A stretch of DNA of 64,000 nucleotides, taken from IMG/VR virus record IMGVR_UViG_3300048121_001678, positions 1-64,000 of that record; one strand, written 5' to 3'. The position numbers and the translations under genes were made by a program. The notes under the pieces are model-generated. The model saw only the letters and a program-made list of their open reading frames with translations. It searched no databases and was not told the DNA's origin. Shown piece after piece: positions 1 to 64,000 of the stretch (positions are counted from its first letter, which is position 1; each line of letters starts with the position of its first letter).

Positions 1-1
1 C

Positions 2-190
2 GTATGGTTCACTGGCGGATATACAGTTAATGGTATGATAGCTCAGATTGAACCCGAATTGAGCGTTAAGATTATTGTCAGTAAAAAAGGAAAAGATATG
101 ATTCATACTTACTCTCCATCCTTTGATGACTATTTATCTAATAACATGAACGTCGATGAACAAATCGAACTATATTTTGATATAAAGTAA
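2..190 (+). CDS. Partial hypothetical protein (5' end outside window)
   Basis: Open frame from base 2 (VWFTGGYTVNG...LYFDIK) ends in TAA, which overlaps the ATG of the next gene (TAATG). Confidence 0.6.
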   Translation, partial: VWFTGGYTVNGMIAQIEPELSVKIIVSKKGKDMIHTYSPSFDDYLSNNMNVDEQIELYFDIK

Positions 191-579
191 TGAAAAAGTA
201 TTTAATAACACGTGAACAATTGGACAATTTGGTTGCCAATTTCCTTGATGAAAAGATGAGAGGTGGTCGGGTGAAGACCGTTAGGAACCAATTCTCTAAA
301 AGTAGTCTCTTAAATGCATTTATTACTCCTAGTAACGAGGCACTGTTTATCCTTTTTGAATATGGTGAAAGTTGGGATTCGGATGATAATGATGGTCCAA
401 GAAATATACTATCTATTGATGAGGGACTTGTTGATATGTTGAGTAAACACGTCGGAATCAGAAAACATAAAGCAATGGACATTATCTCTGATTGGTTTGA
501 GGAAACTTATGATTTTGATTTCAGTAAGGTTGAAACAAGTAAATCACTCGAAAATATTATAAATGGATGGGAGAAATAA
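190..579 (+). CDS. Hypothetical phage protein with MKKYLITREQL-type leader
   Basis: 129-aa ORF, translationally coupled to the upstream ORF. Confidence 0.75.
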   Translation: MKKYLITREQLDNLVANFLDEKMRGGRVKTVRNQFSKSSLLNAFITPSNEALFILFEYGESWDSDDNDGPRNILSIDEGLVDMLSKHVGIRKHKAMDIISDWFEETYDFDFSKVETSKSLENIINGWEK

Positions 580-626
580 TATCTCTCTGATGGTGGCTGG
601 CACTTAAACCCCTACCCCTTTTTTTA

Positions 627-995
627 CTAATCTATATCAGAATCTAACGTTCTACTGTCTATAGTATTATTTACCTCGATTGCAATGTTTGGGATATACT
701 TATCTAAGTTCACTTCAATTTCAGCAATTACATTATCATAATCACTTCTGTCACTGTTAACGTATAAATCAACATATAATACAGGTACCTCATCATTAAC
801 ATAATTGGTAACCACTATTTTATCTATTGACGTAATTTCGTTTAATTCATCCATTTCTCCTAAACCCATTTCAAAAGCCATGTCCTGAATCCTTTCTAAT
901 GATAAATTAACTAAAAGTTGTATACTATCTAACATGGTAGATTCATTAATCTTCATCATTGATGTTATTCGTGATATTTCTGTGATTAAACTCAT
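627..995 (-). CDS. Hypothetical acidic protein (LITE/KINE leader)
   Basis: 122-aa ORF; TATTTAT motif just upstream at 1001-1007 on the minus strand. Confidence 0.75.
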   Translation of the reverse strand: MSLITEISRITSMMKINESTMLDSIQLLVNLSLERIQDMAFEMGLGEMDELNEITSIDKIVVTNYVNDEVPVLYVDLYVNSDRSDYDNVIAEIEVNLDKYIPNIAIEVNNTIDSRTLDSDID

Positions 996-1042
996 ATGTA
1001 ATAAATATACCTTTTAAAGTATTTATTATAAAACAATACGAC

Positions 1043-1576
1043 ATGAAAGATAATCTATTAAATGAAGAGTTAAGTATTATGAAATCACTATTCACCCATC
1101 AGAGAGGTGTGGTTATTTCAGAACAAGAAAATGTTACTCAACCCGACGACGAATTAAATAAAGTTTTATCACCTGTAGGGATAAAACTAACACCTGAGGA
1201 ATCAGAAGAAGCACATCAAGATTGTCCTATCGATATGCCTTCTGATGAAAAGGAAGCTGGCTTTGTTAAGCAGATATTAAATAACTTAAAAGGAATGAGT
1301 ATACCTGAATTAGTTAAAGAATTAAAAGGTGTACTAAGAATTAAGGATAAACCCATCGAAGAACAAGCAGGAGCATTGGCAACAATTATGATTGCAGGTG
1401 TTGCCGTTCCAACTGTTATTGCTGTTGGTATTGCAGCCATCATAATAATTGCTATTATCAGTGCAATTGCCAGTAAGATAAAAAGTAAAGGTAAGAGACC
1501 TAAAAAGTCATCGTGTGGTAAAAGAAGAAAATTAGTGCGTAAGTTTGGTGTGAGTGGTAACTTTATGAAACTATAA
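1043..1576 (+). CDS. Hypothetical protein with C-terminal transmembrane segment and basic tail
   Basis: 177 aa; long hydrophobic run ALATIMIAGVAVPTVIAVGIAAIIIIAIISAIA followed by a K/R-rich tail; TATTTAT at 1020-1026. Confidence 0.75.
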   Translation: MKDNLLNEELSIMKSLFTHQRGVVISEQENVTQPDDELNKVLSPVGIKLTPEESEEAHQDCPIDMPSDEKEAGFVKQILNNLKGMSIPELVKELKGVLRIKDKPIEEQAGALATIMIAGVAVPTVIAVGIAAIIIIAIISAIASKIKSKGKRPKKSSCGKRRKLVRKFGVSGNFMKL

Positions 1577-1600
1577 ATTAAAATATATTTATTGAAACAC

Positions 1601-1628
1601 AAAACCCCTCGATTGAGGGGTTTTTTTA
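1601..1628. terminator. Bidirectional intrinsic terminator
   Basis: aaaacccctc-gatt-gaggggttttttt hairpin between convergent genes. Confidence 0.8.
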
Positions 1629-1708
1629 TTTAGAGTCCTGTGTGGATAACGTTTCCATATTATTAACCACACAACGTTTCTTTTAAATCAGTATTTTTTA
1701 TTAATTAT

Positions 1709-1918
1709 CTAATTATTGTAGAATACCATAGTATCACTCAAATCAATTTTAGGGTTGATATCAAATGTTTCATCTCTCGGGATATCCATAATATGTGGTA
1801 CATCTTGCAACACATCTACAGTTTCTAAAATTGCAGTATGGATTGAGTCTATTACTATAAACAATATGACTACAATGAGTAACCAATTAAAGACTTTTGT
1901 TGTTTGTTTTTTATTCAT
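1709..1918 (-). CDS. Small membrane protein
   Basis: 69 aa with an N-terminal hydrophobic helix. Confidence 0.6.
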   Translation of the reverse strand: MNKKQTTKVFNWLLIVVILFIVIDSIHTAILETVDVLQDVPHIMDIPRDETFDINPKIDLSDTMVFYNN

Positions 1919-1927
1919 TTCTTTTAT

Positions 1928-2389
1928 CTAAAAATTCCCCTCACCCACTTGTAAACAGGTCAATCCATTGTCTCTCCACATCCTAACCACCTTATCTCGG
2001 TCATCAAAAACACAAAGTATTTCTTCTTTTTTGGGAAATAGTTGGTCCAACCAACGTTTTTTTAATTGGTCATCGGGCATGTACATAAACTCTTTACTCG
2101 TTGGTCTCATTTTTAAAACATCAAATGGTACCCCGAACTCTTTCAACCATTCCATAGTAACCTCCTTAGTTCCTTTACTTCTACCACTTAAGATTATAAT
2201 CATATGACCCTCAGATTTCATCATCTTAGTCATTTCAATAATCGGTGTGTTAGGTAAATCTAACTGAATATTCTTTGGGTCAAAGAAGATTTCCCAATTA
2301 ATTTTACCATCTTCTTTTGTTGATAACTCTCTTCGTTTATCAATTAATGCTAGTGTACCGTCTAAATCAAATATTACTTTTTTCTTCAT
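1928..2389 (-). CDS. HAD-family phosphatase (T4 PseT/PNK 3'-phosphatase-like domain)
   Basis: Motifs IFDLDGTLA, IILSGR, LKMRP and VFDDRDKVVRMWRDNGLTCLQV. Confidence 0.85.
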   Translation of the reverse strand: MKKKVIFDLDGTLALIDKRRELSTKEDGKINWEIFFDPKNIQLDLPNTPIIEMTKMMKSEGHMIIILSGRSKGTKEVTMEWLKEFGVPFDVLKMRPTSKEFMYMPDDQLKKRWLDQLFPKKEEILCVFDDRDKVVRMWRDNGLTCLQVGEGNF

Positions 2390-2688
2390 TACATCATTTG
2401 TGTTAACAGGAACGCTAATTTATACCCTCCAAAAGCACCTAATGCTGTTGGTACTGGAAATACTATAAACTTTCCTAAACTTGTTACATACTTAGGTCTA
2501 TTAACTACCCTCCCTAAAAAGAAGTAGTAAACCATATATCCTAATAATACTAATATATCAACTCTCTCTGCAATAAACACTACTAAAATGGCACCAAGTA
2601 GTCCAAATATAAAGTTATCTACAACCGCCGATGATAATTCTGCCCTATCCGTTTGTCTAAACTCTTCTTGTATTTTTTTAATGCTCAT
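2389..2688 (-). CDS. Small multi-pass membrane protein
   Basis: 99 aa with three hydrophobic segments; start overlaps the next gene's stop/start. Confidence 0.7.
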   Translation of the reverse strand: MSIKKIQEEFRQTDRAELSSAVVDNFIFGLLGAILVVFIAERVDILVLLGYMVYYFFLGRVVNRPKYVTSLGKFIVFPVPTALGAFGGYKLAFLLTQMM

Positions 2689-2711
2689 CTTTTTTGGTAT
2701 ATAATTTTACC

Positions 2712-2933
2712 TTACAGGTCAAAGTTTTCTTTAAGTTCCTTGATTAAAGTTTTAATCTCTTCTTTATTAAGGGCGATGTGAGTGAAGAGGTCTTCTTGAC
2801 TTCTCATTGTTAATTGAAGTTTCATACCCTCTTTACCTCCACTGAATCTTGTTAGTGACATTTCAGTGTTCTCCATTTCATTTGTCTTTTGACTATGAAA
2901 TTGACCTTTAAGCGATTTTAATTCGGTTGACAT
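2712..2933 (-). CDS. Hypothetical protein
   Basis: 73-aa ORF; TATATTTG promoter-like element at 2959-2966 on the minus strand. Confidence 0.65.
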   Translation of the reverse strand: MSTELKSLKGQFHSQKTNEMENTEMSLTRFSGGKEGMKLQLTMRSQEDLFTHIALNKEEIKTLIKELKENFDL

Positions 2934-2981
2934 AAACTTTATTTTATTAATTAGAATACAAATATAAAGTTTTTTTACTTA

Positions 2982-3350
2982 TTAACCAAATGTATAATTG
3001 AATATTTTACATTCAGGGTTTAGATTTGTTAAATCAGGAAACGTAACATCACCAATATCATCGTTATCTATATGTGATATATGTAATTCTGTAAAATATT
3101 TTGAGTATTTTTCATAAGTTTTCTTACCTCCTATACACCAATCACACGAAATGTTAAAACTATCTCTCTCATCCACAATTAAAACTCTGTTCTTAAGTGG
3201 TGGGAGACCATTTGCCGTCCTATATCCTACAAGACACCTACTATTAAGGGTTAATACCTTAAAGTGTTTTAAATCCTCTTTATTATGCCATAGTAGTTGG
3301 TCACCTTTACCTATAAACCCTAAATTATTTACTGCAATTATTGCTTTCAT
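2982..3350 (-). CDS. folA: Dihydrofolate reductase (compact, 122 aa)
   Basis: Motifs IIAVNNLGFIG, LLWHNKEDLKHFK, VGYRT, PPLKNR, IGGKKTY, LHISHI and GDVTFP. Confidence 0.9.
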   Translation of the reverse strand: MKAIIAVNNLGFIGKGDQLLWHNKEDLKHFKVLTLNSRCLVGYRTANGLPPLKNRVLIVDERDSFNISCDWCIGGKKTYEKYSKYFTELHISHIDNDDIGDVTFPDLTNLNPECKIFNYTFG

Positions 3351-3352
3351 CT

Positions 3353-3607
3353 TTAAGACCTTGAAGGGTACATCCCCTTAGCACATATAATATATTTAAC
3401 ACCTTTAGTTCCTGATTGTAATGATGGTAAACAATAAAAATCATCATCTTCGGTTCCCCCATAGGTATTACCTAATACTGAGTATAACGCAACATTATCA
3501 TCCTTCATTAGTCTTCGACCATCACATACCATCCATCCATGTGGTTCGTAACTTCCAGCGAACATCACAACCTCACCAATAAAGTGTTCTTCATTCCAAT
3601 TTTCCAT
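3353..3607 (-). CDS. Stand-alone phage tail-collar domain protein
   Basis: FIGEVVMFAGSYEPHGWMVCDGR...ALYSVLGNTYGG...LPSL matches the collar-domain pattern. Confidence 0.8.
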   Translation of the reverse strand: MENWNEEHFIGEVVMFAGSYEPHGWMVCDGRRLMKDDNVALYSVLGNTYGGTEDDDFYCLPSLQSGTKGVKYIICAKGMYPSRS

Positions 3608-3615
3608 AGTTTTAT

Positions 3616-4002
3616 TTAATTACAAAGGTCAGCATTTTCTAAAGTTACATTCCCCCATGTTTCATCGAATAAATAAATCTTAATGTTCTTATCATCTCGG
3701 TAATACGCTTTCTTATACTCACCGTTCTTATCCAAACCTGACCACTCCAAATACTTTACATAACATTCTTTGAAGGATGCCATATCTTGGATAGGTTCGT
3801 CCAAAATAAAATGGTGACCACCATATACCTTTCTGCCGAGATTGTCCTCGTGAGTGGTTCCCTGAAAGGTATATCTATAGTTTTTATTTACTTTATAGGT
3901 ATTCTCACAGGATGATAGTATAAAAATAACCACTATATACAATGCAGTTAGTACTATCCAATTCTTTTCTAAAAACAGTTTAATCTTGTTAATCATTATC
4001 AA
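3616..4002 (-). CDS. Putative lipoprotein
   Basis: Hydrophobic leader ending in a lipobox-like ILSSC. Confidence 0.6.
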   Translation of the reverse strand: MIMINKIKLFLEKNWIVLTALYIVVIFILSSCENTYKVNKNYRYTFQGTTHEDNLGRKVYGGHHFILDEPIQDMASFKECYVKYLEWSGLDKNGEYKKAYYRDDKNIKIYLFDETWGNVTLENADLCN

Positions 4003-4024
4003 TTATTGTTAAAGTTCTCATAAG

Positions 4025-4843
4025 TTATAGTTTAATACCAAGTCCCACACCGATACCAAATCTACCATCGTAACGAACCTGACCAATTAATTCTAAGTAA
4101 TTCCAATGATAAAGGAATCCACCTCGTATACTCATGTTAGTTAATATTTGTTGATTAATCAAGTAAATACCATTCTGACTTTCAGAGGACAAAACATAAA
4201 ACTCATCATAGTACGAGTTATATATCTTCCTGGTAGTAATACCAACAGTCATGTACGGGGAAAAACGTTCCATCGTTCTACCAGCACCAATTGAAAAATC
4301 ACCTTTGGTTTCCACATTACCCGCAGACTCATCACCCCAATCTTCCACTTCCCACGTTGATATATTATCGTAATATGGGTAAATAATTGGTAAGGTTGTG
4401 TGATATTGAATAACCATAAATGTTTCACCACCAGTAATAATATAAGGTGACATCTGACTTTGAAAGGCGTCCTGTTCAACAATAACCCCAAAAGATAACC
4501 TCATAGGTTTACTATTATTTTTCTGAATCAAATCAGAATCCGTAGTCATCACATATTCGTGTCGGTCCCACGTTCTATTTGTATTCCAATAAGGGTAATA
4601 ACCAACATCATATGGGTTATAATAATATGGTGTTCTATTCCATCCATTGTTCCATCTACCTTCATTGATACCATTGTTATATCCGTTCTGATATCCCTGG
4701 TTGTAGTTGTTATTATTCACATTCGTTCTCTGAGATTTTTTCTCTTGAACTTTCTGTATCTTTTGGTCCCTCTCGGACTGAGCAAAAGTGGTGTGTGTAA
4801 AAAACACACATACCACTATTAGTAATAATTTTTTCATATACAT
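4025..4843 (-). CDS. Putative outer-membrane beta-barrel protein
   Basis: Sec signal peptide (MKKLLLIVVCVFF...TFAQ), an N/G/Y-rich segment, alternating strands and a C-terminal beta-signal-like GIGVGLGIKL. Confidence 0.65.
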   Translation of the reverse strand: MYMKKLLLIVVCVFFTHTTFAQSERDQKIQKVQEKKSQRTNVNNNNYNQGYQNGYNNGINEGRWNNGWNRTPYYYNPYDVGYYPYWNTNRTWDRHEYVMTTDSDLIQKNNSKPMRLSFGVIVEQDAFQSQMSPYIITGGETFMVIQYHTTLPIIYPYYDNISTWEVEDWGDESAGNVETKGDFSIGAGRTMERFSPYMTVGITTRKIYNSYYDEFYVLSSESQNGIYLINQQILTNMSIRGGFLYHWNYLELIGQVRYDGRFGIGVGLGIKL

Positions 4844-4849
4844 TTGTTT

Positions 4850-4927
4850 TTAATCTTCAGAGAACTTAGGCTCAGAATATACATCACTATCGTAAAAGTC
4901 TACGAAGTCTTCAAATTGGTCATCCAT
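4850..4927 (-). CDS. 25-aa acidic micro-protein MDDQFEDFVDFYDSDVYSEPKFSED
   Basis: Translated by hand; fills the gap between a terminator and the next gene and has an A/T-rich leader. Confidence 0.45.
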   Translation of the reverse strand: MDDQFEDFVDFYDSDVYSEPKFSED

Positions 4928-5022
4928 AATAATAAGTAGTTTATATTGAATGGTAAAGATAACAAAAAACCCCCACATTTCTGTGAGGGTTAGTTTATAT
5001 TTTATTTTTTATTTTAGATTTG

Positions 5023-5565
5023 TTATTCAGGGCAAATACATGGGTCGGTAAATGGACAAGGACAACCCTCTAAACTTACAGGTGAAATTGAACCTGTTGT
5101 TGCATCTACACTTACAAACCCTTTACTTGTCGTAAAAATATATTGTGCTACGTTGAAACCTGGTTCTAATGGTCTTCTTAATACAACCTCAGACCAATCA
5201 GCAACTCCTTCGACACCTGTACCATATCCAGCATCTAATAATATTTGTTCAGCGTCTTCTAATGTTAGTTTGACAGGTAAATGTATCACCTCATCCTCCA
5301 TAAATGGAGAATTAATAACTTTTGATTTAGTCTCACCCTTAGAATCACACAACACCTCAATGGTAGTATTGTTAATACCAGCGAATACTGATTTAACACC
5401 TGTTAATTCTTTAGTCGCAGTTGACTCATAAAATAAAGCTGTGGTATCAATACCTTTTGCAACTTCCTGTGTTTGATTTACCATCTCATTAAATGTTAAA
5501 TCATTTTGTTGAGAACAACTCATTAAGAGTAATCCCGTAATTAATGTTAATAATGTTTTTTTCAT
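5023..5565 (-). CDS. Putative lipoprotein with Cys-rich C-terminus
   Basis: MKKTLLTLITGLLLMSC lipobox; ends GCPCPFTDPCICPE. Confidence 0.7.
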   Translation of the reverse strand: MKKTLLTLITGLLLMSCSQQNDLTFNEMVNQTQEVAKGIDTTALFYESTATKELTGVKSVFAGINNTTIEVLCDSKGETKSKVINSPFMEDEVIHLPVKLTLEDAEQILLDAGYGTGVEGVADWSEVVLRRPLEPGFNVAQYIFTTSKGFVSVDATTGSISPVSLEGCPCPFTDPCICPE

Positions 5566-5586
5566 TTTCGTTTTTATTTTAATTTA

Positions 5587-7188
5587 TTATATTTCTTCTT
5601 TATCTTTATTTGAACTATCTTTATTTACACCCCTAACGACTTTATTCATGATTTCCTCACTCGAGTTAAACGCATAGTTATCGAAGTTAGCATTAGTTTC
5701 AACCCAATCGAATGAAACAAAAGTATGTTCATTTATCTTAAGTTTAGTTTTCTCTAACCCTTTTAATCTCTTATGTAGGTCTTTACGTATTTCCTTAAAT
5801 TTAGGATTATAAGCTAAATTATTCACCTCATCTTTATCTTCTAAAAGATTATACAATTCGAATTCTTTATAGTAACTACCTAACGCATCAAAATAATAAG
5901 TGTATTTCCATTCTTTAGTTCTGATACTCCTTAATCTATTTGCTGCCAATACCGAAGATGGTAATGACGCAGAACCTGATTTAGTATCATCAAAAGTAAA
6001 TAAGATTTCTTCTTGAACACCTTCTCCTGTTTCAATGATAGGTAATAAACTTACACCTCTAACATCTGTAGGTACATCAACCTTAACCATGTCAGCTAGC
6101 GTTGGGAGGATATCCACTAATGTTGCCAATTCTTGTGATGACTCACCATCAGGGAATAATATAGGATTTGATATCACCATAGGAATTCTCATGTTTTCCT
6201 CATAAGCAACAAAAGCCTTTTGTCTCATACCACCGTGTGACATTCCCATTTCTCCATGGTCAGCCAATCTGAATACGATTGCGTCGTTCGCCAAGTTAAT
6301 GTCTTGGTCGTCATATAACACATCAATAAACTCACCAATCTGAGCATCAATCTTTGTTAACAAATACGCATAGAAGTTAAGGTAGTTCAACTTCATATCG
6401 TCATTCTTAAGAACACCCAACAATCCGTCAGCGGCAATGTTCGTTTGTAATTGAGCCATCGGTTTTTTGTTTCTCAATAATTGTTCGTTAACGGTTGATG
6501 GTAACTCAGGGATAGTTCTTTGTGTATACTCGTCTTCAGTATACCCATAATTAACAAACTTTGGGTAACCCAAAACATCGTGGGGATTTACCAAACTTAA
6601 TACCATACAATATGGTGTCATATCACCATTCTTTCTTCTTTCCCTTACTTGCTCCAAATACTCAATAGCCTCAGCAACATAACGTGCATCGTGGTTAGGA
6701 TAACCACCACCAAAGTTTTCAGGTTTAGCGTCCTCACCAGCATCAGGTCCAATCCAACCTTTAAATCCGTATAATGATATGTCTTTGGCTAATGGGTCAC
6801 CACCATCAGCACCTTTACTTAGGTGCCACTTACCACGGTATTGTACGTCATAACCAATGTCGTCTAATATTCTACCAATATTTGGTGTTTGATTATTTAA
6901 TTGAATCTCACCATCGGAATACACACCACCCTCAGTTAATGTTTGAGTAACCTGATGTTGTGCCGGATATGTCCCTGTAAATAATGTTGACCTACTCGGT
7001 GAACACATACAAGTATTACAAAACGCTCTGTCAAATGAGAATCCGTTTTGTTTTAGTTTTGTTAATGTTGGTAAATTTTCTTTTTCCCAATTATCAGGAA
7101 AATGTTGTGTCGCCCTTTCTTGGTCCGTGATGATAAAAATAATATCAGGTTTGGAGGGTAGTTCTTGTATTTTTTCTTTTAAACCCAT
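5587..7188 (-). CDS. Formylglycine-dependent sulfatase (Cys-type)
   Basis: IIFIITDQ, CSPSRSTLFTG (CxPxR), GKWHL, NPHD, ADHGEM and RIPMVI motifs; no signal peptide. Confidence 0.9.
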   Translation of the reverse strand: MGLKEKIQELPSKPDIIFIITDQERATQHFPDNWEKENLPTLTKLKQNGFSFDRAFCNTCMCSPSRSTLFTGTYPAQHQVTQTLTEGGVYSDGEIQLNNQTPNIGRILDDIGYDVQYRGKWHLSKGADGGDPLAKDISLYGFKGWIGPDAGEDAKPENFGGGYPNHDARYVAEAIEYLEQVRERRKNGDMTPYCMVLSLVNPHDVLGYPKFVNYGYTEDEYTQRTIPELPSTVNEQLLRNKKPMAQLQTNIAADGLLGVLKNDDMKLNYLNFYAYLLTKIDAQIGEFIDVLYDDQDINLANDAIVFRLADHGEMGMSHGGMRQKAFVAYEENMRIPMVISNPILFPDGESSQELATLVDILPTLADMVKVDVPTDVRGVSLLPIIETGEGVQEEILFTFDDTKSGSASLPSSVLAANRLRSIRTKEWKYTYYFDALGSYYKEFELYNLLEDKDEVNNLAYNPKFKEIRKDLHKRLKGLEKTKLKINEHTFVSFDWVETNANFDNYAFNSSEEIMNKVVRGVNKDSSNKDKEEI

Positions 7189-7261
7189 TTTATTTATTTA
7201 AAAATTGTTTTATTATATAACACAATAAGAATACATATATAAAAACAAAAAGAAATATAAA

Positions 7262-7615
7262 ATGGCACACCCTTTACAACACGCAAAATCATCTGTTAAC
7301 AAATACGGAGGTAAACCCGAGGATTATCTCCACATTCATCAGTGGTTTGACGAAACAAAAGGATGGTATTCACACATATACCACAGAATGTTTAGACATC
7401 ACTCTGAGGGTATATTTGAGTGTGAGAGAGTACTCGGTACACATTTCTTAAATAGTGACGGTAAAACCATCTATACACGTTATATTGGTGAACAACACGT
7501 CAGAGAAGATTGTAATAATCACGTCCCAACCGCAAAAGAATGGATTGAAGGCATTCTATCTGATAAAAAACCTATATGGATGATGAAAACTATGAAATTA
7601 AACATAGAAGACTAA
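7262..7615 (+). CDS. DUF6915-like His-rich protein
   Basis: MAHPLQHAKSSV...HIHQWFDETK...HRMFRHHSEGIFECE...GEQHVRED pattern, recognised from memory. Confidence 0.65.
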   Translation: MAHPLQHAKSSVNKYGGKPEDYLHIHQWFDETKGWYSHIYHRMFRHHSEGIFECERVLGTHFLNSDGKTIYTRYIGEQHVREDCNNHVPTAKEWIEGILSDKKPIWMMKTMKLNIED

Positions 7616-7627
7616 TATTTATAATCT

Positions 7628-8923
7628 ATGGACGCAGTATTAAAAAAGAAATTACTATTAGTTTTTGATTACCTTAAAGTGAATGGTTGCCAGTATGCAG
7701 AAAAGGAAGGTGACTTCTATGGAATGAGCTTCCACGACCAAAACAATCAGTGGAGTTGTGTTTCTCAAAAAAGTAGAAATGTACTGCGTATCCCATTAGA
7801 CATCATAGATGATATAGAAGAACTTATCGACAAAAACCAAAAGGATTTTGATGGTTTCGGAGAAGACCCTTACGGTTTTGAAGCAAGACTTTTTCCCGAT
7901 TCAAAAACTATATCAATCTTTGAAGTTTATAGTGAATACCTTACTGAAGATACTCATACAATGACAGTAGATACTGAAGAAGAACCTGAAGTAAAAGAAA
8001 TCATTGACCACTATTGTAAAGAAAAAGAAATCTGTAGAGGTAATATCACATTCCAATTTCATGGTGGTGGTGACTCAGGATATATCGAAGATGGTGGTAA
8101 TTCAGATTTTTATGGAGAAACCTCACTTTATGAACCAGCCGAAGATATGTTCTACAGAATGTTGAGAAACTTTCCTGGTTGGGAAATCAATGAAGGTTCT
8201 CAAGGTCAATGTATCATTGACATGGACTTAGAACAAATGCAGTTGGACTACAACGAAAACTACGAAGAACAAAGAGTAGATGAAATTTGGTCTATGTCTT
8301 TGGAAGATGAAATCAATGAAGATAGGGAGAAAGTACAAGTAACACCAAGTAGTGTAGATGTTGAAAATGAAGATACAATGTTATCCTCAGTAGAGAAACT
8401 ACTCCAAGTATTATACTTTGATGGATTAGATATCACATATGATTTACGTAGAATTCCACACCATCATGATAAAGATTACATCAGTTTAGATATCGATATC
8501 GATGTAAGTAGAATTATGTCCAGACACAAAAATTTTGATGAAAACTACACTCATGTAGTTTATGATATAGAAAGTGTTCTTGATACCGTTGAAAAGTATT
8601 TAGGTTTAAGTAACCAAATTTACGTTGGTATTAATTATATCAACCAAGACTTCCTTGATAATGAAGCTCTCGATGCAACAAAAGAACTAAAACAAGAATT
8701 AAAAAAGAGTGGTTTTACCACAGAACAAGTCAATCATGCGTTGATTAACGTTTATTATCGTGAAGATGACTCTCCAGTTTTAACAGTAGAAGCACTTGGA
8801 CAAGATATTCCTGATGAAAAAATAGAACTATTTGAAGATACGGTTTGGGGTATTGTTAAGAAATACGAACACCTGATGGAACTTATAAGTGAAAGAGAAT
8901 TGGAATGGTGGATTAATTATTAA
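7628..8923 (+). CDS. Multi-domain acidic protein containing a DUF6878-like domain
   Basis: Internal FHGGGDSGYIE...GWEINEGSQG motif, followed by an unrelated C-terminal half. Confidence 0.6.
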   Translation: MDAVLKKKLLLVFDYLKVNGCQYAEKEGDFYGMSFHDQNNQWSCVSQKSRNVLRIPLDIIDDIEELIDKNQKDFDGFGEDPYGFEARLFPDSKTISIFEVYSEYLTEDTHTMTVDTEEEPEVKEIIDHYCKEKEICRGNITFQFHGGGDSGYIEDGGNSDFYGETSLYEPAEDMFYRMLRNFPGWEINEGSQGQCIIDMDLEQMQLDYNENYEEQRVDEIWSMSLEDEINEDREKVQVTPSSVDVENEDTMLSSVEKLLQVLYFDGLDITYDLRRIPHHHDKDYISLDIDIDVSRIMSRHKNFDENYTHVVYDIESVLDTVEKYLGLSNQIYVGINYINQDFLDNEALDATKELKQELKKSGFTTEQVNHALINVYYREDDSPVLTVEALGQDIPDEKIELFEDTVWGIVKKYEHLMELISERELEWWINY

Positions 8924-9705
8924 TTCTTTTCTTCCTCTTTTCTTTTAATTTGTTCCCCATTATCCATGATGAACTCATAAAAATAGTCAACATACTTTTC
9001 TCTTTTTGGGAATTTCATTCTCAAACTCAAATATGTTCTCAATAAGTTATTGTCTGTAAATCCATTCCACATCTTTTCAAAGATGTCAGAATGTAAGGCG
9101 AATGGCTCAACTTCATAACCATAATATTTTTCGTTCAACCCATAACTTTCAACCAATTGGTCCACTTTCTCATTACCAGGATAGACATCTTCAAAATTAA
9201 CACCTGTAAGTGGATATACTTCTTCATACAACCAATCTCTAATCAAGTCCTGAACTTCATAACCAATCTCATTGATATCGTCTTCAGTAATCGGATTGTC
9301 TTCTGTATTGTAATCGGCATTTAACTCATCAATATCTGAATAGTTAAACAAATCACCTAATTCATATTCGTGACCATTACCACCAATAACTTCAACAGTA
9401 GATTTTGGGTCAACAGCAACATAAATATTATCAACATACCAAAGATTATTATCATAAATGTCACCATCACCTTTATTTATATCCCAATTCTTTATCAAGA
9501 CATTCATATCATAACCACCTGAAGAAATGTTGATTACATTCTTGGTCTTTTCTTTTATAATCTCATCAATACCCTCAATACCCAACTTATCTGCAAGTCT
9601 GAGTTCAGCCTTAGTCTCCATTTCTCGGTTAAAGCCAAAATACTTCATTATCTGATTATCTAACTTATCACCAGCGACCTCAAAATATTTATCGATTATA
9701 TCCAT
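8920..9705 (-). CDS. Hypothetical acidic protein
   Basis: 261-aa ORF; TATTTAT at 9710-9716 on the minus strand. Confidence 0.75.
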   Translation of the reverse strand: MDIIDKYFEVAGDKLDNQIMKYFGFNREMETKAELRLADKLGIEGIDEIIKEKTKNVINISSGGYDMNVLIKNWDINKGDGDIYDNNLWYVDNIYVAVDPKSTVEVIGGNGHEYELGDLFNYSDIDELNADYNTEDNPITEDDINEIGYEVQDLIRDWLYEEVYPLTGVNFEDVYPGNEKVDQLVESYGLNEKYYGYEVEPFALHSDIFEKMWNGFTDNNLLRTYLSLRMKFPKREKYVDYFYEFIMDNGEQIKRKEEEKN

Positions 9706-9729
9706 ACTAATAAATACTTCATAATATTA

Positions 9730-10032
9730 TTATATACACTCGGTCTTACTAATATCTTTACTCAGACTAACATGAATATGATTCACACCAAGATAATGAC
9801 ATTTATCGTTCATCTCTTTCCATAAATGTTCGTTGAGGACCCTATTAGCCACTGTTACCTTCGTCTTTGGTGTTTGTCTGTTGAACTTCACGACCGTATT
9901 CAATCTCGGTGAACCCTCAAAGTCCCAAGCCATCACACTTTCAAAAGTTATGTCATAGATTATCTTCTCCTCACCAAACTCATAAGTGAGGGTGGAAAAG
10001 ACCTCAGGGATAATCTTATTTATTGAGTTCAT
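9730..10032 (-). CDS. Hypothetical protein
   Basis: 100-aa ORF. Confidence 0.6.
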   Translation of the reverse strand: MNSINKIIPEVFSTLTYEFGEEKIIYDITFESVMAWDFEGSPRLNTVVKFNRQTPKTKVTVANRVLNEHLWKEMNDKCHYLGVNHIHVSLSKDISKTECI

Positions 10033-10059
10033 AGTATTTATAATTAATACTTCAATTAT

Positions 10060-10950
10060 ATGAACACAGAAGAATTAAATAAAGGGAAAGGAATTATAGT
10101 AAACCTATTAAATTCCATTTTTTCATCAGGTGATGGTTATCACATATCTTATGATTATGATGGGACCACATTCATCATCGATTTTGTTAGTGAAGGTGAT
10201 AAATTACCCGTTATAACCAAAAGACTTATAATGGAAACCGTGTACTCAAACTTTAGAAAAGCCAGTCGATACTTCCCTGATGTCATGTATTTTTGGAAAA
10301 ACTTTGATTTTGTAGTAAAATATAACGGAAAAGAGTTGAAAGGTGATTCAATCAATGACGCATTTATAAGTCAACCAATCACCGATTGTTTTGATAGTAG
10401 TTTAGAAAAAATACAATCTAATTCTGTAACATTTCCAACTGTATTTATTAATGTTAATTCTAAAATGGGTGAGTTTTTTATTACCACAGTTAATAGTAAG
10501 GTAATGAAATCAACTATAGAACCATCTGATAACTACATTTATTTCTTTACATATTTAGTACCTGACTACCTACTTTTATCTAATGGTAAAGGAGAATCAG
10601 TAAAGATAACTGCCGAGTCTTTAAGAGATTTCCACATGAATGGTGGTGAAGATGGTGAACCGTACTATGAAACACCTGAAAAAATATTAGAAGCATTACT
10701 ACGTGCAATAGCATTTGCACAAACAGAACAATACGAATCTAAAGTTTCCTCTGAATTCTATAACTGTTTACGTAGTGCAGGATTTGAAGGTTGGGGTGAA
10801 GGTATGTATGAAGATTACTATCCTTTATATGAAGTCATATTTTACGGAATTAGTGATATGATTATTACTACCTATGGTATATATGGTGAAGCTTACTCAG
10901 GTGACTTTGAAACAATTGAGGACTTATTCAACTTCCTCAATAGGAAATAA
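10060..10950 (+). CDS. Hypothetical protein
   Basis: 296-aa ORF; TATTTAT at 10035-10041. Confidence 0.75.
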   Translation: MNTEELNKGKGIIVNLLNSIFSSGDGYHISYDYDGTTFIIDFVSEGDKLPVITKRLIMETVYSNFRKASRYFPDVMYFWKNFDFVVKYNGKELKGDSINDAFISQPITDCFDSSLEKIQSNSVTFPTVFINVNSKMGEFFITTVNSKVMKSTIEPSDNYIYFFTYLVPDYLLLSNGKGESVKITAESLRDFHMNGGEDGEPYYETPEKILEALLRAIAFAQTEQYESKVSSEFYNCLRSAGFEGWGEGMYEDYYPLYEVIFYGISDMIITTYGIYGEAYSGDFETIEDLFNFLNRK

Positions 10951-11304
10951 TAAAGGAAACTCATCGGTAACCATATTCAAAGGGATTGTAACAGGTTCAT
11001 CACTCTCAGTTAAGAAACCATAGAAATCCAAACTTCTTTTGTGACGAAACAACTTCATCACATTACCTGGCATATCATTAAAATCTTTACGGTATAAATC
11101 TATAGCGGTAACTTTCTTTGACTTACCCCAAATGAAATCCACGTTCACGTTTCTTCCTACAGTAATTGGTACTATGGTGATGTCCTTGTTTTTGAAGTCC
11201 TCGTGAATGTGTTTGATAACCAAACGAGGTTTGGGACTGGAAGAGTATTGAATCACATACATTTCTCTTATAAATTCTATTAGACCTCCTTTTATGTCCC
11301 TCAT
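10924..11304 (-). CDS. Hypothetical protein
   Basis: 126-aa ORF whose 3' end overlaps the convergent gene. Confidence 0.65.
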   Translation of the reverse strand: MRDIKGGLIEFIREMYVIQYSSSPKPRLVIKHIHEDFKNKDITIVPITVGRNVNVDFIWGKSKKVTAIDLYRKDFNDMPGNVMKLFRHKRSLDFYGFLTESDEPVTIPLNMVTDEFPLLFPIEEVE

Positions 11305-11313
11305 AAAAATACA

Positions 11314-11481
11314 TTAACCCGTTACAGTCTTTCTTAACTCTTTATATTTTTCTTTCCAATCGTAAACCTCATCTCGAGTATCCAATAACTCATTCAACAG
11401 TTTTTCATTTTCTTTTTTTAATTCCTCAATTTTTACATTAACAGTCTGTAACTGCATCTTGTATAACTCAATATGGTCCAT
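11314..11481 (-). CDS. Small coiled-coil protein (55 aa, not in ORF track)
   Basis: Translated by hand: MDHIELYKMQLQTVNVKIEELKKENEKLLNELLDTRDEVYDWKEKYKELRKTVTG; fills the gap after thyA. Confidence 0.65.
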   Translation of the reverse strand: MDHIELYKMQLQTVNVKIEELKKENEKLLNELLDTRDEVYDWKEKYKELRKTVTG

Positions 11482-11493
11482 ATATTTTATTTT

Positions 11494-12435
11494 TTAATTT
11501 GATAGAGGTGCTTTAATTGTTGGGTGTGATTGATAACCTCTAATCTCATAATCAAACTCACCGTTTAATACATCAACATTGGATAACTCAATCGTTGGTA
11601 AATCATATGACATTCTTCCACATTGTTCGTTCGCTTGGTCAATGTGATTCTTATATAAGTGAGTATCACCTAAGTTCCCCACCAACTCACCTGGTTGATA
11701 ACCTGTCTCCTCACATAACAACAATAGTAATGTTCCATATGATGCAATGTTGAATGGTAAACCTAAGAAGGTGTCAACTGAACGTTGATTCCACATTAGG
11801 GATAGTTTACCTTCAGACACATAACATTGAAATCCATAATGACATGGAGGTAGTACAACCTCGTCCAACTCACCAACATTCCAAGCTGATACCATATGTC
11901 TACGAGAATTAGGATTTTCTTTTAGACCTTTTATTAAGTTTTGAATTTGGTCAATGTACTTAGTACCTTCAACATATGTATCTTCACCCGATAATGGGTC
12001 TTTGAGAGTAGTCTTAATAAGTGATTCAGTTTTCCATTCTCTCCATTGTTTACCATAGATTGGACCCAACTCACCCCACATCTCAGCAAATCTATCCTGA
12101 GTCTTAATCTTCTGAATGAATGACTTAGGACCCATAGCTAATGTTCCCTTGTCTTCTTTGTATCTTTTATAAGCATCACCATTCCAAATGTTACAATCAT
12201 TATCCACCAAATACTTAATGTTGGTATCACCTTTGAGGAACCACTTCAGTTCGGTCATCATGGTCTTAACCGCCATCTTCTTTGTGGTTAACAAAGGAAA
12301 CCCCTCACTCATATCATGACGTATCTGACGACCAAAGACCGATACTGTACCAGTACCTGTACGGTCATCTTTCTCAACACCATTGGTCATGATGTCTTTT
12401 AATAATTCTAAGTAATCTTTATCTAATTTATTCAT
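11494..12435 (-). CDS. thyA: Thymidylate synthase
   Basis: Motifs DDRTGTGT, GFPLLTTKK, ELKWFLKG, LGPIYGKQWR, LPPCH, QRSVDTFLGLPFNIASY and GDTHLY. Confidence 0.97.
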   Translation of the reverse strand: MNKLDKDYLELLKDIMTNGVEKDDRTGTGTVSVFGRQIRHDMSEGFPLLTTKKMAVKTMMTELKWFLKGDTNIKYLVDNDCNIWNGDAYKRYKEDKGTLAMGPKSFIQKIKTQDRFAEMWGELGPIYGKQWREWKTESLIKTTLKDPLSGEDTYVEGTKYIDQIQNLIKGLKENPNSRRHMVSAWNVGELDEVVLPPCHYGFQCYVSEGKLSLMWNQRSVDTFLGLPFNIASYGTLLLLLCEETGYQPGELVGNLGDTHLYKNHIDQANEQCGRMSYDLPTIELSNVDVLNGEFDYEIRGYQSHPTIKAPLSN

Positions 12436-12637
12436 GTGTATATACTATCATAGTATTATTGATAGGAAATCTATAGATAGGTGCGTTTTTTTCATTTGAT
12501 TGTCTTTGGAGGACTTCGTAATACCCATTATAGTCTTTAATAGTCATCACATTTTCTTTAGTTTCTGATGGTCCACTACCATCGCTGAACACAACCGACA
12601 TTGTGTGTTCTTTTGTGTTAAATCTCAGTACATTCAT
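12428..12637 (-). CDS. Hypothetical protein
   Basis: 69-aa ORF overlapping the thyA start. Confidence 0.65.
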   Translation of the reverse strand: MNVLRFNTKEHTMSVVFSDGSGPSETKENVMTIKDYNGYYEVLQRQSNEKNAPIYRFPINNTMIVYTHE

Positions 12638-12725
12638 TTGTTATTGTAATTATAAGGTTATAGGGCAATAAAAAACCCCTTCGTCTATTATAACAAAGGG
12701 GCAGTTAAAAATCAATTATTAAAGA

Positions 12726-13025
12726 CTATTTTCCAATAACTAAATCAGAGTAGTCTAATTTTTCCATACCTGTTAATTCTTCCTCAACCTCATCATACAT
12801 ATAAGCTTTAACTACGGCAACTACGCCCTGTTCAGCTTGAGCCAATTTACTTTCCATCCAATCTTCGATTTGCTCTCCGTCTTCCATCATTTCCCACATC
12901 TTATATGCTAATGTGGCGATGGTGAATAGTTGTTGTTTAGCCATATACGACCCGTCATGTTTTCCTTCTGTCAAGGAAGCTGTCAACCTTTCCAATTGTG
13001 CTTCTGTAAGAATAATTTGTCCCAT
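12726..13025 (-). CDS. Hypothetical protein, probably virion-associated (start re-set to MGQIILTE)
   Basis: TATTTAT at 13045-13051 lies inside the longer ORF call, which favours the downstream ATG; IILTEAQL leader. Confidence 0.7.
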   Translation of the reverse strand: MGQIILTEAQLERLTASLTEGKHDGSYMAKQQLFTIATLAYKMWEMMEDGEQIEDWMESKLAQAEQGVVAVVKAYMYDEVEEELTGMEKLDYSDLVIGK

Positions 13026-13154
13026 ATTTTGTTTACCTTTGTTTATAAATATCACGTAATTAAAAAAGGTGAGGATTACTCCCCACCTTTTTGAGGCCGA
13101 CCTGGCTAATAGTCGTCGGCAACTCCACCACCCTATTTCATCTAATAGGGAAAT

Positions 13155-13664
13155 CTATTCCTTAACTGATGAGTTTAACCAATCAATCACTTCTTCATCT
13201 AGTAGACTTTCTTCAGAGTTAGATAACCCCCAAATACTACCATCGATATTAATTAAATATTTAAAGAAATTCCATTTAGTTTCAAAATCATAACCATATT
13301 TTGATGAACCTTCATTAGTATATTGCAACCAATGCCAAATATCTGAATCTTTAAGAATTACTTTATCCATTAAATAAACATTCGAATGTTCTAAGACCCC
13401 ATACCCATCACAAAAGGTCTTTATTTCATCAATGGTTCCAGGTTCTTGTCCTCCAAAATCATTAGATGGATACAACCATACCGTAACTTTATCCTTATCA
13501 ACAGTTTCTAAGAACTGTTTGAGGTCTTTGTAGTTATTATCCGTATATCCACACTCTGAGGCCACATTGATGACTATGTGTCTCGTGTTTAAAATTTTGG
13601 GGTGAATCATTTCACCACTTTCGGTGATGAGAATCCTATCGTAAAAGTTAGTTATACCTTCCAT
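13155..13664 (-). CDS. Glutathione peroxidase family protein (Cys-type)
   Basis: Motifs VINVASECGYT, YPSNDFGGQEPG and KWNFFKYLIN. Confidence 0.9.
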   Translation of the reverse strand: MEGITNFYDRILITESGEMIHPKILNTRHIVINVASECGYTDNNYKDLKQFLETVDKDKVTVWLYPSNDFGGQEPGTIDEIKTFCDGYGVLEHSNVYLMDKVILKDSDIWHWLQYTNEGSSKYGYDFETKWNFFKYLINIDGSIWGLSNSEESLLDEEVIDWLNSSVKE

Positions 13665-13846
13665 TTATTCAATAAGTTATTTATTTCATGAGAGTACGCT
13701 TGATGTACCGTTTTACATTCTCGTATACCATACGCATTTCCATCAGTAGTGTAAATAACAACGTCATCTTTAAACCTCTCAATTTCCTGAATTTCTTTTA
13801 ATTCTTTTGTTTCAGGTATCACAACCATATCTCCAACTTTATACAT
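13652..13846 (-). CDS. Hypothetical protein
   Basis: 64-aa ORF coupled to its neighbours. Confidence 0.65.
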   Translation of the reverse strand: MYKVGDMVVIPETKELKEIQEIERFKDDVVIYTTDGNAYGIRECKTVHQAYSHEINNLLNKWKV

Positions 13847-14121
13847 TATCCCTCCATCTTAGATTTATGAATTGCATATCCACCCAAAGTCAATTCCTCT
13901 TGAGGTTTCACATTACCCAAAATAATAGATTGACTAAGTAAATCATAAGGAATATGTACTAAGAAGTCTCGACCATTGAAGAATGATAGGTCCTGCTTTA
14001 ATTCAATACAAGAATGTACCATCTGTAAAAACAACTTAAACTGAACCTCATCAGAGTAGTAGTCATTAAGCAGGTTTCCGAATTGTGGGTGAATGATTTT
14101 TATGTTTTTCTCTAATACCAT
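13846..14121 (-). CDS. Hypothetical protein
   Basis: 91-aa ORF; TATATTTG at 14142-14149 on the minus strand. Confidence 0.7.
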   Translation of the reverse strand: MVLEKNIKIIHPQFGNLLNDYYSDEVQFKLFLQMVHSCIELKQDLSFFNGRDFLVHIPYDLLSQSIILGNVKPQEELTLGGYAIHKSKMEG

Positions 14122-14182
14122 ATTTATTTCTTTTGTATATACAAATATAATAAATATATTTCACTATAACAACTATAGGCAT

Positions 14183-14212
14183 AAAAAAACCTCGGTGGGT
14201 TAACACCGAGGT
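14183..14212 (-). terminator. Intrinsic terminator closing the large ncRNA
   Basis: Minus-strand ACCUCGGUG-UUAACC-CACCGAGGU stem followed by a U-tract. Confidence 0.85.
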
Positions 14213-14236
14213 CAAGGAAGGTATATGTGGTATAGA

Positions 14237-15050
14237 ACGCTGAGATTACACGTTTATGTGACTTGTCTTTAATGAGATTACCCTATATCGGTTGCCCACT
14301 TATCCACTATCGTTTCCGAAAGTATCAAGTCAGTGTCGGTTACTTACGTTAACCACTCGTATTCGTCAATAACTACTCAACCACTACTATATTCTGTTAA
14401 ACCTTGCGAGTTCACTAAGGGATGGCCGTCCCAACAGGTATTTCGTAATCGACATTGAATGACTTGCCGTCAATACAATGACTCCGTTAGTTTCTACTCG
14501 GAGTGTTAGACACCTTTCGTTATTAACGCCTGAAGACTTTTGCTTTGTATCTATTTTTAAAATAGTAGCAAAATGTGGATTTAGGAAAGATGTGCTTCAG
14601 GAGAAGGTTCGTTCCTTTTGAGAACAAAATGCTTCACACCTCTCTGTAAGTCTGTCAACTTACGGTACTTCAGGACTTCGTTGATTTAATCACCTCGGAA
14701 ACCCGTCGTACTGGTACCCAGCCCTACAACACCTGACAGGATGTGTCGAACCGTCACCTGTAACTTTTCCTATTGATGTCACCATCTCAACTCTGATATT
14801 CCACGGACTCAGAGTAACCTCTTCCCCCTAGCAGTTGCCCTCGGGGAATCGGCCGTAGCCACTTTGTTTAGTTGTCAGAATACACTTGTACTCTGCGAAC
14901 TTCCAATAGATACTACTCTACTTTCCGTCCCTTTAGTCCCCTCACGGGGTTTATCTAACGACGCTAAACCGCCGAGTGTTGATTAAACTTTCTTTTATTT
15001 TGGAAAGGACGTCCTCCTAAAAGGACATCAAAAGTCCGTAATAATCAACC
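14237..15050 (-). ncRNA. Large structured ncRNA, GOLLD-like (~815 nt)
   Basis: No ORF of 60 aa or more and higher GC than the flanks. Many stems (14978-14985/15042-15049, 14646-14663, 14481-14504, 14529-14535/14595-14601) and GCAA tetraloops. The 3' motifs GAGUAGUU (14371-14378), UUAACGUAAG (14343-14352) and GUAAUCUCAG (14240-14249) match GOLLD as I recall it. Has its own promoter and terminator. Confidence 0.7.
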
Positions 15051-15092
15051 TCTAATATTTCAAAGAACTTTTCTTTTAACTTTTTACTCCTA

Positions 15093-15173
15093 CAAATCTA
15101 ATACTTTAATTTTAGACTGTCAAATAAACTTTTAAGAATTTCTGATTTTTTTCAGTAGGGTAAGATATAAATA
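15093..15173 (-). promoter_or_regulatory. Candidate promoters of the large ncRNA
   Basis: TAGATTTG (Bacteroidota TAnnTTTG type) at 15093-15100 and TATTTAT at 15167-15173. Confidence 0.5.
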
Positions 15174-15258
15174 TTACCGTTTCACTCAAAAGTTATACGA
15201 AGATACTAAAAATTTCATCTCCGTCAAGTATTTTTTTGTTTTTTTTAGTAATTTGACA

Positions 15259-15474
15259 TTAAATGGAAACCCCATTCACATCAAATTCGGATTTTAAAGC
15301 TTCCAACTTATCTTTTGCAGTTGCCATTTTGTCAACCATTTCGTCCATCTCCTCTAAATGTTGTGGGTGTTCACCAATCCCAACTGAGTTATGGAAATAC
15401 ACATTTAGTGTTGCCTTTGCAGCTATTAAATCTGCTTCATACTTTTTTACTAACGCTTGATACATTAAATTCAT
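15259..15474 (-). CDS. Hypothetical conserved phage protein
   Basis: 71 aa; YFHNSVGIGEHPQHLEEMD motif typical of T4-like phage small proteins. Confidence 0.7.
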   Translation of the reverse strand: MNLMYQALVKKYEADLIAAKATLNVYFHNSVGIGEHPQHLEEMDEMVDKMATAKDKLEALKSEFDVNGVSI

Positions 15475-15878
15475 TTTAAAATAATTTTTAATAGTTTATT
15501 AAATTGTTCTGTCATTGGTGAAGGTAATTCATTTTTACCAAAATATCCACACTCAGTATGTTCATCTCCATCTTTCGCAGTTGTTAAGTTAGGGTGAATC
15601 TCTTCATCACAATCATAAAGAAAACAGTACATTTCACCTTTAATTTTTGAACCATCTCTGTTTGTTCTCTTAATAAGACCACAGAACTCAGGTTCATCAA
15701 TTAATTTAAAATCAGTTTCTTCATAAAATTCTCTCATCGCACCTAACAAAGGACTTTCACCCTCTTCAATACTTCCTGCTGGACATGACCAGTGACCAGG
15801 TAATGGCCCTTCATTATTCCGTTTACATAATAATACTTTATTATCACATCTAACTATAATACCTCCGTATTTTTTCAT
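15471..15878 (-). CDS. Nudix hydrolase
   Basis: Nudix box GSIEEGESPLLGAMREFYEETD. Confidence 0.9.
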   Translation of the reverse strand: MKKYGGIIVRCDNKVLLCKRNNEGPLPGHWSCPAGSIEEGESPLLGAMREFYEETDFKLIDEPEFCGLIKRTNRDGSKIKGEMYCFLYDCDEEIHPNLTTAKDGDEHTECGYFGKNELPSPMTEQFNKLLKIILK

Positions 15879-15906
15879 ATTATATAATCTTCATATATTT
15901 ATTACT

Positions 15907-16263
15907 ATGAAGATAACTATAGGAGATAATATTATTAAAGTCAAACTTTGCGTGACAAAAGATTCAATAATTAAAGGAATGCAAGGTCAAAAGTTTAATG
16001 ATGAGTTCCAAGGTATGTATTTCTTAATGCCAAGTAAAGGTGAACAATCTTTTTGGATGTACGATTGTATAATACCTTTAGATATTATATTCATCAATGG
16101 TGATGATATTGACACCATTCACGAAAATTGTCCAATATGTACTAATGAGTTGGAATGTGAATCCTATACGGGTTATGGTGACAAGGTATTAGAATTACCA
16201 GCAGGTATGTCAAAACAACTTGGTATAAAAAAAGGAGACAATGTCTCCTTCTCTTTATTTTAA
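15907..16263 (+). CDS. DUF192 family protein
   Basis: GMYF, SFWMYDCIIPLDIIFI and VLELPAG motifs. Confidence 0.85.
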   Translation: MKITIGDNIIKVKLCVTKDSIIKGMQGQKFNDEFQGMYFLMPSKGEQSFWMYDCIIPLDIIFINGDDIDTIHENCPICTNELECESYTGYGDKVLELPAGMSKQLGIKKGDNVSFSLF

Positions 16264-18453
16264 TTGACTAAGTACTGTTGAGGTTTCAATTCCAACAATG
16301 CCGTCATCCTCAATCTTATTATCTTTTTGAACCTTTTTAATCGACTCTCTTGTTTTTGACCCAAAACGACCGTCAACACCGTCTTTATTCGGACCAAAGT
16401 CTCCAAGGTCATAACCATTATCCACTAATATCTGCTGAATCTCTTCAACACCTTTACCTCTTGAACCTAAAGATATTAACTCACTATTGTCACCATTACT
16501 AATAATATCTGCAATTGTTAAATCTTGTTTTACGACATTTTTTTCTTTCTTATATTCATCGTCTTTAAGTTCTATGTTGGAGACGTGTAAATGATGCTTA
16601 TGACTACCATCTGGCATAAACCATAGAACCGCTCTTTTGTGTTTACCTTCACTATTTCTATTATAACCTAATGACTCTAATGCCGAACATAATCTATCAC
16701 CCGCACTAATAAAACCTTCTCTGTTATTTCTATACGATGAAAGTTTTTTCTCATTAGGGTTATTTAAGTCTTGAAGTTTCGAAATATCTATAGCCCTTTC
16801 AATATGGTGTCTACTTACTTTACCTCCTTTAGTATTCTTACCATGACCCGTTTTAGCCCAGCTTAGTTCTGCATTTACATTTGCAATTTCAGCGGCCACA
16901 CCAATATCATTAATTAGTTCTTCAGGTAAATAATCATTCTTCGCCCTTCTACTAACAAATAAGTTAGGTGAAATTTCATCACCTACCCTCATCATATTTT
17001 CTGTTACTATTTTTTTAGTTTTTTTTTTAAAAGACTCTTTCAAATTTTTTGAACCCTCAATCTTTTCTTTAAGCTTTCTATAGAATTCTTCTCCAATCAT
17101 CTTAGAGAATTTAACGTATGGTGCATCACCTGAATCTTTATTGTATTTGTACTTACCTTGTGGTGGTCTCTTACTCCTACCGAAATAATTAAGTGCAGCA
17201 ATGTTAGTAATACATTTGTGACCACCTGAGTTAGCCTGTATCATTTCCCAAGCCGGAACACCTAAACCATCTAATAAACTCATCTCATCGTCAGTTAACT
17301 TACTGAATGGTTTATCCATTATCGCCTTTAAGTTTTCCATATACTTTTCTCCACCTTCCATAGACTTAATCTTATCACCGTAGAATGCTTCTAAATCTGC
17401 GTTTGTAAAACCTACAGACTCCTCACCAAAACTCTTTGATGACTCAGAAATCCATTTGATTGTTGATAATGGTATAATCTTTTCTCTTAGTTTAGATTCC
17501 CACTTACCCAATACTTCCTGTGCGATATCACCTAAGTTAACACCTTTAAGTTCTCTCTCACCCTTAAAAGGATTACAAGACGCTTGTACCAATCCCATCG
17601 GCCAAACCGTAATAAGGAAATCAGCATCGGGATGTAATTTAAATGGTGTATACCTATCGTATGAACCTGGTTTAAACATTCTACCACCACCGTATTGATA
17701 AAGAATACCATCTTTATAACTTAACTTAGGGTCCTTACTTCTTTGGTCAACATAGTCCTCTTGATTCGCAGACATCATCAACGCATTTGCATAGTTTTCT
17801 CTATCAGCTATTCTCCTAATATTTTGGAATATGTTTAATAAGGATGGTTTTGAAGTCATAACTAACTCCTCCATAAAACCTGGTTTGTTTTTATAAGCCA
17901 ACATAAGTTTGTTTGCCGCCAAACCTAACGCCATCTTATTTTTCTGTAGTGATTTGTCTTTATCTAACTTAAAGATAAAGTTCATAATGTCCTGTGGCTT
18001 TAAACCATACTTAGCAAAGTCGGCAGAATCAACCGTTGATATTAATCTAATGTCATCAGCAGTAAAAATATCTTTAGGTGACATTATCTGTGATAGTGTT
18101 TCAACATTTGAACGTGAAGACCTAAATGAGGTTGATGTATCACCCTCAACTCCACTCTGTGAATCGTGGTGGTCAGTGTGAACAACAAACATTGGCTTTC
18201 CATGTGCAAAATCAACTAACACTGGCATTGTATCTCCTTGAGCATCTTGTTTCTTCACTGCAAATTCCTTATCACCATATTGGATAATCTCACTATCAAC
18301 AACTTTAATACCGTTATTTTCTAAATAGTTCTTCATTGCTAATGCAGTTGTAACCCCATCTAAATCCTGATGAAAGTATATTTTAGCCTTTTTATATCTC
18401 TTGGATAGGTCATTTATATTACGTAGACCAGACTCGTTAATTAACTTTTTCAT
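16255..18453 (-). CDS. Fusion: DHH-family phosphoesterase + M15-like peptidase + peptidoglycan-binding domain
   Basis: HQDLDG, VDFAH, TDHHD and SGGH (DHH/DHHA1); SRH...AIDI...HHLHVS (M15-like); LGSRGKGVEEIQQIL...DGRFGSKT...DDGIVGIET (PG-binding). Confidence 0.7.
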   Translation of the reverse strand: MKKLINESGLRNINDLSKRYKKAKIYFHQDLDGVTTALAMKNYLENNGIKVVDSEIIQYGDKEFAVKKQDAQGDTMPVLVDFAHGKPMFVVHTDHHDSQSGVEGDTSTSFRSSRSNVETLSQIMSPKDIFTADDIRLISTVDSADFAKYGLKPQDIMNFIFKLDKDKSLQKNKMALGLAANKLMLAYKNKPGFMEELVMTSKPSLLNIFQNIRRIADRENYANALMMSANQEDYVDQRSKDPKLSYKDGILYQYGGGRMFKPGSYDRYTPFKLHPDADFLITVWPMGLVQASCNPFKGERELKGVNLGDIAQEVLGKWESKLREKIIPLSTIKWISESSKSFGEESVGFTNADLEAFYGDKIKSMEGGEKYMENLKAIMDKPFSKLTDDEMSLLDGLGVPAWEMIQANSGGHKCITNIAALNYFGRSKRPPQGKYKYNKDSGDAPYVKFSKMIGEEFYRKLKEKIEGSKNLKESFKKKTKKIVTENMMRVGDEISPNLFVSRRAKNDYLPEELINDIGVAAEIANVNAELSWAKTGHGKNTKGGKVSRHHIERAIDISKLQDLNNPNEKKLSSYRNNREGFISAGDRLCSALESLGYNRNSEGKHKRAVLWFMPDGSHKHHLHVSNIELKDDEYKKEKNVVKQDLTIADIISNGDNSELISLGSRGKGVEEIQQILVDNGYDLGDFGPNKDGVDGRFGSKTRESIKKVQKDNKIEDDGIVGIETSTVLSQLK

Positions 18454-18454
18454 A

Positions 18455-19258
18455 TTATATCTCTTTATAAAAATCGTGGTTACCTATTGTTTTAACCAAT
18501 TTAAATTTTTCTTTATTGTTCCACCAATCATTATCATCAGTAGCTCGCTTTTTATTAACATAATGGGTTGCACCACCAATATCTATAGTTGAATCATTAT
18601 TCACTATAGATAAAAAATCACCCAACTCACTTTTCTTCACACCTAATTTACCTTGATTACATCTTGGGTTACTACCAAACCCTTTATCATTCCAATAAGA
18701 AAATTGTTTAGGTCTAAGTGCTTCACCAGCCATTCTTGCTTTCAATGAAAGACTTGAATCACCATTCCTAAGACCCCTATTTTTTAATATGGTATAAACC
18801 GCTTTCATACCTTCGTTACTCTCACCTCTAGCTTCACCCCATAGTGTGGCAGCTAAAATATCCTCGTTAGAATAATATGCGTTATATCTATCAGGGTCCT
18901 CAATTAATGAAATTGTCTTTTTACCCAACGCAGAACCATCAACATCACGTGAACATGATTGTGATTTATAAAAGTTACTAATAGCCTCGGCAGTTTTACC
19001 ACCATAGTAACCTAATAACCCATCCCACTTAAGGTACCCTAAGTCCTTTAATTTTTTTTGAATTTTAATAATACCTGAGTTAGGGTTTGAATTACAATAC
19101 CCTTTCTTTATTACCTGACCATTTTTTAAATCTTCATAAGTAACTAACTCATCTTCTTCTTTACCCTCAGGGCAAGGACTTTTTTTAGTTTGTTCAGACA
19201 AACCATAAAGTTTAAAAATGTCGTTCTTTTCTGACTCAGTAATAATAAAACGTGGCAT
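18455..19258 (-). CDS. PG-binding domain + SleB-type cell wall hydrolase
   Basis: IIKIQKKLKDLGY...GYYGGKT; AATLWGEARGE, PKQFSYWN, GATHY and IGNHDFY. Confidence 0.85.
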   Translation of the reverse strand: MPRFIITESEKNDIFKLYGLSEQTKKSPCPEGKEEDELVTYEDLKNGQVIKKGYCNSNPNSGIIKIQKKLKDLGYLKWDGLLGYYGGKTAEAISNFYKSQSCSRDVDGSALGKKTISLIEDPDRYNAYYSNEDILAATLWGEARGESNEGMKAVYTILKNRGLRNGDSSLSLKARMAGEALRPKQFSYWNDKGFGSNPRCNQGKLGVKKSELGDFLSIVNNDSTIDIGGATHYVNKKRATDDNDWWNNKEKFKLVKTIGNHDFYKEI

Positions 19259-19300
19259 AAAATACTTTTAATATAAATATAACAAACAACAAAAAACCCC

Positions 19301-19462
19301 TTATTTTTTAAAGGGGTCTTTCGTTAATGATACTGAACAGGCGATTATATTGTCAATCCATACTTTTTCAGGTTCCGATACATTTTCTCTATTGAACTTC
19401 CTAACTCGATTATTTGAAGAGGTAATAACAATATTATTGTTATCTATAACCTTAATCAACAT
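19301..19462 (-). CDS. Hypothetical 53-aa protein (not in ORF track)
   Basis: Translated by hand, MLIKVIDNNNIVITSSNNRVRKF...; ATG overlaps the end of the MTase gene. Confidence 0.55.
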   Translation of the reverse strand: MLIKVIDNNNIVITSSNNRVRKFNRENVSEPEKVWIDNIIACSVSLTKDPFKK

Positions 19463-20327
19463 TTAATTCTAATTCAACTTGTTTTTGTTTATCCTTATAA
19501 TCATTAATTCTTTGTATCGCAACTTCACAATAGTTTGGTGAGATATCACACCCTAACCATGGTCTACCTAACATCTCAGATGCCAAACATGTTGTACCCG
19601 AACCATTAAATGGGTCAAAAACTAAATCCTCTTTATACGAAAGAATTTTAATTGCTCTATAAGGAATATCTAAAGAAAATGTTGCCTTGGTTTTTGTCTG
19701 AGTATCTGCAAAATAATTCCATTGTCCGAAAACCAACGACATGAAGTCTTTCTTATCTTTATCATCGTATACCAATTTCTTTCTAAACTCACCCTCAATC
19801 TTCTCGTTTGGTACCATCTGATGCTCACCTTCCCATTGAGGAGTTCCTTTAACCTGTTTCTTAGAAACGTTCTTATACGCTAAGATGACACACTCCTTTG
19901 GGTTATAGATATATGGTGCTGATGGACTCATCCAACTTCCCCACGCAGTAGTCTTACTTCTATGTGGTGAACTTTCCTCTAAATCTACAATACCAAAAAA
20001 TCCAAATCCCAATTGTTTCATTACCTGCCAAACCTCAGATGAGAAGTATATACGACCACCTTTCTTTTGACGGTTAATTTCATAGGGAATGTTCAATGCA
20101 ATACGACCATCGTCCCTTAGTACTCTGTGTGCGGCTTGTAACCATTCACGAGTAAACCTCATATACTCATCAAAGTATTTATCATCATCCCAACTATCAT
20201 AATCAATCCCAACACCATAAGGTGGTGAGGTAACAATTAAGTCAACTGATTTCTCAGGCATCTCTTTCATGAACTTCACTGTGTCTGAACAGTGAATATC
20301 ACCAATTAATTCTTTCATTTCTTTCAT
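19452..20327 (-). CDS. DNA methyltransferase, N4C/N6A beta class
   Basis: Catalytic VTSPPY motif precedes the SAM-binding DPFNGSGTT motif. Confidence 0.92.
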   Translation of the reverse strand: MKEMKELIGDIHCSDTVKFMKEMPEKSVDLIVTSPPYGVGIDYDSWDDDKYFDEYMRFTREWLQAAHRVLRDDGRIALNIPYEINRQKKGGRIYFSSEVWQVMKQLGFGFFGIVDLEESSPHRSKTTAWGSWMSPSAPYIYNPKECVILAYKNVSKKQVKGTPQWEGEHQMVPNEKIEGEFRKKLVYDDKDKKDFMSLVFGQWNYFADTQTKTKATFSLDIPYRAIKILSYKEDLVFDPFNGSGTTCLASEMLGRPWLGCDISPNYCEVAIQRINDYKDKQKQVELELNVD

Positions 20328-20332
20328 TTATT

Positions 20333-20500
20333 CTATTTTCTAAACATTCCTATTATAAAAACCGTTAAACTTAATGGCCAAAATGATATTACAAATAGTC
20401 TCTCACCAAATGTGAAACCTTCTTTAGTTATTTTATTAACAGAAAGCTCCATAAGGAAACCAACTAAAACTCCTACCATAAAGTAATTAACAATTATCAT
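20333..20500 (-). CDS. Small two-helix membrane protein (55 aa, not in ORF track)
   Basis: MIIVNYFMVGVLVGFLMEL...LFVILFWPLSLTVFIIGMFRK; ATGA overlap with the upstream gene. Confidence 0.65.
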   Translation of the reverse strand: MIIVNYFMVGVLVGFLMELSVNKITKEGFTFGERLFVISFWPLSLTVFIIGMFRK

Positions 20501-20721
20501 TCACCCATAGTTTTTATACGTCTCTCTAAATACCATAGTGCTTTTTTAAGGTCTTGTAAAGGAGGGTTATCATCTTTTTTACCGCTTCTAACCATATATT
20601 TCAATACGTTGAAAAGGTAAGCATCTTTATCTAACCCTGTCGCTTCAGCTATCTTTACAACCTCATACGGGTTTTCTTCTCCACCATAATGATTAGGGTG
20701 GTTTACCATCTCTTTACCCAT
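20497..20721 (-). CDS. DUF3310 family protein
   Basis: VNHPNHY...NVLKYMVRSGKK...DLKKALWYLER. Confidence 0.85.
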   Translation of the reverse strand: MGKEMVNHPNHYGGEENPYEVVKIAEATGLDKDAYLFNVLKYMVRSGKKDDNPPLQDLKKALWYLERRIKTMGE

Positions 20722-20918
20722 TACTTTTTTTTATTTTTTAAACTATAATACCCTTTTTGTTTAGACTCTACAATGATACCACTTTCAATACCTCTATTCA
20801 AAACTTCAACAGTCTCTTCTACGGTTTTTAATAGAATATATTTGGCAATATAATTAACATGAATTGGTAATCTTAATTTACCTTCTAACTTTTCAAAATC
20901 TGTTTGTGTTCTACTCAT
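20721..20918 (-). CDS. Hypothetical protein
   Basis: 65-aa coupled ORF. Confidence 0.65.
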   Translation of the reverse strand: MSRTQTDFEKLEGKLRLPIHVNYIAKYILLKTVEETVEVLNRGIESGIIVESKQKGYYSLKNKKK

Positions 20919-21093
20919 CTTCTAATAATTTAATAATTTCGTCTTTTGTATTCCCACTCATGTAAAGGTCTAAAAATTTAGACGACCACTTATCTGTGGT
21001 TATCAGTGCATCTGCATTAAGTACGGTCTTTAGAGTATTGTCCTCTAACCCAATAATAAATTCTTTATTTAAATATCTTTTATTGAAACCCAT
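20911..21093 (-). CDS. Hypothetical protein
   Basis: 60-aa ORF (MGFNKRYL...). Confidence 0.6.
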   Translation of the reverse strand: MGFNKRYLNKEFIIGLEDNTLKTVLNADALITTDKWSSKFLDLYMSGNTKDEIIKLLEDE

Positions 21094-21476
21094 TTGTGTT
21101 CTGAATTAAGTCTTACCGATGCTATGTGTTCTAAATTCCATTCCTTTGGTGATATCAAAGATAAGAAATATTTTTCATTTCTTCCAATATATAAGTGATA
21201 TATTTCACCTATTACTGGTTCAAACGAGTATTTTGAGTTATATATCATGTCGTTTAGTTCGACCTCATCTATCAAGTGATTATACTCGTCAACTAATTCT
21301 TTATACTTGGCATTGAAGGTTTTTTGTACTCTATGGACACCTCTCTCTTTAAAAGCACCAACATCGTCTAACTTTATTACAGGACCACTAACATTAGTGG
21401 CGTATGGTAATATACTGGCATTATATTTACCTGATTTCTCATCATAGGCTATGTTATCTGGTTTCTTTACACCCAT
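21069..21476 (-). CDS. DUF2452-like protein
   Basis: SKYSFEPVIGEIYHLY...FLSLISPKEW pattern. Confidence 0.65.
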   Translation of the reverse strand: MGVKKPDNIAYDEKSGKYNASILPYATNVSGPVIKLDDVGAFKERGVHRVQKTFNAKYKELVDEYNHLIDEVELNDMIYNSKYSFEPVIGEIYHLYIGRNEKYFLSLISPKEWNLEHIASVRLNSEHKWVSIKDI

Positions 21477-21483
21477 AAGTATT

Positions 21484-22266
21484 TTAATCGTTTTTAAGTT
21501 CTTCTAACTTAATAGTCTGAAATAAATATCCCATCACTTTTCTTCTTATTAGTGGTAATAGGCACCCTTCTAATGGGAAGTTTTGACTAATTAAAACTTC
21601 AAATATTGGACTACTTAATTTAGCTTCTTCTCTTTTCTCTTCAGACCAATTCTCACAATCATCAAATAATTCACTATTCTTATAAAATAAACTAAACTCA
21701 TTAATAATACTTTGAGTTTCTTTGTGTTCTCCTTGATATATTTTTTTATAGTAACATTTATTTTCAAGTGATTTTTCAGTTAATCTTTTAACTATGAATT
21801 GATACATATATAACTCACCCATATAATCAAATTTAATATATCCATCAGCCCTCTTATCCCCCTTAATACTTTCCTCATTGATGACCTGTTTAATACTAAT
21901 ACTATCATTGATGAGTGACCATAAAGTCTTGGAAACCATAAATAAGTTTTTAAACTTATCGGAAGCAAATTCAGCAATTTTTAAGATTTCATTACTTTCT
22001 TCATCACTTTTAGTTCTAATGGTATTATAAACTAAATCTGTTAAAAGTATTTCGTCATCAATGTCTTCAGGTATTCTTTTGAGTGTAATAAATTGACCGT
22101 CACTTAGGACTCTTGACATACTAGAATAGTGTATCGTAAGTTCCTGAAAAGAAGGGTATAGCTCAAACCTATCTAACTTTTCCTCTACTTTTTTAACGTA
22201 GTCTAAAACTAAATATTGCTTGTACTCTAAGTCTATTGGTTGCTCAATTATCCAATCATATTCCAT
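21484..22266 (-). CDS. Conserved hypothetical protein (Bacteroidota-like)
   Basis: 260 aa; DLEYKQYLVLDY...LYPSFQEL N-terminus. Confidence 0.7.
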   Translation of the reverse strand: MEYDWIIEQPIDLEYKQYLVLDYVKKVEEKLDRFELYPSFQELTIHYSSMSRVLSDGQFITLKRIPEDIDDEILLTDLVYNTIRTKSDEESNEILKIAEFASDKFKNLFMVSKTLWSLINDSISIKQVINEESIKGDKRADGYIKFDYMGELYMYQFIVKRLTEKSLENKCYYKKIYQGEHKETQSIINEFSLFYKNSELFDDCENWSEEKREEAKLSSPIFEVLISQNFPLEGCLLPLIRRKVMGYLFQTIKLEELKND

Positions 22267-22302
22267 ACTAAAATTTTAATATAATATAATAGAATTGTTG
22301 TA

Positions 22303-23907
22303 TTATTCAACTCTATACACAAAATACGTCGTATTGTTAACATCAGCCTCGTTTTCTAACCCATCATAAGGACCTAAAGATGGTCCTGTACCATCCATAT
22401 CAATAGCGTCTTCGACTAAACTATCAATATCAACATAATCTTCTAATGATAACCCCCAATCTCTCATATGTGATATAATATCTCTCTCCACATCATAAAG
22501 TCTATCCTCTAAAACTTCTTCAACCATCCCAACAGTTGGTTCACCTTCAGGGTCATTCTTTATATCTTCAATTTCATCATTTATTTCGTTCCATCTATCT
22601 TCAGCTAACTCTACCTCATCTTCATTATATACACCATCTACGTTTCTAGTTATTTCATCTAACTCCTCAGCCTCTTCTTCTAGTTTGGACACTTGATGTT
22701 CCTGTTTATCTGAAAGTGGTAAGTCACTTTCATCAAAGTAACTCTCAGGTGATTCATAAATATCAGACTCGAACAATTCACTGAAGTACTCAAGAACACT
22801 AGTTGTATCAATATGACTTTCGACAAAAGATTGGTTCCAACCCTCTAATCCTATATCATCTATTAAGTTTCTTTGGTCTTCTATTGCCGCTTCACGCACC
22901 TCATCCCAATCTCCAACTGCCCATGTACTATTTTGAAAGTCAAGACCTAACCACTCAAATGTGTCCAATCCGGAATGTGGATAGTCTGCAGGTACTAAAT
23001 CATATATTGTTTCATCATCATCTAAGGATAAACCGTAATTATCTACAATCACCTCAAAAACTGCATTAGCTTTATTCGACTCTTCAGTGTCTTCATCTAT
23101 TGACCATTCATTACCATTTTTCCTATCTTGAGCATCACGTAGTTTTCTAGCGTTTCTCTCTCTTTGTTGTTGGTTACGAATCCTAACCATCTCTAATCTA
23201 GCAGCCTCTTTATCTTTGAATATTTCAAGTTCTCGTTCAAAATTGTCTTTGAGGTATTTTTGTATATTACTATTAATTTTTTCCCATTCAGGGGTACCTA
23301 ATATCCATTCATTAGTAAACGCCCTGTCGGGTGCATCGAAAAACACTTGGTCTCCATGATATTTTTGAAGTAGAGCTACTTTGTAAAATCTATCCTGACT
23401 CTTTGCTTTCTTATCAATAATATAAAACAACTTCCCATCACGATTATAAGTGTCAAAATGTGACGAACCTTGTTTGGATGCAGTACACCACTTAGTCCCT
23501 GCACCGTAGTAACAAGAGGCGTCATGAGTTTCAGGTGTTACAACTACAAACCTTTCGTCTTCATATACTTGTTTGGCACCATCAAGTTCTTTAACGTCTC
23601 TCCTAACTTTATTCTCATGAGCATCAATTGCTGTTTGTATATCTGATATCTTGTCATATAAATAAATGTCTTTAACAGGTAATACTTTTTGATATTTAAT
23701 AAAGTTACCGATAACCTCTTTAACTTTATTAATATCTATATTACCACTTTCTAACGCGTTACCTAAGAACATTAAATATTTGTGGTTGGACGCTAGGTCT
23801 CTAGAAAGTAAGAATATACTTTTCAGTTCATCGTTGGTAAACTTCTCTCTAAACTTTTTTAGGAAGTCATCCTTTCTTCCTTCTACTAATAACTGACTTA
23901 ATTGCAT
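22303..23907 (-). CDS. PcfJ-like/WCT-motif protein with acidic C-terminal region (start re-set to MQLSQLLVEG)
   Basis: ASCYYGAGTKWCTAS...FDTY...GKLFYII; TATTTAT at 23923-23929 favours the downstream ATG. Confidence 0.65.
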   Translation of the reverse strand: MQLSQLLVEGRKDDFLKKFREKFTNDELKSIFLLSRDLASNHKYLMFLGNALESGNIDINKVKEVIGNFIKYQKVLPVKDIYLYDKISDIQTAIDAHENKVRRDVKELDGAKQVYEDERFVVVTPETHDASCYYGAGTKWCTASKQGSSHFDTYNRDGKLFYIIDKKAKSQDRFYKVALLQKYHGDQVFFDAPDRAFTNEWILGTPEWEKINSNIQKYLKDNFERELEIFKDKEAARLEMVRIRNQQQRERNARKLRDAQDRKNGNEWSIDEDTEESNKANAVFEVIVDNYGLSLDDDETIYDLVPADYPHSGLDTFEWLGLDFQNSTWAVGDWDEVREAAIEDQRNLIDDIGLEGWNQSFVESHIDTTSVLEYFSELFESDIYESPESYFDESDLPLSDKQEHQVSKLEEEAEELDEITRNVDGVYNEDEVELAEDRWNEINDEIEDIKNDPEGEPTVGMVEEVLEDRLYDVERDIISHMRDWGLSLEDYVDIDSLVEDAIDMDGTGPSLGPYDGLENEADVNNTTYFVYRVE

Positions 23908-23932
23908 GTCTAATATTTTACTATAAATACTT

Positions 23933-24571
23933 TTATATCCAAGAATCTTTCTCATAACCGAATTTAGTGAAGTACGGTCTCATTCTTTCATAAACATAGT
24001 CCGCAATCTCTTGAGTATAAAATCTCTTATATTTTTGAAATTGACCTTCATAAACATCATAAGGTGAACCATTTTTATATAAATTATTATTAATAGTATC
24101 ATTAATAATATCATCCATGTGCTCATCATGTTCAAAAAACGGTAATTTACGTAAGTCATCTTCCATTGTTTCCATATGAATAATAAAGTCAGGTTCTTTG
24201 TGAAAATGAACCCACTGTCTTAAGAAAAACGTTCCATAAGATTCCATATTACCTTTACTAAAATGTTGAGTTTTAAGGTAGTCAAAAAAATCCAATTCTT
24301 CCCCATTTTCTTTATACTCAGTTAATATATCAAGATATGATGACACCACTAACGAATACGGGTTTCTAACGTTACATATTAATTTATAGTTTTTAGTACC
24401 TTTAGGAAATCCCTGTTCATGAGTAAATGAAACTTTTTCACCGCAATAATCTTTATGAATATGATTATATAAGTCTTCAACACCCATAGACATAAAATAA
24501 CCATACGTTGTTCTTGAAGCACATCCAGCGGTTCCCCACCAAACAAATTTAAATTTTTCACTTACATTCAT
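23933..24571 (-). CDS. Sulfotransferase-family (Sulfotransfer_2-like) protein (start re-set to MNVSEKF)
   Basis: VRNPYSLVVSSY, DFIIHMETMEDD and YTQEIADYVYE...FGY; the canonical 5'-PSB Lys is not evident (GTAGCASRT). Confidence 0.7.
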   Translation of the reverse strand: MNVSEKFKFVWWGTAGCASRTTYGYFMSMGVEDLYNHIHKDYCGEKVSFTHEQGFPKGTKNYKLICNVRNPYSLVVSSYLDILTEYKENGEELDFFDYLKTQHFSKGNMESYGTFFLRQWVHFHKEPDFIIHMETMEDDLRKLPFFEHDEHMDDIINDTINNNLYKNGSPYDVYEGQFQKYKRFYTQEIADYVYERMRPYFTKFGYEKDSWI

Positions 24572-24646
24572 ATTTACTGATTTTACTTTAAACGTATATT
24601 TATTGGTATATATAATAAAGTTAAACTTAAATAAAGAAATATCATT

Positions 24647-24778
24647 ATGGGATGCGGTTGTAAAAACAAACAAAATAATCAAGCTAAGACTCAGACACAA
24701 ACTCAGTCACAAAACACACAAACTCAGGTACAAAACGCCATTAAAAAAACGGTTGAGAAGTATTACGAAAAGAAGTAA
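24647..24778 (+). CDS. 43-aa MGCGCK micro-protein (not in ORF track)
   Basis: MGCGCKNKQNNQAKTQTQTQSQNTQTQVQNAIKKTVEKYYEKK, followed by a terminator at about 24805-24830. Confidence 0.65.
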   Translation: MGCGCKNKQNNQAKTQTQTQSQNTQTQVQNAIKKTVEKYYEKK

Positions 24779-24856
24779 TATTTCAAAAACTTAAAGATTA
24801 AAACAAAAGGAGATTAATTCTCCTTTTTTTTGTATTTATAGTAAATTAACATTACA

Positions 24857-25831
24857 ATGGACTTAATTGAATTTTTAGAAGATAACGACCTCGGAGATTT
24901 CATCAAGAAATATTTCAACGGTAATACTGAGTCTTTTATGAAATTCCTTCAATCTAAAGGTATTATTGAGGAGATGATGGACCACCTAATAGAAGAAGGT
25001 TATCTAACTGATGTTATGAATATATACTACGAGGATAACCCTAAGTTTGTCATTGAGTTCTTATTGGGTTACCTTGACGATGTTTTTATGGATGGTGGTA
25101 AATATTGGATGCAAATTAGCCGTGAAGATATGTTTAGGTTTTTTGAAGATGATAGAGATAATTCTCAAGGATTAGCCAAATTAGTATTACAGGAAGATGT
25201 ACCTTTTTTAGATATAAACTCTGAAATTTATGACCTCACTGATTTTATTAGCGACCTTACACCTGAGAATGTAAGTTATCTAAAGTCTTTGGTTTATAAT
25301 GAAGTTGAAGGTAAGGAAGTTGAAATCGATGGGGTAAAAGATATTGTTACTGTAGATGTCATCAACAATATGGATGACGATGAATTATCAAAATTAATCA
25401 AAGAAAGTTCACCTAACGTATTATCAGAATTGGAAGGTATTAATAGGAGCGCTGAAGAATCTGCCATCTACGACGAATTGTACGATGACGTAATGAATGG
25501 ATTACGAGACTTATTTGATGAACATTTCTTCTCACGTGAGATTCCATATAAAAGGAAGACTTACAAATCCGGAACCAATGAACCAATCGAAGTTCAAGAT
25601 TTTCACTACCAGGTAGACGTAACAAAACTTTTACCAAAAGTCGTTAAGGAAGTATTAAGTTGGGGAGGTTACAGTAGTGATAACGACTTTGAATATTACG
25701 GTAGCTTAGAATCACTTTTAGAATATTACTTAGATGAAGAAGGTGAACAAATTCGAGTATCTTGGCCTGAATGGGCTGACGATGAAAAAGTCAGAGAATT
25801 TATCAATGACAACTTCCAAGATTATCTATAA
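24857..25831 (+). CDS. Hypothetical acidic protein
   Basis: 324-aa ORF; TATTTAT at 24833-24839. Confidence 0.75.
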   Translation: MDLIEFLEDNDLGDFIKKYFNGNTESFMKFLQSKGIIEEMMDHLIEEGYLTDVMNIYYEDNPKFVIEFLLGYLDDVFMDGGKYWMQISREDMFRFFEDDRDNSQGLAKLVLQEDVPFLDINSEIYDLTDFISDLTPENVSYLKSLVYNEVEGKEVEIDGVKDIVTVDVINNMDDDELSKLIKESSPNVLSELEGINRSAEESAIYDELYDDVMNGLRDLFDEHFFSREIPYKRKTYKSGTNEPIEVQDFHYQVDVTKLLPKVVKEVLSWGGYSSDNDFEYYGSLESLLEYYLDEEGEQIRVSWPEWADDEKVREFINDNFQDYL

Positions 25832-25884
25832 TATCTTATTTTCTTTAGTCTCTTTATACTTATATTTTAAATAAAAATTAAAAC

Positions 25885-26463
25885 ATGAGAGTAAATTCAT
25901 TAATTATAGATGATTTCTACAATAATCCTTATGAGGTTAGAGAATTTGCATTAGAACAGGATTTCAACGTCACAGGTACCTTTCCAGGTTTTAGAACCAA
26001 ACCATTCGTAAATGAATCCATTAAAGACACTATCGGAGATATTCTTAGACCTTTTGCTGGTGAAATTACATGGTGGGGTGGTGAGTACACAGGCTCATTT
26101 CAATTCACAACCTCAGATGACCGCTCATGGATACATTCAGATTCATATACTGATTGGGCAGGTGTATTATATTTAACACCTGACGCACCAATTACTGCAG
26201 GTACAGGAATCTATAGACATAAACATACAGGACTAATTAATTGGGATTATGAATTACATAAAGATGATGATTTTGACCCGAAATCACCCATAGAAACCGC
26301 GAGAGATATAACTAAGTGGGAGCAAGTTGATAGATATGGTAATTTATTTAACCGACTAGTTATGTATAGAGCGGATAACTTCCACATTTCATTAGATTAC
26401 TTCGGTAAAGATTTAAATGATGGGAGACTTTTCCAAGTATTCTTTTTTAACACCGAAAAATAA
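25885..26463 (+). CDS. 2OG-Fe(II) oxygenase-like protein (DUF6445-like)
   Basis: IIDDFYNNP, FPGFRT, WIHSD (HxD), AGVLYL, NRLVMY...FH and RLFQVFFF. Confidence 0.75.
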   Translation: MRVNSLIIDDFYNNPYEVREFALEQDFNVTGTFPGFRTKPFVNESIKDTIGDILRPFAGEITWWGGEYTGSFQFTTSDDRSWIHSDSYTDWAGVLYLTPDAPITAGTGIYRHKHTGLINWDYELHKDDDFDPKSPIETARDITKWEQVDRYGNLFNRLVMYRADNFHISLDYFGKDLNDGRLFQVFFFNTEK

Positions 26464-26465
26464 CC

Positions 26466-27197
26466 ATGAAACATTTTTTTAATCAACCACTTATTAACCC
26501 TAACTTAGATGTTGAGAGTTTAAAAAATGAATTTAACAATAATAGAGTTGTTGTAATTAAAAACTTTTTAAACCCGATAATAGCCGAAAAACTACATAAG
26601 TGGTTTACAGAAGAAATGCCTAAGGACTGGTGGAGAATATCTTCATACCCAAAAATGGACGGTGAAGATGGTTTTGATTTATTACCTTTTGATGATAAAT
26701 TCTTACCTCAAATACAAGAAATGTATACACATTCAATAAATTCATTTAAGGATGATAAGTTTTCTTACAATTTTCATAGAACCGTTAATGACCATCAAGA
26801 CACTTGTAACTGTTATGAGTGTGGATTTAGAGACGCACTGATAAGTGATGAAATTTTAAATTTCTTAAATGGTATAACCAACCAAGGCCTAACAAGTACT
26901 GACGAAGTGTTTGGTGCGGTATATTTACCAGGTGACTTCTTAGCACCACATCAAGATTCACCGAACGGAACATTAGGTTTTACTTTACAATTATCCAAAA
27001 ATTGGAAACCTCAATTTGGTGGTAATCTACATTTTATGGACGGTCCTAATGGTGATATTGAAAGAGTTGTAGTACCTACTTTCAATACATTAACTATTTT
27101 TGATTTACCTAAAGGGATTGGTAAATGGCATTATGTATCTACAGTTTCACCAGGTGTTGAAGAATTAAGACTCACTTACGCTGGGTGGTTCAAATAA
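26466..27197 (+). CDS. 2OG-Fe(II) dioxygenase, prolyl-hydroxylase-like
   Basis: YLPGDFLAPHQD (HxD), W..QFGGNLHF, PTFNTLTIF, HYVSTV and RLTYAGWF. Confidence 0.85.
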   Translation: MKHFFNQPLINPNLDVESLKNEFNNNRVVVIKNFLNPIIAEKLHKWFTEEMPKDWWRISSYPKMDGEDGFDLLPFDDKFLPQIQEMYTHSINSFKDDKFSYNFHRTVNDHQDTCNCYECGFRDALISDEILNFLNGITNQGLTSTDEVFGAVYLPGDFLAPHQDSPNGTLGFTLQLSKNWKPQFGGNLHFMDGPNGDIERVVVPTFNTLTIFDLPKGIGKWHYVSTVSPGVEELRLTYAGWFK

Positions 27198-27632
27198 TTC
27201 AGGGTTGGTATATATTGATAGGTTTGTTAATGTTTCAATACAGTAGCATTCAGAATATGAAGTCTTATGTTCATCATATTTTTTAAACCCTAACATAAGT
27301 GGTCTAAACATATGATTACGACTATCCCAAAGTAAATCATAATCATACCCTAAGTCGGTTAATATATCATATACTTCATAATGATATGATTCGACAATTT
27401 TAATATCAGGTATTTCTTGATTAAATTCAATCAACTCATTTCTTAATTCGATTAAATTTTTTTTTGTTGTATCTATTTTTTTTACAAATGTTGGATATAT
27501 TGATAGCATATCATAAAATTGTGTTGTTCCTTCAATCTTTTTACCCTGATTCATGTTATAAACCATTAAGATAAAAGGAGTTTCGGAATCTATTAAACTC
27601 TGAAACTCCTCTTTACTATATCTTATTAACAT
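27165..27632 (-). CDS. Hypothetical protein
   Basis: 155-aa ORF within the hydroxylase cluster. Confidence 0.65.
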   Translation of the reverse strand: MLIRYSKEEFQSLIDSETPFILMVYNMNQGKKIEGTTQFYDMLSIYPTFVKKIDTTKKNLIELRNELIEFNQEIPDIKIVESYHYEVYDILTDLGYDYDLLWDSRNHMFRPLMLGFKKYDEHKTSYSECYCIETLTNLSIYTNPELFEPPSVSES

Positions 27633-27633
27633 A

Positions 27634-28251
27634 TTATTTGTAGTTTGGTCCTGATATCCATGCGACTAAAGATTTACGGTTACCTTCAATCACTGGTAAT
27701 ACTCTGTGTAAAATAAATGATGGGAATACTATCACACCACCTCTTTTCTTTGGAAGGTCTAAATCTCTTGAACCAATCTTTAAATTGATGTCTCCTCCTT
27801 CATAATCTTCTTCATCACTTAACTGTACAATGATTGAAAGTTTTCTGTGTGACACACCTGGTCCAATATCAGCATGCCATGAATAATGTCCTTCATCCTC
27901 ACCGAAGTATTGTGTATACTGTAATGTATCACCAAAACCAATAAGGTCGAAATTCCAATTCATTTCAACATTAGCTTCAATTGATGCCGCCGCTAACCTA
28001 TCAAAAATCCATTTAGTTTCATTAGATATGTCAATCCAACCAACTTTACTTCTTCTTATTTCAGGAACAATATGTAACCCATCTTCTCCACCACCTACTT
28101 CAGCATCTGATAAATTTGTTAATTCACCCCACTGAATGATGTAGTCTAATTCTTCATCAGTGAAGATATCCTCGAAATAATAATAGTGTAAATGTTCAAC
28201 CATTTTATCACGGTAGAACTCAACAAACGGGTCTGAATAAATGTATTCCAT
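27634..28251 (-). CDS. 2OG-Fe(II) dioxygenase, PKHD/P4H-type
   Basis: QYTQY, HYSWHAD, RKLSIIVQLS, YEGGD, VFPSFILHRV and RKSLVAWISGP. Confidence 0.9.
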   Translation of the reverse strand: MEYIYSDPFVEFYRDKMVEHLHYYYFEDIFTDEELDYIIQWGELTNLSDAEVGGGEDGLHIVPEIRRSKVGWIDISNETKWIFDRLAAASIEANVEMNWNFDLIGFGDTLQYTQYFGEDEGHYSWHADIGPGVSHRKLSIIVQLSDEEDYEGGDINLKIGSRDLDLPKKRGGVIVFPSFILHRVLPVIEGNRKSLVAWISGPNYK

Positions 28252-28306
28252 ATCTTTAATTTTTAAAAATATAAACTAACATTGTAATTAAATAAATAAG
28301 AAACAT

Positions 28307-29776
28307 ATGAAAATTATAGATACATTTATGTTTAGAGATGAACTCGACCTTTTGGAGTTCAGATTAGAATATCTTTATGACCATGTAGACTACTTTGTAT
28401 TAGTTGAATCTAACGTAACACATAGAGGTAATCCTAAAACTATATTCTATTCTTTATATAAAGACCGTTTTGAAAAATATCAAGATAAAATAATACATGT
28501 ATTATCAACTGAAATACCTAAAGTAGTGAGTGGTACTATGACAAAAGAAGATAAATATGTGTACCGTGAAAAATTACAAAGGAGTAAAATATTAGATGGT
28601 TTGTCTGAAATAAATGTTTCATATGAAGATATCATATTAGTTTCTGATATTGATGAGGTACCTGACCCTAAGACATTTAATACTCTACCTAAATTATTAT
28701 CTATGTCACCAGTTATATTTAAACAAGATTGGTTAGTATGGAACGGTACATTAAAAAGAAAAGATAAATGGTTAGGTACTACTGCGTTCTATAAGACACA
28801 TTTAATACAAGACCCAATTGAAATAAATAATACTCGACAATACGATATAATGAATAACCCAAGTGATTATTTATCTATTGATTCAGGTTGGCATCTTAAT
28901 TGGTTTGGTGATATAGATGATTCACTTAATAAAGTTTTTAACTCTTCTAATCGAGAAAGAGATTTTAATTATTACCACTTAAAAAAAACTTTTAGAGATT
29001 TAATAATCGACAAAAGGTACCCACATACTAACCCAACCAAAATAGAATATTTAGAATCAACTAATGATTATGATATCCCCGATAATTTACCATTTTTTGA
29101 TGTGAGTAAATACCCATCAGTATATGATGTGGTCATTTATGATGGTGAAGAGGAGGCTCTATTAATAAGACTTAATGAGTTATATCTTTCTGTCGATTAT
29201 TTTGTAATCTTTGAAGGTAAACATAATAAAGATAAGTTTTTATATCCTGAGATTTTTGATAAAATTAGAGATTTTGAAGATAAAATTATTTACGTACAAT
29301 TAGACGATTACAGTTCAATGAATAATACGGTATTCGAATTTGAGACTTCGATGATTAAAGAAACTCTATCTCATCTTAATCTGAAAGATAACGATTATAT
29401 TTATTTTTCCGATATAGAATGCATCCCATCTTTTGATAATTTTGAAAATAATATGTATGACTTTGAAAGATACGAATTAGAGTTCGTATCACTTAGAATG
29501 AGATGGTTCTATAAAGATTTTAAACATGAGTTAACTGATAGGTATTACGGTACAATCCTAACTAATTGGTCTAAATTAAAGCATAGTAGTCTAAGTGAGT
29601 TTTATTACTTAAGAAACGAACCTGTTTATTCAGTAATTTATGATAGAGGTTTTTACTTATGTAACTTTTATAAAGATAATTACACTCTATATGATATAGA
29701 TGTGGTTATACCTACAATAGACGATAACTACTTACCGAAATATATTAATAATGACTATTTAATTGATTTTGTATAA
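28307..29776 (+). CDS. Tandem GT17 (MGAT3-like) glycosyltransferase
   Basis: IIDTFMFRDELDLLEFRL...VDYFVLVES...SDIDEVP...GWHLNWF; a second, degenerate copy begins VYDVVIYDGEEEALLIRL. Confidence 0.8.
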   Translation: MKIIDTFMFRDELDLLEFRLEYLYDHVDYFVLVESNVTHRGNPKTIFYSLYKDRFEKYQDKIIHVLSTEIPKVVSGTMTKEDKYVYREKLQRSKILDGLSEINVSYEDIILVSDIDEVPDPKTFNTLPKLLSMSPVIFKQDWLVWNGTLKRKDKWLGTTAFYKTHLIQDPIEINNTRQYDIMNNPSDYLSIDSGWHLNWFGDIDDSLNKVFNSSNRERDFNYYHLKKTFRDLIIDKRYPHTNPTKIEYLESTNDYDIPDNLPFFDVSKYPSVYDVVIYDGEEEALLIRLNELYLSVDYFVIFEGKHNKDKFLYPEIFDKIRDFEDKIIYVQLDDYSSMNNTVFEFETSMIKETLSHLNLKDNDYIYFSDIECIPSFDNFENNMYDFERYELEFVSLRMRWFYKDFKHELTDRYYGTILTNWSKLKHSSLSEFYYLRNEPVYSVIYDRGFYLCNFYKDNYTLYDIDVVIPTIDDNYLPKYINNDYLIDFV

Positions 29777-30583
29777 TAAATTGTCACCATCGTATTTCAT
29801 GGTTTCATAATTAGAATGCAAGTCTTTAATAAAATTTTCTATGTGTTTATTACATATTAATTTATTATCTAACTTAATAATTATGAATATTTGAAATATC
29901 ATTGATATTACTTGGGTTTCATCAATAATTGAATTATCATCTAACTTATTATCGTTAATAGTTAAAGACTTAAACTGATATTTTGGATAGTTTCTCTTAA
30001 GTTCCCTAACTAACTTTTTACTCCCACCACTTAAAAATACTTTTTCACCATCTTTAATTTTTTTAATAATTAAGTTTTTAGATTGTTCATATGTTAAGTC
30101 ATCCACATTCATTATTAAATGACTTTCCATTATAAGTCTTTCAAGAATATTAATGAAATTATCGTAATACTTATTTTCAATTTTAAATAAACTTAATAGA
30201 GTATTTTTAAAATCCTCACCCTTATTGAAATCTAAGTAATTTAATAAATCTCGATTATTATATAAATGTAGTACATCACAGTCATTATATACCGAATTAA
30301 AACTATCCGTTTCAAATGAATTTAAACCATCATTAGGAATGTCTAATAAATTTAATCTACCATAAGTGTATTCTTTACTATCCCAATCTCTTTCCCACCA
30401 ATTAATTTTAGACGTAAAATATTCGACTAAAGGAATACCTTCAGTATCGTTAATTCTAAAATTCCATCCATGAGTTTTTGCAAATATAAATGCAGCAACT
30501 GATGAGTGTAACTTCTCAATTAATGTTTGATTTGTAGAATTAAAAACTATAAATTTATTTGATAATGTTGGTACGTAATCCAT
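29759..30583 (-). CDS. Putative fucosyltransferase/NodZ-like glycosyltransferase (divergent)
   Basis: Weak resemblance only: SSVAAFIFAKTHGW..RI at the N-terminus and KVFLSGGS...ELK in the C-terminal half. Confidence 0.35.
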   Translation of the reverse strand: MDYVPTLSNKFIVFNSTNQTLIEKLHSSVAAFIFAKTHGWNFRINDTEGIPLVEYFTSKINWWERDWDSKEYTYGRLNLLDIPNDGLNSFETDSFNSVYNDCDVLHLYNNRDLLNYLDFNKGEDFKNTLLSLFKIENKYYDNFINILERLIMESHLIMNVDDLTYEQSKNLIIKKIKDGEKVFLSGGSKKLVRELKRNYPKYQFKSLTINDNKLDDNSIIDETQVISMIFQIFIIIKLDNKLICNKHIENFIKDLHSNYETMKYDGDNLLYKIN

Positions 30584-30628
30584 ATTTTTTTATTAAAAAA
30601 TAATTAATACTCAACAAAAAGAAATATC

Positions 30629-33600
30629 TTATAATAAACCTTTTTCTTTAGCAGTTTTTTCTAACTGTGTGATTTCAATTTCTTTACTTAACAAAATAGT
30701 ATTCTGTTGTTGTAATGCTTCTGTTACAACGGCAATTAAAATAGGGTAATTAACAAGCTTAGTACCATCAACTGACTCACTTATCGCTTGAGGAAAATAC
30801 TCCTCAACTTCCTGTGCAATAAAACCAACATTAGGAATGTTTGTAGTTTCTTGAGGAATACCATTAACTACTTCTCTCCATAAAAATGAAACACCTCTCA
30901 TATTGAGAATGCGGTCTAAAGCATCTGACATCACTCTATAGTTTTTCTTTAACCTTCTATCAGATGGTGGTCCTGGTGCACCAACATATCCTTTTGGTCC
31001 TTTATTACCTTGTGGTCCCGCATATCCTTTTGGTCCTTTAGCCCCTGGTTCTGCAGCTGGACCCTGTGGTCCGTAGTTCCCTTGTGGACCCTTAGGTCCG
31101 TCATTACCTGTTGCACCTCTATTACCTTTAAGACCCGTTGGTCCTTTTATTCCTTTATCTCCTGTTGGTCCTGTTGAACCTCCTGGACCTTGTGGTGATG
31201 CCCCTGTTGAACCTTGTGGTCCTCTGACTCCCTGTGTACCTCTAAAACCTTTTGGTCCACCAACACCTTTTGTACCTTTTGGTCCTGGATTCGCATATCC
31301 TTTTGGTCCTTTGTCGTTAGATGTCGGCCCTGTTGAACCTTGGTCACCAATGTCAATCGGTCCTTTATACCCTTTAACTCCTTTAACACCTACTGGTCCT
31401 GTTGAACCACCTGGTCCTGGATTGTTAGCACCTGTTGGCCCTGTTGAACCACCTGGACCTCTAACTCCCTGAGCACCTCTCGGTCCTTGTACCTTTGGTC
31501 CTTTATCACCACCTGGTCCTTGTGGTGACGCTCCTTGAGCACCTCTACCACCTTTCGGTGAATTACCTGTACCACCGACATTACCTCTGAAACCTTTTTC
31601 ACCAACATAACCTTTTGGCCCTTTAGTACCTTTATCTCCGACACCACCAGTATTACCTCTGTTACCTGTTGCACCTTTATAACCTTTTGGCCCTTTTGTA
31701 CCATCAGGTGCGGTTGGACCCTTGTTACCTTTTGGCCCTTTATCATTAGATGTTGGCCCTGTTGAACCTCCACCACCTATATCAATGTTACCTTTAAAAC
31801 CTTTAACCCCTTTTGTACCTACTGGTCCTGTTGAACCACCTGGTCCCGGATTATTAGCACCTGTTGGCCCTGTCGAACCTTGTCCTCCTCTAGCACCTTG
31901 TGACCCTCTTGGTCCTTGTACCTTTGGTCCTTTATCACCCGTAGAACCATTTTGATTAGAACCTTGATTACCTCTATTACCTTTCGGTGAGTTACCTTGT
32001 GGTCCTTTGGCACCTCTGAAACCTTTTGACCCTACAAGTCCTTTTGGTCCATCAGGTCCGGTTGCACCTCTATTACCTTGTGGGCCTGTAGTTCCACCTG
32101 TCCCTCGATTACCTTTTGGTCCATCAGGTGCAGTGTATCCTTTAGCACCTTTCTGTCCTTTATCACCACCTGGTCCTTGTGGTCCAGGATTTGCAGAACC
32201 CGTAGAACCTCCCGGTCCTTGTGTTGAATCACCTACAGGTCCTTGTAGACCTTGGCTACTTGCACCTTGAGGTCCTTGACCACCTTGACCACCAGTGTTA
32301 CCTTGTGCACCTTGTGGTGATGACCCTGTTGAACCTATTGGTCCTGTTGGTGATGACCCTGTTGAACCACCTGGTCCTTGTGGTGAATTACCCTGTGGTC
32401 CCTTGGGTCCTTGGTTCCCTTGGTAACCTTTTACACCTTTAGGTCCTTGTGAACCTTTGTAACCCTTTGGTCCTTTTGACCCTGCAGGTGCGATTGGCCC
32501 TTTTATACCTTTAGCACCTTGTCCACCCTTTTGTCCTTTTTGTCCCGTAGGTCCTGTTGAACCGCCGGGTCCTTGTGGACCTGGATTAGCGAATCCTTTT
32601 GGTCCTTTTGGCCCTGTATTAGATTGCCCTTTTTGTCCTTTAGGTCCTTGATTATTATCACCAGTAGCACCTGTTGAACCTCCACCTCCTGTATTACCTC
32701 TGTTACCTTGTGGTGAACTACCTGTAGCTCCTCTATTACCTTGTGGTGATGAACCTTGTGGTCCTTTAGCCCCCTGAGGTGAGTTACCTTGTGGTCCTTT
32801 AGTACCTTTATTACCTTTATTACCTTTATTACCTTTTGGTCCGTCAACACCCGTAGCACCTTTCGTACCTTTAGCTCCGTCAGCACCAGTAGTTCCTTTT
32901 TGACCTTTCTGACCTTTAGGTGCAGTTGGACCTTTTATACCTTTCTGACCTTTTTGTCCAGTAGGTCCTTGTGGCCCTTGATTACTATCTCCTGTTGAAC
33001 CTCCCGGTCCTTGTGTTGAATCACCTACAGGACCTTGACTACCTTGATTACTATCACCTGTCCCACCTTGGTTTCCTTGACTACCCTGTGAACCTTGTGG
33101 ACCCTGTGGTGATGCTCCTGTTGAACCTCCTGGACCTTGTGGTGATGCTCCTGTTGAACCTGTTGCCCCTTTTGGTGAGTTACCTTGGACTCCTTTGGAA
33201 CCAGTTCCACCTTTCTGTCCTTTATTACCCTTCGCACCTTGTGAACCTTTAAAACCTTTTAGACCTTTTGGTCCTGCAGGTGCTGTTGGCCCCTTGATTC
33301 CTTTTTGACCCGCAGGTGCTGTTGGTCCTTTATCGCCACCAGGTCCTTGTAAACCAACAGGTCCTTGTGCACCTTGATTTGAATCACCAATATCACCTTG
33401 TGGTCCTTGATTTGAATCACCTGTAGGACCTTTTGGTCCCACATTAACGTCACCCTGACCACCTTGTGGTCCTTGAGTTGACGACCCTACGTTACCTTGT
33501 GAGCCCTGAGTCCCTCTATTACCTTGTGGGCCCTGTGGTGATGCACCTGTTGAACCTTGTGGTCCTTGTGGTGAATTACCTTGAGAACCTTGTGGTCCTT

Positions 33601-34687
33601 GTGGTGAATTACCTTGTGGACCTTTTTGCCCTTTTGGTGAATTACCTTGGCTACCTTTAATACCTTTAATACCCTTAATACCTTTAAGACCTTTGTTTCC
33701 TAAACCACCTTTGAATCCTTTAGTACCCTTTGCACCTTGGTTACCCACAGGTCCCTTAATACCTTTTTGACCTTCGTTACCTTTTTGTCCTTTTTGTCCT
33801 GACTCACCTATTGGTCCTTTCTCACCATCTAAACCTATATTCTGTTCTCCTTTGACACCTTTTTGTCCTTGGAAATTATCACCATCAGAACCTTGTGAAC
33901 CTTGAGTAGAATCACCTACGGGTCCTTGTTGACCTGTTGGTCCTGTAGAACCTTCAGTACCTTGACCCCCTTGAGGTGAGTTACCTTGGAATCCTTTTAC
34001 ACCTTTTGGTGATTCACCAACTTGACCATCACCACCTTTTGGTGAATTACCTTGTGGTCCTTTTGCACCTTGTGGTGAATTACCCTGAGTACCTTTAGTA
34101 CCCTTAGTACCTTTTTGACCCTCAGGACCTTGGCTACCTTTTATCCCTTTTGTTCCTTTAAAACCTTTTTGACCTTTTTGACCTAACTCACCTTTTTGAC
34201 CATCAGAACCTTTAGTACCCTTAGTACCTTTTTCACCTACATCACCTTGTGTTCCTGTAATACCCTTAGCACCTTCGGTACCTTTAATACCTTTCTGTCC
34301 CTTTTCAGCATTGATAGATTGACCTTTTACACCTTGGTACCCTGTTGGTCCCTGAGGCCCTTTTTCTCCTTGTTCTGCAGTTGGAGCATTACTACCAACA
34401 TCACCAACACCACCTTTTTGTCCTTTCGCCGATGTGGCTGCCGGTCCTTGCCATACACCTAAATTATTAATCCTATCTTGATTATTAACTTTTACTTTAC
34501 CTGATGTAACATTAAATCGGGATGATGTTTCATATAATGGATTATTATTTAGAATAATTGCGTCTTCAACACCACCAAATATAAGTGTTTGATTAGTTTC
34601 ATCATATGATAGAGTAATCGTTGAATTACTACTACCTGAAAACTCAAATATACCACTCCCCGGTGTTATTTTTATATTTTTACCCAT
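30629..34687 (-). CDS. Collagen-like tail fibre 1 with C-terminal S74 intramolecular chaperone
   Basis: About 1150 aa of interrupted Gly-X-Y; PPSDRRLKKN...GFIAQEVEEYFP...VNY S74 motifs. Confidence 0.9.
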   Translation of the reverse strand: MGKNIKITPGSGIFEFSGSSNSTITLSYDETNQTLIFGGVEDAIILNNNPLYETSSRFNVTSGKVKVNNQDRINNLGVWQGPAATSAKGQKGGVGDVGSNAPTAEQGEKGPQGPTGYQGVKGQSINAEKGQKGIKGTEGAKGITGTQGDVGEKGTKGTKGSDGQKGELGQKGQKGFKGTKGIKGSQGPEGQKGTKGTKGTQGNSPQGAKGPQGNSPKGGDGQVGESPKGVKGFQGNSPQGGQGTEGSTGPTGQQGPVGDSTQGSQGSDGDNFQGQKGVKGEQNIGLDGEKGPIGESGQKGQKGNEGQKGIKGPVGNQGAKGTKGFKGGLGNKGLKGIKGIKGIKGSQGNSPKGQKGPQGNSPQGPQGSQGNSPQGPQGSTGASPQGPQGNRGTQGSQGNVGSSTQGPQGGQGDVNVGPKGPTGDSNQGPQGDIGDSNQGAQGPVGLQGPGGDKGPTAPAGQKGIKGPTAPAGPKGLKGFKGSQGAKGNKGQKGGTGSKGVQGNSPKGATGSTGASPQGPGGSTGASPQGPQGSQGSQGNQGGTGDSNQGSQGPVGDSTQGPGGSTGDSNQGPQGPTGQKGQKGIKGPTAPKGQKGQKGTTGADGAKGTKGATGVDGPKGNKGNKGNKGTKGPQGNSPQGAKGPQGSSPQGNRGATGSSPQGNRGNTGGGGSTGATGDNNQGPKGQKGQSNTGPKGPKGFANPGPQGPGGSTGPTGQKGQKGGQGAKGIKGPIAPAGSKGPKGYKGSQGPKGVKGYQGNQGPKGPQGNSPQGPGGSTGSSPTGPIGSTGSSPQGAQGNTGGQGGQGPQGASSQGLQGPVGDSTQGPGGSTGSANPGPQGPGGDKGQKGAKGYTAPDGPKGNRGTGGTTGPQGNRGATGPDGPKGLVGSKGFRGAKGPQGNSPKGNRGNQGSNQNGSTGDKGPKVQGPRGSQGARGGQGSTGPTGANNPGPGGSTGPVGTKGVKGFKGNIDIGGGGSTGPTSNDKGPKGNKGPTAPDGTKGPKGYKGATGNRGNTGGVGDKGTKGPKGYVGEKGFRGNVGGTGNSPKGGRGAQGASPQGPGGDKGPKVQGPRGAQGVRGPGGSTGPTGANNPGPGGSTGPVGVKGVKGYKGPIDIGDQGSTGPTSNDKGPKGYANPGPKGTKGVGGPKGFRGTQGVRGPQGSTGASPQGPGGSTGPTGDKGIKGPTGLKGNRGATGNDGPKGPQGNYGPQGPAAEPGAKGPKGYAGPQGNKGPKGYVGAPGPPSDRRLKKNYRVMSDALDRILNMRGVSFLWREVVNGIPQETTNIPNVGFIAQEVEEYFPQAISESVDGTKLVNYPILIAVVTEALQQQNTILLSKEIEITQLEKTAKEKGLL

Positions 34688-37600
34688 TATTCAACTATTG
34701 TTTTAAGTGTATTTAATCTATTTTGTAATTTCTCAATAATTACCATATGTTCTTGAACTGTACCAATACCTAAGTTGGTTATCAAATCATATTTTAAAAC
34801 ATGAACACCATCTTTATCTTTAAATATAACCTCGGGTAGTACTTCTTCAACTTCCTGAGCAATAAAACCTAATGACTCACCTTTTAATGTGGGTCTATGA
34901 GTTTTAGTAAAATTGTCATCATTCCATTCAAAATAAAGACCTTTTAACATTAAAAGTTTTTCTAAATTACCTTTTAACCCTTTTAAATTATCTTTATATC
35001 TAATATCCGATGCTGGACCTTGTGCTCCTGTTGGACCTTTATCACCTGTATTTCCTCTACCACCTTGTGGTCCCGTTGAACCTTGTGGCCCTACATCATC
35101 ATAACCTCTAGGTCCTTGTGGACCTTTTTGACCTTTCGGTCCTGGATTGGCATAACCTTTTGGTCCTTTAGTAGTGACCGCATCACCTTGAGCACCTTGA
35201 GCACCTCGTGCACCTTTACTTCCATCCACACCATCAGGACCATCATTGCCCGTGGCACCTCTGAAACCTTTAGCACCTTTATTACCCTTAGGTCCTTTGT
35301 CGTTAGATGCTGGACCTGTTGAACCTTGTGGACCCTGTGGTGATGCACCTGTTGAACCTTGTGGTCCTCTAACTCCTTGTGGTCCTCTATTACCTGTTTG
35401 TTTAGGCCCTTTATCTCCCGTAGGTCCTTGTGGTGACGCACCTGGCGCACCTCTATTACCTTTAGGTGAAACACCCTGTGGTCCTTTGGTTCCTCTGAAA
35501 CCTTTTTCACCAACATAACCTTTTGGCCCTTTAGCACCCTTATCTCCGACACCACCAGTGTTACCTCTATTACCTGTCGCACCTTTATAACCTTTTGGTC
35601 CTTTAGGTCCATCAGCTGCGTTATTACCAACATAACCTTTTGGACCTTTATCATTAGATGTTGGTCCTGTTGAACCACCATCACCAATGTCGATACCACC
35701 TTTATAACCTTTAACACCTTTAGCACCTACCGGTCCTGTTGAACCACCTGGTCCTGGATTGTTAGCACCTGTTGGTCCTGTTGAACCTCCACCCGCTCTA
35801 GCACCTTGTGGTCCTCTCGGTCCTTGAATAATTGGTCCTTTGTCCCCACCTGGTCCTTGTGGTGATGCACCTTGACTACCTCTATTACCTTTAGGTGAAG
35901 CACCCTGTGGTCCTTTGGCTCCCCTGAATCCTTTATTTCCAACAAAACCTTTTGGTCCCTTAGCACCTTTATCTCCAATACCACCAGTTCCACCTCTATT
36001 ACCTGTTGCACCTTTATTACCTTTTGGCCCTTTTGGACCATCAGGTGCGGTAAAACCTTTATAACCTTTCGGTCCTTTGTCGTTAGATGTCGGTCCTTTA
36101 GGTCCCGGATTTGCATAACCTTTAACACCTTTAGGTCCTGGATTTGCATAACCTTTTGGTCCTTTTGGTCCAGGATTGTTACTACCAACATCACCTGTTG
36201 AACCTCCATCACCTGTATTACCTCTTGGTCCTTGTGGTGAAGAACCAGTACCACCTCTATTACCTTTCGGCGATGTACCCGTTATACCTTTAGCACCTTG
36301 TGGTGAGTTACCTGTAGCTCCTTTAGTACCTTTAAGTCCTTTTTGCCCTTTTTGTCCTTTGGCTCCCGCTCCACCAGTAGCACCTCTATTACCTTTTGGT
36401 CCGTCAGCACCAGTGGCACCTCTATTACCTTTTGGTCCGTCAGGTGCAGTATATCCTTTGGTACCTTTATTACCTTTTGAACCCGTAGGTCCTTGTGGTC
36501 CTTGGTTACTATCACCTGTTGAACCACCTGGTCCTTGTGTTGAGTCACCTACGGGCCCTTGTGGTCCTTGATTACTATCTCCTGTTCCACCTTGGTTACC
36601 TTGGCTACCCTGTGAACCTTGTGGCCCTTGGGGAGATGCCCCTGTTGAACCTCCTGGACCTTGTGGTGATGCTCCTGTTGAGCCTGTCGCCCCTTTTGGT
36701 GAATTACCTTGAACCCCTTTGGCACCTTGTCCACCTTTATATCCTTTAACACCTTTAGGTCCTTGTGAACCTTTAAAACCTTTTAGACCTTTTGGTCCTG
36801 CAGGTGCTGTTGGTCCTTTAATACCTTTGGCACCTTGTCCACCCTTTTGTCCTTTTTGTCCCGTAGGACCTGTTGAACCACCGGGTCCTTGTGGTCCTGG
36901 ATTGGCTTGACCTTTTTGTCCTTTCGGTCCTGGATTGGCTTGACCTTTTTGTCCCTTATCACCAGGACTACTAATACCTGTAGGTCCTGTTGAACCTCCA
37001 CCTCCTGCACCACCTCTATTACCTTGTGGTGATGAACCCTGAGAACCTTGTGGTCCTTGCGGTGAGTTACCTTGTGGACCTTTAGCACCTTGTGGTGATG
37101 AGCCCTGTCCACCTTTTATTCCTTTTATACCTTTTATACCTTTGTTACCTTTTGGACCATCAGAACCTGTAGTACCTTTTGTACCTTTAGCACCATCAGC
37201 ACCTGTAGTACCTTTTTGACCTTTTTGACCATCAGGAGCAGTCGGACCTTTAACACCCTTTTGACCTTTTTGTCCCGTAGGACCTTGCTCTCCCTGATTA
37301 CTATCACCTGTTGAACCTTGTGGTCCTTGTGTTGAACTACCTGTTGAACCTTGTGGTCCTTGAGTTGAGGACCCAACCCCACCTTGATTACCTTGTGAAC
37401 CTTGATTACCTTGTGAACCCTGAGGTGAATTACCTTGTGGACCTTGTGCACCTTGTGGTGAAGAACCTGTAATTCCCTGTGGTCCTTGTGGTGAAACACC
37501 TTGAGGACCTTTCTGTCCTTTTGGTGAATTACCCTGAACACCTTTCTGTCCTTTAAAACCTTTTTCACCAATGTTACCTTTCGGCCCATTAGAACCCTTA

Positions 37601-38634
37601 AATCCTTTACTACCTTGGGAACCTTTTACACCTTTCTGTCCTTTATTACCTTGTGGTCCATCATTACCTTTCTGACCTTTTTGTCCTGACTCACCTATGG
37701 GTGCAATTGGTCCTTTGTCTCCACCTGGACCTGTAGAACCAGTTGGTCCTTGACCACCTTGATTCGTTTCACCCTTAGGACCTTTTTGTCCTGGTGTAGG
37801 GTCACCCTGTGGCCCTTGTGGTCCTTGATTACTATCACCTGTAGAACCACCTACTCCCTGTGGACCAGCACCACCTGTTCCTCCTCTTGGGGATGAACCT
37901 GTCGAACCTTGTGGACCCTGTGGTGAGTTACCCTGAGGACCTTTTAACCCTTTTGGTGAATTACCTTGGCTACCTTTAAAACCGTCAGAACCCTGACCGC
38001 CTTTTACACCTTTAAAACCTTTTGGTCCGTCAGGTGCAATATTTCCTTTATCACCTTTATTACCTGATGCACCTGTAATACCTTTTTGACCTTTTTGACC
38101 TTTCGGCGCCGTAGGACCTTTGATACCTTTGATACCCTTATTACCCTTTTGACCCTTTTCACCTACTTCACCAACTAATCCATTATCACCTTGTGAACCA
38201 TTATCACCTTGGAAGGTGTCACCTGTTGAACCTGTTTCTCCTGGATTATTTTGACCTGTCTGACCTTTTTGTCCTTTGAATAAAAGACCTTTATTACCCT
38301 TACTACCCGTACTACCTTTATCTCCTTTAACACCTTTCTCACCAGTATCACCTTTAGCACCAGGTGTTACACCATCACCTTTAGCACCTTTTAAACCCTT
38401 TTCACCAACAACACCGTCTATTCCTATATTACCCTTACTACCCTTATTTGGTTGGTTACCTTTCTCACCAATAGGACCTTTTAACCCCTTAATATTAGTT
38501 GTAGTAGCTGTCCAAATACCATCCTCATTTACTACGTCGATACCACCAACACGTAGACCTTTGTTCATCTTTGTTGGAACGTAAATTTTCATCCTTGTAG
38601 ATGCATCTGCTATGTGAAAAAGATTTTGTTTCAT
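34687..38634 (-). CDS. Collagen-like tail fibre 2 with S74 chaperone; lacks the shared N-terminal anchor
   Basis: Interrupted Gly-X-Y; PASDIRYKDN...GFIAQEVEEVLPE; TAATG coupling to fibre 1. Confidence 0.9.
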   Translation of the reverse strand: MKQNLFHIADASTRMKIYVPTKMNKGLRVGGIDVVNEDGIWTATTTNIKGLKGPIGEKGNQPNKGSKGNIGIDGVVGEKGLKGAKGDGVTPGAKGDTGEKGVKGDKGSTGSKGNKGLLFKGQKGQTGQNNPGETGSTGDTFQGDNGSQGDNGLVGEVGEKGQKGNKGIKGIKGPTAPKGQKGQKGITGASGNKGDKGNIAPDGPKGFKGVKGGQGSDGFKGSQGNSPKGLKGPQGNSPQGPQGSTGSSPRGGTGGAGPQGVGGSTGDSNQGPQGPQGDPTPGQKGPKGETNQGGQGPTGSTGPGGDKGPIAPIGESGQKGQKGNDGPQGNKGQKGVKGSQGSKGFKGSNGPKGNIGEKGFKGQKGVQGNSPKGQKGPQGVSPQGPQGITGSSPQGAQGPQGNSPQGSQGNQGSQGNQGGVGSSTQGPQGSTGSSTQGPQGSTGDSNQGEQGPTGQKGQKGVKGPTAPDGQKGQKGTTGADGAKGTKGTTGSDGPKGNKGIKGIKGIKGGQGSSPQGAKGPQGNSPQGPQGSQGSSPQGNRGGAGGGGSTGPTGISSPGDKGQKGQANPGPKGQKGQANPGPQGPGGSTGPTGQKGQKGGQGAKGIKGPTAPAGPKGLKGFKGSQGPKGVKGYKGGQGAKGVQGNSPKGATGSTGASPQGPGGSTGASPQGPQGSQGSQGNQGGTGDSNQGPQGPVGDSTQGPGGSTGDSNQGPQGPTGSKGNKGTKGYTAPDGPKGNRGATGADGPKGNRGATGGAGAKGQKGQKGLKGTKGATGNSPQGAKGITGTSPKGNRGGTGSSPQGPRGNTGDGGSTGDVGSNNPGPKGPKGYANPGPKGVKGYANPGPKGPTSNDKGPKGYKGFTAPDGPKGPKGNKGATGNRGGTGGIGDKGAKGPKGFVGNKGFRGAKGPQGASPKGNRGSQGASPQGPGGDKGPIIQGPRGPQGARAGGGSTGPTGANNPGPGGSTGPVGAKGVKGYKGGIDIGDGGSTGPTSNDKGPKGYVGNNAADGPKGPKGYKGATGNRGNTGGVGDKGAKGPKGYVGEKGFRGTKGPQGVSPKGNRGAPGASPQGPTGDKGPKQTGNRGPQGVRGPQGSTGASPQGPQGSTGPASNDKGPKGNKGAKGFRGATGNDGPDGVDGSKGARGAQGAQGDAVTTKGPKGYANPGPKGQKGPQGPRGYDDVGPQGSTGPQGGRGNTGDKGPTGAQGPASDIRYKDNLKGLKGNLEKLLMLKGLYFEWNDDNFTKTHRPTLKGESLGFIAQEVEEVLPEVIFKDKDGVHVLKYDLITNLGIGTVQEHMVIIEKLQNRLNTLKTIVE

Positions 38635-38677
38635 CGTTATATATAAATAGTTTAAGTAATTTAAATTTAAATTTTAA

Positions 38678-38818
38678 TTATGTCTCTTGTGAAAATAATA
38701 ACTCACCTGTTGTAGTCATCTCAATCATATAAGTCACCCCCGTACTTCCCGAGAATAAAACATGTGGGTTTGTATTTGCTGTAGTACCCGATGGGTAAAC
38801 AATTATAGTTTTAGCCAT
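38678..38818 (-). CDS. 46-aa stand-alone fibre-anchor-like peptide (not in ORF track)
   Basis: MAKTIIVYPSGTTANTNPHVLFSGSTGVTYMIEMTTTGELLFSQET resembles the N-termini of fibres 1 and 3; TAATG-coupled to fibre 3. Confidence 0.7.
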   Translation of the reverse strand: MAKTIIVYPSGTTANTNPHVLFSGSTGVTYMIEMTTTGELLFSQET

Positions 38819-41800
38819 TATATTTTATTTTTTAAATAAGTAATATCTTTATCAATATCATCAATCAATATCTGTTGTTCTTTAACCGCTTCAACTAAGT
38901 AAGCATTTAATAAAGAATAGTGTATACCTAAATAACCTTCTTTATTTCTAAAGACCACCTCAGGTATAATCTTATCAATCTCTTGTGCAATAATACCTAT
39001 TGAGTGTAATTTATCACGTTCTTTAAGGTACTCGTACATTGGTAAAGTCATGTTCCAATCATACTCCTTTAGTTCAATTTTTAATAACTTATCTAAAGAA
39101 CCAACAAGAGTATTAATTTCTTTTTTCAACCTTATATCTGATGGTGGAGGTGTCGGTCCATTAAAACAGTCTGGTTCTTGTGCAGCCACAAAACAAATAC
39201 TTAAATCAACAAGGTAAATTTCAATAGTACCAGGGTTGTTAATAAATACTATACCACCACGACAACCAGTGTTGTCACAGTTTTCACATCCTGAATCAGT
39301 CAAAAATGTACAATTCATGTTCCAACTCGAACAGTCGGGAGAATAGAAAGTTTGTAAGTTAGGTTCATCACAAATTGCGTCAGGGATATCACAATTGAAA
39401 TAGGTTTGAATTGCATTACAACCACCACCTGGTCCTGGAGGGCCAATGTCACCATTAGACCCTCTATATCCTTTAGGTCCTACACCACCTTGGTTACCTC
39501 TATTTCCTTTGTAAGTAATACCAATATTACCTTTTTGTCCCTTTTCCCCTATTGGTCCTTTTGGTGATGAACCTGTTGAACCTTGTGGTCCTTGATTTCC
39601 TCTAAAACCTTTATATCCTTGAGGACCTTTTATCCCTTTATTACCTTTTGGTCCTGGATTCGCATTACCTTTTGGTCCTTTGTCGTTAGATGTCGGGCCA
39701 GTTGAACCTATACCTCCTCTAGCTCCTTGTCCTCCCGGAGGACCATCAGGTCCATCAGCACCCGTGTCACCTCTGAAACCTTTATCACCAATATAACCTT
39801 TTGGCCCTTTAGCTCCCTTATCTCCGACACCGCCAGTGTTACCTCTGTTACCTGTTGCACCTTTATAACCTTTTGGTCCTTTATCTCCATCAGGTGCGGT
39901 TGGACCCTTGTTACCTTTTGGCCCTTTGTCGTTAGATGTTGGTCCTGTTGAACCACCATCACCAGTATCTATACCGCCTTTATATCCTTTAACACCTTTA
40001 ACACCTACCGGTCCTGTTGAACCACCTGGTCCTGGGTTAGGTGCACTTACGGGACCTAAAGAACCTTGTGGTCCTCTAACCCCTTGTGACCCTCTTGGTC
40101 CTTGTACCTTTGGTCCTTTATCTCCTGTAGGTCCTTGTGGTGACGCGCCTGGTGCACCTCTATTACCTTTAGGTGAAGCACCCTGTGGTCCTTTGGCACC
40201 TCTGAAACCTTTTTCACCAACAAAACCTTTTGGTCCTTTCGAACCTTGGTCACCAACACCACCTTGTGGTCCTCTGTTACCTGTAGCACCTTTATAACCT
40301 TTTGGTCCTTTAGGTCCATCAGGTGCGGTAAAACCTTTATAACCTTTCGGTCCTTTGTCGTTAGATGTCGGACCAGTTGAACCACCATCACCAATGTCGA
40401 CACCACCTTTATAACCTTTAACACCCTTAGTTCCCGTTGGCCCTGTTGAACCACCTGGTCCTGGATTGTTAGCACCTGTTGGCCCTGTTGAACCCGTACC
40501 AGCCCTATCACCCTGTGGACCAACTGGTGAATCACCTGTTGAACCTTGCGGACCAGTTGGTGACGTACCCGTAGAACCTCCCGGTCCTTGAGGTGAGTTA
40601 CCTTGTGGTCCTTTATTACCCGCAGTCCCTTTAAAACCTTTTAACCCTTTTGGTCCGTCAGCACCTTGGAATCCTTTTGGTCCTTTTGGTCCTGTAGGTG
40701 CAATATATCCTTTATTACCTTTTGGACCTGTAGGTGCAGTGTATCCTTTATCACCTGTTGGTCCTGTTTCCCCTGGGTCACCTTGTGGTCCAGGATTGGC
40801 ATATCCTTTTGGTCCTTTTGGTCCTGGATTACCGAAACCTTTTGGTCCTTTTGGTCCAGGATTATTACCACCTGTTGGTCCTGTTGAACCTCCACCACCT
40901 GTATTACCTCTTGGTCCTTGTGGTGAAGAACCAGTTGCTCCTCTATTACCTTTTGGTGATGAGCCTTGTGTTCCTTTGTTACCTTGTGGCGAGTTACCCT
41001 GTGGTCCTTTAGTACCTTTAGTACCTTTATTACCTTTATTACCTTTTGGTCCGTCAGCACCCGTAGCACCTCTATTACCTTTTGGCCCATCAGGTCCTGT
41101 AGTACCTTTTTGTCCTTTTTGTCCATCAGGTGCGATTGGACCCTTAATACCTTTTGGTCCTTTATCTCCTCCAGGTCCTTGTGGTCCTTGGTTACTATCA
41201 CCTGTTGAACCCCCTGGTCCTTGTGTTGACGCACCTGTTGGCCCTTGTGGACCTTGATTACTATCACCTGTCCCACCTTGGTTTCCTTGACTACCCTGTG
41301 AACCTTGTGGTCCTTGTGGTGACGCACCTGTTGAACCACCTGGTCCTTGCGGTGACGCTCCTGTTGAACCATTTCCACCTTTTTGAGAATTACCTTGAAC
41401 CCCTTTGGAGCCAGTTCCACCTTTAAATCCTTTAACCCCTTTAGCACCTTGGGAACCTTTGTTACCTTTATTACCTTTTGAACCAGCAGGTGCTGTTGGC
41501 CCTTTTAAACCTTTATCACCTAACCCACCCTTTTGTCCTTTTTGTCCCGTAGGACCTGTTGAACCACCGGGTCCTTGTGGGCCAGGATTGGCTTGACCTT
41601 TTTGACCTTTAGGTCCTGGATTGGCTTGACCTTTTTGACCTTTCGGTCCAGGATTATTTGAACCTGTTGGTCCTGTTGAACCACCAACACCCGTATTCCC
41701 TTGTGAACCTTGTGGTGAAGAACCTGTTGTACCTCTATTACCTTGAGGCGAGTTACCTTGTGGTCCTTTGGCACCTTGTGGTGAGTTACCTTGTGGTCCT

Positions 41801-43677
41801 TTATTACCTTTTGTACCCTTTTCACCAATAATACCTTTAGGTCCCGTATTACCTTTTTGACCTTTATTACCTTTTGACCCTACTGAACCTTTTACACCTT
41901 TATTACCTTTTGGTCCATCGTTACCTTTCTGACCTTTCTGACCTGGCTCACCAAAAGGTGCCGTCGGTCCTTTATCACCACCTGGACCAATTAAACCAAC
42001 GGGTCCTTGTGGACCTTGATTGGTATCACCTTTAATACCTTTTTGTCCAACATTAGAATCACCTAATTGTCCTTTTGGACCTGGATTTGCATCACCTTGA
42101 CCACCTTGTACTCCCTGTGTTGAATCGCCAACACCACCTTGAGTTCCTTGACCACCTTGTACTCCCTGAGGACCTTGTGGTGATGCCCCTGTTGAACCCT
42201 GAGGACCTTGTGGTGAATTACCTATAACCCCTTTATTACCTTGAGGGGAGTTACCCTGAGTCCCTTTAATTCCTTTTATACCTTTGGCACCTTTAAACCC
42301 TTTGGGTCCAACTGCACCTTTTACACCTTTTACACCAATTAAACCCTTGACACCTTTTTGTCCTTTTTCTCCAGCCTCACCATCAGGTGCAATAGGACCT
42401 TTAATACCTTTAGTACCTTTTTGTCCTTTCTCCCCCGTAGGTCCTTTAGGTCCAGGATTGTTATCACCAACAGGTCCTCGACCACCTTGAGTCTGCTCAC
42501 CTTTTTGGCCTTTGTCACCAGGTATATCTTCACTAGTAGGACCTGTAGAACCTTGGAAATTATCCCCAACAATCCCAACGTTACCCTGAGAACCTTTTAC
42601 ACCTTTACTACCTGTAATACCTTTTGGTGAACTACCTTGACTACCTTGACTACCTTTAGGGTTATTACCTTTCTGACCCTTTTCACCCAATTCGGTTTCA
42701 CCTTTCTGTCCTTTAAGACCTTTCTCACCTGTATCTCCGATATTTCCTGACTGAAACTGTTCAAAACTACCATTAACCATCACATCTGTAGATGTAATGG
42801 AATTAGTTAACGTAACACCATCTAAGAAGTTACCACCATTACTACTAGTTGTTGAACTAAATGTTAATACTAAACTACTATCTGTAGGTGTGAATGTGTG
42901 TGTATTTACTGTCCATTGGCTATTTGATGCAGTATAGTTACCTAAGTTAATATTTGTTGAACCACCAATAATAGTGACATTCATTATATTATCAAAAGAT
43001 GACCTACCTCTATGTGCAAAAGAAAGCACATACTCTTGACCCGAAACTACTGTAACTGTTTGTTGTAAGGCGTGTTTTTGTGATACTCTTGAATTGATTT
43101 CGGCAAAATAACTACCTGAATATGAAGGGACGTTTGAAAATCCACTAGCCCAAATTTCCACTACATTATCTGATGCAGTTGGGTCCCAACCTGGAATACA
43201 GTCTTCATAGAACCATGTAAACGTTGTTGGTGGTGGTGGACACGAACCTCCGAAACCATCTTCACCTTTATCACCTTTTTGACCTTTTACATTTTCACCT
43301 ACAGGACCTAAAATACCTTTTACACCCTTAGCACCTTTATAACCTTTATCACCTTTTACCTGATTGGTACCTTTTTCACCTTTAGGTCCTAAATCCCCTT
43401 TAATATTAGTGTCATTACCTATCCAATCACCAGCACTGTCTATTGTACTTGCTAATTTAAAATCAATGTCATCGACAAAATCAATATCACCCTTAACATT
43501 AAAGTTAAGTGTATCCGCGTCTATTTTTACTATCTCGTCACCCTGTGTTTTTCCTGAAAATACTAAAGAACCATCACTTTCTACGTTCATACGTATTTCA
43601 TCACCACTACTATTTGTGAAAAGAATATACGGGTTACCCCCTGAAGGGTTAGGTACAATTTTTATGTTCTTAGCCAT
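38818..43677 (-). CDS. Collagen-like tail fibre 3 with DUF642/CBM-like insert, Cys-rich tip and S74 chaperone
   Basis: Gly-X-Y stalk; beta-sandwich insert (IPGW...VEIW...FAEIN...LQQTV...LSFAHRGR...FLDGV); Cys-rich segment; PPSDIRLKKE S74 motif. Confidence 0.9.
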   Translation of the reverse strand: MAKNIKIVPNPSGGNPYILFTNSSGDEIRMNVESDGSLVFSGKTQGDEIVKIDADTLNFNVKGDIDFVDDIDFKLASTIDSAGDWIGNDTNIKGDLGPKGEKGTNQVKGDKGYKGAKGVKGILGPVGENVKGQKGDKGEDGFGGSCPPPPTTFTWFYEDCIPGWDPTASDNVVEIWASGFSNVPSYSGSYFAEINSRVSQKHALQQTVTVVSGQEYVLSFAHRGRSSFDNIMNVTIIGGSTNINLGNYTASNSQWTVNTHTFTPTDSSLVLTFSSTTSSNGGNFLDGVTLTNSITSTDVMVNGSFEQFQSGNIGDTGEKGLKGQKGETELGEKGQKGNNPKGSQGSQGSSPKGITGSKGVKGSQGNVGIVGDNFQGSTGPTSEDIPGDKGQKGEQTQGGRGPVGDNNPGPKGPTGEKGQKGTKGIKGPIAPDGEAGEKGQKGVKGLIGVKGVKGAVGPKGFKGAKGIKGIKGTQGNSPQGNKGVIGNSPQGPQGSTGASPQGPQGVQGGQGTQGGVGDSTQGVQGGQGDANPGPKGQLGDSNVGQKGIKGDTNQGPQGPVGLIGPGGDKGPTAPFGEPGQKGQKGNDGPKGNKGVKGSVGSKGNKGQKGNTGPKGIIGEKGTKGNKGPQGNSPQGAKGPQGNSPQGNRGTTGSSPQGSQGNTGVGGSTGPTGSNNPGPKGQKGQANPGPKGQKGQANPGPQGPGGSTGPTGQKGQKGGLGDKGLKGPTAPAGSKGNKGNKGSQGAKGVKGFKGGTGSKGVQGNSQKGGNGSTGASPQGPGGSTGASPQGPQGSQGSQGNQGGTGDSNQGPQGPTGASTQGPGGSTGDSNQGPQGPGGDKGPKGIKGPIAPDGQKGQKGTTGPDGPKGNRGATGADGPKGNKGNKGTKGTKGPQGNSPQGNKGTQGSSPKGNRGATGSSPQGPRGNTGGGGSTGPTGGNNPGPKGPKGFGNPGPKGPKGYANPGPQGDPGETGPTGDKGYTAPTGPKGNKGYIAPTGPKGPKGFQGADGPKGLKGFKGTAGNKGPQGNSPQGPGGSTGTSPTGPQGSTGDSPVGPQGDRAGTGSTGPTGANNPGPGGSTGPTGTKGVKGYKGGVDIGDGGSTGPTSNDKGPKGYKGFTAPDGPKGPKGYKGATGNRGPQGGVGDQGSKGPKGFVGEKGFRGAKGPQGASPKGNRGAPGASPQGPTGDKGPKVQGPRGSQGVRGPQGSLGPVSAPNPGPGGSTGPVGVKGVKGYKGGIDTGDGGSTGPTSNDKGPKGNKGPTAPDGDKGPKGYKGATGNRGNTGGVGDKGAKGPKGYIGDKGFRGDTGADGPDGPPGGQGARGGIGSTGPTSNDKGPKGNANPGPKGNKGIKGPQGYKGFRGNQGPQGSTGSSPKGPIGEKGQKGNIGITYKGNRGNQGGVGPKGYRGSNGDIGPPGPGGGCNAIQTYFNCDIPDAICDEPNLQTFYSPDCSSWNMNCTFLTDSGCENCDNTGCRGGIVFINNPGTIEIYLVDLSICFVAAQEPDCFNGPTPPPSDIRLKKEINTLVGSLDKLLKIELKEYDWNMTLPMYEYLKERDKLHSIGIIAQEIDKIIPEVVFRNKEGYLGIHYSLLNAYLVEAVKEQQILIDDIDKDITYLKNKI

Positions 43678-43806
43678 TAAATGTTAAAATATATAGGTTT
43701 ATAGTAATAAATATTACAGAATCAATTTCTTAACAATAAATACATGTCAAGTCTTTAAGATGTGATTTAATTTTAATATAATTTCATAAAATAAGTTTAA
43801 GAAAAT

Positions 43807-44523
43807 ATGCAAGAAAAAAAACTAACTTTTGATTACGATATTTGTAATCAAATGGCTAACATAATAATAAACGAACATCAAAGGTTAGACTCGAAAGTAA
43901 AAACCACCATTTGGGTAACATGGGTGGATAGATTTTTTGTACTTAATGGGTTCACCACATTAACAAATGTATTCGATGTTTCATTATTAATTAATAATAA
44001 AATGAGTAAATCATACGATAATTGGACACCACTAAATTTTGTGGACCTTATTAGATATGGTGAATTTGACGAAGAAAAGGAAGAAGGTATACCCAAACAC
44101 ATATATAACATTTCAATAGTTCAACATTTCTTTAATGACCCATTCTCACCTGTAAGAGCAGAAGAATTAAAACCATTTCAAAGACCCTGGATATCTGATG
44201 ACTATTACGGACAATCCTTTGAAGTTAAAAAGTATAAGTTTCTTGCTATGAAAATTGCAAATCATATCTTCTCAGCAAATTATACCAATAAAATAAGATT
44301 GATATCTTTTAATAATGATAACATATACGTAAATATAGAAGATGGTACTGTCAGTGAAGAATTCGTCAACAATGTTGTAGACGCTTGCTTCGGTGGAAGG
44401 ATTGATGAAGAAATCCAAAAGATGGATTTATTAAACTTTGACTTTCAAAATGTATTAGTCGATAATGTCGGAACTTATCCATGGAAGGTCAAAGACCACA
44501 TGAAAGACTTTATGATGATATAA
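43807..44523 (+). CDS. Highly divergent S-adenosylmethionine synthetase (MetK)-like protein
   Basis: DICNQMANIIINEH..LD..VKT..WV....FVLNG.TT...DV resembles the MetK N-domain and YPWKVKD resembles its C-terminal PWE..D; catalytic motifs are absent. Confidence 0.45.
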   Translation: MQEKKLTFDYDICNQMANIIINEHQRLDSKVKTTIWVTWVDRFFVLNGFTTLTNVFDVSLLINNKMSKSYDNWTPLNFVDLIRYGEFDEEKEEGIPKHIYNISIVQHFFNDPFSPVRAEELKPFQRPWISDDYYGQSFEVKKYKFLAMKIANHIFSANYTNKIRLISFNNDNIYVNIEDGTVSEEFVNNVVDACFGGRIDEEIQKMDLLNFDFQNVLVDNVGTYPWKVKDHMKDFMMI

Positions 44524-44552
44524 AAAGAAAGGGGACCGAAGTCCCCTTTTTT
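44523..44552. terminator. Bidirectional intrinsic terminator
   Basis: aaaggggac-cgaa-gtccccttttttt between convergent genes. Confidence 0.85.
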
Positions 44553-44830
44553 TATAAGAATTGTTTTACTTTTTCCAACGCTTCGTGGATGTCATCAAAA
44601 TCCCTGTCGGGCGCCATCAACTTCACATCGTTAACCTGTTCACCCTCATGTTCAATCAACATAAAAGCAGGAATAAATTCATTACCTGTTGCCTCTACAA
44701 ATATGTCATACTCTTTTTCATACTCATCAATATCTCTTTCAGTGTAATCCACATTAGATTCTTTAAGTAAATCCTTTATCTCATCGCAAAAAGGACAACC
44801 GTTCATTGAGTATAATATAACCGTTTTCAT
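44552..44830 (-). CDS. Glutaredoxin
   Basis: LYSMNGCPFC active site. Confidence 0.85.
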   Translation of the reverse strand: MKTVILYSMNGCPFCDEIKDLLKESNVDYTERDIDEYEKEYDIFVEATGNEFIPAFMLIEHEGEQVNDVKLMAPDRDFDDIHEALEKVKQFL

Positions 44831-45147
44831 TATAGAATAGAATTTTTTAATTCATTAAGTTGTGCTTCTTGTAACACACCCATTTTAGTTGATACTACCT
44901 TACCATCTGAAATCGCCTTAATTGTTGGGATAGAACGTACCCCCATCTCAACAGCTAAATCTTTATCAGACTCAATATCAAATTTATAAACATTAATTTC
45001 AGAACCCTCATCTTTTAGTTTCTGAGCGTATCTCTCAACGATAGGCCCCAATACACGACAAGGTCCACACCATTCAGCATACATGTCAACGATGAACTTC
45101 TCACCACTTTCCATTTTTTCTCTTAATTCTCTCGAAGTAATTACCAT
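44830..45147 (-). CDS. trxA: Thioredoxin
   Basis: DMYAEWCGPC and VRSIPT motifs. Confidence 0.93.
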   Translation of the reverse strand: MVITSRELREKMESGEKFIVDMYAEWCGPCRVLGPIVERYAQKLKDEGSEINVYKFDIESDKDLAVEMGVRSIPTIKAISDGKVVSTKMGVLQEAQLNELKNSIL

Positions 45148-45479
45148 TTTATTTTAATCTTTTGTTTTTTTATTCCGTTAATAAAGAATAGAATACCATC
45201 TCTACCTTTCTCATTAGTCATACATACCAACCAATACGTAGTTTCGTCTTCATTTCTCTTATAGTAAATATAAGAAGAACCAGGACTAAACTCAATAAGT
45301 CCTTCATATCTCTCTATATTCTCATCAATAAAACTGTTTCCCCAAATTTCCTTATTACCCTTATTCAATAAAGACATAACAACATCCTGTGGATACCATC
45401 CCGATTGAATGAGAGAGGGGTAAACACCAACTCTCTCCTCAACTAACTCTATAATCTTATCTGATAACTTTGTTTCCAT
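45141..45479 (-). CDS. Hypothetical protein
   Basis: 112-aa ORF coupled between the glutamine synthetase and thioredoxin genes. Confidence 0.65.
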   Translation of the reverse strand: METKLSDKIIELVEERVGVYPSLIQSGWYPQDVVMSLLNKGNKEIWGNSFIDENIERYEGLIEFSPGSSYIYYKRNEDETTYWLVCMTNEKGRDGILFFINGIKKQKIKIKW

Positions 45480-45481
45480 TA

Positions 45482-46612
45482 TTAAACTTCTCTTTCTATA
45501 GGTTCAGTCATAATCATGTCTTTGACTTCATCGCTAACCTCTACCTCACTATACATATTATGTAAAGTTCTACCCAAATTTTCAGAAATTTCAATTGACT
45601 CAGCAATAATATAAGTAATACGATAAGGGTCAGCATTGGATGCCGGTCTCCTATCCTCAACATACCCATTCCACCCTTTAGATGTTTCTAAAGGAATACG
45701 AATCGATGCCCCTCTGTCAGAAACACCCCATGTGAATTTTTCAATTGATTGTGTCTCATGGTCACCAGTTAGTCTCATATTATTAGATGAACCATAACAT
45801 TTAATATGTTCAATATGACGTGACTCAAATGTCTTAAATAGTGTATTGAAATATTCCTTACCACCATTATCCCTCATCTCAACATTAGAGAAGTTACAAT
45901 GCAATCCAGAACCATTCCAATCACCCTGTACAGGTTTAGGGTGGAGTTCAATGTTAAATCCGTAATCCTCAGACATCTGCATCAATATATATCGAGACAC
46001 CCATAGGTCATCAGCCGACTTTAACTTACCTTTACCGAAAACTTGGTATTCCCATTGACCTAACATCACCTCAGCATTAGTACCAGTAATATCAATACCT
46101 GCCATGATACAATTTTCCATGTGTTGTTCCACAAATTCACGACCGTGAACCTGTCCATTACCAACCCCACAATAATACTTACCCTGAGGTTCAGGGTACC
46201 CATTCGTTGGGAAACCTAATGGTTTACCATCCTTCATAATTGTATACTCTTGCTCAAAACCAAACCATAAACCTTCTTCTTCCTCACCAATTAATTGGCG
46301 TGTGTTTGTATCGTGAGGCATACCATCAGCAGTCATTACCTCACACATAACCAAGTAAGAATCCAACATACCTTTATTAATTGGGTTTGGATATAACCTT
46401 ACTGGTTTCAAAATACAATCCGAAAAGTGTCCCTCAGCCTGCATCGTTGATGAACCATCAAAACCCCACTCGGGGCAATCTTCTAATCCTACACCGTGAA
46501 CTCTCTTTCCATTAACCTCATGTACGGGTGCACTTACTACCTTTACTTTACTACGTAGATTTGGTTCAGGGTTGTAACCGTCTAACCAAATATATTCTAA
46601 TTTAATTTTCAT
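45482..46612 (-). CDS. glnII: Glutamine synthetase type II
   Basis: LEYIWLDG, WGFDGSST, WFGFEQEY, YYCGVG, NAEVMLGQWEYQ, DWNGSGLHCNFS, RLTGDHET, RGASIRIP and EDRRPASNADPY. Confidence 0.95.
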   Translation of the reverse strand: MKIKLEYIWLDGYNPEPNLRSKVKVVSAPVHEVNGKRVHGVGLEDCPEWGFDGSSTMQAEGHFSDCILKPVRLYPNPINKGMLDSYLVMCEVMTADGMPHDTNTRQLIGEEEEGLWFGFEQEYTIMKDGKPLGFPTNGYPEPQGKYYCGVGNGQVHGREFVEQHMENCIMAGIDITGTNAEVMLGQWEYQVFGKGKLKSADDLWVSRYILMQMSEDYGFNIELHPKPVQGDWNGSGLHCNFSNVEMRDNGGKEYFNTLFKTFESRHIEHIKCYGSSNNMRLTGDHETQSIEKFTWGVSDRGASIRIPLETSKGWNGYVEDRRPASNADPYRITYIIAESIEISENLGRTLHNMYSEVEVSDEVKDMIMTEPIEREV

Positions 46613-46700
46613 GTATTATAATCTATTCTCTTTTAATTATAGGGGGTGTTTCTATATTTTAAATAAAAAAAGGGGTATTACCCCCTTATTTTTTTAACAA

Positions 46701-47282
46701 TTACCCTTGATAATCCTCAATAGGTTCACCATCGGTATCAATCAAGTCATGACATTCACGTAACATCTCTTGTTGACGTTCGTATAACGACTCCATGAAT
46801 TCCATTTGAACATTATCATAATCCTCATCTTCCCAGTCCTTATCAACTGTCGGGTCTTCCATCTCATCATCTTCTTCAACCCAAATACATGGTGTTCCAT
46901 CCACGTCTTTTTTGATTACAATCGCACCAATCGGGTCATACCCCTCATCTTCATATTGTACTTCAATAAATACATTAGGGTCCATCTCCACCAACATATT
47001 GTAAAGGTGAATGAAGAATTGTGTAGGTGGATACCATGCAGATGTTAGTGTGAAACTACCATCACCTGTGATATCCTCCATGTATGTCCATTTAGGACCC
47101 ATCTTATCTGATGCCCATGAATACATAACACCACCACTTTCACCTAATTCTACATCATCGTAGAATGTTTGCGCAAATGTGGTAATCTCACCATCATTTG
47201 CTTTGTCTAATAACCCATCAAGATGTTTGATGGTCTCTTCGTTTGCATGGACTTCAACCATGCTTTTCATATAATTTGCCAT
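46701..47282 (-). CDS. DUF1281/YubB-like ferredoxin-fold protein
   Basis: MGPKW...FTLTSAWYPPT...QYEDEG pattern. Confidence 0.55.
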   Translation of the reverse strand: MANYMKSMVEVHANEETIKHLDGLLDKANDGEITTFAQTFYDDVELGESGGVMYSWASDKMGPKWTYMEDITGDGSFTLTSAWYPPTQFFIHLYNMLVEMDPNVFIEVQYEDEGYDPIGAIVIKKDVDGTPCIWVEEDDEMEDPTVDKDWEDEDYDNVQMEFMESLYERQQEMLRECHDLIDTDGEPIEDYQG

Positions 47283-47286
47283 GTCT

Positions 47287-47484
47287 TTATTCTTCTATTA
47301 ATTCAGGCCACTCGGTGTCCTCTAATACTTTATCGTTAGTTAATTCGAATTCAAGTTCATCCATGAGTTCTTCTTGAATATCCTCATCATCCGATTCCCA
47401 AAGTTTTACTTGGTCCTCTGTTAATTCTTCTGTGTCTTCCCAACGAACTGTTGTGATAATCACTTTTCTTCTTAGTTTTGCCAT
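47287..47484 (-). CDS. Small acidic hypothetical protein
   Basis: 65-aa ORF. Confidence 0.65.
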   Translation of the reverse strand: MAKLRRKVIITTVRWEDTEELTEDQVKLWESDDEDIQEELMDELEFELTNDKVLEDTEWPELIEE

Positions 47485-47494
47485 ATCTTATTTA

Positions 47495-47869
47495 TTAATA
47501 TTCGTATTCTCCGTATGCTAATGGTTGGAAACCACCTGTCTTTGTCCACTCCTCATTTGGTACACCCACTTGAAGTGATTCATCACATCCCTTAGTACGA
47601 GAATCGAAGAACTCATTCTCAACATAAGCCTCTTCCATACATAATTCATATACTGCATCCTCACCATAAACTTCTTTATTAGTTTCGTTCTCATAGAATT
47701 CGTACTCATTCCACACTTCGTTTTGTAGATAGTTTACCAATTCTTGTTCTGATTCACCTTCGTATGGTGGTTCGCATTTACGAAGTGCTTCTACATTTAC
47801 CTCAATAGGTTCACTTGCAGATGAGATTGTCCAAGTCTCAATTTTACGGACATAAATTTTTTCACTCAT
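47495..47869 (-). CDS. Acidic hypothetical protein
   Basis: 124-aa ORF. Confidence 0.7.
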   Translation of the reverse strand: MSEKIYVRKIETWTISSASEPIEVNVEALRKCEPPYEGESEQELVNYLQNEVWNEYEFYENETNKEVYGEDAVYELCMEEAYVENEFFDSRTKGCDESLQVGVPNEEWTKTGGFQPLAYGEYEY

Positions 47870-47881
47870 TGTTTTTATCCA

Positions 47882-48061
47882 TTAATTGTTTAAAATTCCT
47901 TTACCTAAAATCAACGGTGAACCATCTTTATGATTGAATACACGAAAATGATTCTCACGCTCAATTACTATCGGTGTTACTTTTTCAAATGTTTTTTTGT
48001 AATGCTTCATTACATAGTCAACAACTTTCTGTTCGGTTTCTTTTTGCAATTCTTTTTCCAT
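47882..48061 (-). CDS. Hypothetical 59-aa protein (not in ORF track)
   Basis: Translated by hand, MEKELQKETEQKVVDYVMKHYKK...DGSPLILGKGILNN. Confidence 0.6.
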   Translation of the reverse strand: MEKELQKETEQKVVDYVMKHYKKTFEKVTPIVIERENHFRVFNHKDGSPLILGKGILNN

Positions 48062-48149
48062 TTCTTTTTTGTTTAATGTTTACAACAAAATTAAGCAAAA
48101 AAAAGGAGGGAGTCAAACTCCCTCCATAAAATTATCAAAGTTTTTTTTC

Positions 48150-50708
48150 TTAGAAATTATATCTCAAACTTGCGTTCCATGTACGACCGAAACCGAACCA
48201 TACAGAGTTAGCAGTATTAATACCTTTCCAAGTATCGTCACCATCTTCAGCGTGAATACTTGTATTAGACTCAGCGATGTATACTGTGTTCAATAAGTTG
48301 TTTACATTCAAACGTAATGTCCAATCACCCAATCTTGAAGTAACACCTAAATCAACCAATCCGTAAGAAGGTAACTTAACAGCACCTCTATTGTCAGGTG
48401 TGTAGAATTCTTCATCAACTATTGAATAGTCAGCATATAAACCATCTACTAAACGTAAACCTAAATCTACACTTGTTGATTTGACCAATTTATAATCTGC
48501 AGTGAAGTATGCTGTAGTCTGAGCCGCGTCACCCACCTTAGCACCTTTCAAGTACAACGTACCTTGACCTACTTCTTGTTGATTATCATCAAACAATGTA
48601 GCTGAGAAATCTTTTGTATATCTCCAATCACCGAATGAACCCATTGCTTTCAATCTCAACTTATCAGTTGCGTTGTAATCTGCTTCAATCTCAATACCGT
48701 TGTGACGTACATCAATGTCTCTAAACTGTGCCGTACCATCAACACCGTTAGCATTACTTAACGATACAGTTTGGAATCTATTACCCCATGTTGTTGAGTA
48801 AGCATTTACGTTAATACGTAAATCTCTTGTGTTATAACCATAGCCTGCTTCGAAAGAAATAATCTCTTCGTTTTCTAAGTCTTCGTTGATGTTATTCGCA
48901 TATGATGGGAACACAGCACCAAACTGAGCCTGACGAGATATGTACCCAGCATTCATGAAGAAGTTAGATACGTCAGTAGCATTGTAGTTAGCACCACCTT
49001 TTAGGTAACCACCTAACAAGTTAGCCGTCTCAGAGATAGCGTTACCCGGTTGGTCAAAGTAGTCCTCACGTTGGAACGATTGATTAGAAAGACCACCTTG
49101 AAGTACTACGTTGTACGTGTTGTCAGAGTTATACTCCACAAGACCGTTAAGACCTTGCCACCCAACATTACCTACGTTGTAGTAATCAATCTTAGGTCCA
49201 TTCAATCCAGTCGATGTAAATGGTGTTGCAGCAATTGTGGTTTCAATAATCTGACCACCTGAATTTCTATTACCCGTTGAATAATATCCGTCAAGACCCA
49301 TCAAGTTGTTTACTGTACGGTAGTGGAAACCTTTATAGGTTCTCAAGTCAACACCAATAGATGTTCTGAAGTTACCGAACTGTCCTTCTAAATTAGAGAT
49401 ACCACCAACCCAGTTGTGTGAGTTCATAGACGCTCTACGAATTAATACCTCACGGTTTACATTACTATCACGGAATCCATTAGAACCAATCAACGCCCCA
49501 TCAAATCCTGAGATATCACCTGTATACCCGTCAGTAGTTGATTGGTTGTTAGCAACAACCGCATCATAATCAATAGTACCATCCTCATTACGTGAACCTC
49601 TACCATTTTCCATATAGTGTTCGTATAAGTCCTTACGGAAAGGAAGAATATCAGCCTCAGCGGAACGATAGTTGTTACCACGAGGACCAGTACCACCACC
49701 ACGTCCAGCAGAACCGTACAATGATGTAACCAATTTCAAGTTAGAATTGATTTTCCAATCCCAGTTGAAAGTAGCCAATGGTTTGTTGTAGAAGTTTCTT
49801 CTCATTGAGAATTCTTCACCACCCAACGTACCACCGTTTGTGTTCCAACGACGGTTGATTTCACCACCGTCACCTTTGAATCCATTGTCATCAGTAAAGT
49901 ATTGGTAGTCACGAATACTTACCCACACATCACGTTGGTGGTGCCATTGTCCAGCACCTAAGAACGTAAAGTTCAAACTATGGTCAGAACCCTCAGGGGC
50001 ATAACCGATAGCAGCAAAATAGTTATAACCCTCACCTGATGTGTTGTTAATATAACCATTACCCATCCATCTACTTAAAAGGAATGACGTTGCCCATCCT
50101 TTATCGTTTTTACCTGAGTTGTAAACTGCAGATGTCTTGAAGTAACCATCGTTACCTACCATCTGCGATAAAGAACCACCTTCTTTTTTGTCAGCAGCCT
50201 TTGTAAAAATAGATACCGTACCACCTACAGATGGGACAGCCAATTTAGACGCACCCAAACCTCTTTGGATTTGAATACCTGAAGCCACATCAGTCAAACC
50301 TTGCCAGTTCGACCAATATAGTCTACCATTTTCCATATCATTAACAGGTTGACCGTTGATAAGGAAAGATGTGTTAGTTTGGTCGAAACCACGTAATGAT
50401 ATACGTGAATCACCATAACCACCACCTTGCTTAGTAGCGTAAACACCAGGAGTGGTGTTCATAATCTCAGGGAACTCTAAGTTACCTGTCTTCAAAGAAA
50501 TCTCTGATGGAGAAATCGTTGATACTGCAATTGGTGTCTCGCGAACCTTTGCAATGTCAATCACCCCTGACGTAACAACAACTTCATCCAAAGTTTCGAA
50601 GTTGAATAGGGAATCTACAGACTCAAGTTTTTCGGCTTCTTGAGCAAAAGCACTATTCACTGTTAATAATGCTCCAGTGATGAAAGCCAATAAATTCAAT
50701 TTTTTCAT
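48150..50708 (-). CDS. TonB-dependent outer-membrane receptor (Bacteroidota type)
   Basis: Signal peptide, TonB-box-like LDEVVVTS, plug TPGVY...ISLRGF...INGQPVND and C-terminal NVNNLLN...GRTWNASLRYNF. Confidence 0.93.
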   Translation of the reverse strand: MKKLNLLAFITGALLTVNSAFAQEAEKLESVDSLFNFETLDEVVVTSGVIDIAKVRETPIAVSTISPSEISLKTGNLEFPEIMNTTPGVYATKQGGGYGDSRISLRGFDQTNTSFLINGQPVNDMENGRLYWSNWQGLTDVASGIQIQRGLGASKLAVPSVGGTVSIFTKAADKKEGGSLSQMVGNDGYFKTSAVYNSGKNDKGWATSFLLSRWMGNGYINNTSGEGYNYFAAIGYAPEGSDHSLNFTFLGAGQWHHQRDVWVSIRDYQYFTDDNGFKGDGGEINRRWNTNGGTLGGEEFSMRRNFYNKPLATFNWDWKINSNLKLVTSLYGSAGRGGGTGPRGNNYRSAEADILPFRKDLYEHYMENGRGSRNEDGTIDYDAVVANNQSTTDGYTGDISGFDGALIGSNGFRDSNVNREVLIRRASMNSHNWVGGISNLEGQFGNFRTSIGVDLRTYKGFHYRTVNNLMGLDGYYSTGNRNSGGQIIETTIAATPFTSTGLNGPKIDYYNVGNVGWQGLNGLVEYNSDNTYNVVLQGGLSNQSFQREDYFDQPGNAISETANLLGGYLKGGANYNATDVSNFFMNAGYISRQAQFGAVFPSYANNINEDLENEEIISFEAGYGYNTRDLRINVNAYSTTWGNRFQTVSLSNANGVDGTAQFRDIDVRHNGIEIEADYNATDKLRLKAMGSFGDWRYTKDFSATLFDDNQQEVGQGTLYLKGAKVGDAAQTTAYFTADYKLVKSTSVDLGLRLVDGLYADYSIVDEEFYTPDNRGAVKLPSYGLVDLGVTSRLGDWTLRLNVNNLLNTVYIAESNTSIHAEDGDDTWKGINTANSVWFGFGRTWNASLRYNF

Positions 50709-50735
50709 TTTAAATTATTTTGAATTATTTATTAT

Positions 50736-50763
50736 AAAAAAAACCGAAGTGTGTACTCCGGTT
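50736..50763 (-). terminator. Intrinsic terminator immediately upstream of the TonB receptor ATG
   Basis: Minus-strand AACCGGAG-UACACA-CUUCGGUU stem plus U-tract, under 30 nt before the start codon. Confidence 0.65.
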
Positions 50764-50827
50764 CTTATTATACAAGTTAATTACCTCATACATTGATGAG
50801 GTTCCATTGGTTAGGGTATTAATCGTT

Positions 50828-50944
50828 TTACCTTCCTTGACCACGATATTTGTTTTTGTTAATAGACATGTCATTCTTAGAATTAATTCCATGACGAGAG
50901 TTTTGTGTGTTATGTATTGTTTCAACGGAATTAAATTTTACCAT
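50828..50944 (-). CDS. 38-aa basic micro-protein ending YRGQGR
   Basis: TATATTTG promoter at 50970-50977 precedes this ATG; the KYRGQGR C-terminus is typical of small phage proteins. Confidence 0.6.
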   Translation of the reverse strand: MVKFNSVETIHNTQNSRHGINSKNDMSINKNKYRGQGR

Positions 50945-51005
50945 TTTTATTTGTCTTATCTTAACACTACAAATATATACAAATAAGTTAGACAAATACA
51001 ACCCT

Positions 51006-52667
51006 TTAGAAAAAAAAGTCAAAAATATCATCTTTTACGTCCTCAGTGTTATCCCAGACCAATCTTTTTTTGTTCCAATAAGATTGTCTTTGTATTATTT
51101 TACCATTTGGAAACTCTTTTTTCATCTTAGGTAGTTCAATTACCCTCAACTCACTTAACCTCTTTATACGGTTATTCATCTCTTCTAAAACGTAGTTCCA
51201 ATTAGAACTTAAGGTATTATTGAAACGACCTAATGATTGTACATTTAATGGTTCACTCCCTTTGAAATATTTATACTCTACTGTCGCTCTTTCTTTACCA
51301 TGTACACTACCTTCACGAATTGACACAATAAAACAATTAGATTGTTCAATATACGTTCTTACACAGTTTTTTTGATGACTACTTTCTTCGTTGTACTGTT
51401 CAGTAGTTGTTAACAACACGGGATAGTAATCTAAATGTGGTCCAATGATTGGTAACTGAATCTCATTAACCATCATTTTAGAGTATTTTCTTTTAATCTT
51501 ACCTTTCCTATAACTCTCTAATAAAATAACCCACTCATTGTGTTCATTATCAAATTGTGACTTTGTTCTCGCTCTAAACTTTACATTCACATCATACTTT
51601 AACAAATCTCTTTTGAACCTAAGATGGTCATTAATTATTGAAACCAATGCATCTTCTACTTTTATGATATCACTACTTTCAGTTTTACTACCATAGTCAT
51701 TGATGAAGTCGACTAAACACCTTTTCTCTATATTTGATAGCTCAACTTCATGTATATGTGGGTTTTGTCTTGAAACATCATTTTCTTTATCATGTATTAA
51801 CTCAAGACTCAACATATTAAAAAAATCGACACCGAGTAACTCATAAAAGAAACTAAGTCCATAAAAGTTCACATTATTAGATGAATTCAACATCTTACGA
51901 ATTTTTTTACCTTTATATCCCTTATCTTTCATAAACGCGTCAACCACTGAGTCTGCCTTCTTTAATAATGACTTTTTAATCGATATCGGTAAGAACTTAC
52001 CAGGATTATTAGGTAACTTAAAGTTATTAGATATATAATAATATCTAAAATATTCATCAACCACTGTACTCACATCCCCAACCACTTTACCAATTCCTAA
52101 AGTATCATTAAAAACATCAATAGCATCCCAAAATATTTTCCAGCCGTGTTTGGTATCCATAATCATTGCGTTGTTCCCTGATAACGACACTTCGTTGACA
52201 TTATTAACTATAGAGGATAATATACCCTGAATATGACTCCAGTTATTTGTCCTAACATGTTTACCACGAATCTTTTTCTTTGATGTATTCACAGCACCAC
52301 TATAAAAGTTTCTATACTTCTTGCTGTAAGTGATATACTGTACCTGTTTAGTAGTACCAAAATACGTTGTACCCACCTTTCTACCTTTTGAAAAATTATA
52401 AATCTTGAGTGATATCGACTTTTCATTTTCCTCAACAACAACTGTAACTCTATCAATATAAATCCCTTTGGTTTTATCAGGATAATATTGTTTAAGTTCC
52501 TCTTCATTCTTAAGGACTATCTTTTGTTTCTTTCTCCAATAACTACCTTTTTTGTTTAAATTAAATGAGTAATAATCGTCTACCTCCCCATAGTCAAATT
52601 CACAGGTATCATAATAAGTCCACATCCATATGGTCTCATCTTGATATTTGTATAAAGGTGTTTTCAT
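51006..52667 (-). CDS. PcfJ-domain protein
   Basis: LTTTEQYNEESSHQKNCVRTY...IVSIR...RATVEY...QSLGRFN. Confidence 0.75.
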   Translation of the reverse strand: MKTPLYKYQDETIWMWTYYDTCEFDYGEVDDYYSFNLNKKGSYWRKKQKIVLKNEEELKQYYPDKTKGIYIDRVTVVVEENEKSISLKIYNFSKGRKVGTTYFGTTKQVQYITYSKKYRNFYSGAVNTSKKKIRGKHVRTNNWSHIQGILSSIVNNVNEVSLSGNNAMIMDTKHGWKIFWDAIDVFNDTLGIGKVVGDVSTVVDEYFRYYYISNNFKLPNNPGKFLPISIKKSLLKKADSVVDAFMKDKGYKGKKIRKMLNSSNNVNFYGLSFFYELLGVDFFNMLSLELIHDKENDVSRQNPHIHEVELSNIEKRCLVDFINDYGSKTESSDIIKVEDALVSIINDHLRFKRDLLKYDVNVKFRARTKSQFDNEHNEWVILLESYRKGKIKRKYSKMMVNEIQLPIIGPHLDYYPVLLTTTEQYNEESSHQKNCVRTYIEQSNCFIVSIREGSVHGKERATVEYKYFKGSEPLNVQSLGRFNNTLSSNWNYVLEEMNNRIKRLSELRVIELPKMKKEFPNGKIIQRQSYWNKKRLVWDNTEDVKDDIFDFFF

Positions 52668-52730
52668 ATATTTTTATTTACCTAAATAATAAGTAAAAAA
52701 AAAGAGGGAGACAACTCCCTCTTATTAACA

Positions 52731-54611
52731 TTATATTACACCACCATAGTAGTTTTTATTAGTTACCCATAGTTGGTAACCCCTTCGTAATAATTCTCGA
52801 CTAAAAGATATGTCAAAATCATCATCAGTATAAATACCATTACCTTTTTGATACACACCAATTAAGTCTGTAATTACATCACTTTTGAACATTATAATAC
52901 CTGTTATATACCCAACACTAAAAGTATCTTTAACGTCATAATTTCTAATTTTATTTTGTTGTTCTGATTCAACATTATAACCGTCTTTATCTGTCCTAAA
53001 CCAAAAATTAACCCAGTCAGTACCCTCACTGACAATCATTGGTGATATTATATTCTTACCCTCAGATATTAAATACTTTATCGAATCCCTATTTCTAAAG
53101 ACGTAGTTACAGTCTAAATTAATAACGTAGTCCACATCATATTTTAAACTTTCGAATAAAGACATATTCCTTTTTTCCGCATTGTTTAGTTTAACATAAT
53201 GTTTTTTAACACTCCTATAAAGGTCTTTGAATTTTTCAATAAACCTATCAACTTTATAGTGATGCTTATCATCATCAAAGAATATTTGTATTTCTATTTT
53301 TTCTTTTGGGTGGTTAAGGTATCTAATTTGGTCAAATACTTGGTCAATATCCGAAACATTAAAATCTAAAAATAAATTTAACAATAATGTATAATCACCA
53401 CCATCAACTTTATCCTTTACAAATATTTCATTATAAATTTCACCTAACTTATCTTTAGTAATTGAAGGTCCGTTACCATGTATTATTGACGGGAATGTTT
53501 TAGTCACTTCATTGTATACACGTCCGTCTTTTATAACAACGTCATCGGTTGCTAAGTTTAATGTTTGAAATATATTTTGGTCATGGTCTAATATCATTTC
53601 ACTATTAGTATCACCATTACCATTTCTCTTAACTAACCACCCATTATTATTATACTTAGACCAATTCTTCAACTTATAGGACGGTAAGACATCTTCAATT
53701 GTGTCACCTTTAAAATCTCCCTCATTAAAATCGACAATCAGTATCACCTCTTTAAAAGTATTAGTTAACGCCTCATATAAACTAATATTTTCATATTTTA
53801 TATCATATATAAATAACACATCAGGTTTACGAACCAAATTATCAACACTATCAACAACCTCATCGTAAATATACTTAATATTATATTCACTATTTAATGC
53901 AGTGATATACTTAAAATGCGAACCAAACAAAATACCATATCTACCGTTTAATGGATTTAAATCGCATAAAACATCTTTTACATCATATTTTTCTCTTAAA
54001 TGTTTTAATATGTCATTTTCAAATTCACCGTAATCAACATTATCAATAGTTGTTTTATCGTGATTAAGATAGTAATCAGTGTAGTAACCTTGGTCATCAT
54101 CAGACTTATTTATGTCAACATCAATCATTTTTTTTATGTGATTACCATAACCCATAAATCCACCTGAATTTAAAAACTTATACTCACCATCAACAATAGG
54201 ATATCTATCAGATAACTCCTGATTTGGCCAACAGGTCTTTTCCGCACTGAAAACCAATGGACGGTTAAACTCCCTGAACTTACGTATTATATTGTTTGGT
54301 GTATCGTTGAATATTACATCATACGAATCAGAAAATAAGATTATAGTATTCTCTAAATCATCCCATTTATTAATCTCATCCCTTAAATAGATTATCTTTT
54401 GAGCCCCACCTGGTTCTAACAACACACCATTCTCTGCACGACCACTCTCCCACTTATCACCTAAACCTAAAATAATATAAGGTATGTTGTTTTTAGTACA
54501 ACTATCCTCGAACCTATCTAAGTTTTCATTTCTGTCTGTTGCGACAGTAATAACGATGAAACGGTCAATACCGTCAGAGTATATGTTTTTAATTTTGTTG
54601 TAGATTCCCAT
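52731..54611 (-). CDS. PLOD (procollagen lysyl hydroxylase/glycosyltransferase)-like GT + accessory domains, without hydroxylase domain
   Basis: TVATD, LGLGDKW, GGAQKI, FSDSYDV, VFSAEKTCWP, FLNSGGFMG, DDDQ..YT, LDHDQNIFQ, IHGNGP, IISPMI and NFW follow the PLOD order; the protein ends before any 2OG domain. Confidence 0.85.
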   Translation of the reverse strand: MGIYNKIKNIYSDGIDRFIVITVATDRNENLDRFEDSCTKNNIPYIILGLGDKWESGRAENGVLLEPGGAQKIIYLRDEINKWDDLENTIILFSDSYDVIFNDTPNNIIRKFREFNRPLVFSAEKTCWPNQELSDRYPIVDGEYKFLNSGGFMGYGNHIKKMIDVDINKSDDDQGYYTDYYLNHDKTTIDNVDYGEFENDILKHLREKYDVKDVLCDLNPLNGRYGILFGSHFKYITALNSEYNIKYIYDEVVDSVDNLVRKPDVLFIYDIKYENISLYEALTNTFKEVILIVDFNEGDFKGDTIEDVLPSYKLKNWSKYNNNGWLVKRNGNGDTNSEMILDHDQNIFQTLNLATDDVVIKDGRVYNEVTKTFPSIIHGNGPSITKDKLGEIYNEIFVKDKVDGGDYTLLLNLFLDFNVSDIDQVFDQIRYLNHPKEKIEIQIFFDDDKHHYKVDRFIEKFKDLYRSVKKHYVKLNNAEKRNMSLFESLKYDVDYVINLDCNYVFRNRDSIKYLISEGKNIISPMIVSEGTDWVNFWFRTDKDGYNVESEQQNKIRNYDVKDTFSVGYITGIIMFKSDVITDLIGVYQKGNGIYTDDDFDISFSRELLRRGYQLWVTNKNYYGGVI

Positions 54612-54644
54612 AACGATGTTTTATGGAAAAAATAAGAATAATTT

Positions 54645-54935
54645 TTAATTAAGAAATATTTTACCGTAGGAAGTTTCAAAGTAGGGTTCAATAATTGATT
54701 TAATCTCTTCCTTTGGTTTAGGTGTAATATTATTTAAATTAATTACCACACTAATAATTTGTTTTTTAGTCAATTCAATTTCTTCACCGTTTTTGTGATT
54801 TTGAAACACCACCTTTTCTATCTCATCAAAAAACTCATCTGGGTCAGCCTTACCAATTAAATTGCTTAACTCATTTGGGTTTTCATTAAAAAACTTTTTA
54901 AAGTTACTTATATAAATTTTAACATCAACATCCAT
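54645..54935 (-). CDS. Hypothetical protein
   Basis: 96-aa ORF. Confidence 0.7.
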   Translation of the reverse strand: MDVDVKIYISNFKKFFNENPNELSNLIGKADPDEFFDEIEKVVFQNHKNGEEIELTKKQIISVVINLNNITPKPKEEIKSIIEPYFETSYGKIFLN

Positions 54936-54985
54936 AGGTGCAATATAATAAAAAACAGGACAAAAGTCCTGTTTTAATGTATTTT

Positions 54986-56299
54986 TTATTTTGAAATAAA
55001 AACACCCTGTTCTGCTAACTTCTCAACCGCTTCAGGAATTTGTAGTTGATTATTACCTTGAATGTTAATTACTTTCAAGTTCGGAAGTAACGCGACCTCT
55101 TCAGGAATTGTCTTTAAGTTTGGGTTATTAGGAATTGAAAGGAACTGTAAGTTCTCCAATTGACCAATAGACTTTGGAAGTGATTTTAATATACCTTCAA
55201 AGTGTAGAGCCATCAAGTTTTTATAATCACCCAATTCTTCAGGAATGTCTAAAGCTAAATCAGTAACAGCTTCACTTCTGTAACCTCCACTCGATTTTGT
55301 AAAATCAAAAGAACTAATATCTTTTGGTAAGCTTTGGAACAACTCATCAAACCCATATAGTGCAACATACTTAGATGCCGCATCTCTTGGGTAATCAATG
55401 TTCACCTTCTTACCGTCCATTGAAGTCATTCCTTTTGAAAACTCAGGTTTAAATGTTTCTTTTAACTCAGGGTTATCATTTAAGAACTTAACCAAATCAA
55501 TCTGACGGTCATTGATGTCCATAAACTGATTTGATGGGAAGTGGAATTGGTATCTTTCTTTTGGGAGACCCGTCTTCTCAGCACTTTCATCACTATTTTT
55601 CAAAACAACATATAATGGACCTTGTTTGATGTAGGTATTAAAATAACTTAAACCAGGTGCCGATGTACACCATCTTGTCTCTTTATTATAACCACCAAAG
55701 AAACACGCCGCATCCTTACCTAACTGTCCTTGGTCATCAATTCTAACTACTGACCATTCAGAACCTTTATATACTGGGTCAGAGCCAGGATAATCAAAAG
55801 TCTTAGCCGCCTCCTTCTTGTCTTCTTTAGTACCTTTTGTTTTCTCCAATGAGAAATCTTTTACCAACTCAAACAATGAGTCAATACCAAGTTTATTGAT
55901 GTCTCTTTTTTCTCTATCTATCTGTCTTTTGAAACGGTCAAACTTCTCTAAGTCTTCAGTAGTCTTATACAAATCCTCGAAGAACGTATTTTGCATCGAC
56001 GTAAGTTCACCCTTATAAGCTGGTGTACCATACTCGGCATTACTCTCAGCCTTCTGGTTTAACTTATTGTATTGTTTCAATAACCATTGAACGTATGTAC
56101 CCGCTTTCTTGATTTTATCCCCATCTCTACGAGTTGTAGGGTCAGCCAAAACCAACTCATCAAATTTCTCTAAAGACATTCTTGGTGGGATAACTTTATC
56201 ATCCTTTTTCTTTGGCTTAGTGAAACGGTCTTTCAAGAGCTCATATCTCCCTTGCTCTAAAATTACGTTTCTTACTATGTTACTAAACTTAATTGCCAT
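54986..56299 (-). CDS. WCT-motif (PcfJ-like) protein with C-terminal leucine-rich repeats
   Basis: AACFFGGYNKETRWCTSAP...FNTY..QGPLYVV; LRR LKSLPKSIGQLENLQFLSIPNNPNLKTIPEEVALLPNLKVINIQGN. Confidence 0.75.
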   Translation of the reverse strand: MAIKFSNIVRNVILEQGRYELLKDRFTKPKKKDDKVIPPRMSLEKFDELVLADPTTRRDGDKIKKAGTYVQWLLKQYNKLNQKAESNAEYGTPAYKGELTSMQNTFFEDLYKTTEDLEKFDRFKRQIDREKRDINKLGIDSLFELVKDFSLEKTKGTKEDKKEAAKTFDYPGSDPVYKGSEWSVVRIDDQGQLGKDAACFFGGYNKETRWCTSAPGLSYFNTYIKQGPLYVVLKNSDESAEKTGLPKERYQFHFPSNQFMDINDRQIDLVKFLNDNPELKETFKPEFSKGMTSMDGKKVNIDYPRDAASKYVALYGFDELFQSLPKDISSFDFTKSSGGYRSEAVTDLALDIPEELGDYKNLMALHFEGILKSLPKSIGQLENLQFLSIPNNPNLKTIPEEVALLPNLKVINIQGNNQLQIPEAVEKLAEQGVFISK

Positions 56300-56379
56300 A
56301 ATATTGTTTTTTACTATAAATATAGTCAGTTATTAAAAGATACTGCCTTAACACCCCACAAATATACAATAAAATTCAA

Positions 56380-57255
56380 TTAACCCACCAAAGAGTCATC
56401 AATAATATCAGTTAAAGTATAATTCATAATTAATAGTTCAGTCCCTTTTGATTGTGCCTTACCACTACTAGCACCCGCAGCCTTTGCAAAATCTTTAGTT
56501 TCCCACACATATTCGTCTTTTGGAAACCATTCACTTAATAAGTCAAAGTCATAGTAAGATAACGAGTACCTACTCTTAACCTCAGACAATACTTTGGCTA
56601 GTCTTTCATGGTCTTCTCTATCAAAATCATGATTTGAATAATAATTTTCAGTCTTCCAATAAGGTGGGTCTAAGTAAATATATGTCGTTGGTGAGTCATA
56701 CTTTTTAATTACGTCTTCAAAGTCCATATTCTCTACGTGTGTTACCGCCAAAAACTTATTAACCCACTTCTCATTTTTCAACTTATCACGGAAAGTTAGA
56801 AACTTAGATTTATACTTACCCTTTAGGTCGATAAATTTAGAGGTCTCAGGTTTACTACCACTGAATACTGAAGTAAGAATGTATGCATATTTAGCGGCAA
56901 CATCATAGTCAGGACCATTTACCTCAAATCCATCAGCAAAGATTTCACTCTGAAACTGTTCAAACTGTGTACGATAGATATCGGGTGTTGGAAACTCTCC
57001 TCTCTGTTGACAAGAAATAGACTCAACAGCCTTCAATAAATCCTTTGGTTTCTGTATACATTGAAATAAATTATAATTTAATGGATTGAAATCATTATAC
57101 ACAACCCTTTTAAGGTTTGGGAACTTCTCCATATCCATATTATAGAAACACCAAAACATACCACCGAATGTCTCAACATATGTTTCCATATCTTGTGGGT
57201 AATAATCTATAATCCATTTACCAATTCTACTTTTTCCTCCTATATAACTTAACAT
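56380..57255 (-). CDS. D12-class (Dam-like) N6-adenine DNA methyltransferase
   Basis: LSYIGGKS, YVETFGG, VYNDFN, YLDPPY and ELLIMNY. Confidence 0.9.
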   Translation of the reverse strand: MLSYIGGKSRIGKWIIDYYPQDMETYVETFGGMFWCFYNMDMEKFPNLKRVVYNDFNPLNYNLFQCIQKPKDLLKAVESISCQQRGEFPTPDIYRTQFEQFQSEIFADGFEVNGPDYDVAAKYAYILTSVFSGSKPETSKFIDLKGKYKSKFLTFRDKLKNEKWVNKFLAVTHVENMDFEDVIKKYDSPTTYIYLDPPYWKTENYYSNHDFDREDHERLAKVLSEVKSRYSLSYYDFDLLSEWFPKDEYVWETKDFAKAAGASSGKAQSKGTELLIMNYTLTDIIDDSLVG

Positions 57256-57345
57256 ATTTCTTCGTTTTAAACAAATATAGTAAATAAAATTGTAAAAGGC
57301 AAATGTTATTAATAAAAAACCCCTCCGAAGAGGGGTCTTTTTTGG

Positions 57346-57558
57346 TTACTTTTGGATTTTACTCATAACCCAGGCCTTTAATATGTCCCAGTTACGTGTA
57401 GCAAATACACCGAATGAGAAACCTGCCCAAATTTTGTATCCCATAGCCCATAAGACTAAACCGATAAGAAGACCTAAAATACCTTCAACACCGTTTGATA
57501 CAATCCAGTTTTTACATACAGCAAAAACCATTTTAATAAAGTCTAATACTTTTTTCAT
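57346..57558 (-). CDS. Small membrane protein
   Basis: 70 aa with two hydrophobic helices; TATTTAT at 57575-57581. Confidence 0.7.
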   Translation of the reverse strand: MKKVLDFIKMVFAVCKNWIVSNGVEGILGLLIGLVLWAMGYKIWAGFSFGVFATRNWDILKAWVMSKIQK

Positions 57559-57603
57559 AGTTTTTTGTTTTATTATAAATATATTAATTATGCTAAATCA
57601 CCT

Positions 57604-58518
57604 TTATCGGTAACAGTCCTTATATGGTTTACAAGATGCCTTTTGTGAAAAACCCATATCTTTGCACGATGTCTTCTCACAATAAGATTTACTCATCTTA
57701 CCTTCAGTAATCTCAGTAATACCCTCTTTATATTTATCTTCAATATAATCCTTTATTTCATTAATAGTGGAATACAACATACTTAAGAAACTATTCCACT
57801 GTTTTGGATTATATCTCTTTAGTAACCCTAGTAAGTGAAGTACGTGAGGTAACTCTTTGTCATTAACCTCCTCAGATGATATACTATACATTGCCTTTTT
57901 AAAAATTTCATCACCCTGTCCACTCTTAGCAAAAAAGGATAATGCACTGTCTAAACTATCCATCAACTCTTGTTTTGTATATCTTCCAACCATCTCTTTA
58001 TATTCATTAACCAATCCCTCCAGTACCTCATTTGCATACGCTCTGAATTCAAATGGGTGCCCATAATACTTCTCTGTGTCTGATGGATTATAATCCCCAA
58101 TCTTTTTTTGTGAAATCTTTGATGTGGTATTCAAATCCATTAAATGTTGCACCTCATGGTATAATAAATTATAAATTGACTTTCTTGATGGAACCATAGA
58201 TTCTTCCGGATTAATCACAATAAATACATTATATAGATTTCTCTCTTTATTGTTATTGATTGGAAATACCGCTGCCTGATTTTCAAGCTCACTCAAATAG
58301 TATACAGGTACCATTGAGTAATCACCTGTCGAATCTTCAACATAAATTTGACCCTTTTTAGGGTTCTCATCATCTTTATTCTTCCAGGCATTAAAAAGTA
58401 TATCAGACATATACTCTAAATCAGATTTAGTTCTAGGGTGTAGTTTAACCCTTTTAGAGGTCTCAACTATTAAATTTTCTCTATACTCTCTTAAAACTTT
58501 TCTTATTATATTTTCCAT
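57604..58518 (-). CDS. Putative zinc-metallopeptidase-like virion protein
   Basis: YHEVQHLMD (HExxH) followed by EFRAYANE; Cys-rich tail YCEKTSCKDMGFSQKASCKPYKDCYR. Confidence 0.6.
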   Translation of the reverse strand: MENIIRKVLREYRENLIVETSKRVKLHPRTKSDLEYMSDILFNAWKNKDDENPKKGQIYVEDSTGDYSMVPVYYLSELENQAAVFPINNNKERNLYNVFIVINPEESMVPSRKSIYNLLYHEVQHLMDLNTTSKISQKKIGDYNPSDTEKYYGHPFEFRAYANEVLEGLVNEYKEMVGRYTKQELMDSLDSALSFFAKSGQGDEIFKKAMYSISSEEVNDKELPHVLHLLGLLKRYNPKQWNSFLSMLYSTINEIKDYIEDKYKEGITEITEGKMSKSYCEKTSCKDMGFSQKASCKPYKDCYR

Positions 58519-58549
58519 AACACTATAATTATACTATTATAAATATACT

Positions 58550-58699
58550 ATGAAACAAAAAGAAAAAACAGGGTGTAAACAATGTAAAAACAAACTAAAT
58601 GGTACACAAACCGTAATGGTGGTATTATCTATTTATATATTTTTATCATCCATTTATGGTACAGTAAAACTATTTGGTTTAGTTAAAGATTTATTCTGA
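58550..58699 (+). CDS. 49-aa CxxC membrane micro-protein (not in ORF track)
   Basis: MKQKEKTGCKQCKNKLNGTQTVMVVLSIYIFLSSIYGTVKLFGLVKDLF. Confidence 0.6.
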   Translation: MKQKEKTGCKQCKNKLNGTQTVMVVLSIYIFLSSIYGTVKLFGLVKDLF

Positions 58700-59629
58700 T
58701 AAATCTCTAAATACCCCTAATTTAATATATAGGTCTCCTGTATTATTTTGTATTTTATAACCCTTACCCCTTACTCTTAATGGTTTGTCCGTATCTAATT
58801 TACCAGGTAATGGAATACTAATCTTAGTATCAGGGTGCGGTATTTCTATATTTTTAATAGTTGAAAACTCATTTACGTTTAATTTAGTTGTGTAAACCAT
58901 GTCGTTGTTAACTTTTTCAAACCCATCGTGTTTAATCATATTAATTTTAAGGATTAAATCTCCAACACCCCTATTCGGATAAAAATCACCTTTATTTGGA
59001 ACACGTAAGAAATCTCCACTATCCATATTTTTTGGTATGTTAGCCCTTAATGTCATAATACTAGGTTTAGTCTTTTGACCACCACACCCATAACAAGGTC
59101 TAATAATGTTATAACCCTCTCCTTGGCACTGAGGACAATCGACATCTACAACCTGTGTAAACATACCACTACCAAATTTCTGTCTTACTCTACCATGTCC
59201 TTTACATTGACCACAAACCTCTTTATCACCACCAGTACCACTACAGGTCTCACAACCAACTCTAACCTGATAACTCAATTCTTTTTCAACACCAAGATAA
59301 GATTCAATAGGTGTTATATCGACATTGATTATTTTGTCGGGTGACTTAGGTTTCCTTCTTTGGGTTTGTCCCTGTCTTTGTTGATTAAACATATTAAAGA
59401 AATCATCCATAGAACCACCACCACCATTAAATGGGTTAGGGTTATCATACTGACCTTTCTTATTCACATCACCTAACGTGTCGTAAGCCTCAGCAATTTC
59501 TTTAAACTTATCAGCACCATCTGGGTTTACATCAGGGTGATATTGTTTAGATTTTTTTCTATAGGCTTTTTTTATTTCGTCAGGAGACGCATCTCGAGAA
59601 ACACCTAATATGTTATAATAATCTTTCAT
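58691..59629 (-). CDS. dnaJ: DnaJ chaperone
   Basis: J-domain with YHPD, four CxxCxGxG repeats and a C-terminal domain. Confidence 0.95.
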   Translation of the reverse strand: MKDYYNILGVSRDASPDEIKKAYRKKSKQYHPDVNPDGADKFKEIAEAYDTLGDVNKKGQYDNPNPFNGGGGSMDDFFNMFNQQRQGQTQRRKPKSPDKIINVDITPIESYLGVEKELSYQVRVGCETCSGTGGDKEVCGQCKGHGRVRQKFGSGMFTQVVDVDCPQCQGEGYNIIRPCYGCGGQKTKPSIMTLRANIPKNMDSGDFLRVPNKGDFYPNRGVGDLILKINMIKHDGFEKVNNDMVYTTKLNVNEFSTIKNIEIPHPDTKISIPLPGKLDTDKPLRVRGKGYKIQNNTGDLYIKLGVFRDLSE

Positions 59630-60272
59630 GGATAACTATATAATTGTATTATTTAAGAATAAGAAAAAGAGACGAATAATCAAAGGTTACTCGACAGAAA
59701 GTAATGCTCGTCAAAAATTTGAGACATTACTAAAGAGTAATGATGTTTTATTTCCTGTTGAATATGAAAATGCCGAGTACTGTATTCATGAATTAGGTCT
59801 ATTAACCACTCAACGTGATTTCCAACTACCTTTATTCTACACTGATGACTTTGGGAGAAATGAAAAGGTGTTTGTTGATGGTGAAAGTAGTTATACATTC
59901 TTAGAAGTCAAAGACTATCAGTTGGAAGAGAAAATATATGATTGGCAAACAGATAGTAAAATCGAAATGCAAAAACTCATCTATGATTACTGTCCGATAA
60001 AAGAAATGAAAAGTATATCAACATTAAATAATAAGATAATTATACAAATTAATGATGATTTTAAACTTTTTTCTTTAAAGAATATAGATGATGCTCAACG
60101 AGCACTTAAAGTGATGGAAAAGTATTTTATAAGAAAAGGTCGTAAAGACGCTATATTTGTTAGAGACATATCTACGACTCAGCGTAAGTGGTTGTATGAT
60201 GTGTTAGAAAGAAATGGGTTTGACCGTAAAAAACTTTACCGTCAACATACTACTTACTCAAAACGAGTGTAA
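59628..60272 (+). CDS. Hypothetical protein
   Basis: 214-aa ORF divergent from dnaJ. Confidence 0.7.
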   Translation: MDNYIIVLFKNKKKRRIIKGYSTESNARQKFETLLKSNDVLFPVEYENAEYCIHELGLLTTQRDFQLPLFYTDDFGRNEKVFVDGESSYTFLEVKDYQLEEKIYDWQTDSKIEMQKLIYDYCPIKEMKSISTLNNKIIIQINDDFKLFSLKNIDDAQRALKVMEKYFIRKGRKDAIFVRDISTTQRKWLYDVLERNGFDRKKLYRQHTTYSKRV

Positions 60273-60477
60273 ATTCAATACCTGAAATATTAATAATTAA
60301 TTGTTCACCACTCACATCTCTTGGACTGAAAGTGCTAATAATATTTCGGTAATCTTCAGGCTTTAATTCGACAACCACTGAAACATTACCTTTGTTAAAA
60401 ATTGAATTATCAAATATTTCAGATATCTCTGCCAGTTTTGTTAATTCATCCCTAAAGTTTGTTTCAGTCTTTGCCAC
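60250..60477 (-). CDS. Hypothetical protein
   Basis: 75-aa ORF. Confidence 0.6.
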   Translation of the reverse strand: MAKTETNFRDELTKLAEISEIFDNSIFNKGNVSVVVELKPEDYRNIISTFSPRDVSGEQLIINISGIEFTLVLSK

Positions 60478-60638
60478 AACGTATATTTTTTTTCCACAAC
60501 AGGCGTGTTCTTAATTTGAACTGGGTCAATTTTCTTAATCTCATTAATGAAATTAACCTTCGACTTCTTCTCCTCTTTCTTGTCTTTGATTTTCTCCTTC
60601 TGAAGCCAATTCACCATTTCCTGTAGATTCTTGTCCAT
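60441..60638 (-). CDS. Hypothetical protein
   Basis: 65-aa ORF. Confidence 0.6.
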   Translation of the reverse strand: MDKNLQEMVNWLQKEKIKDKKEEKKSKVNFINEIKKIDPVQIKNTPVVEKKYTLWQRLKQTLGMN

Positions 60639-61047
60639 CTTCTTCCTCTAATTTTGTTTCTAATTCTAATGTGGTGTTTTCGTTAATTTCAAAAATTAAT
60701 CGTTTTAACTCATTCACATCCTTTGACTCAAACATACTTTTCAATTCTTGAATTTTATGTTTAAATAATTTTTCCTTTTCCTCTTTTTCTTGATTGTACT
60801 TAATAACACCATTAATACAGTTCTCAACCTCATTTACTAAGTTAACCTCATTTTTAACAACAAAAGAATAAAGTCTAAAATTAGGTCTATCACTATTGTC
60901 CTGAGTTAAAACTTCAATGTTCTTGGTATACTTCTTAGGTATACCCCATGAATCTTTGAAATATATGTCGAAAGATATGAAATCTTTTAAATATCTTAAC
61001 GATTTGAGGTATTGTTTAGTTTCTTCTGTAAAATTTGAAAAAATCAT
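60553..61047 (-). CDS. Hypothetical coiled-coil protein
   Basis: 164-aa ORF. Confidence 0.65.
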   Translation of the reverse strand: MIFSNFTEETKQYLKSLRYLKDFISFDIYFKDSWGIPKKYTKNIEVLTQDNSDRPNFRLYSFVVKNEVNLVNEVENCINGVIKYNQEKEEKEKLFKHKIQELKSMFESKDVNELKRLIFEINENTTLELETKLEEEDGQESTGNGELASEGENQRQERGEEVEG

Positions 61048-61241
61048 ATTAACGATATAATATATGTTATCACGTAACTGAAAAATAACCCATTAATGAG
61101 TAATTCTCTGTTGGTTAAATTTAATGGTTTAGGTGGGTCGGATAATAAGGAACTAATGAAGTTAACAATAGTCCTTATTATACCCAACAATGAAAAAATG
61201 AATATGAATGTACTAAAGTATGTTAGTAATTCTATAATCAT
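61044..61241 (-). CDS. Small membrane protein
   Basis: 65 aa with two hydrophobic helices. Confidence 0.65.
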   Translation of the reverse strand: MIIELLTYFSTFIFIFSLLGIIRTIVNFISSLLSDPPKPLNLTNRELLINGLFFSYVITYIISLI

Positions 61242-61414
61242 TATAGTGTTTTTTTGTGTTCAAGAATTTCACCTCTTAAATCTTGTAATAATGATTTTAA
61301 TTCTTGTGCTGTTTTTCTAGCTCTAGTACCCGCAGATTTATTACCTGCAAAAAATTTGTTAGCATCTAATGATAATGTTTCAACGTGTGCTTTGATTGTT
61401 TCTAATGTCTCCAT
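61241..61414 (-). CDS. Histone H1-like (Hc1 family) protein (start re-set to METLE)
   Basis: DANKFFAGNKSAGTRARKTAQELK motif of the Bacteroidota Hc1-like family. Confidence 0.75.
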   Translation of the reverse strand: METLETIKAHVETLSLDANKFFAGNKSAGTRARKTAQELKSLLQDLRGEILEHKKTL

Positions 61415-61490
61415 TTTAATTTTAATTTTAATTTTTTTATTACTCAAAATGTAATTTTTATGTGCTGATAGTAAAGCCAAACCATAAAAA

Positions 61491-61973
61491 TTAATTTTGT
61501 AATGACCTCTCTAAAACCTTATACATGTCAGTATACATTTCAATATCTGACTTAGTAAAGATTCTATTCATGTCAAAAAGTTGTGTTAAGAAGGGTTCTA
61601 TTGATTCTCTAACTTCCACATCTCTTTGGTCATAATATACTTCAAAAAAGAAACTTTCAAAATAATCGTAGTCATTATTCTTAAACTTAAATCTTATATT
61701 TTCTTTTTCAAAATTAGTGATTGTCTTAATCCAACACCATTCAAAATGACCTTTTTTATCTTCATAAGACATACTTATATTAGTTTCTCTACCATTGGTA
61801 TTAATCTCCCCAAGATATGTCTCCTCTATAAGGTATAGTAGCGAAAAACAAAAGTCCTCAAACAATTCTGAATACTCTTTTTGTATATTGTGTGCGCGGA
61901 ACCATAAATCCACATCTGATTTATCCATAGGCTTTGTTACCCAATTAAAAAAAAAGTCCATCCCTTCTTTCAT
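61491..61973 (-). CDS. Hypothetical protein
   Basis: 160-aa ORF. Confidence 0.7.
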   Translation of the reverse strand: MKEGMDFFFNWVTKPMDKSDVDLWFRAHNIQKEYSELFEDFCFSLLYLIEETYLGEINTNGRETNISMSYEDKKGHFEWCWIKTITNFEKENIRFKFKNNDYDYFESFFFEVYYDQRDVEVRESIEPFLTQLFDMNRIFTKSDIEMYTDMYKVLERSLQN

Positions 61974-62020
61974 ATAAGAAAGATAAGATGGACTTCTTTA
62001 AAAGAAATATTAAAGTTTTT

Positions 62021-63040
62021 TTACTGTGTTTTAAAGTTATGACCTAATAATGATTTCATTCTATCGATATCCTCATTAATTTTCTTTTGTGACTTATCCT
62101 CAGTTCCTTCAGACAATGCTGACATCACTTCGTCAGGTGACATTGCCGCCTTATCACTTTTAGATTTACCAGCCACATCCTCTACAGGTTGTACTGCTTT
62201 GTTGTAAGATTGTTTCTTCAACTTAGCTAGCCAATTCTTCTTACGTCTGTCGTTAACCTTTTCGTTAGCATCAGTAGCAACCGCATTTGCATATTCCTGT
62301 GAGTTACCTGTCTTTGAATCACCTAAGATGTTCATTTCAATCCAATCTTCGTTAGGTTTTATAGCATCATAATCCAAGTTTTCCATACCACCCGAACGAG
62401 CAATTTGGTCAATATACTCTTCAACTGCGTCAGATGCGTGGTACTTCATACTCAAGTCCTCACCCATTTCACCATTTCCTTTAGGGAAATCTTTAGGGTC
62501 TTCTTCATAACCTTCGTTAGAACCCGCTTTAACGTAGTCTTTCATTTTTTTGTTAACGTCCTTCATTGCTTCGTCGTTAACCTTCTTAGAATCTTTCAAT
62601 ACTTTTTCAGTATCTTTCATTCCTTTAGCTTCTTTTTCTTCCATAACCAGTCTTTGGATAAGTTCAACCATTTCTGATTCAGTAAGTGTTATGGTCTTTT
62701 TAGTTGACTCATTAACTTCATCTTCCTCTCCTTTAACTGGAAATTTTTTACCATCAACCTCAAAAGAATCTTCACCCTTCTTAATTGCTTCGTCTCTCGC
62801 GCCACTGAAAGCGTTTCCTTCTTCCATTTCCTCTTCGTCCATTTCTTCTTCCATACGTTGTTTTTTGATGTCTGAATCGACACCTACAACTTCAGAATCA
62901 CGTCCGTCAAACTCGTCTCTTTCTTCAGGCATTTTACCCATGTCTTCTGAAACCGCATCAACAGCTTCTTCTACTTTTTTTGACAATTCTTCATTTAAGA
63001 CCTTGTCAACAATTTTATTTATAGTTTTTTCAATATTCAT
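62021..63040 (-). CDS. Acidic probable head/core (scaffold-like) protein
   Basis: E/D/K/M-rich with several [ILV]xE sites (VLNEE, TLTESE, KINE); TATTTAT at 63057-63063. Confidence 0.6.
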   Translation of the reverse strand: MNIEKTINKIVDKVLNEELSKKVEEAVDAVSEDMGKMPEERDEFDGRDSEVVGVDSDIKKQRMEEEMDEEEMEEGNAFSGARDEAIKKGEDSFEVDGKKFPVKGEEDEVNESTKKTITLTESEMVELIQRLVMEEKEAKGMKDTEKVLKDSKKVNDEAMKDVNKKMKDYVKAGSNEGYEEDPKDFPKGNGEMGEDLSMKYHASDAVEEYIDQIARSGGMENLDYDAIKPNEDWIEMNILGDSKTGNSQEYANAVATDANEKVNDRRKKNWLAKLKKQSYNKAVQPVEDVAGKSKSDKAAMSPDEVMSALSEGTEDKSQKKINEDIDRMKSLLGHNFKTQ

Positions 63041-63070
63041 AATATTTCTTTTTATAATAAATATACGTGA

Positions 63071-64000
63071 TTATCTAAATCTCGCATATGGATTTATTCT
63101 AATACTTGAAAGGTACATACCCAAGCTTGTCATAACTCTATCAACATATTCCATATTATGCATAATAGCACTTTCAACTGGGTCACCTCTGTAAGATTCT
63201 TCTTCTTCCTCTGGCGGTAAGTAACGAGAAATCATTTCATAAAATTCAACAGGTACACTTTGACCTTTGTATTTCAAATCAGATAATTCTACCCATAATT
63301 CAGCATAATTACTATTACCAAAATCATAATCACTAGCCTTACCAAAGAATCCACCAATCTTACCTTTAGGACCAACATCAAGAATTTTTACCTTACCCGA
63401 TAAACCATTATTAGCATTAAACTCAAACTCCTTATCTTTCAACTCTTTGAGTAGAAATTGAGCCTTCTTATCAGGAACTGTTTCTAACCATTCTTTTTGG
63501 TGTTCCTCACTACTCTTTGGTTTATAATCATCGGGTAATTCAATAGTTATTATTTCACCGTCCTCTTGTTCTTGGATATATCCTAATTCCTTCGCTATGA
63601 TATTTCTAACAACATACTCTTCAACATTTGTCTTTTCAGCAGTATTCGAAACGATTTCCTTTACCATCTCTCTTTCAAAGAACTCTAACGCATTTATATC
63701 CCCCTGATTACAGTACGGAAACTTAGAACATTTCTTCTTTACCTTAACATACTTACCACCTTTACCTCCAAACTTTGGGAAGTTCTTGTCTCTAACAGAC
63801 CTTAACTCCTTCTCCACTGTGTCAGGGTTAGATAGTTTTAATGGGTCTTTCTTAGGACCTCCGAATGGTGCGTCATATACACCGGCTGATGCCGATGTTG
63901 TAGCTTCAGTAGCTTCACCACCAGTCTCCATACTCTCTAACTTAGTATAGTATTGTGGGTCTTCATATAAGTGGTCCAACGCAATCTCAATAGCAACCAT
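63071..64000 (-). CDS. Partial virion-associated protein with DUF5661-like motif (5' end outside window)
   Basis: AIEIALDHLYEDPQYYTKL motif; the frame runs to the window edge. Confidence 0.65.
   Translation of the reverse strand: MVAIEIALDHLYEDPQYYTKLESMETGGEATEATTSASAGVYDAPFGGPKKDPLKLSNPDTVEKELRSVRDKNFPKFGGKGGKYVKVKKKCSKFPYCNQGDINALEFFEREMVKEIVSNTAEKTNVEEYVVRNIIAKELGYIQEQEDGEIITIELPDDYKPKSSEEHQKEWLETVPDKKAQFLLKELKDKEFEFNANNGLSGKVKILDVGPKGKIGGFFGKASDYDFGNSNYAELWVELSDLKYKGQSVPVEFYEMISRYLPPEEEEESYRGDPVESAIMHNMEYVDRVMTSLGMYLSSIRINPYARFR

Follow-up and report, generated by a model that had tools for sequence, protein, structure and literature searches.

Organisation of the locus

The window, that is the whole stretch of 64,000 nucleotides analysed here, belongs to a metagenome-derived virus record whose genome measures ~297 kb. 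On its minus strand, positions 52731-54611 hold an intact ORF of 626 aa with an ATG start and zero internal stops. This ORF, its parts and its immediate surroundings are as follows.

52702..52723, minus strand: terminator-like hairpin and T run, directly 3' of the GT-AC stop codon
52731..54611, minus strand: whole ORF (626 aa), predicted PLOD3/R699-type GT-AC glycosyltransferase with a nested degenerate methyltransferase-fold domain
52734..53399, minus strand: accessory (AC) domain, aa 405-626, placed by LH3 alignment, the ORF end being the PLOD AC/LH boundary
53400..53597, minus strand: C-terminal part of the GT domain, aa 339-404, with H378, N380 and K386
53598..54062, minus strand: insert of 155 aa (aa 184-338), with degenerate SAM motifs and a methyltransferase-like core
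54063..54572, minus strand: N-terminal part of the GT domain, aa 14-183, placed by R699/LH3 alignment and R699 mutagenesis (PMC12279948)
54645..54935, minus strand: ORF of 96 aa and of unknown function, directly upstream of the GT-AC gene

The 96-aa ORF is conserved (94-97 aa) at the same position in all related loci examined, and it lies together with the GT-AC gene between two terminator-like hairpins, in a region with 7 such sites versus 2.1 expected.

The genome is that of a tailed jumbo phage and encodes Terminase_6N, a tail sheath, endolysins/peptidoglycan hydrolases, an amidase and tail-fibre chaperone domains, along with a TonB-receptor gene that may hint at the host. A giant-virus (Nucleocytoviricota) origin was rejected on account of the terminase, the phage tail sheath and the peptidoglycan hydrolases, so that the giant-virus frame of the initial annotation, built on mimivirus L230, does not apply. 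A search of the genome for NCLDV capsid proteins gave zero matches, the positive control being silent too.

A predicted PLOD-type glycosyltransferase without lysyl hydroxylase domain

The ORF matches GT_PLOD (PF25342) with 215.3 bits against a cut-off of 27 (E 1e-63), in two stretches divided by the insert. By using phmmer against the PDB, we found that residues 16-183 match residues 14-178 of the human LH3 chain and that residues 339-624 match 187-491 (E 2e-50), with ~155 query residues facing ~8 in LH3 at the insert site. The match spans GT and AC domains up to the start of the LH domain, the C-terminal 2OG/Fe(II) lysyl hydroxylase domain being absent from the polypeptide. The initial annotation, made from the sequence alone, had described GT and accessory motifs of PLOD in order, an ORF ending before the hydroxylase and an insert at ~53600-54060, and these alignments bear out all three; it had not mentioned that the gene runs on the minus strand. 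The AC domain also gave weak matches to Anp1 and COLGALT1, and the whole protein matches mimivirus R699 (E 5e-41).

The proposed structural comparison with PLOD3 gave the same picture. An AF2 model of the whole protein (mean pLDDT 84.8) had LH3 (E 5e-41) and R699 (E 3e-34) as best Foldseek matches, and the GT domain of LH3 (6wfv) matched it with a TMt of 0.86. The overall fold superposes, including the accessory domain, a second Rossmann-like unit C-terminal to the GT domain.

Most R699 residues found to be important by mutagenesis or structure are identical in the query, and nearly all of them are invariant among 88 homologs. First, the N-terminal GT part holds W54, E60, K72, D95-x-Y97-D98 (Mn2+/UDP), E124, W128, N148 and D172-D173-Q174. 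Second, in the alignment D95, D98, H378, W54 and Y97 correspond to R699 D83, D86, H216, W48 and Y85; D172, D173, Q174 and W128 to D162, D163, Q164 and W118; and E124, N148, K72 and N380 to E114, N138, K62 and N218. Third, K386 corresponds to R699 K222, the MAFFT placement of that region versus LH3 being ambiguous, and R699 K438 is replaced by R609 (Lys to Arg). The DxxD motif, the distal His, the uridine-stacking Trp/Tyr and the poly-Asp/Gln, Trp, Glu, Asn and Lys sugar/acceptor residues of the PLOD3/R699 type are thus all present. We propose that the product of the ORF is a GT-A enzyme of the PLOD3/R699 family that depends on Mn2+ and a UDP sugar. It would belong to the collagen galactosylhydroxylysyl glucosyltransferase type with GT and accessory domains, its sugar specificity being a prediction.

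A stand-alone PLOD-like GT-AC enzyme is not new, because R699 of Acanthamoeba polyphaga mimivirus (PDB 9DYT, 9DZS, 9E92), a collagen galactosylhydroxylysyl glucosyltransferase with the same LH-less GT and AC architecture, has been characterised and its structure solved (PMC9546862, PMC12279948). R699 differs from the query in having no insert after the poly-Asp helix (458 versus 626 aa) and in coming from a giant virus of amoebae rather than from a tailed phage, and their identity is ~20-30%. Human LH3/PLOD3 (PDB 6FXK and others) is the best sequence and structure match to the GT and AC domains, and both proteins keep DxxD, His, poly-Asp/Gln and Trp. However, LH3 carries its 2OG lysyl hydroxylase C-terminally in the same chain, whereas the phage encodes its homolog of that domain at a distance of 25 kb, as a protein of its own (212 aa).

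A methyltransferase-fold insert with degenerate SAM motifs

Modelled alone, the insert gave a confident AF2 structure (pLDDT 87.6, pTM 0.84), with a folded class I methyltransferase-like core (aa 196-330) between two linkers of low model confidence (aa 185-195 and 331-336). A structure search with the insert alone, as the initial annotation had advised, returned class I methyltransferases throughout the top 50 Foldseek PDB matches, the highest TMq being that of PrmA (0.70). The query sequence had zero methyltransferase family matches in Pfam at E up to 1, while 13 of the 14 long inserts found in homologs match SAM-methyltransferase families (Methyltransf_23/25/11/12). Short and long inserts are nevertheless homologous (hhalign probability 98.2%, E 3e-14), a relationship detected profile to profile only.

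The alignment of short and long forms located the lost motifs. First, the GxGxG loop is gone: where the intact forms have DIGAGDGKW, the query has DLNPLNGRY, with N and L in place of two of the three motif-I glycines. Second, the acidic ribose-binding residue after strand 2 has disappeared (AVE to ALN). Third, GDVxEH and a segment of ~21 residues (FEY..HHQPDLT), both conserved in long-insert forms, are deleted, and the query insert is ~60 residues shorter than the intact domain. Given the loss of the GxGxG loop, the acidic residue and ~60 residues, the insert is most likely a catalytically dead pseudo-methyltransferase, the shrunken remnant of a methyltransferase domain, and it would no longer bind SAM. 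We suggest that it folds separately, attached by a flexible linker at either end within the loop that immediately follows the poly-Asp helix, and that it descends from an intact SAM-methyltransferase domain kept at the same site by syntenic genes of related phages. The earlier idea of a second catalytic or substrate-binding domain is half borne out: the fold is that of a methyltransferase, and syntenic relatives keep its motifs intact, but the query has lost the SAM-binding motifs.

A feature search of the ESM Atlas with the insert gave scores <=0.78 throughout, all to unrelated families. A HMMER profile of five short inserts returned 0 matches at E <= 0.001 among 1.84 billion representatives, the family itself included, which says little, as the insert is probably either missing from the 50%-identity representatives or present there in the long form, beyond the reach of HMMER. 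In the phage genome, tblastn found no relatives of the nested methyltransferase elsewhere, the sole match being the relic itself (E 0.002).

Loss and constraint of the insert among related phages

Among the 88 homologs, the stretch at the insert site falls into three length classes (3-8, 155-162 and 204-224 aa), and the insert occupies the same site in every class. Examples of the long class are metagenomic phage proteins of 685-699 aa (syntenic) and 915-938 aa (related), among them P0014, P0025, P0044 and P0018, which have the same GT-AC frame as the query and a nested domain at exactly its insert site. In P0014/P0025-type proteins this domain, of 204-224 aa, has intact class I SAM-methyltransferase motifs and Pfam matches, in contrast to the degenerate domain of the query; some of these relatives carry an extra N-terminal GT25 domain. 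We found no published description of them in the literature searched. P0025 and P0047 (692 aa) occupy the query's locus in related jumbo phages, and in this one syntenic locus the methyltransferase is intact in the 692-aa forms, reduced to a short insert in a 627-aa form and missing from a 477-aa form (P0006), all of them presumably orthologous.

In the phylogeny, the query clade comprises 5 short and 8 insert-less rows (support 100/100) and is nested among methyltransferase-bearing forms (support 96/94 and 95/99). AU tests, for which the groups were defined post hoc with the tree already known, reject monophyly both of the insert-less rows (p 9e-8) and of the short ones (p 4e-12). Sister lineages have removed the insert cleanly and completely at least twice and, since they did so, it is dispensable for the transferase.

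Where it persists, the insert looks to be under purifying selection. Among close relatives its pN/pS is ~0.22, against ~0.17 for the core, values that are rough because dS (1.2-2.5) is saturated, and zero frameshifts or stops occur in it over five clusters diverged to ~58% identity. As the insert is still constrained, a residual non-catalytic role, structural or binding, may persist. A functionless remnant heading for deletion is an alternative that we consider unlikely yet worth keeping in mind. The complete losses among the closest relatives, the low-confidence linkers at both ends and a faster divergence than the core in a deeper comparison (44% versus 64% identity to P0004) would agree with it, but the near-core pN/pS, the unbroken reading frames and the well-predicted fold would not. 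That the insert is instead an active second catalytic domain, be it a non-canonical SAM-binding methyltransferase or a new activity, seems very improbable: the compact, confidently predicted fold, the apparent purifying selection and the motif-I Asp, N-P-x-x-G and C-terminal W/GW elements, invariant in the short inserts of the query clade, speak for it, whereas the missing glycines and post-I Glu, the two deleted conserved segments, the lack of any Pfam methyltransferase match and the complete absence of the domain from close syntenic relatives speak against it.

A separate lysyl hydroxylase homolog and a GT25 gene

Beyond the window, at genome positions 78773-79411, lies a gene for a stand-alone LH homolog of 212 aa, accompanied by a diverged tandem paralog. 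The protein matches the LH domains of LH3 (E 1.6e-29) and of mimivirus L230 (6AX6; E 4e-25) and retains HxD, the distal His and the Arg. A stand-alone GT25 (COLGALT-like) gene is found at ~236445-237209. The LH and GT25 genes are 25 kb and 180 kb away from the GT-AC gene, respectively, and share no operon with it. Because the true LH-domain homolog is a separate gene, the pathway is split. The initial annotation had proposed such a split PLOD; the proposal stands, with the gene at 78773-79411 in place of the oxygenases at 25885-28251 that it had put forward as source of the hydroxylase. Those oxygenases, all in the window, are the following.

25885-26463, plus strand: DUF6445
26466-27197, plus strand: 2OG-FeII_Oxy_4/3
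27634-28251, minus strand: 2OG-FeII_Oxy_3

By sequence they are PKHD-like or DUF6445 proteins, unlike the LH domain of PLOD, to which they have generic 2OG-fold similarity only. That one of them provides the hydroxylase in trans seems very improbable. All are enzymes of the 2OG/Fe(II) type adjoining collagen-like genes, and the 27634-28251 protein resembles the phage LH in a generic DSBH core (E 3e-5 with a database of two sequences), but among PDB entries they match PKHD/Tpa1/PiuC-like or 'putative hydroxylase' proteins best (E 5e-6 or weaker), none bears an OGFOD2-like/PLOD LH signature, and tblastn with the LH domain of LH3 gave E 1.3 there versus 4e-33 at 78.8 kb. Moreover, a sulfotransferase and a GT17 are encoded beside them, which points to another modification module.

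When the GT-AC protein and the stand-alone LH were modelled as a complex, the pair scored 0.50 versus 0.00 for the best control, with two of three runs in agreement. This result was graded as weak support: of 80 solved complexes 58 attain the 0.50 mark, as do 2 of 110 mismatched pairs, and passes at <=0.60 comprise 7 of the 80 solved complexes plus both mismatched pairs. The predicted interface involves the AC domain and the C-terminus (residues 420-431, 506-508, 527-530, 558-561 and 620-626). Since LH3 was solved as a fusion, the prediction may reflect memory of that structure, and we claim no binding.

Collagen-like fibres as putative substrates

The window also contains the putative substrates of the pathway.

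30629..43677, minus strand: three collagen-like ORFs (1352, 1315 and 1619 aa) of tail-fibre type

Each of them ends C-terminally in a Peptidase_S74 chaperone domain. Their commonest triplet is G-x-K, and Lys occupies position Y in 91/242, 92/228 and 91/228 triplets, respectively (38-40%). We propose that the animal collagen-lysine pathway of PLOD fusion and COLGALT is here spread over the LH, GT25 and GT-AC genes and that it would act on the phage's own collagen-like tail-fibre proteins, in the probable order Lys to Hyl, Hyl to Gal-Hyl and Gal-Hyl to Glc-Gal-Hyl. As a whole, a phage GT-AC enzyme in a split collagen-lysine pathway, with a dead methyltransferase-fold insert, is in our judgement probably the best explanation of the locus.

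It is rather improbable that the GT-AC enzyme works on an acceptor other than the fibres, be it a free sugar, a small molecule, a component of the host envelope or a different phage protein. Free glucose is also used by R699, making kojibiose (PMC12279948), and the GT gene lies apart from the fibre genes, amid genes for an LRR protein, a Dam methylase and a PcfJ-like protein. Against such an acceptor, LH, GT25 and GT-AC share the genome with three very Lys-rich collagen-like fibres, and in cyanophages (see below) a collagen-like tail-fibre gene precedes the homologous GT25-PLOD-GT gene by ~1.5 kb.

Beyond fibre glycosylation by the present phage, a broader scenario is offered tentatively, as one that may well prove wrong. 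Marine tailed phages, both of the present jumbo-phage lineage and among T4-like cyanophages, might apply the complete animal-type collagen-Lys pathway (hydroxylation, galactosylation, glucosylation) to their own fibres, the nested methyltransferase methylating the Hyl-glycan in most of the jumbo lineage and persisting here as a dead module, e.g. for fibre binding or dimerisation. We know of no methylated Hyl-glycan in animal collagen.

Relation to other collagen-modifying systems

The glycosylation of collagen Hyl is considered a trait of animals, mimivirus being the lone viral outlier. The present locus points to the complete set of enzymes being encoded in tailed phages as well, one by one or in GT25-GT fusions, next to collagen-like tail fibres very rich in Lys. 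This bears on the origins of PLOD/COLGALT and on how phages may tune fibre stability or receptor binding. In the literature searched we found neither this phage setting nor a nested methyltransferase that is intact, degenerate or absent depending on the lineage, and nothing specific on PLOD or lysyl hydroxylase in phages or on a PLOD-nested methyltransferase. The intact, shrunken and deleted states of the methyltransferase, seen at one syntenic locus, make a clean natural experiment on domain death inside an enzyme, and the relatives with an intact nested domain point to a candidate new collagen-glycan methylation. Small LH, GT25 and GGT enzymes compatible with the bacterial cytoplasm could also help to produce glycosylated recombinant collagen in E. 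coli, a stated goal of the R699 work (PMC9546862).

Two described or predicted systems differ from the present one. Mimivirus L230 is a viral collagen-lysine enzyme in which LH and glucosyltransferase are fused, in contrast to the one gene per activity of the phage; it forms Glc-Hyl directly and is not of the PLOD GT-AC type (PMC9546862). A bacterial dioxygenase-plus-sulfotransferase modification of collagen-like and tail-collar proteins was predicted by Iyer et al. 2010 (PMC2938197), a prediction that does not cover the present GT-AC system.

The closest parallel in cultured tailed phages is gp031 of Synechococcus phage S-CAM9 and its homolog in S-8S53, annotated as hypothetical or as 2OG oxygenase. 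These proteins have a PLOD-type GT domain with an N-terminal GT25 fusion and no methyltransferase insert; they match the query in the GT domain only (~34% identity over 27% of the query), with no AC-domain match detected. A small ORF and, directly before their gene, two 2OG oxygenases separate it from the collagen-like tail-fibre gene upstream, so that the cultured cyanophage cassette of collagen-like tail fibre, 2OG oxygenases and GT25-PLOD-GT fusion parallels the set found here.

The ORF encodes an R699/PLOD3-type glycosyltransferase

52731-54611, minus strand: intact ORF of 626 aa (the query)

By searching all PDB chains with phmmer, we found human LH3/PLOD3 as the top match of the query (E 2e-50), query residues 16-183 and 339-624 aligning with LH3 chain residues 14-178 and 187-491, respectively. 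The aligned parts are the glycosyltransferase (GT) and accessory (AC) domains of LH3, and the match ends where its lysyl hydroxylase (LH) domain begins. Pfam GT_PLOD (PF25342) also matches the query in two stretches (215 bits, E 1e-63). An insert of ~155 residues (aa 184-338, nt 53598-54062) occupies a loop that has ~8 residues in LH3. Therefore, the initial annotation, which had described a PLOD-like glycosyltransferase carrying an insertion and no LH domain, was right, coordinates included. A Foldseek search of the PDB with an AlphaFold2 model built from 88 homologs (mean pLDDT 84.8) ranked LH3 (E 5e-41) and mimivirus R699 (E 3e-34) highest; the model superposed on the isolated LH3 GT domain (6wfv) with a target-normalised TM of 0.86.

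R699 is a characterised stand-alone GT-AC protein, a collagen galactosylhydroxylysyl glucosyltransferase (PMC9546862, PMC12279948), and a PLOD-like glycosyltransferase without hydroxylase domain is therefore of a known kind. Most residues shown to matter in R699 could be mapped onto the query, nearly all of them being invariant across the 88-sequence alignment, and the catalytic apparatus looks intact. That the query is a jumbo-phage collagen glycosyltransferase of the R699/PLOD3 type is secure, while we infer its sugar specificity and collagen as its substrate.

R699 residues and their query counterparts (HMMER alignment; PDB chain numbering offset 3)
W48, Y85: W54, Y97
E54: E60
K62: K72
D83, D86: D95, D98
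E114: E124
W118: W128
N138: N148
D162, D163, Q164: D172, D173, Q174
H216, N218: H378, N380
K222: K386
K438: R609 (Arg)

The insert is very probably a methyltransferase fold that lost SAM binding

At the insert site, homologs fall into three length classes:

3-8 aa (insert-less): proteins of ~474-481 aa
155-162 aa (short): five clusters of 626-633 aa, query included
204-224 aa (long): proteins of 685-699 aa, or of 915-938 aa with an extra N-terminal GT25

Motif I (DxGxGDGKW), a GDVxEH segment and an invariant Glu following strand 2 are present in the long inserts, 13 of the 14 match Methyltransf_23/25/11/12, and these signatures mark them as class I SAM methyltransferases that are still intact. 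Profile comparison shows homology between short and long inserts (hhalign, 98.2%, E 3e-14). In the query, motif I reads DLNPLNGRY, Asn replaces the Glu after strand 2, and the GDVxEH segment has been deleted along with a second one of ~21 residues, conserved in long forms. When modelled alone (pLDDT 87.6, pTM 0.84), the insert retrieved class I methyltransferases as all top Foldseek hits (PrmA, TMq 0.70), and in the full model it stands apart as a domain of its own, joined by two linkers of low confidence (residues 185-195 and 331-336). Thus the second catalytic or substrate-binding domain previously proposed does have a methyltransferase fold, but its SAM motifs are changed or deleted. Very probably the domain has lost SAM binding, and it would be the dead, inactive relic of a methyltransferase once nested here.

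The same methyltransferase subfamily also occurs stand-alone (about 165-173 aa) and fused to GT2 (about 370 aa), proteins P0322-P0334 being of these kinds. This recurrent tie to glycosyltransferases hints that the intact nested enzyme may have a glycan-related role, such as glycan methylation.

Long, short and insert-less forms share one locus

The intact (692 aa), short (627 aa) and insert-less (477 aa) forms sit at one and the same locus in related phages, and for this reason we treated them as orthologs. Genes shared at this locus are, in order, Hc1, DnaJ, MORN, Dam methylase, LRR protein, a 94-97-aa ORF, the GT gene and PcfJ-like, followed, on contigs reaching that far, by glutamine synthetase, thioredoxin, glutaredoxin and a giant (presumably collagen-like) ORF; some relatives also have a TonB-dependent receptor there.

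54645-54935, minus strand: 96-aa ORF directly upstream of the GT gene

All related loci examined retain this small ORF (94-97 aa), and its product may work together with the glycosyltransferase. Terminator-like hairpins (54952-54975 and 52702-52723) bracket the two genes.

In an IQ-TREE phylogeny of 458 core columns, insert excluded, the clade holding the query has 13 members, 5 short and 8 insert-less (support 100/100), and lies within a set of clades that bear the methyltransferase (96/94 and 95/99); short and insert-less members occur together in both its subclades. AU tests rejected monophyly of the insert-less rows (p 9e-8) and of the short rows (p 4e-12), the groups having been named after seeing the tree. 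Internal deletions are common to all short forms, and excision boundaries differ between P0006, the syntenic 477-aa relative, and P0012. In the simplest scenario, an intact ancestral methyltransferase shrank once and was afterwards cleanly excised at least twice, independently. Among close relatives, pN/pS is about 0.22 in the insert vs 0.17 in the core (dS saturated) with no frame disruptions, and the insert is apparently still constrained there. Stand-alone GT-AC proteins being a known kind, what appears undescribed in the literature searched is the setting in a phage and the series of nested-methyltransferase forms.

Lysyl hydroxylase and GT25 are encoded by separate genes

Using vertebrate LH3 as tblastn query, we obtained a strong LH-domain match outside the window, the first of the three genes listed here:

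genome 78773-79411, minus strand: stand-alone LH, 212-aa ORF
genome 79543-80154 (L001:9544-10155), minus strand: diverged tandem LH paralog (25% identity)
genome ~236.4-237.2 kb: stand-alone GT25 (COLGALT-like), 254-aa ORF

The 212-aa protein matches the LH domains of LH3 (E 1.6e-29) and mimivirus L230 (E 4e-25) as well as Pfam OGFOD2-like and 2OG-FeII_Oxy, and its HxD, distal His and 2OG-binding Arg are invariant across 42 homologs. The paralog retains HxD and the distal His, its 2OG-binding Arg being not aligned. In this phage the collagen-lysine pathway is split gene by gene, the query being one of its parts. The split PLOD of the initial annotation thus does have a separate hydroxylase gene, but not among the oxygenases at 25885-28251 from which it had been expected; these are DUF6445 and PKHD/Tpa1/PiuC-like, with only generic DSBH similarity to LH.

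Metagenomes commonly contain stand-alone LH proteins (~204-213 aa), several of which share the exact length of their longest contig with a GT-AC homolog (80288, 50043, 63024); this suggests that both co-occur on the same contigs. Complex prediction for GT-AC and LH scored 0.50 (best control 0.00; graded weak support), the interface involving the AC domain and C-terminus as in the LH3 fusion. Since this may echo the solved LH3 structure, we do not claim binding.

Collagen-like tail fibres are the likely substrate

30629-43677, minus strand: three tandem collagen-like tail-fibre ORFs, each ending in Peptidase_S74

Each ORF has about 230-240 G-x-y triplets, in which Lys is far ahead of any other residue at Y (91/242, 92/228 and 91/228 triplets, ~40% G-x-K); Pro often fills X and is not one of the leading Y residues. 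In PLODs, lysine hydroxylation canonically targets X-Lys-Gly. These fibres are likely the substrate of the query pathway. Their ORFs have a GC of 0.38-0.48 vs about 0.32 elsewhere in the window and regularly spaced interruptions, and the third has a weak DUF642 match (23.9 bits, below the cut-off of 27).

The cultured T4-like cyanophages S-CAM9 and S-8S53 have a parallel cassette of tail fibre, small ORF, two 2OG oxygenases and a GT25 + PLOD-GT fusion of ~615 aa, about 1.5 kb downstream of the tail-fibre gene:

L012:2365-4206: S-CAM9 gp031, GT25 + PLOD-GT fusion
L011:2230-4095: S-8S53 GT25 + PLOD-GT fusion

These fusions are unannotated or mis-annotated (hypothetical or 2OG oxygenase). The S-CAM9 fibre has a 59-triplet collagen run with Thr or Lys at Y, rich in G-x-K and G-x-T.

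Together with two further modification genes that they adjoin, the three 2OG-type oxygenases at 25885-28251 lie directly upstream of the fibre genes, with a sulfatase further off:

23933-24700, minus strand: sulfotransferase
28307-29776, plus strand: GT17
5587-7188, minus strand: sulfatase

Oxygenases, sulfotransferase and GT17 could form a separate, second fibre-modification module for hydroxylation plus sulfation; their adjacency fits the modules that Iyer et al. 2010 predicted for bacterial collagen-like proteins (PMC2938197).

The virus is a tailed phage

The record (297,164 bp, estimated 99% complete), whose first 64 kb form the window, is the genome of a tailed phage:

genome 218.9-219.6 kb: Terminase_6N large terminase
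genome 161.3-161.8 kb: tail sheath

It also encodes peptidoglycan-binding and cell-wall hydrolases and an amidase. The intramolecular chaperone Peptidase_S74 is typical of phage tail fibres. With terminase, tail sheath, cell-wall hydrolases and Peptidase_S74 fibres present, the mimivirus frame of the earlier reading does not apply. A search of the record for an NCLDV capsid gave no match, its control giving no signal either. No tRNA genes were found within the window. It holds auxiliary genes that are a typical jumbo-phage load:

45482-46612, minus strand: glutamine synthetase
58691-59629, minus strand: DnaJ chaperone
11494-12435, minus strand: thymidylate synthase
19452-20327 and 56380-57255, minus strand: DNA adenine/N4-N6 methylases

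The window further encodes a receptor:

48150-50708, minus strand: full-length TonB-dependent receptor (Plug + beta-barrel, signal peptide)

GC at the receptor gene is somewhat above that of its flanks. The gene is found at the same place in a related phage contig (L013:14136-16667) and is absent from another relative (L003); it therefore seems to be a genuine, variably present auxiliary gene and not an assembly chimera.
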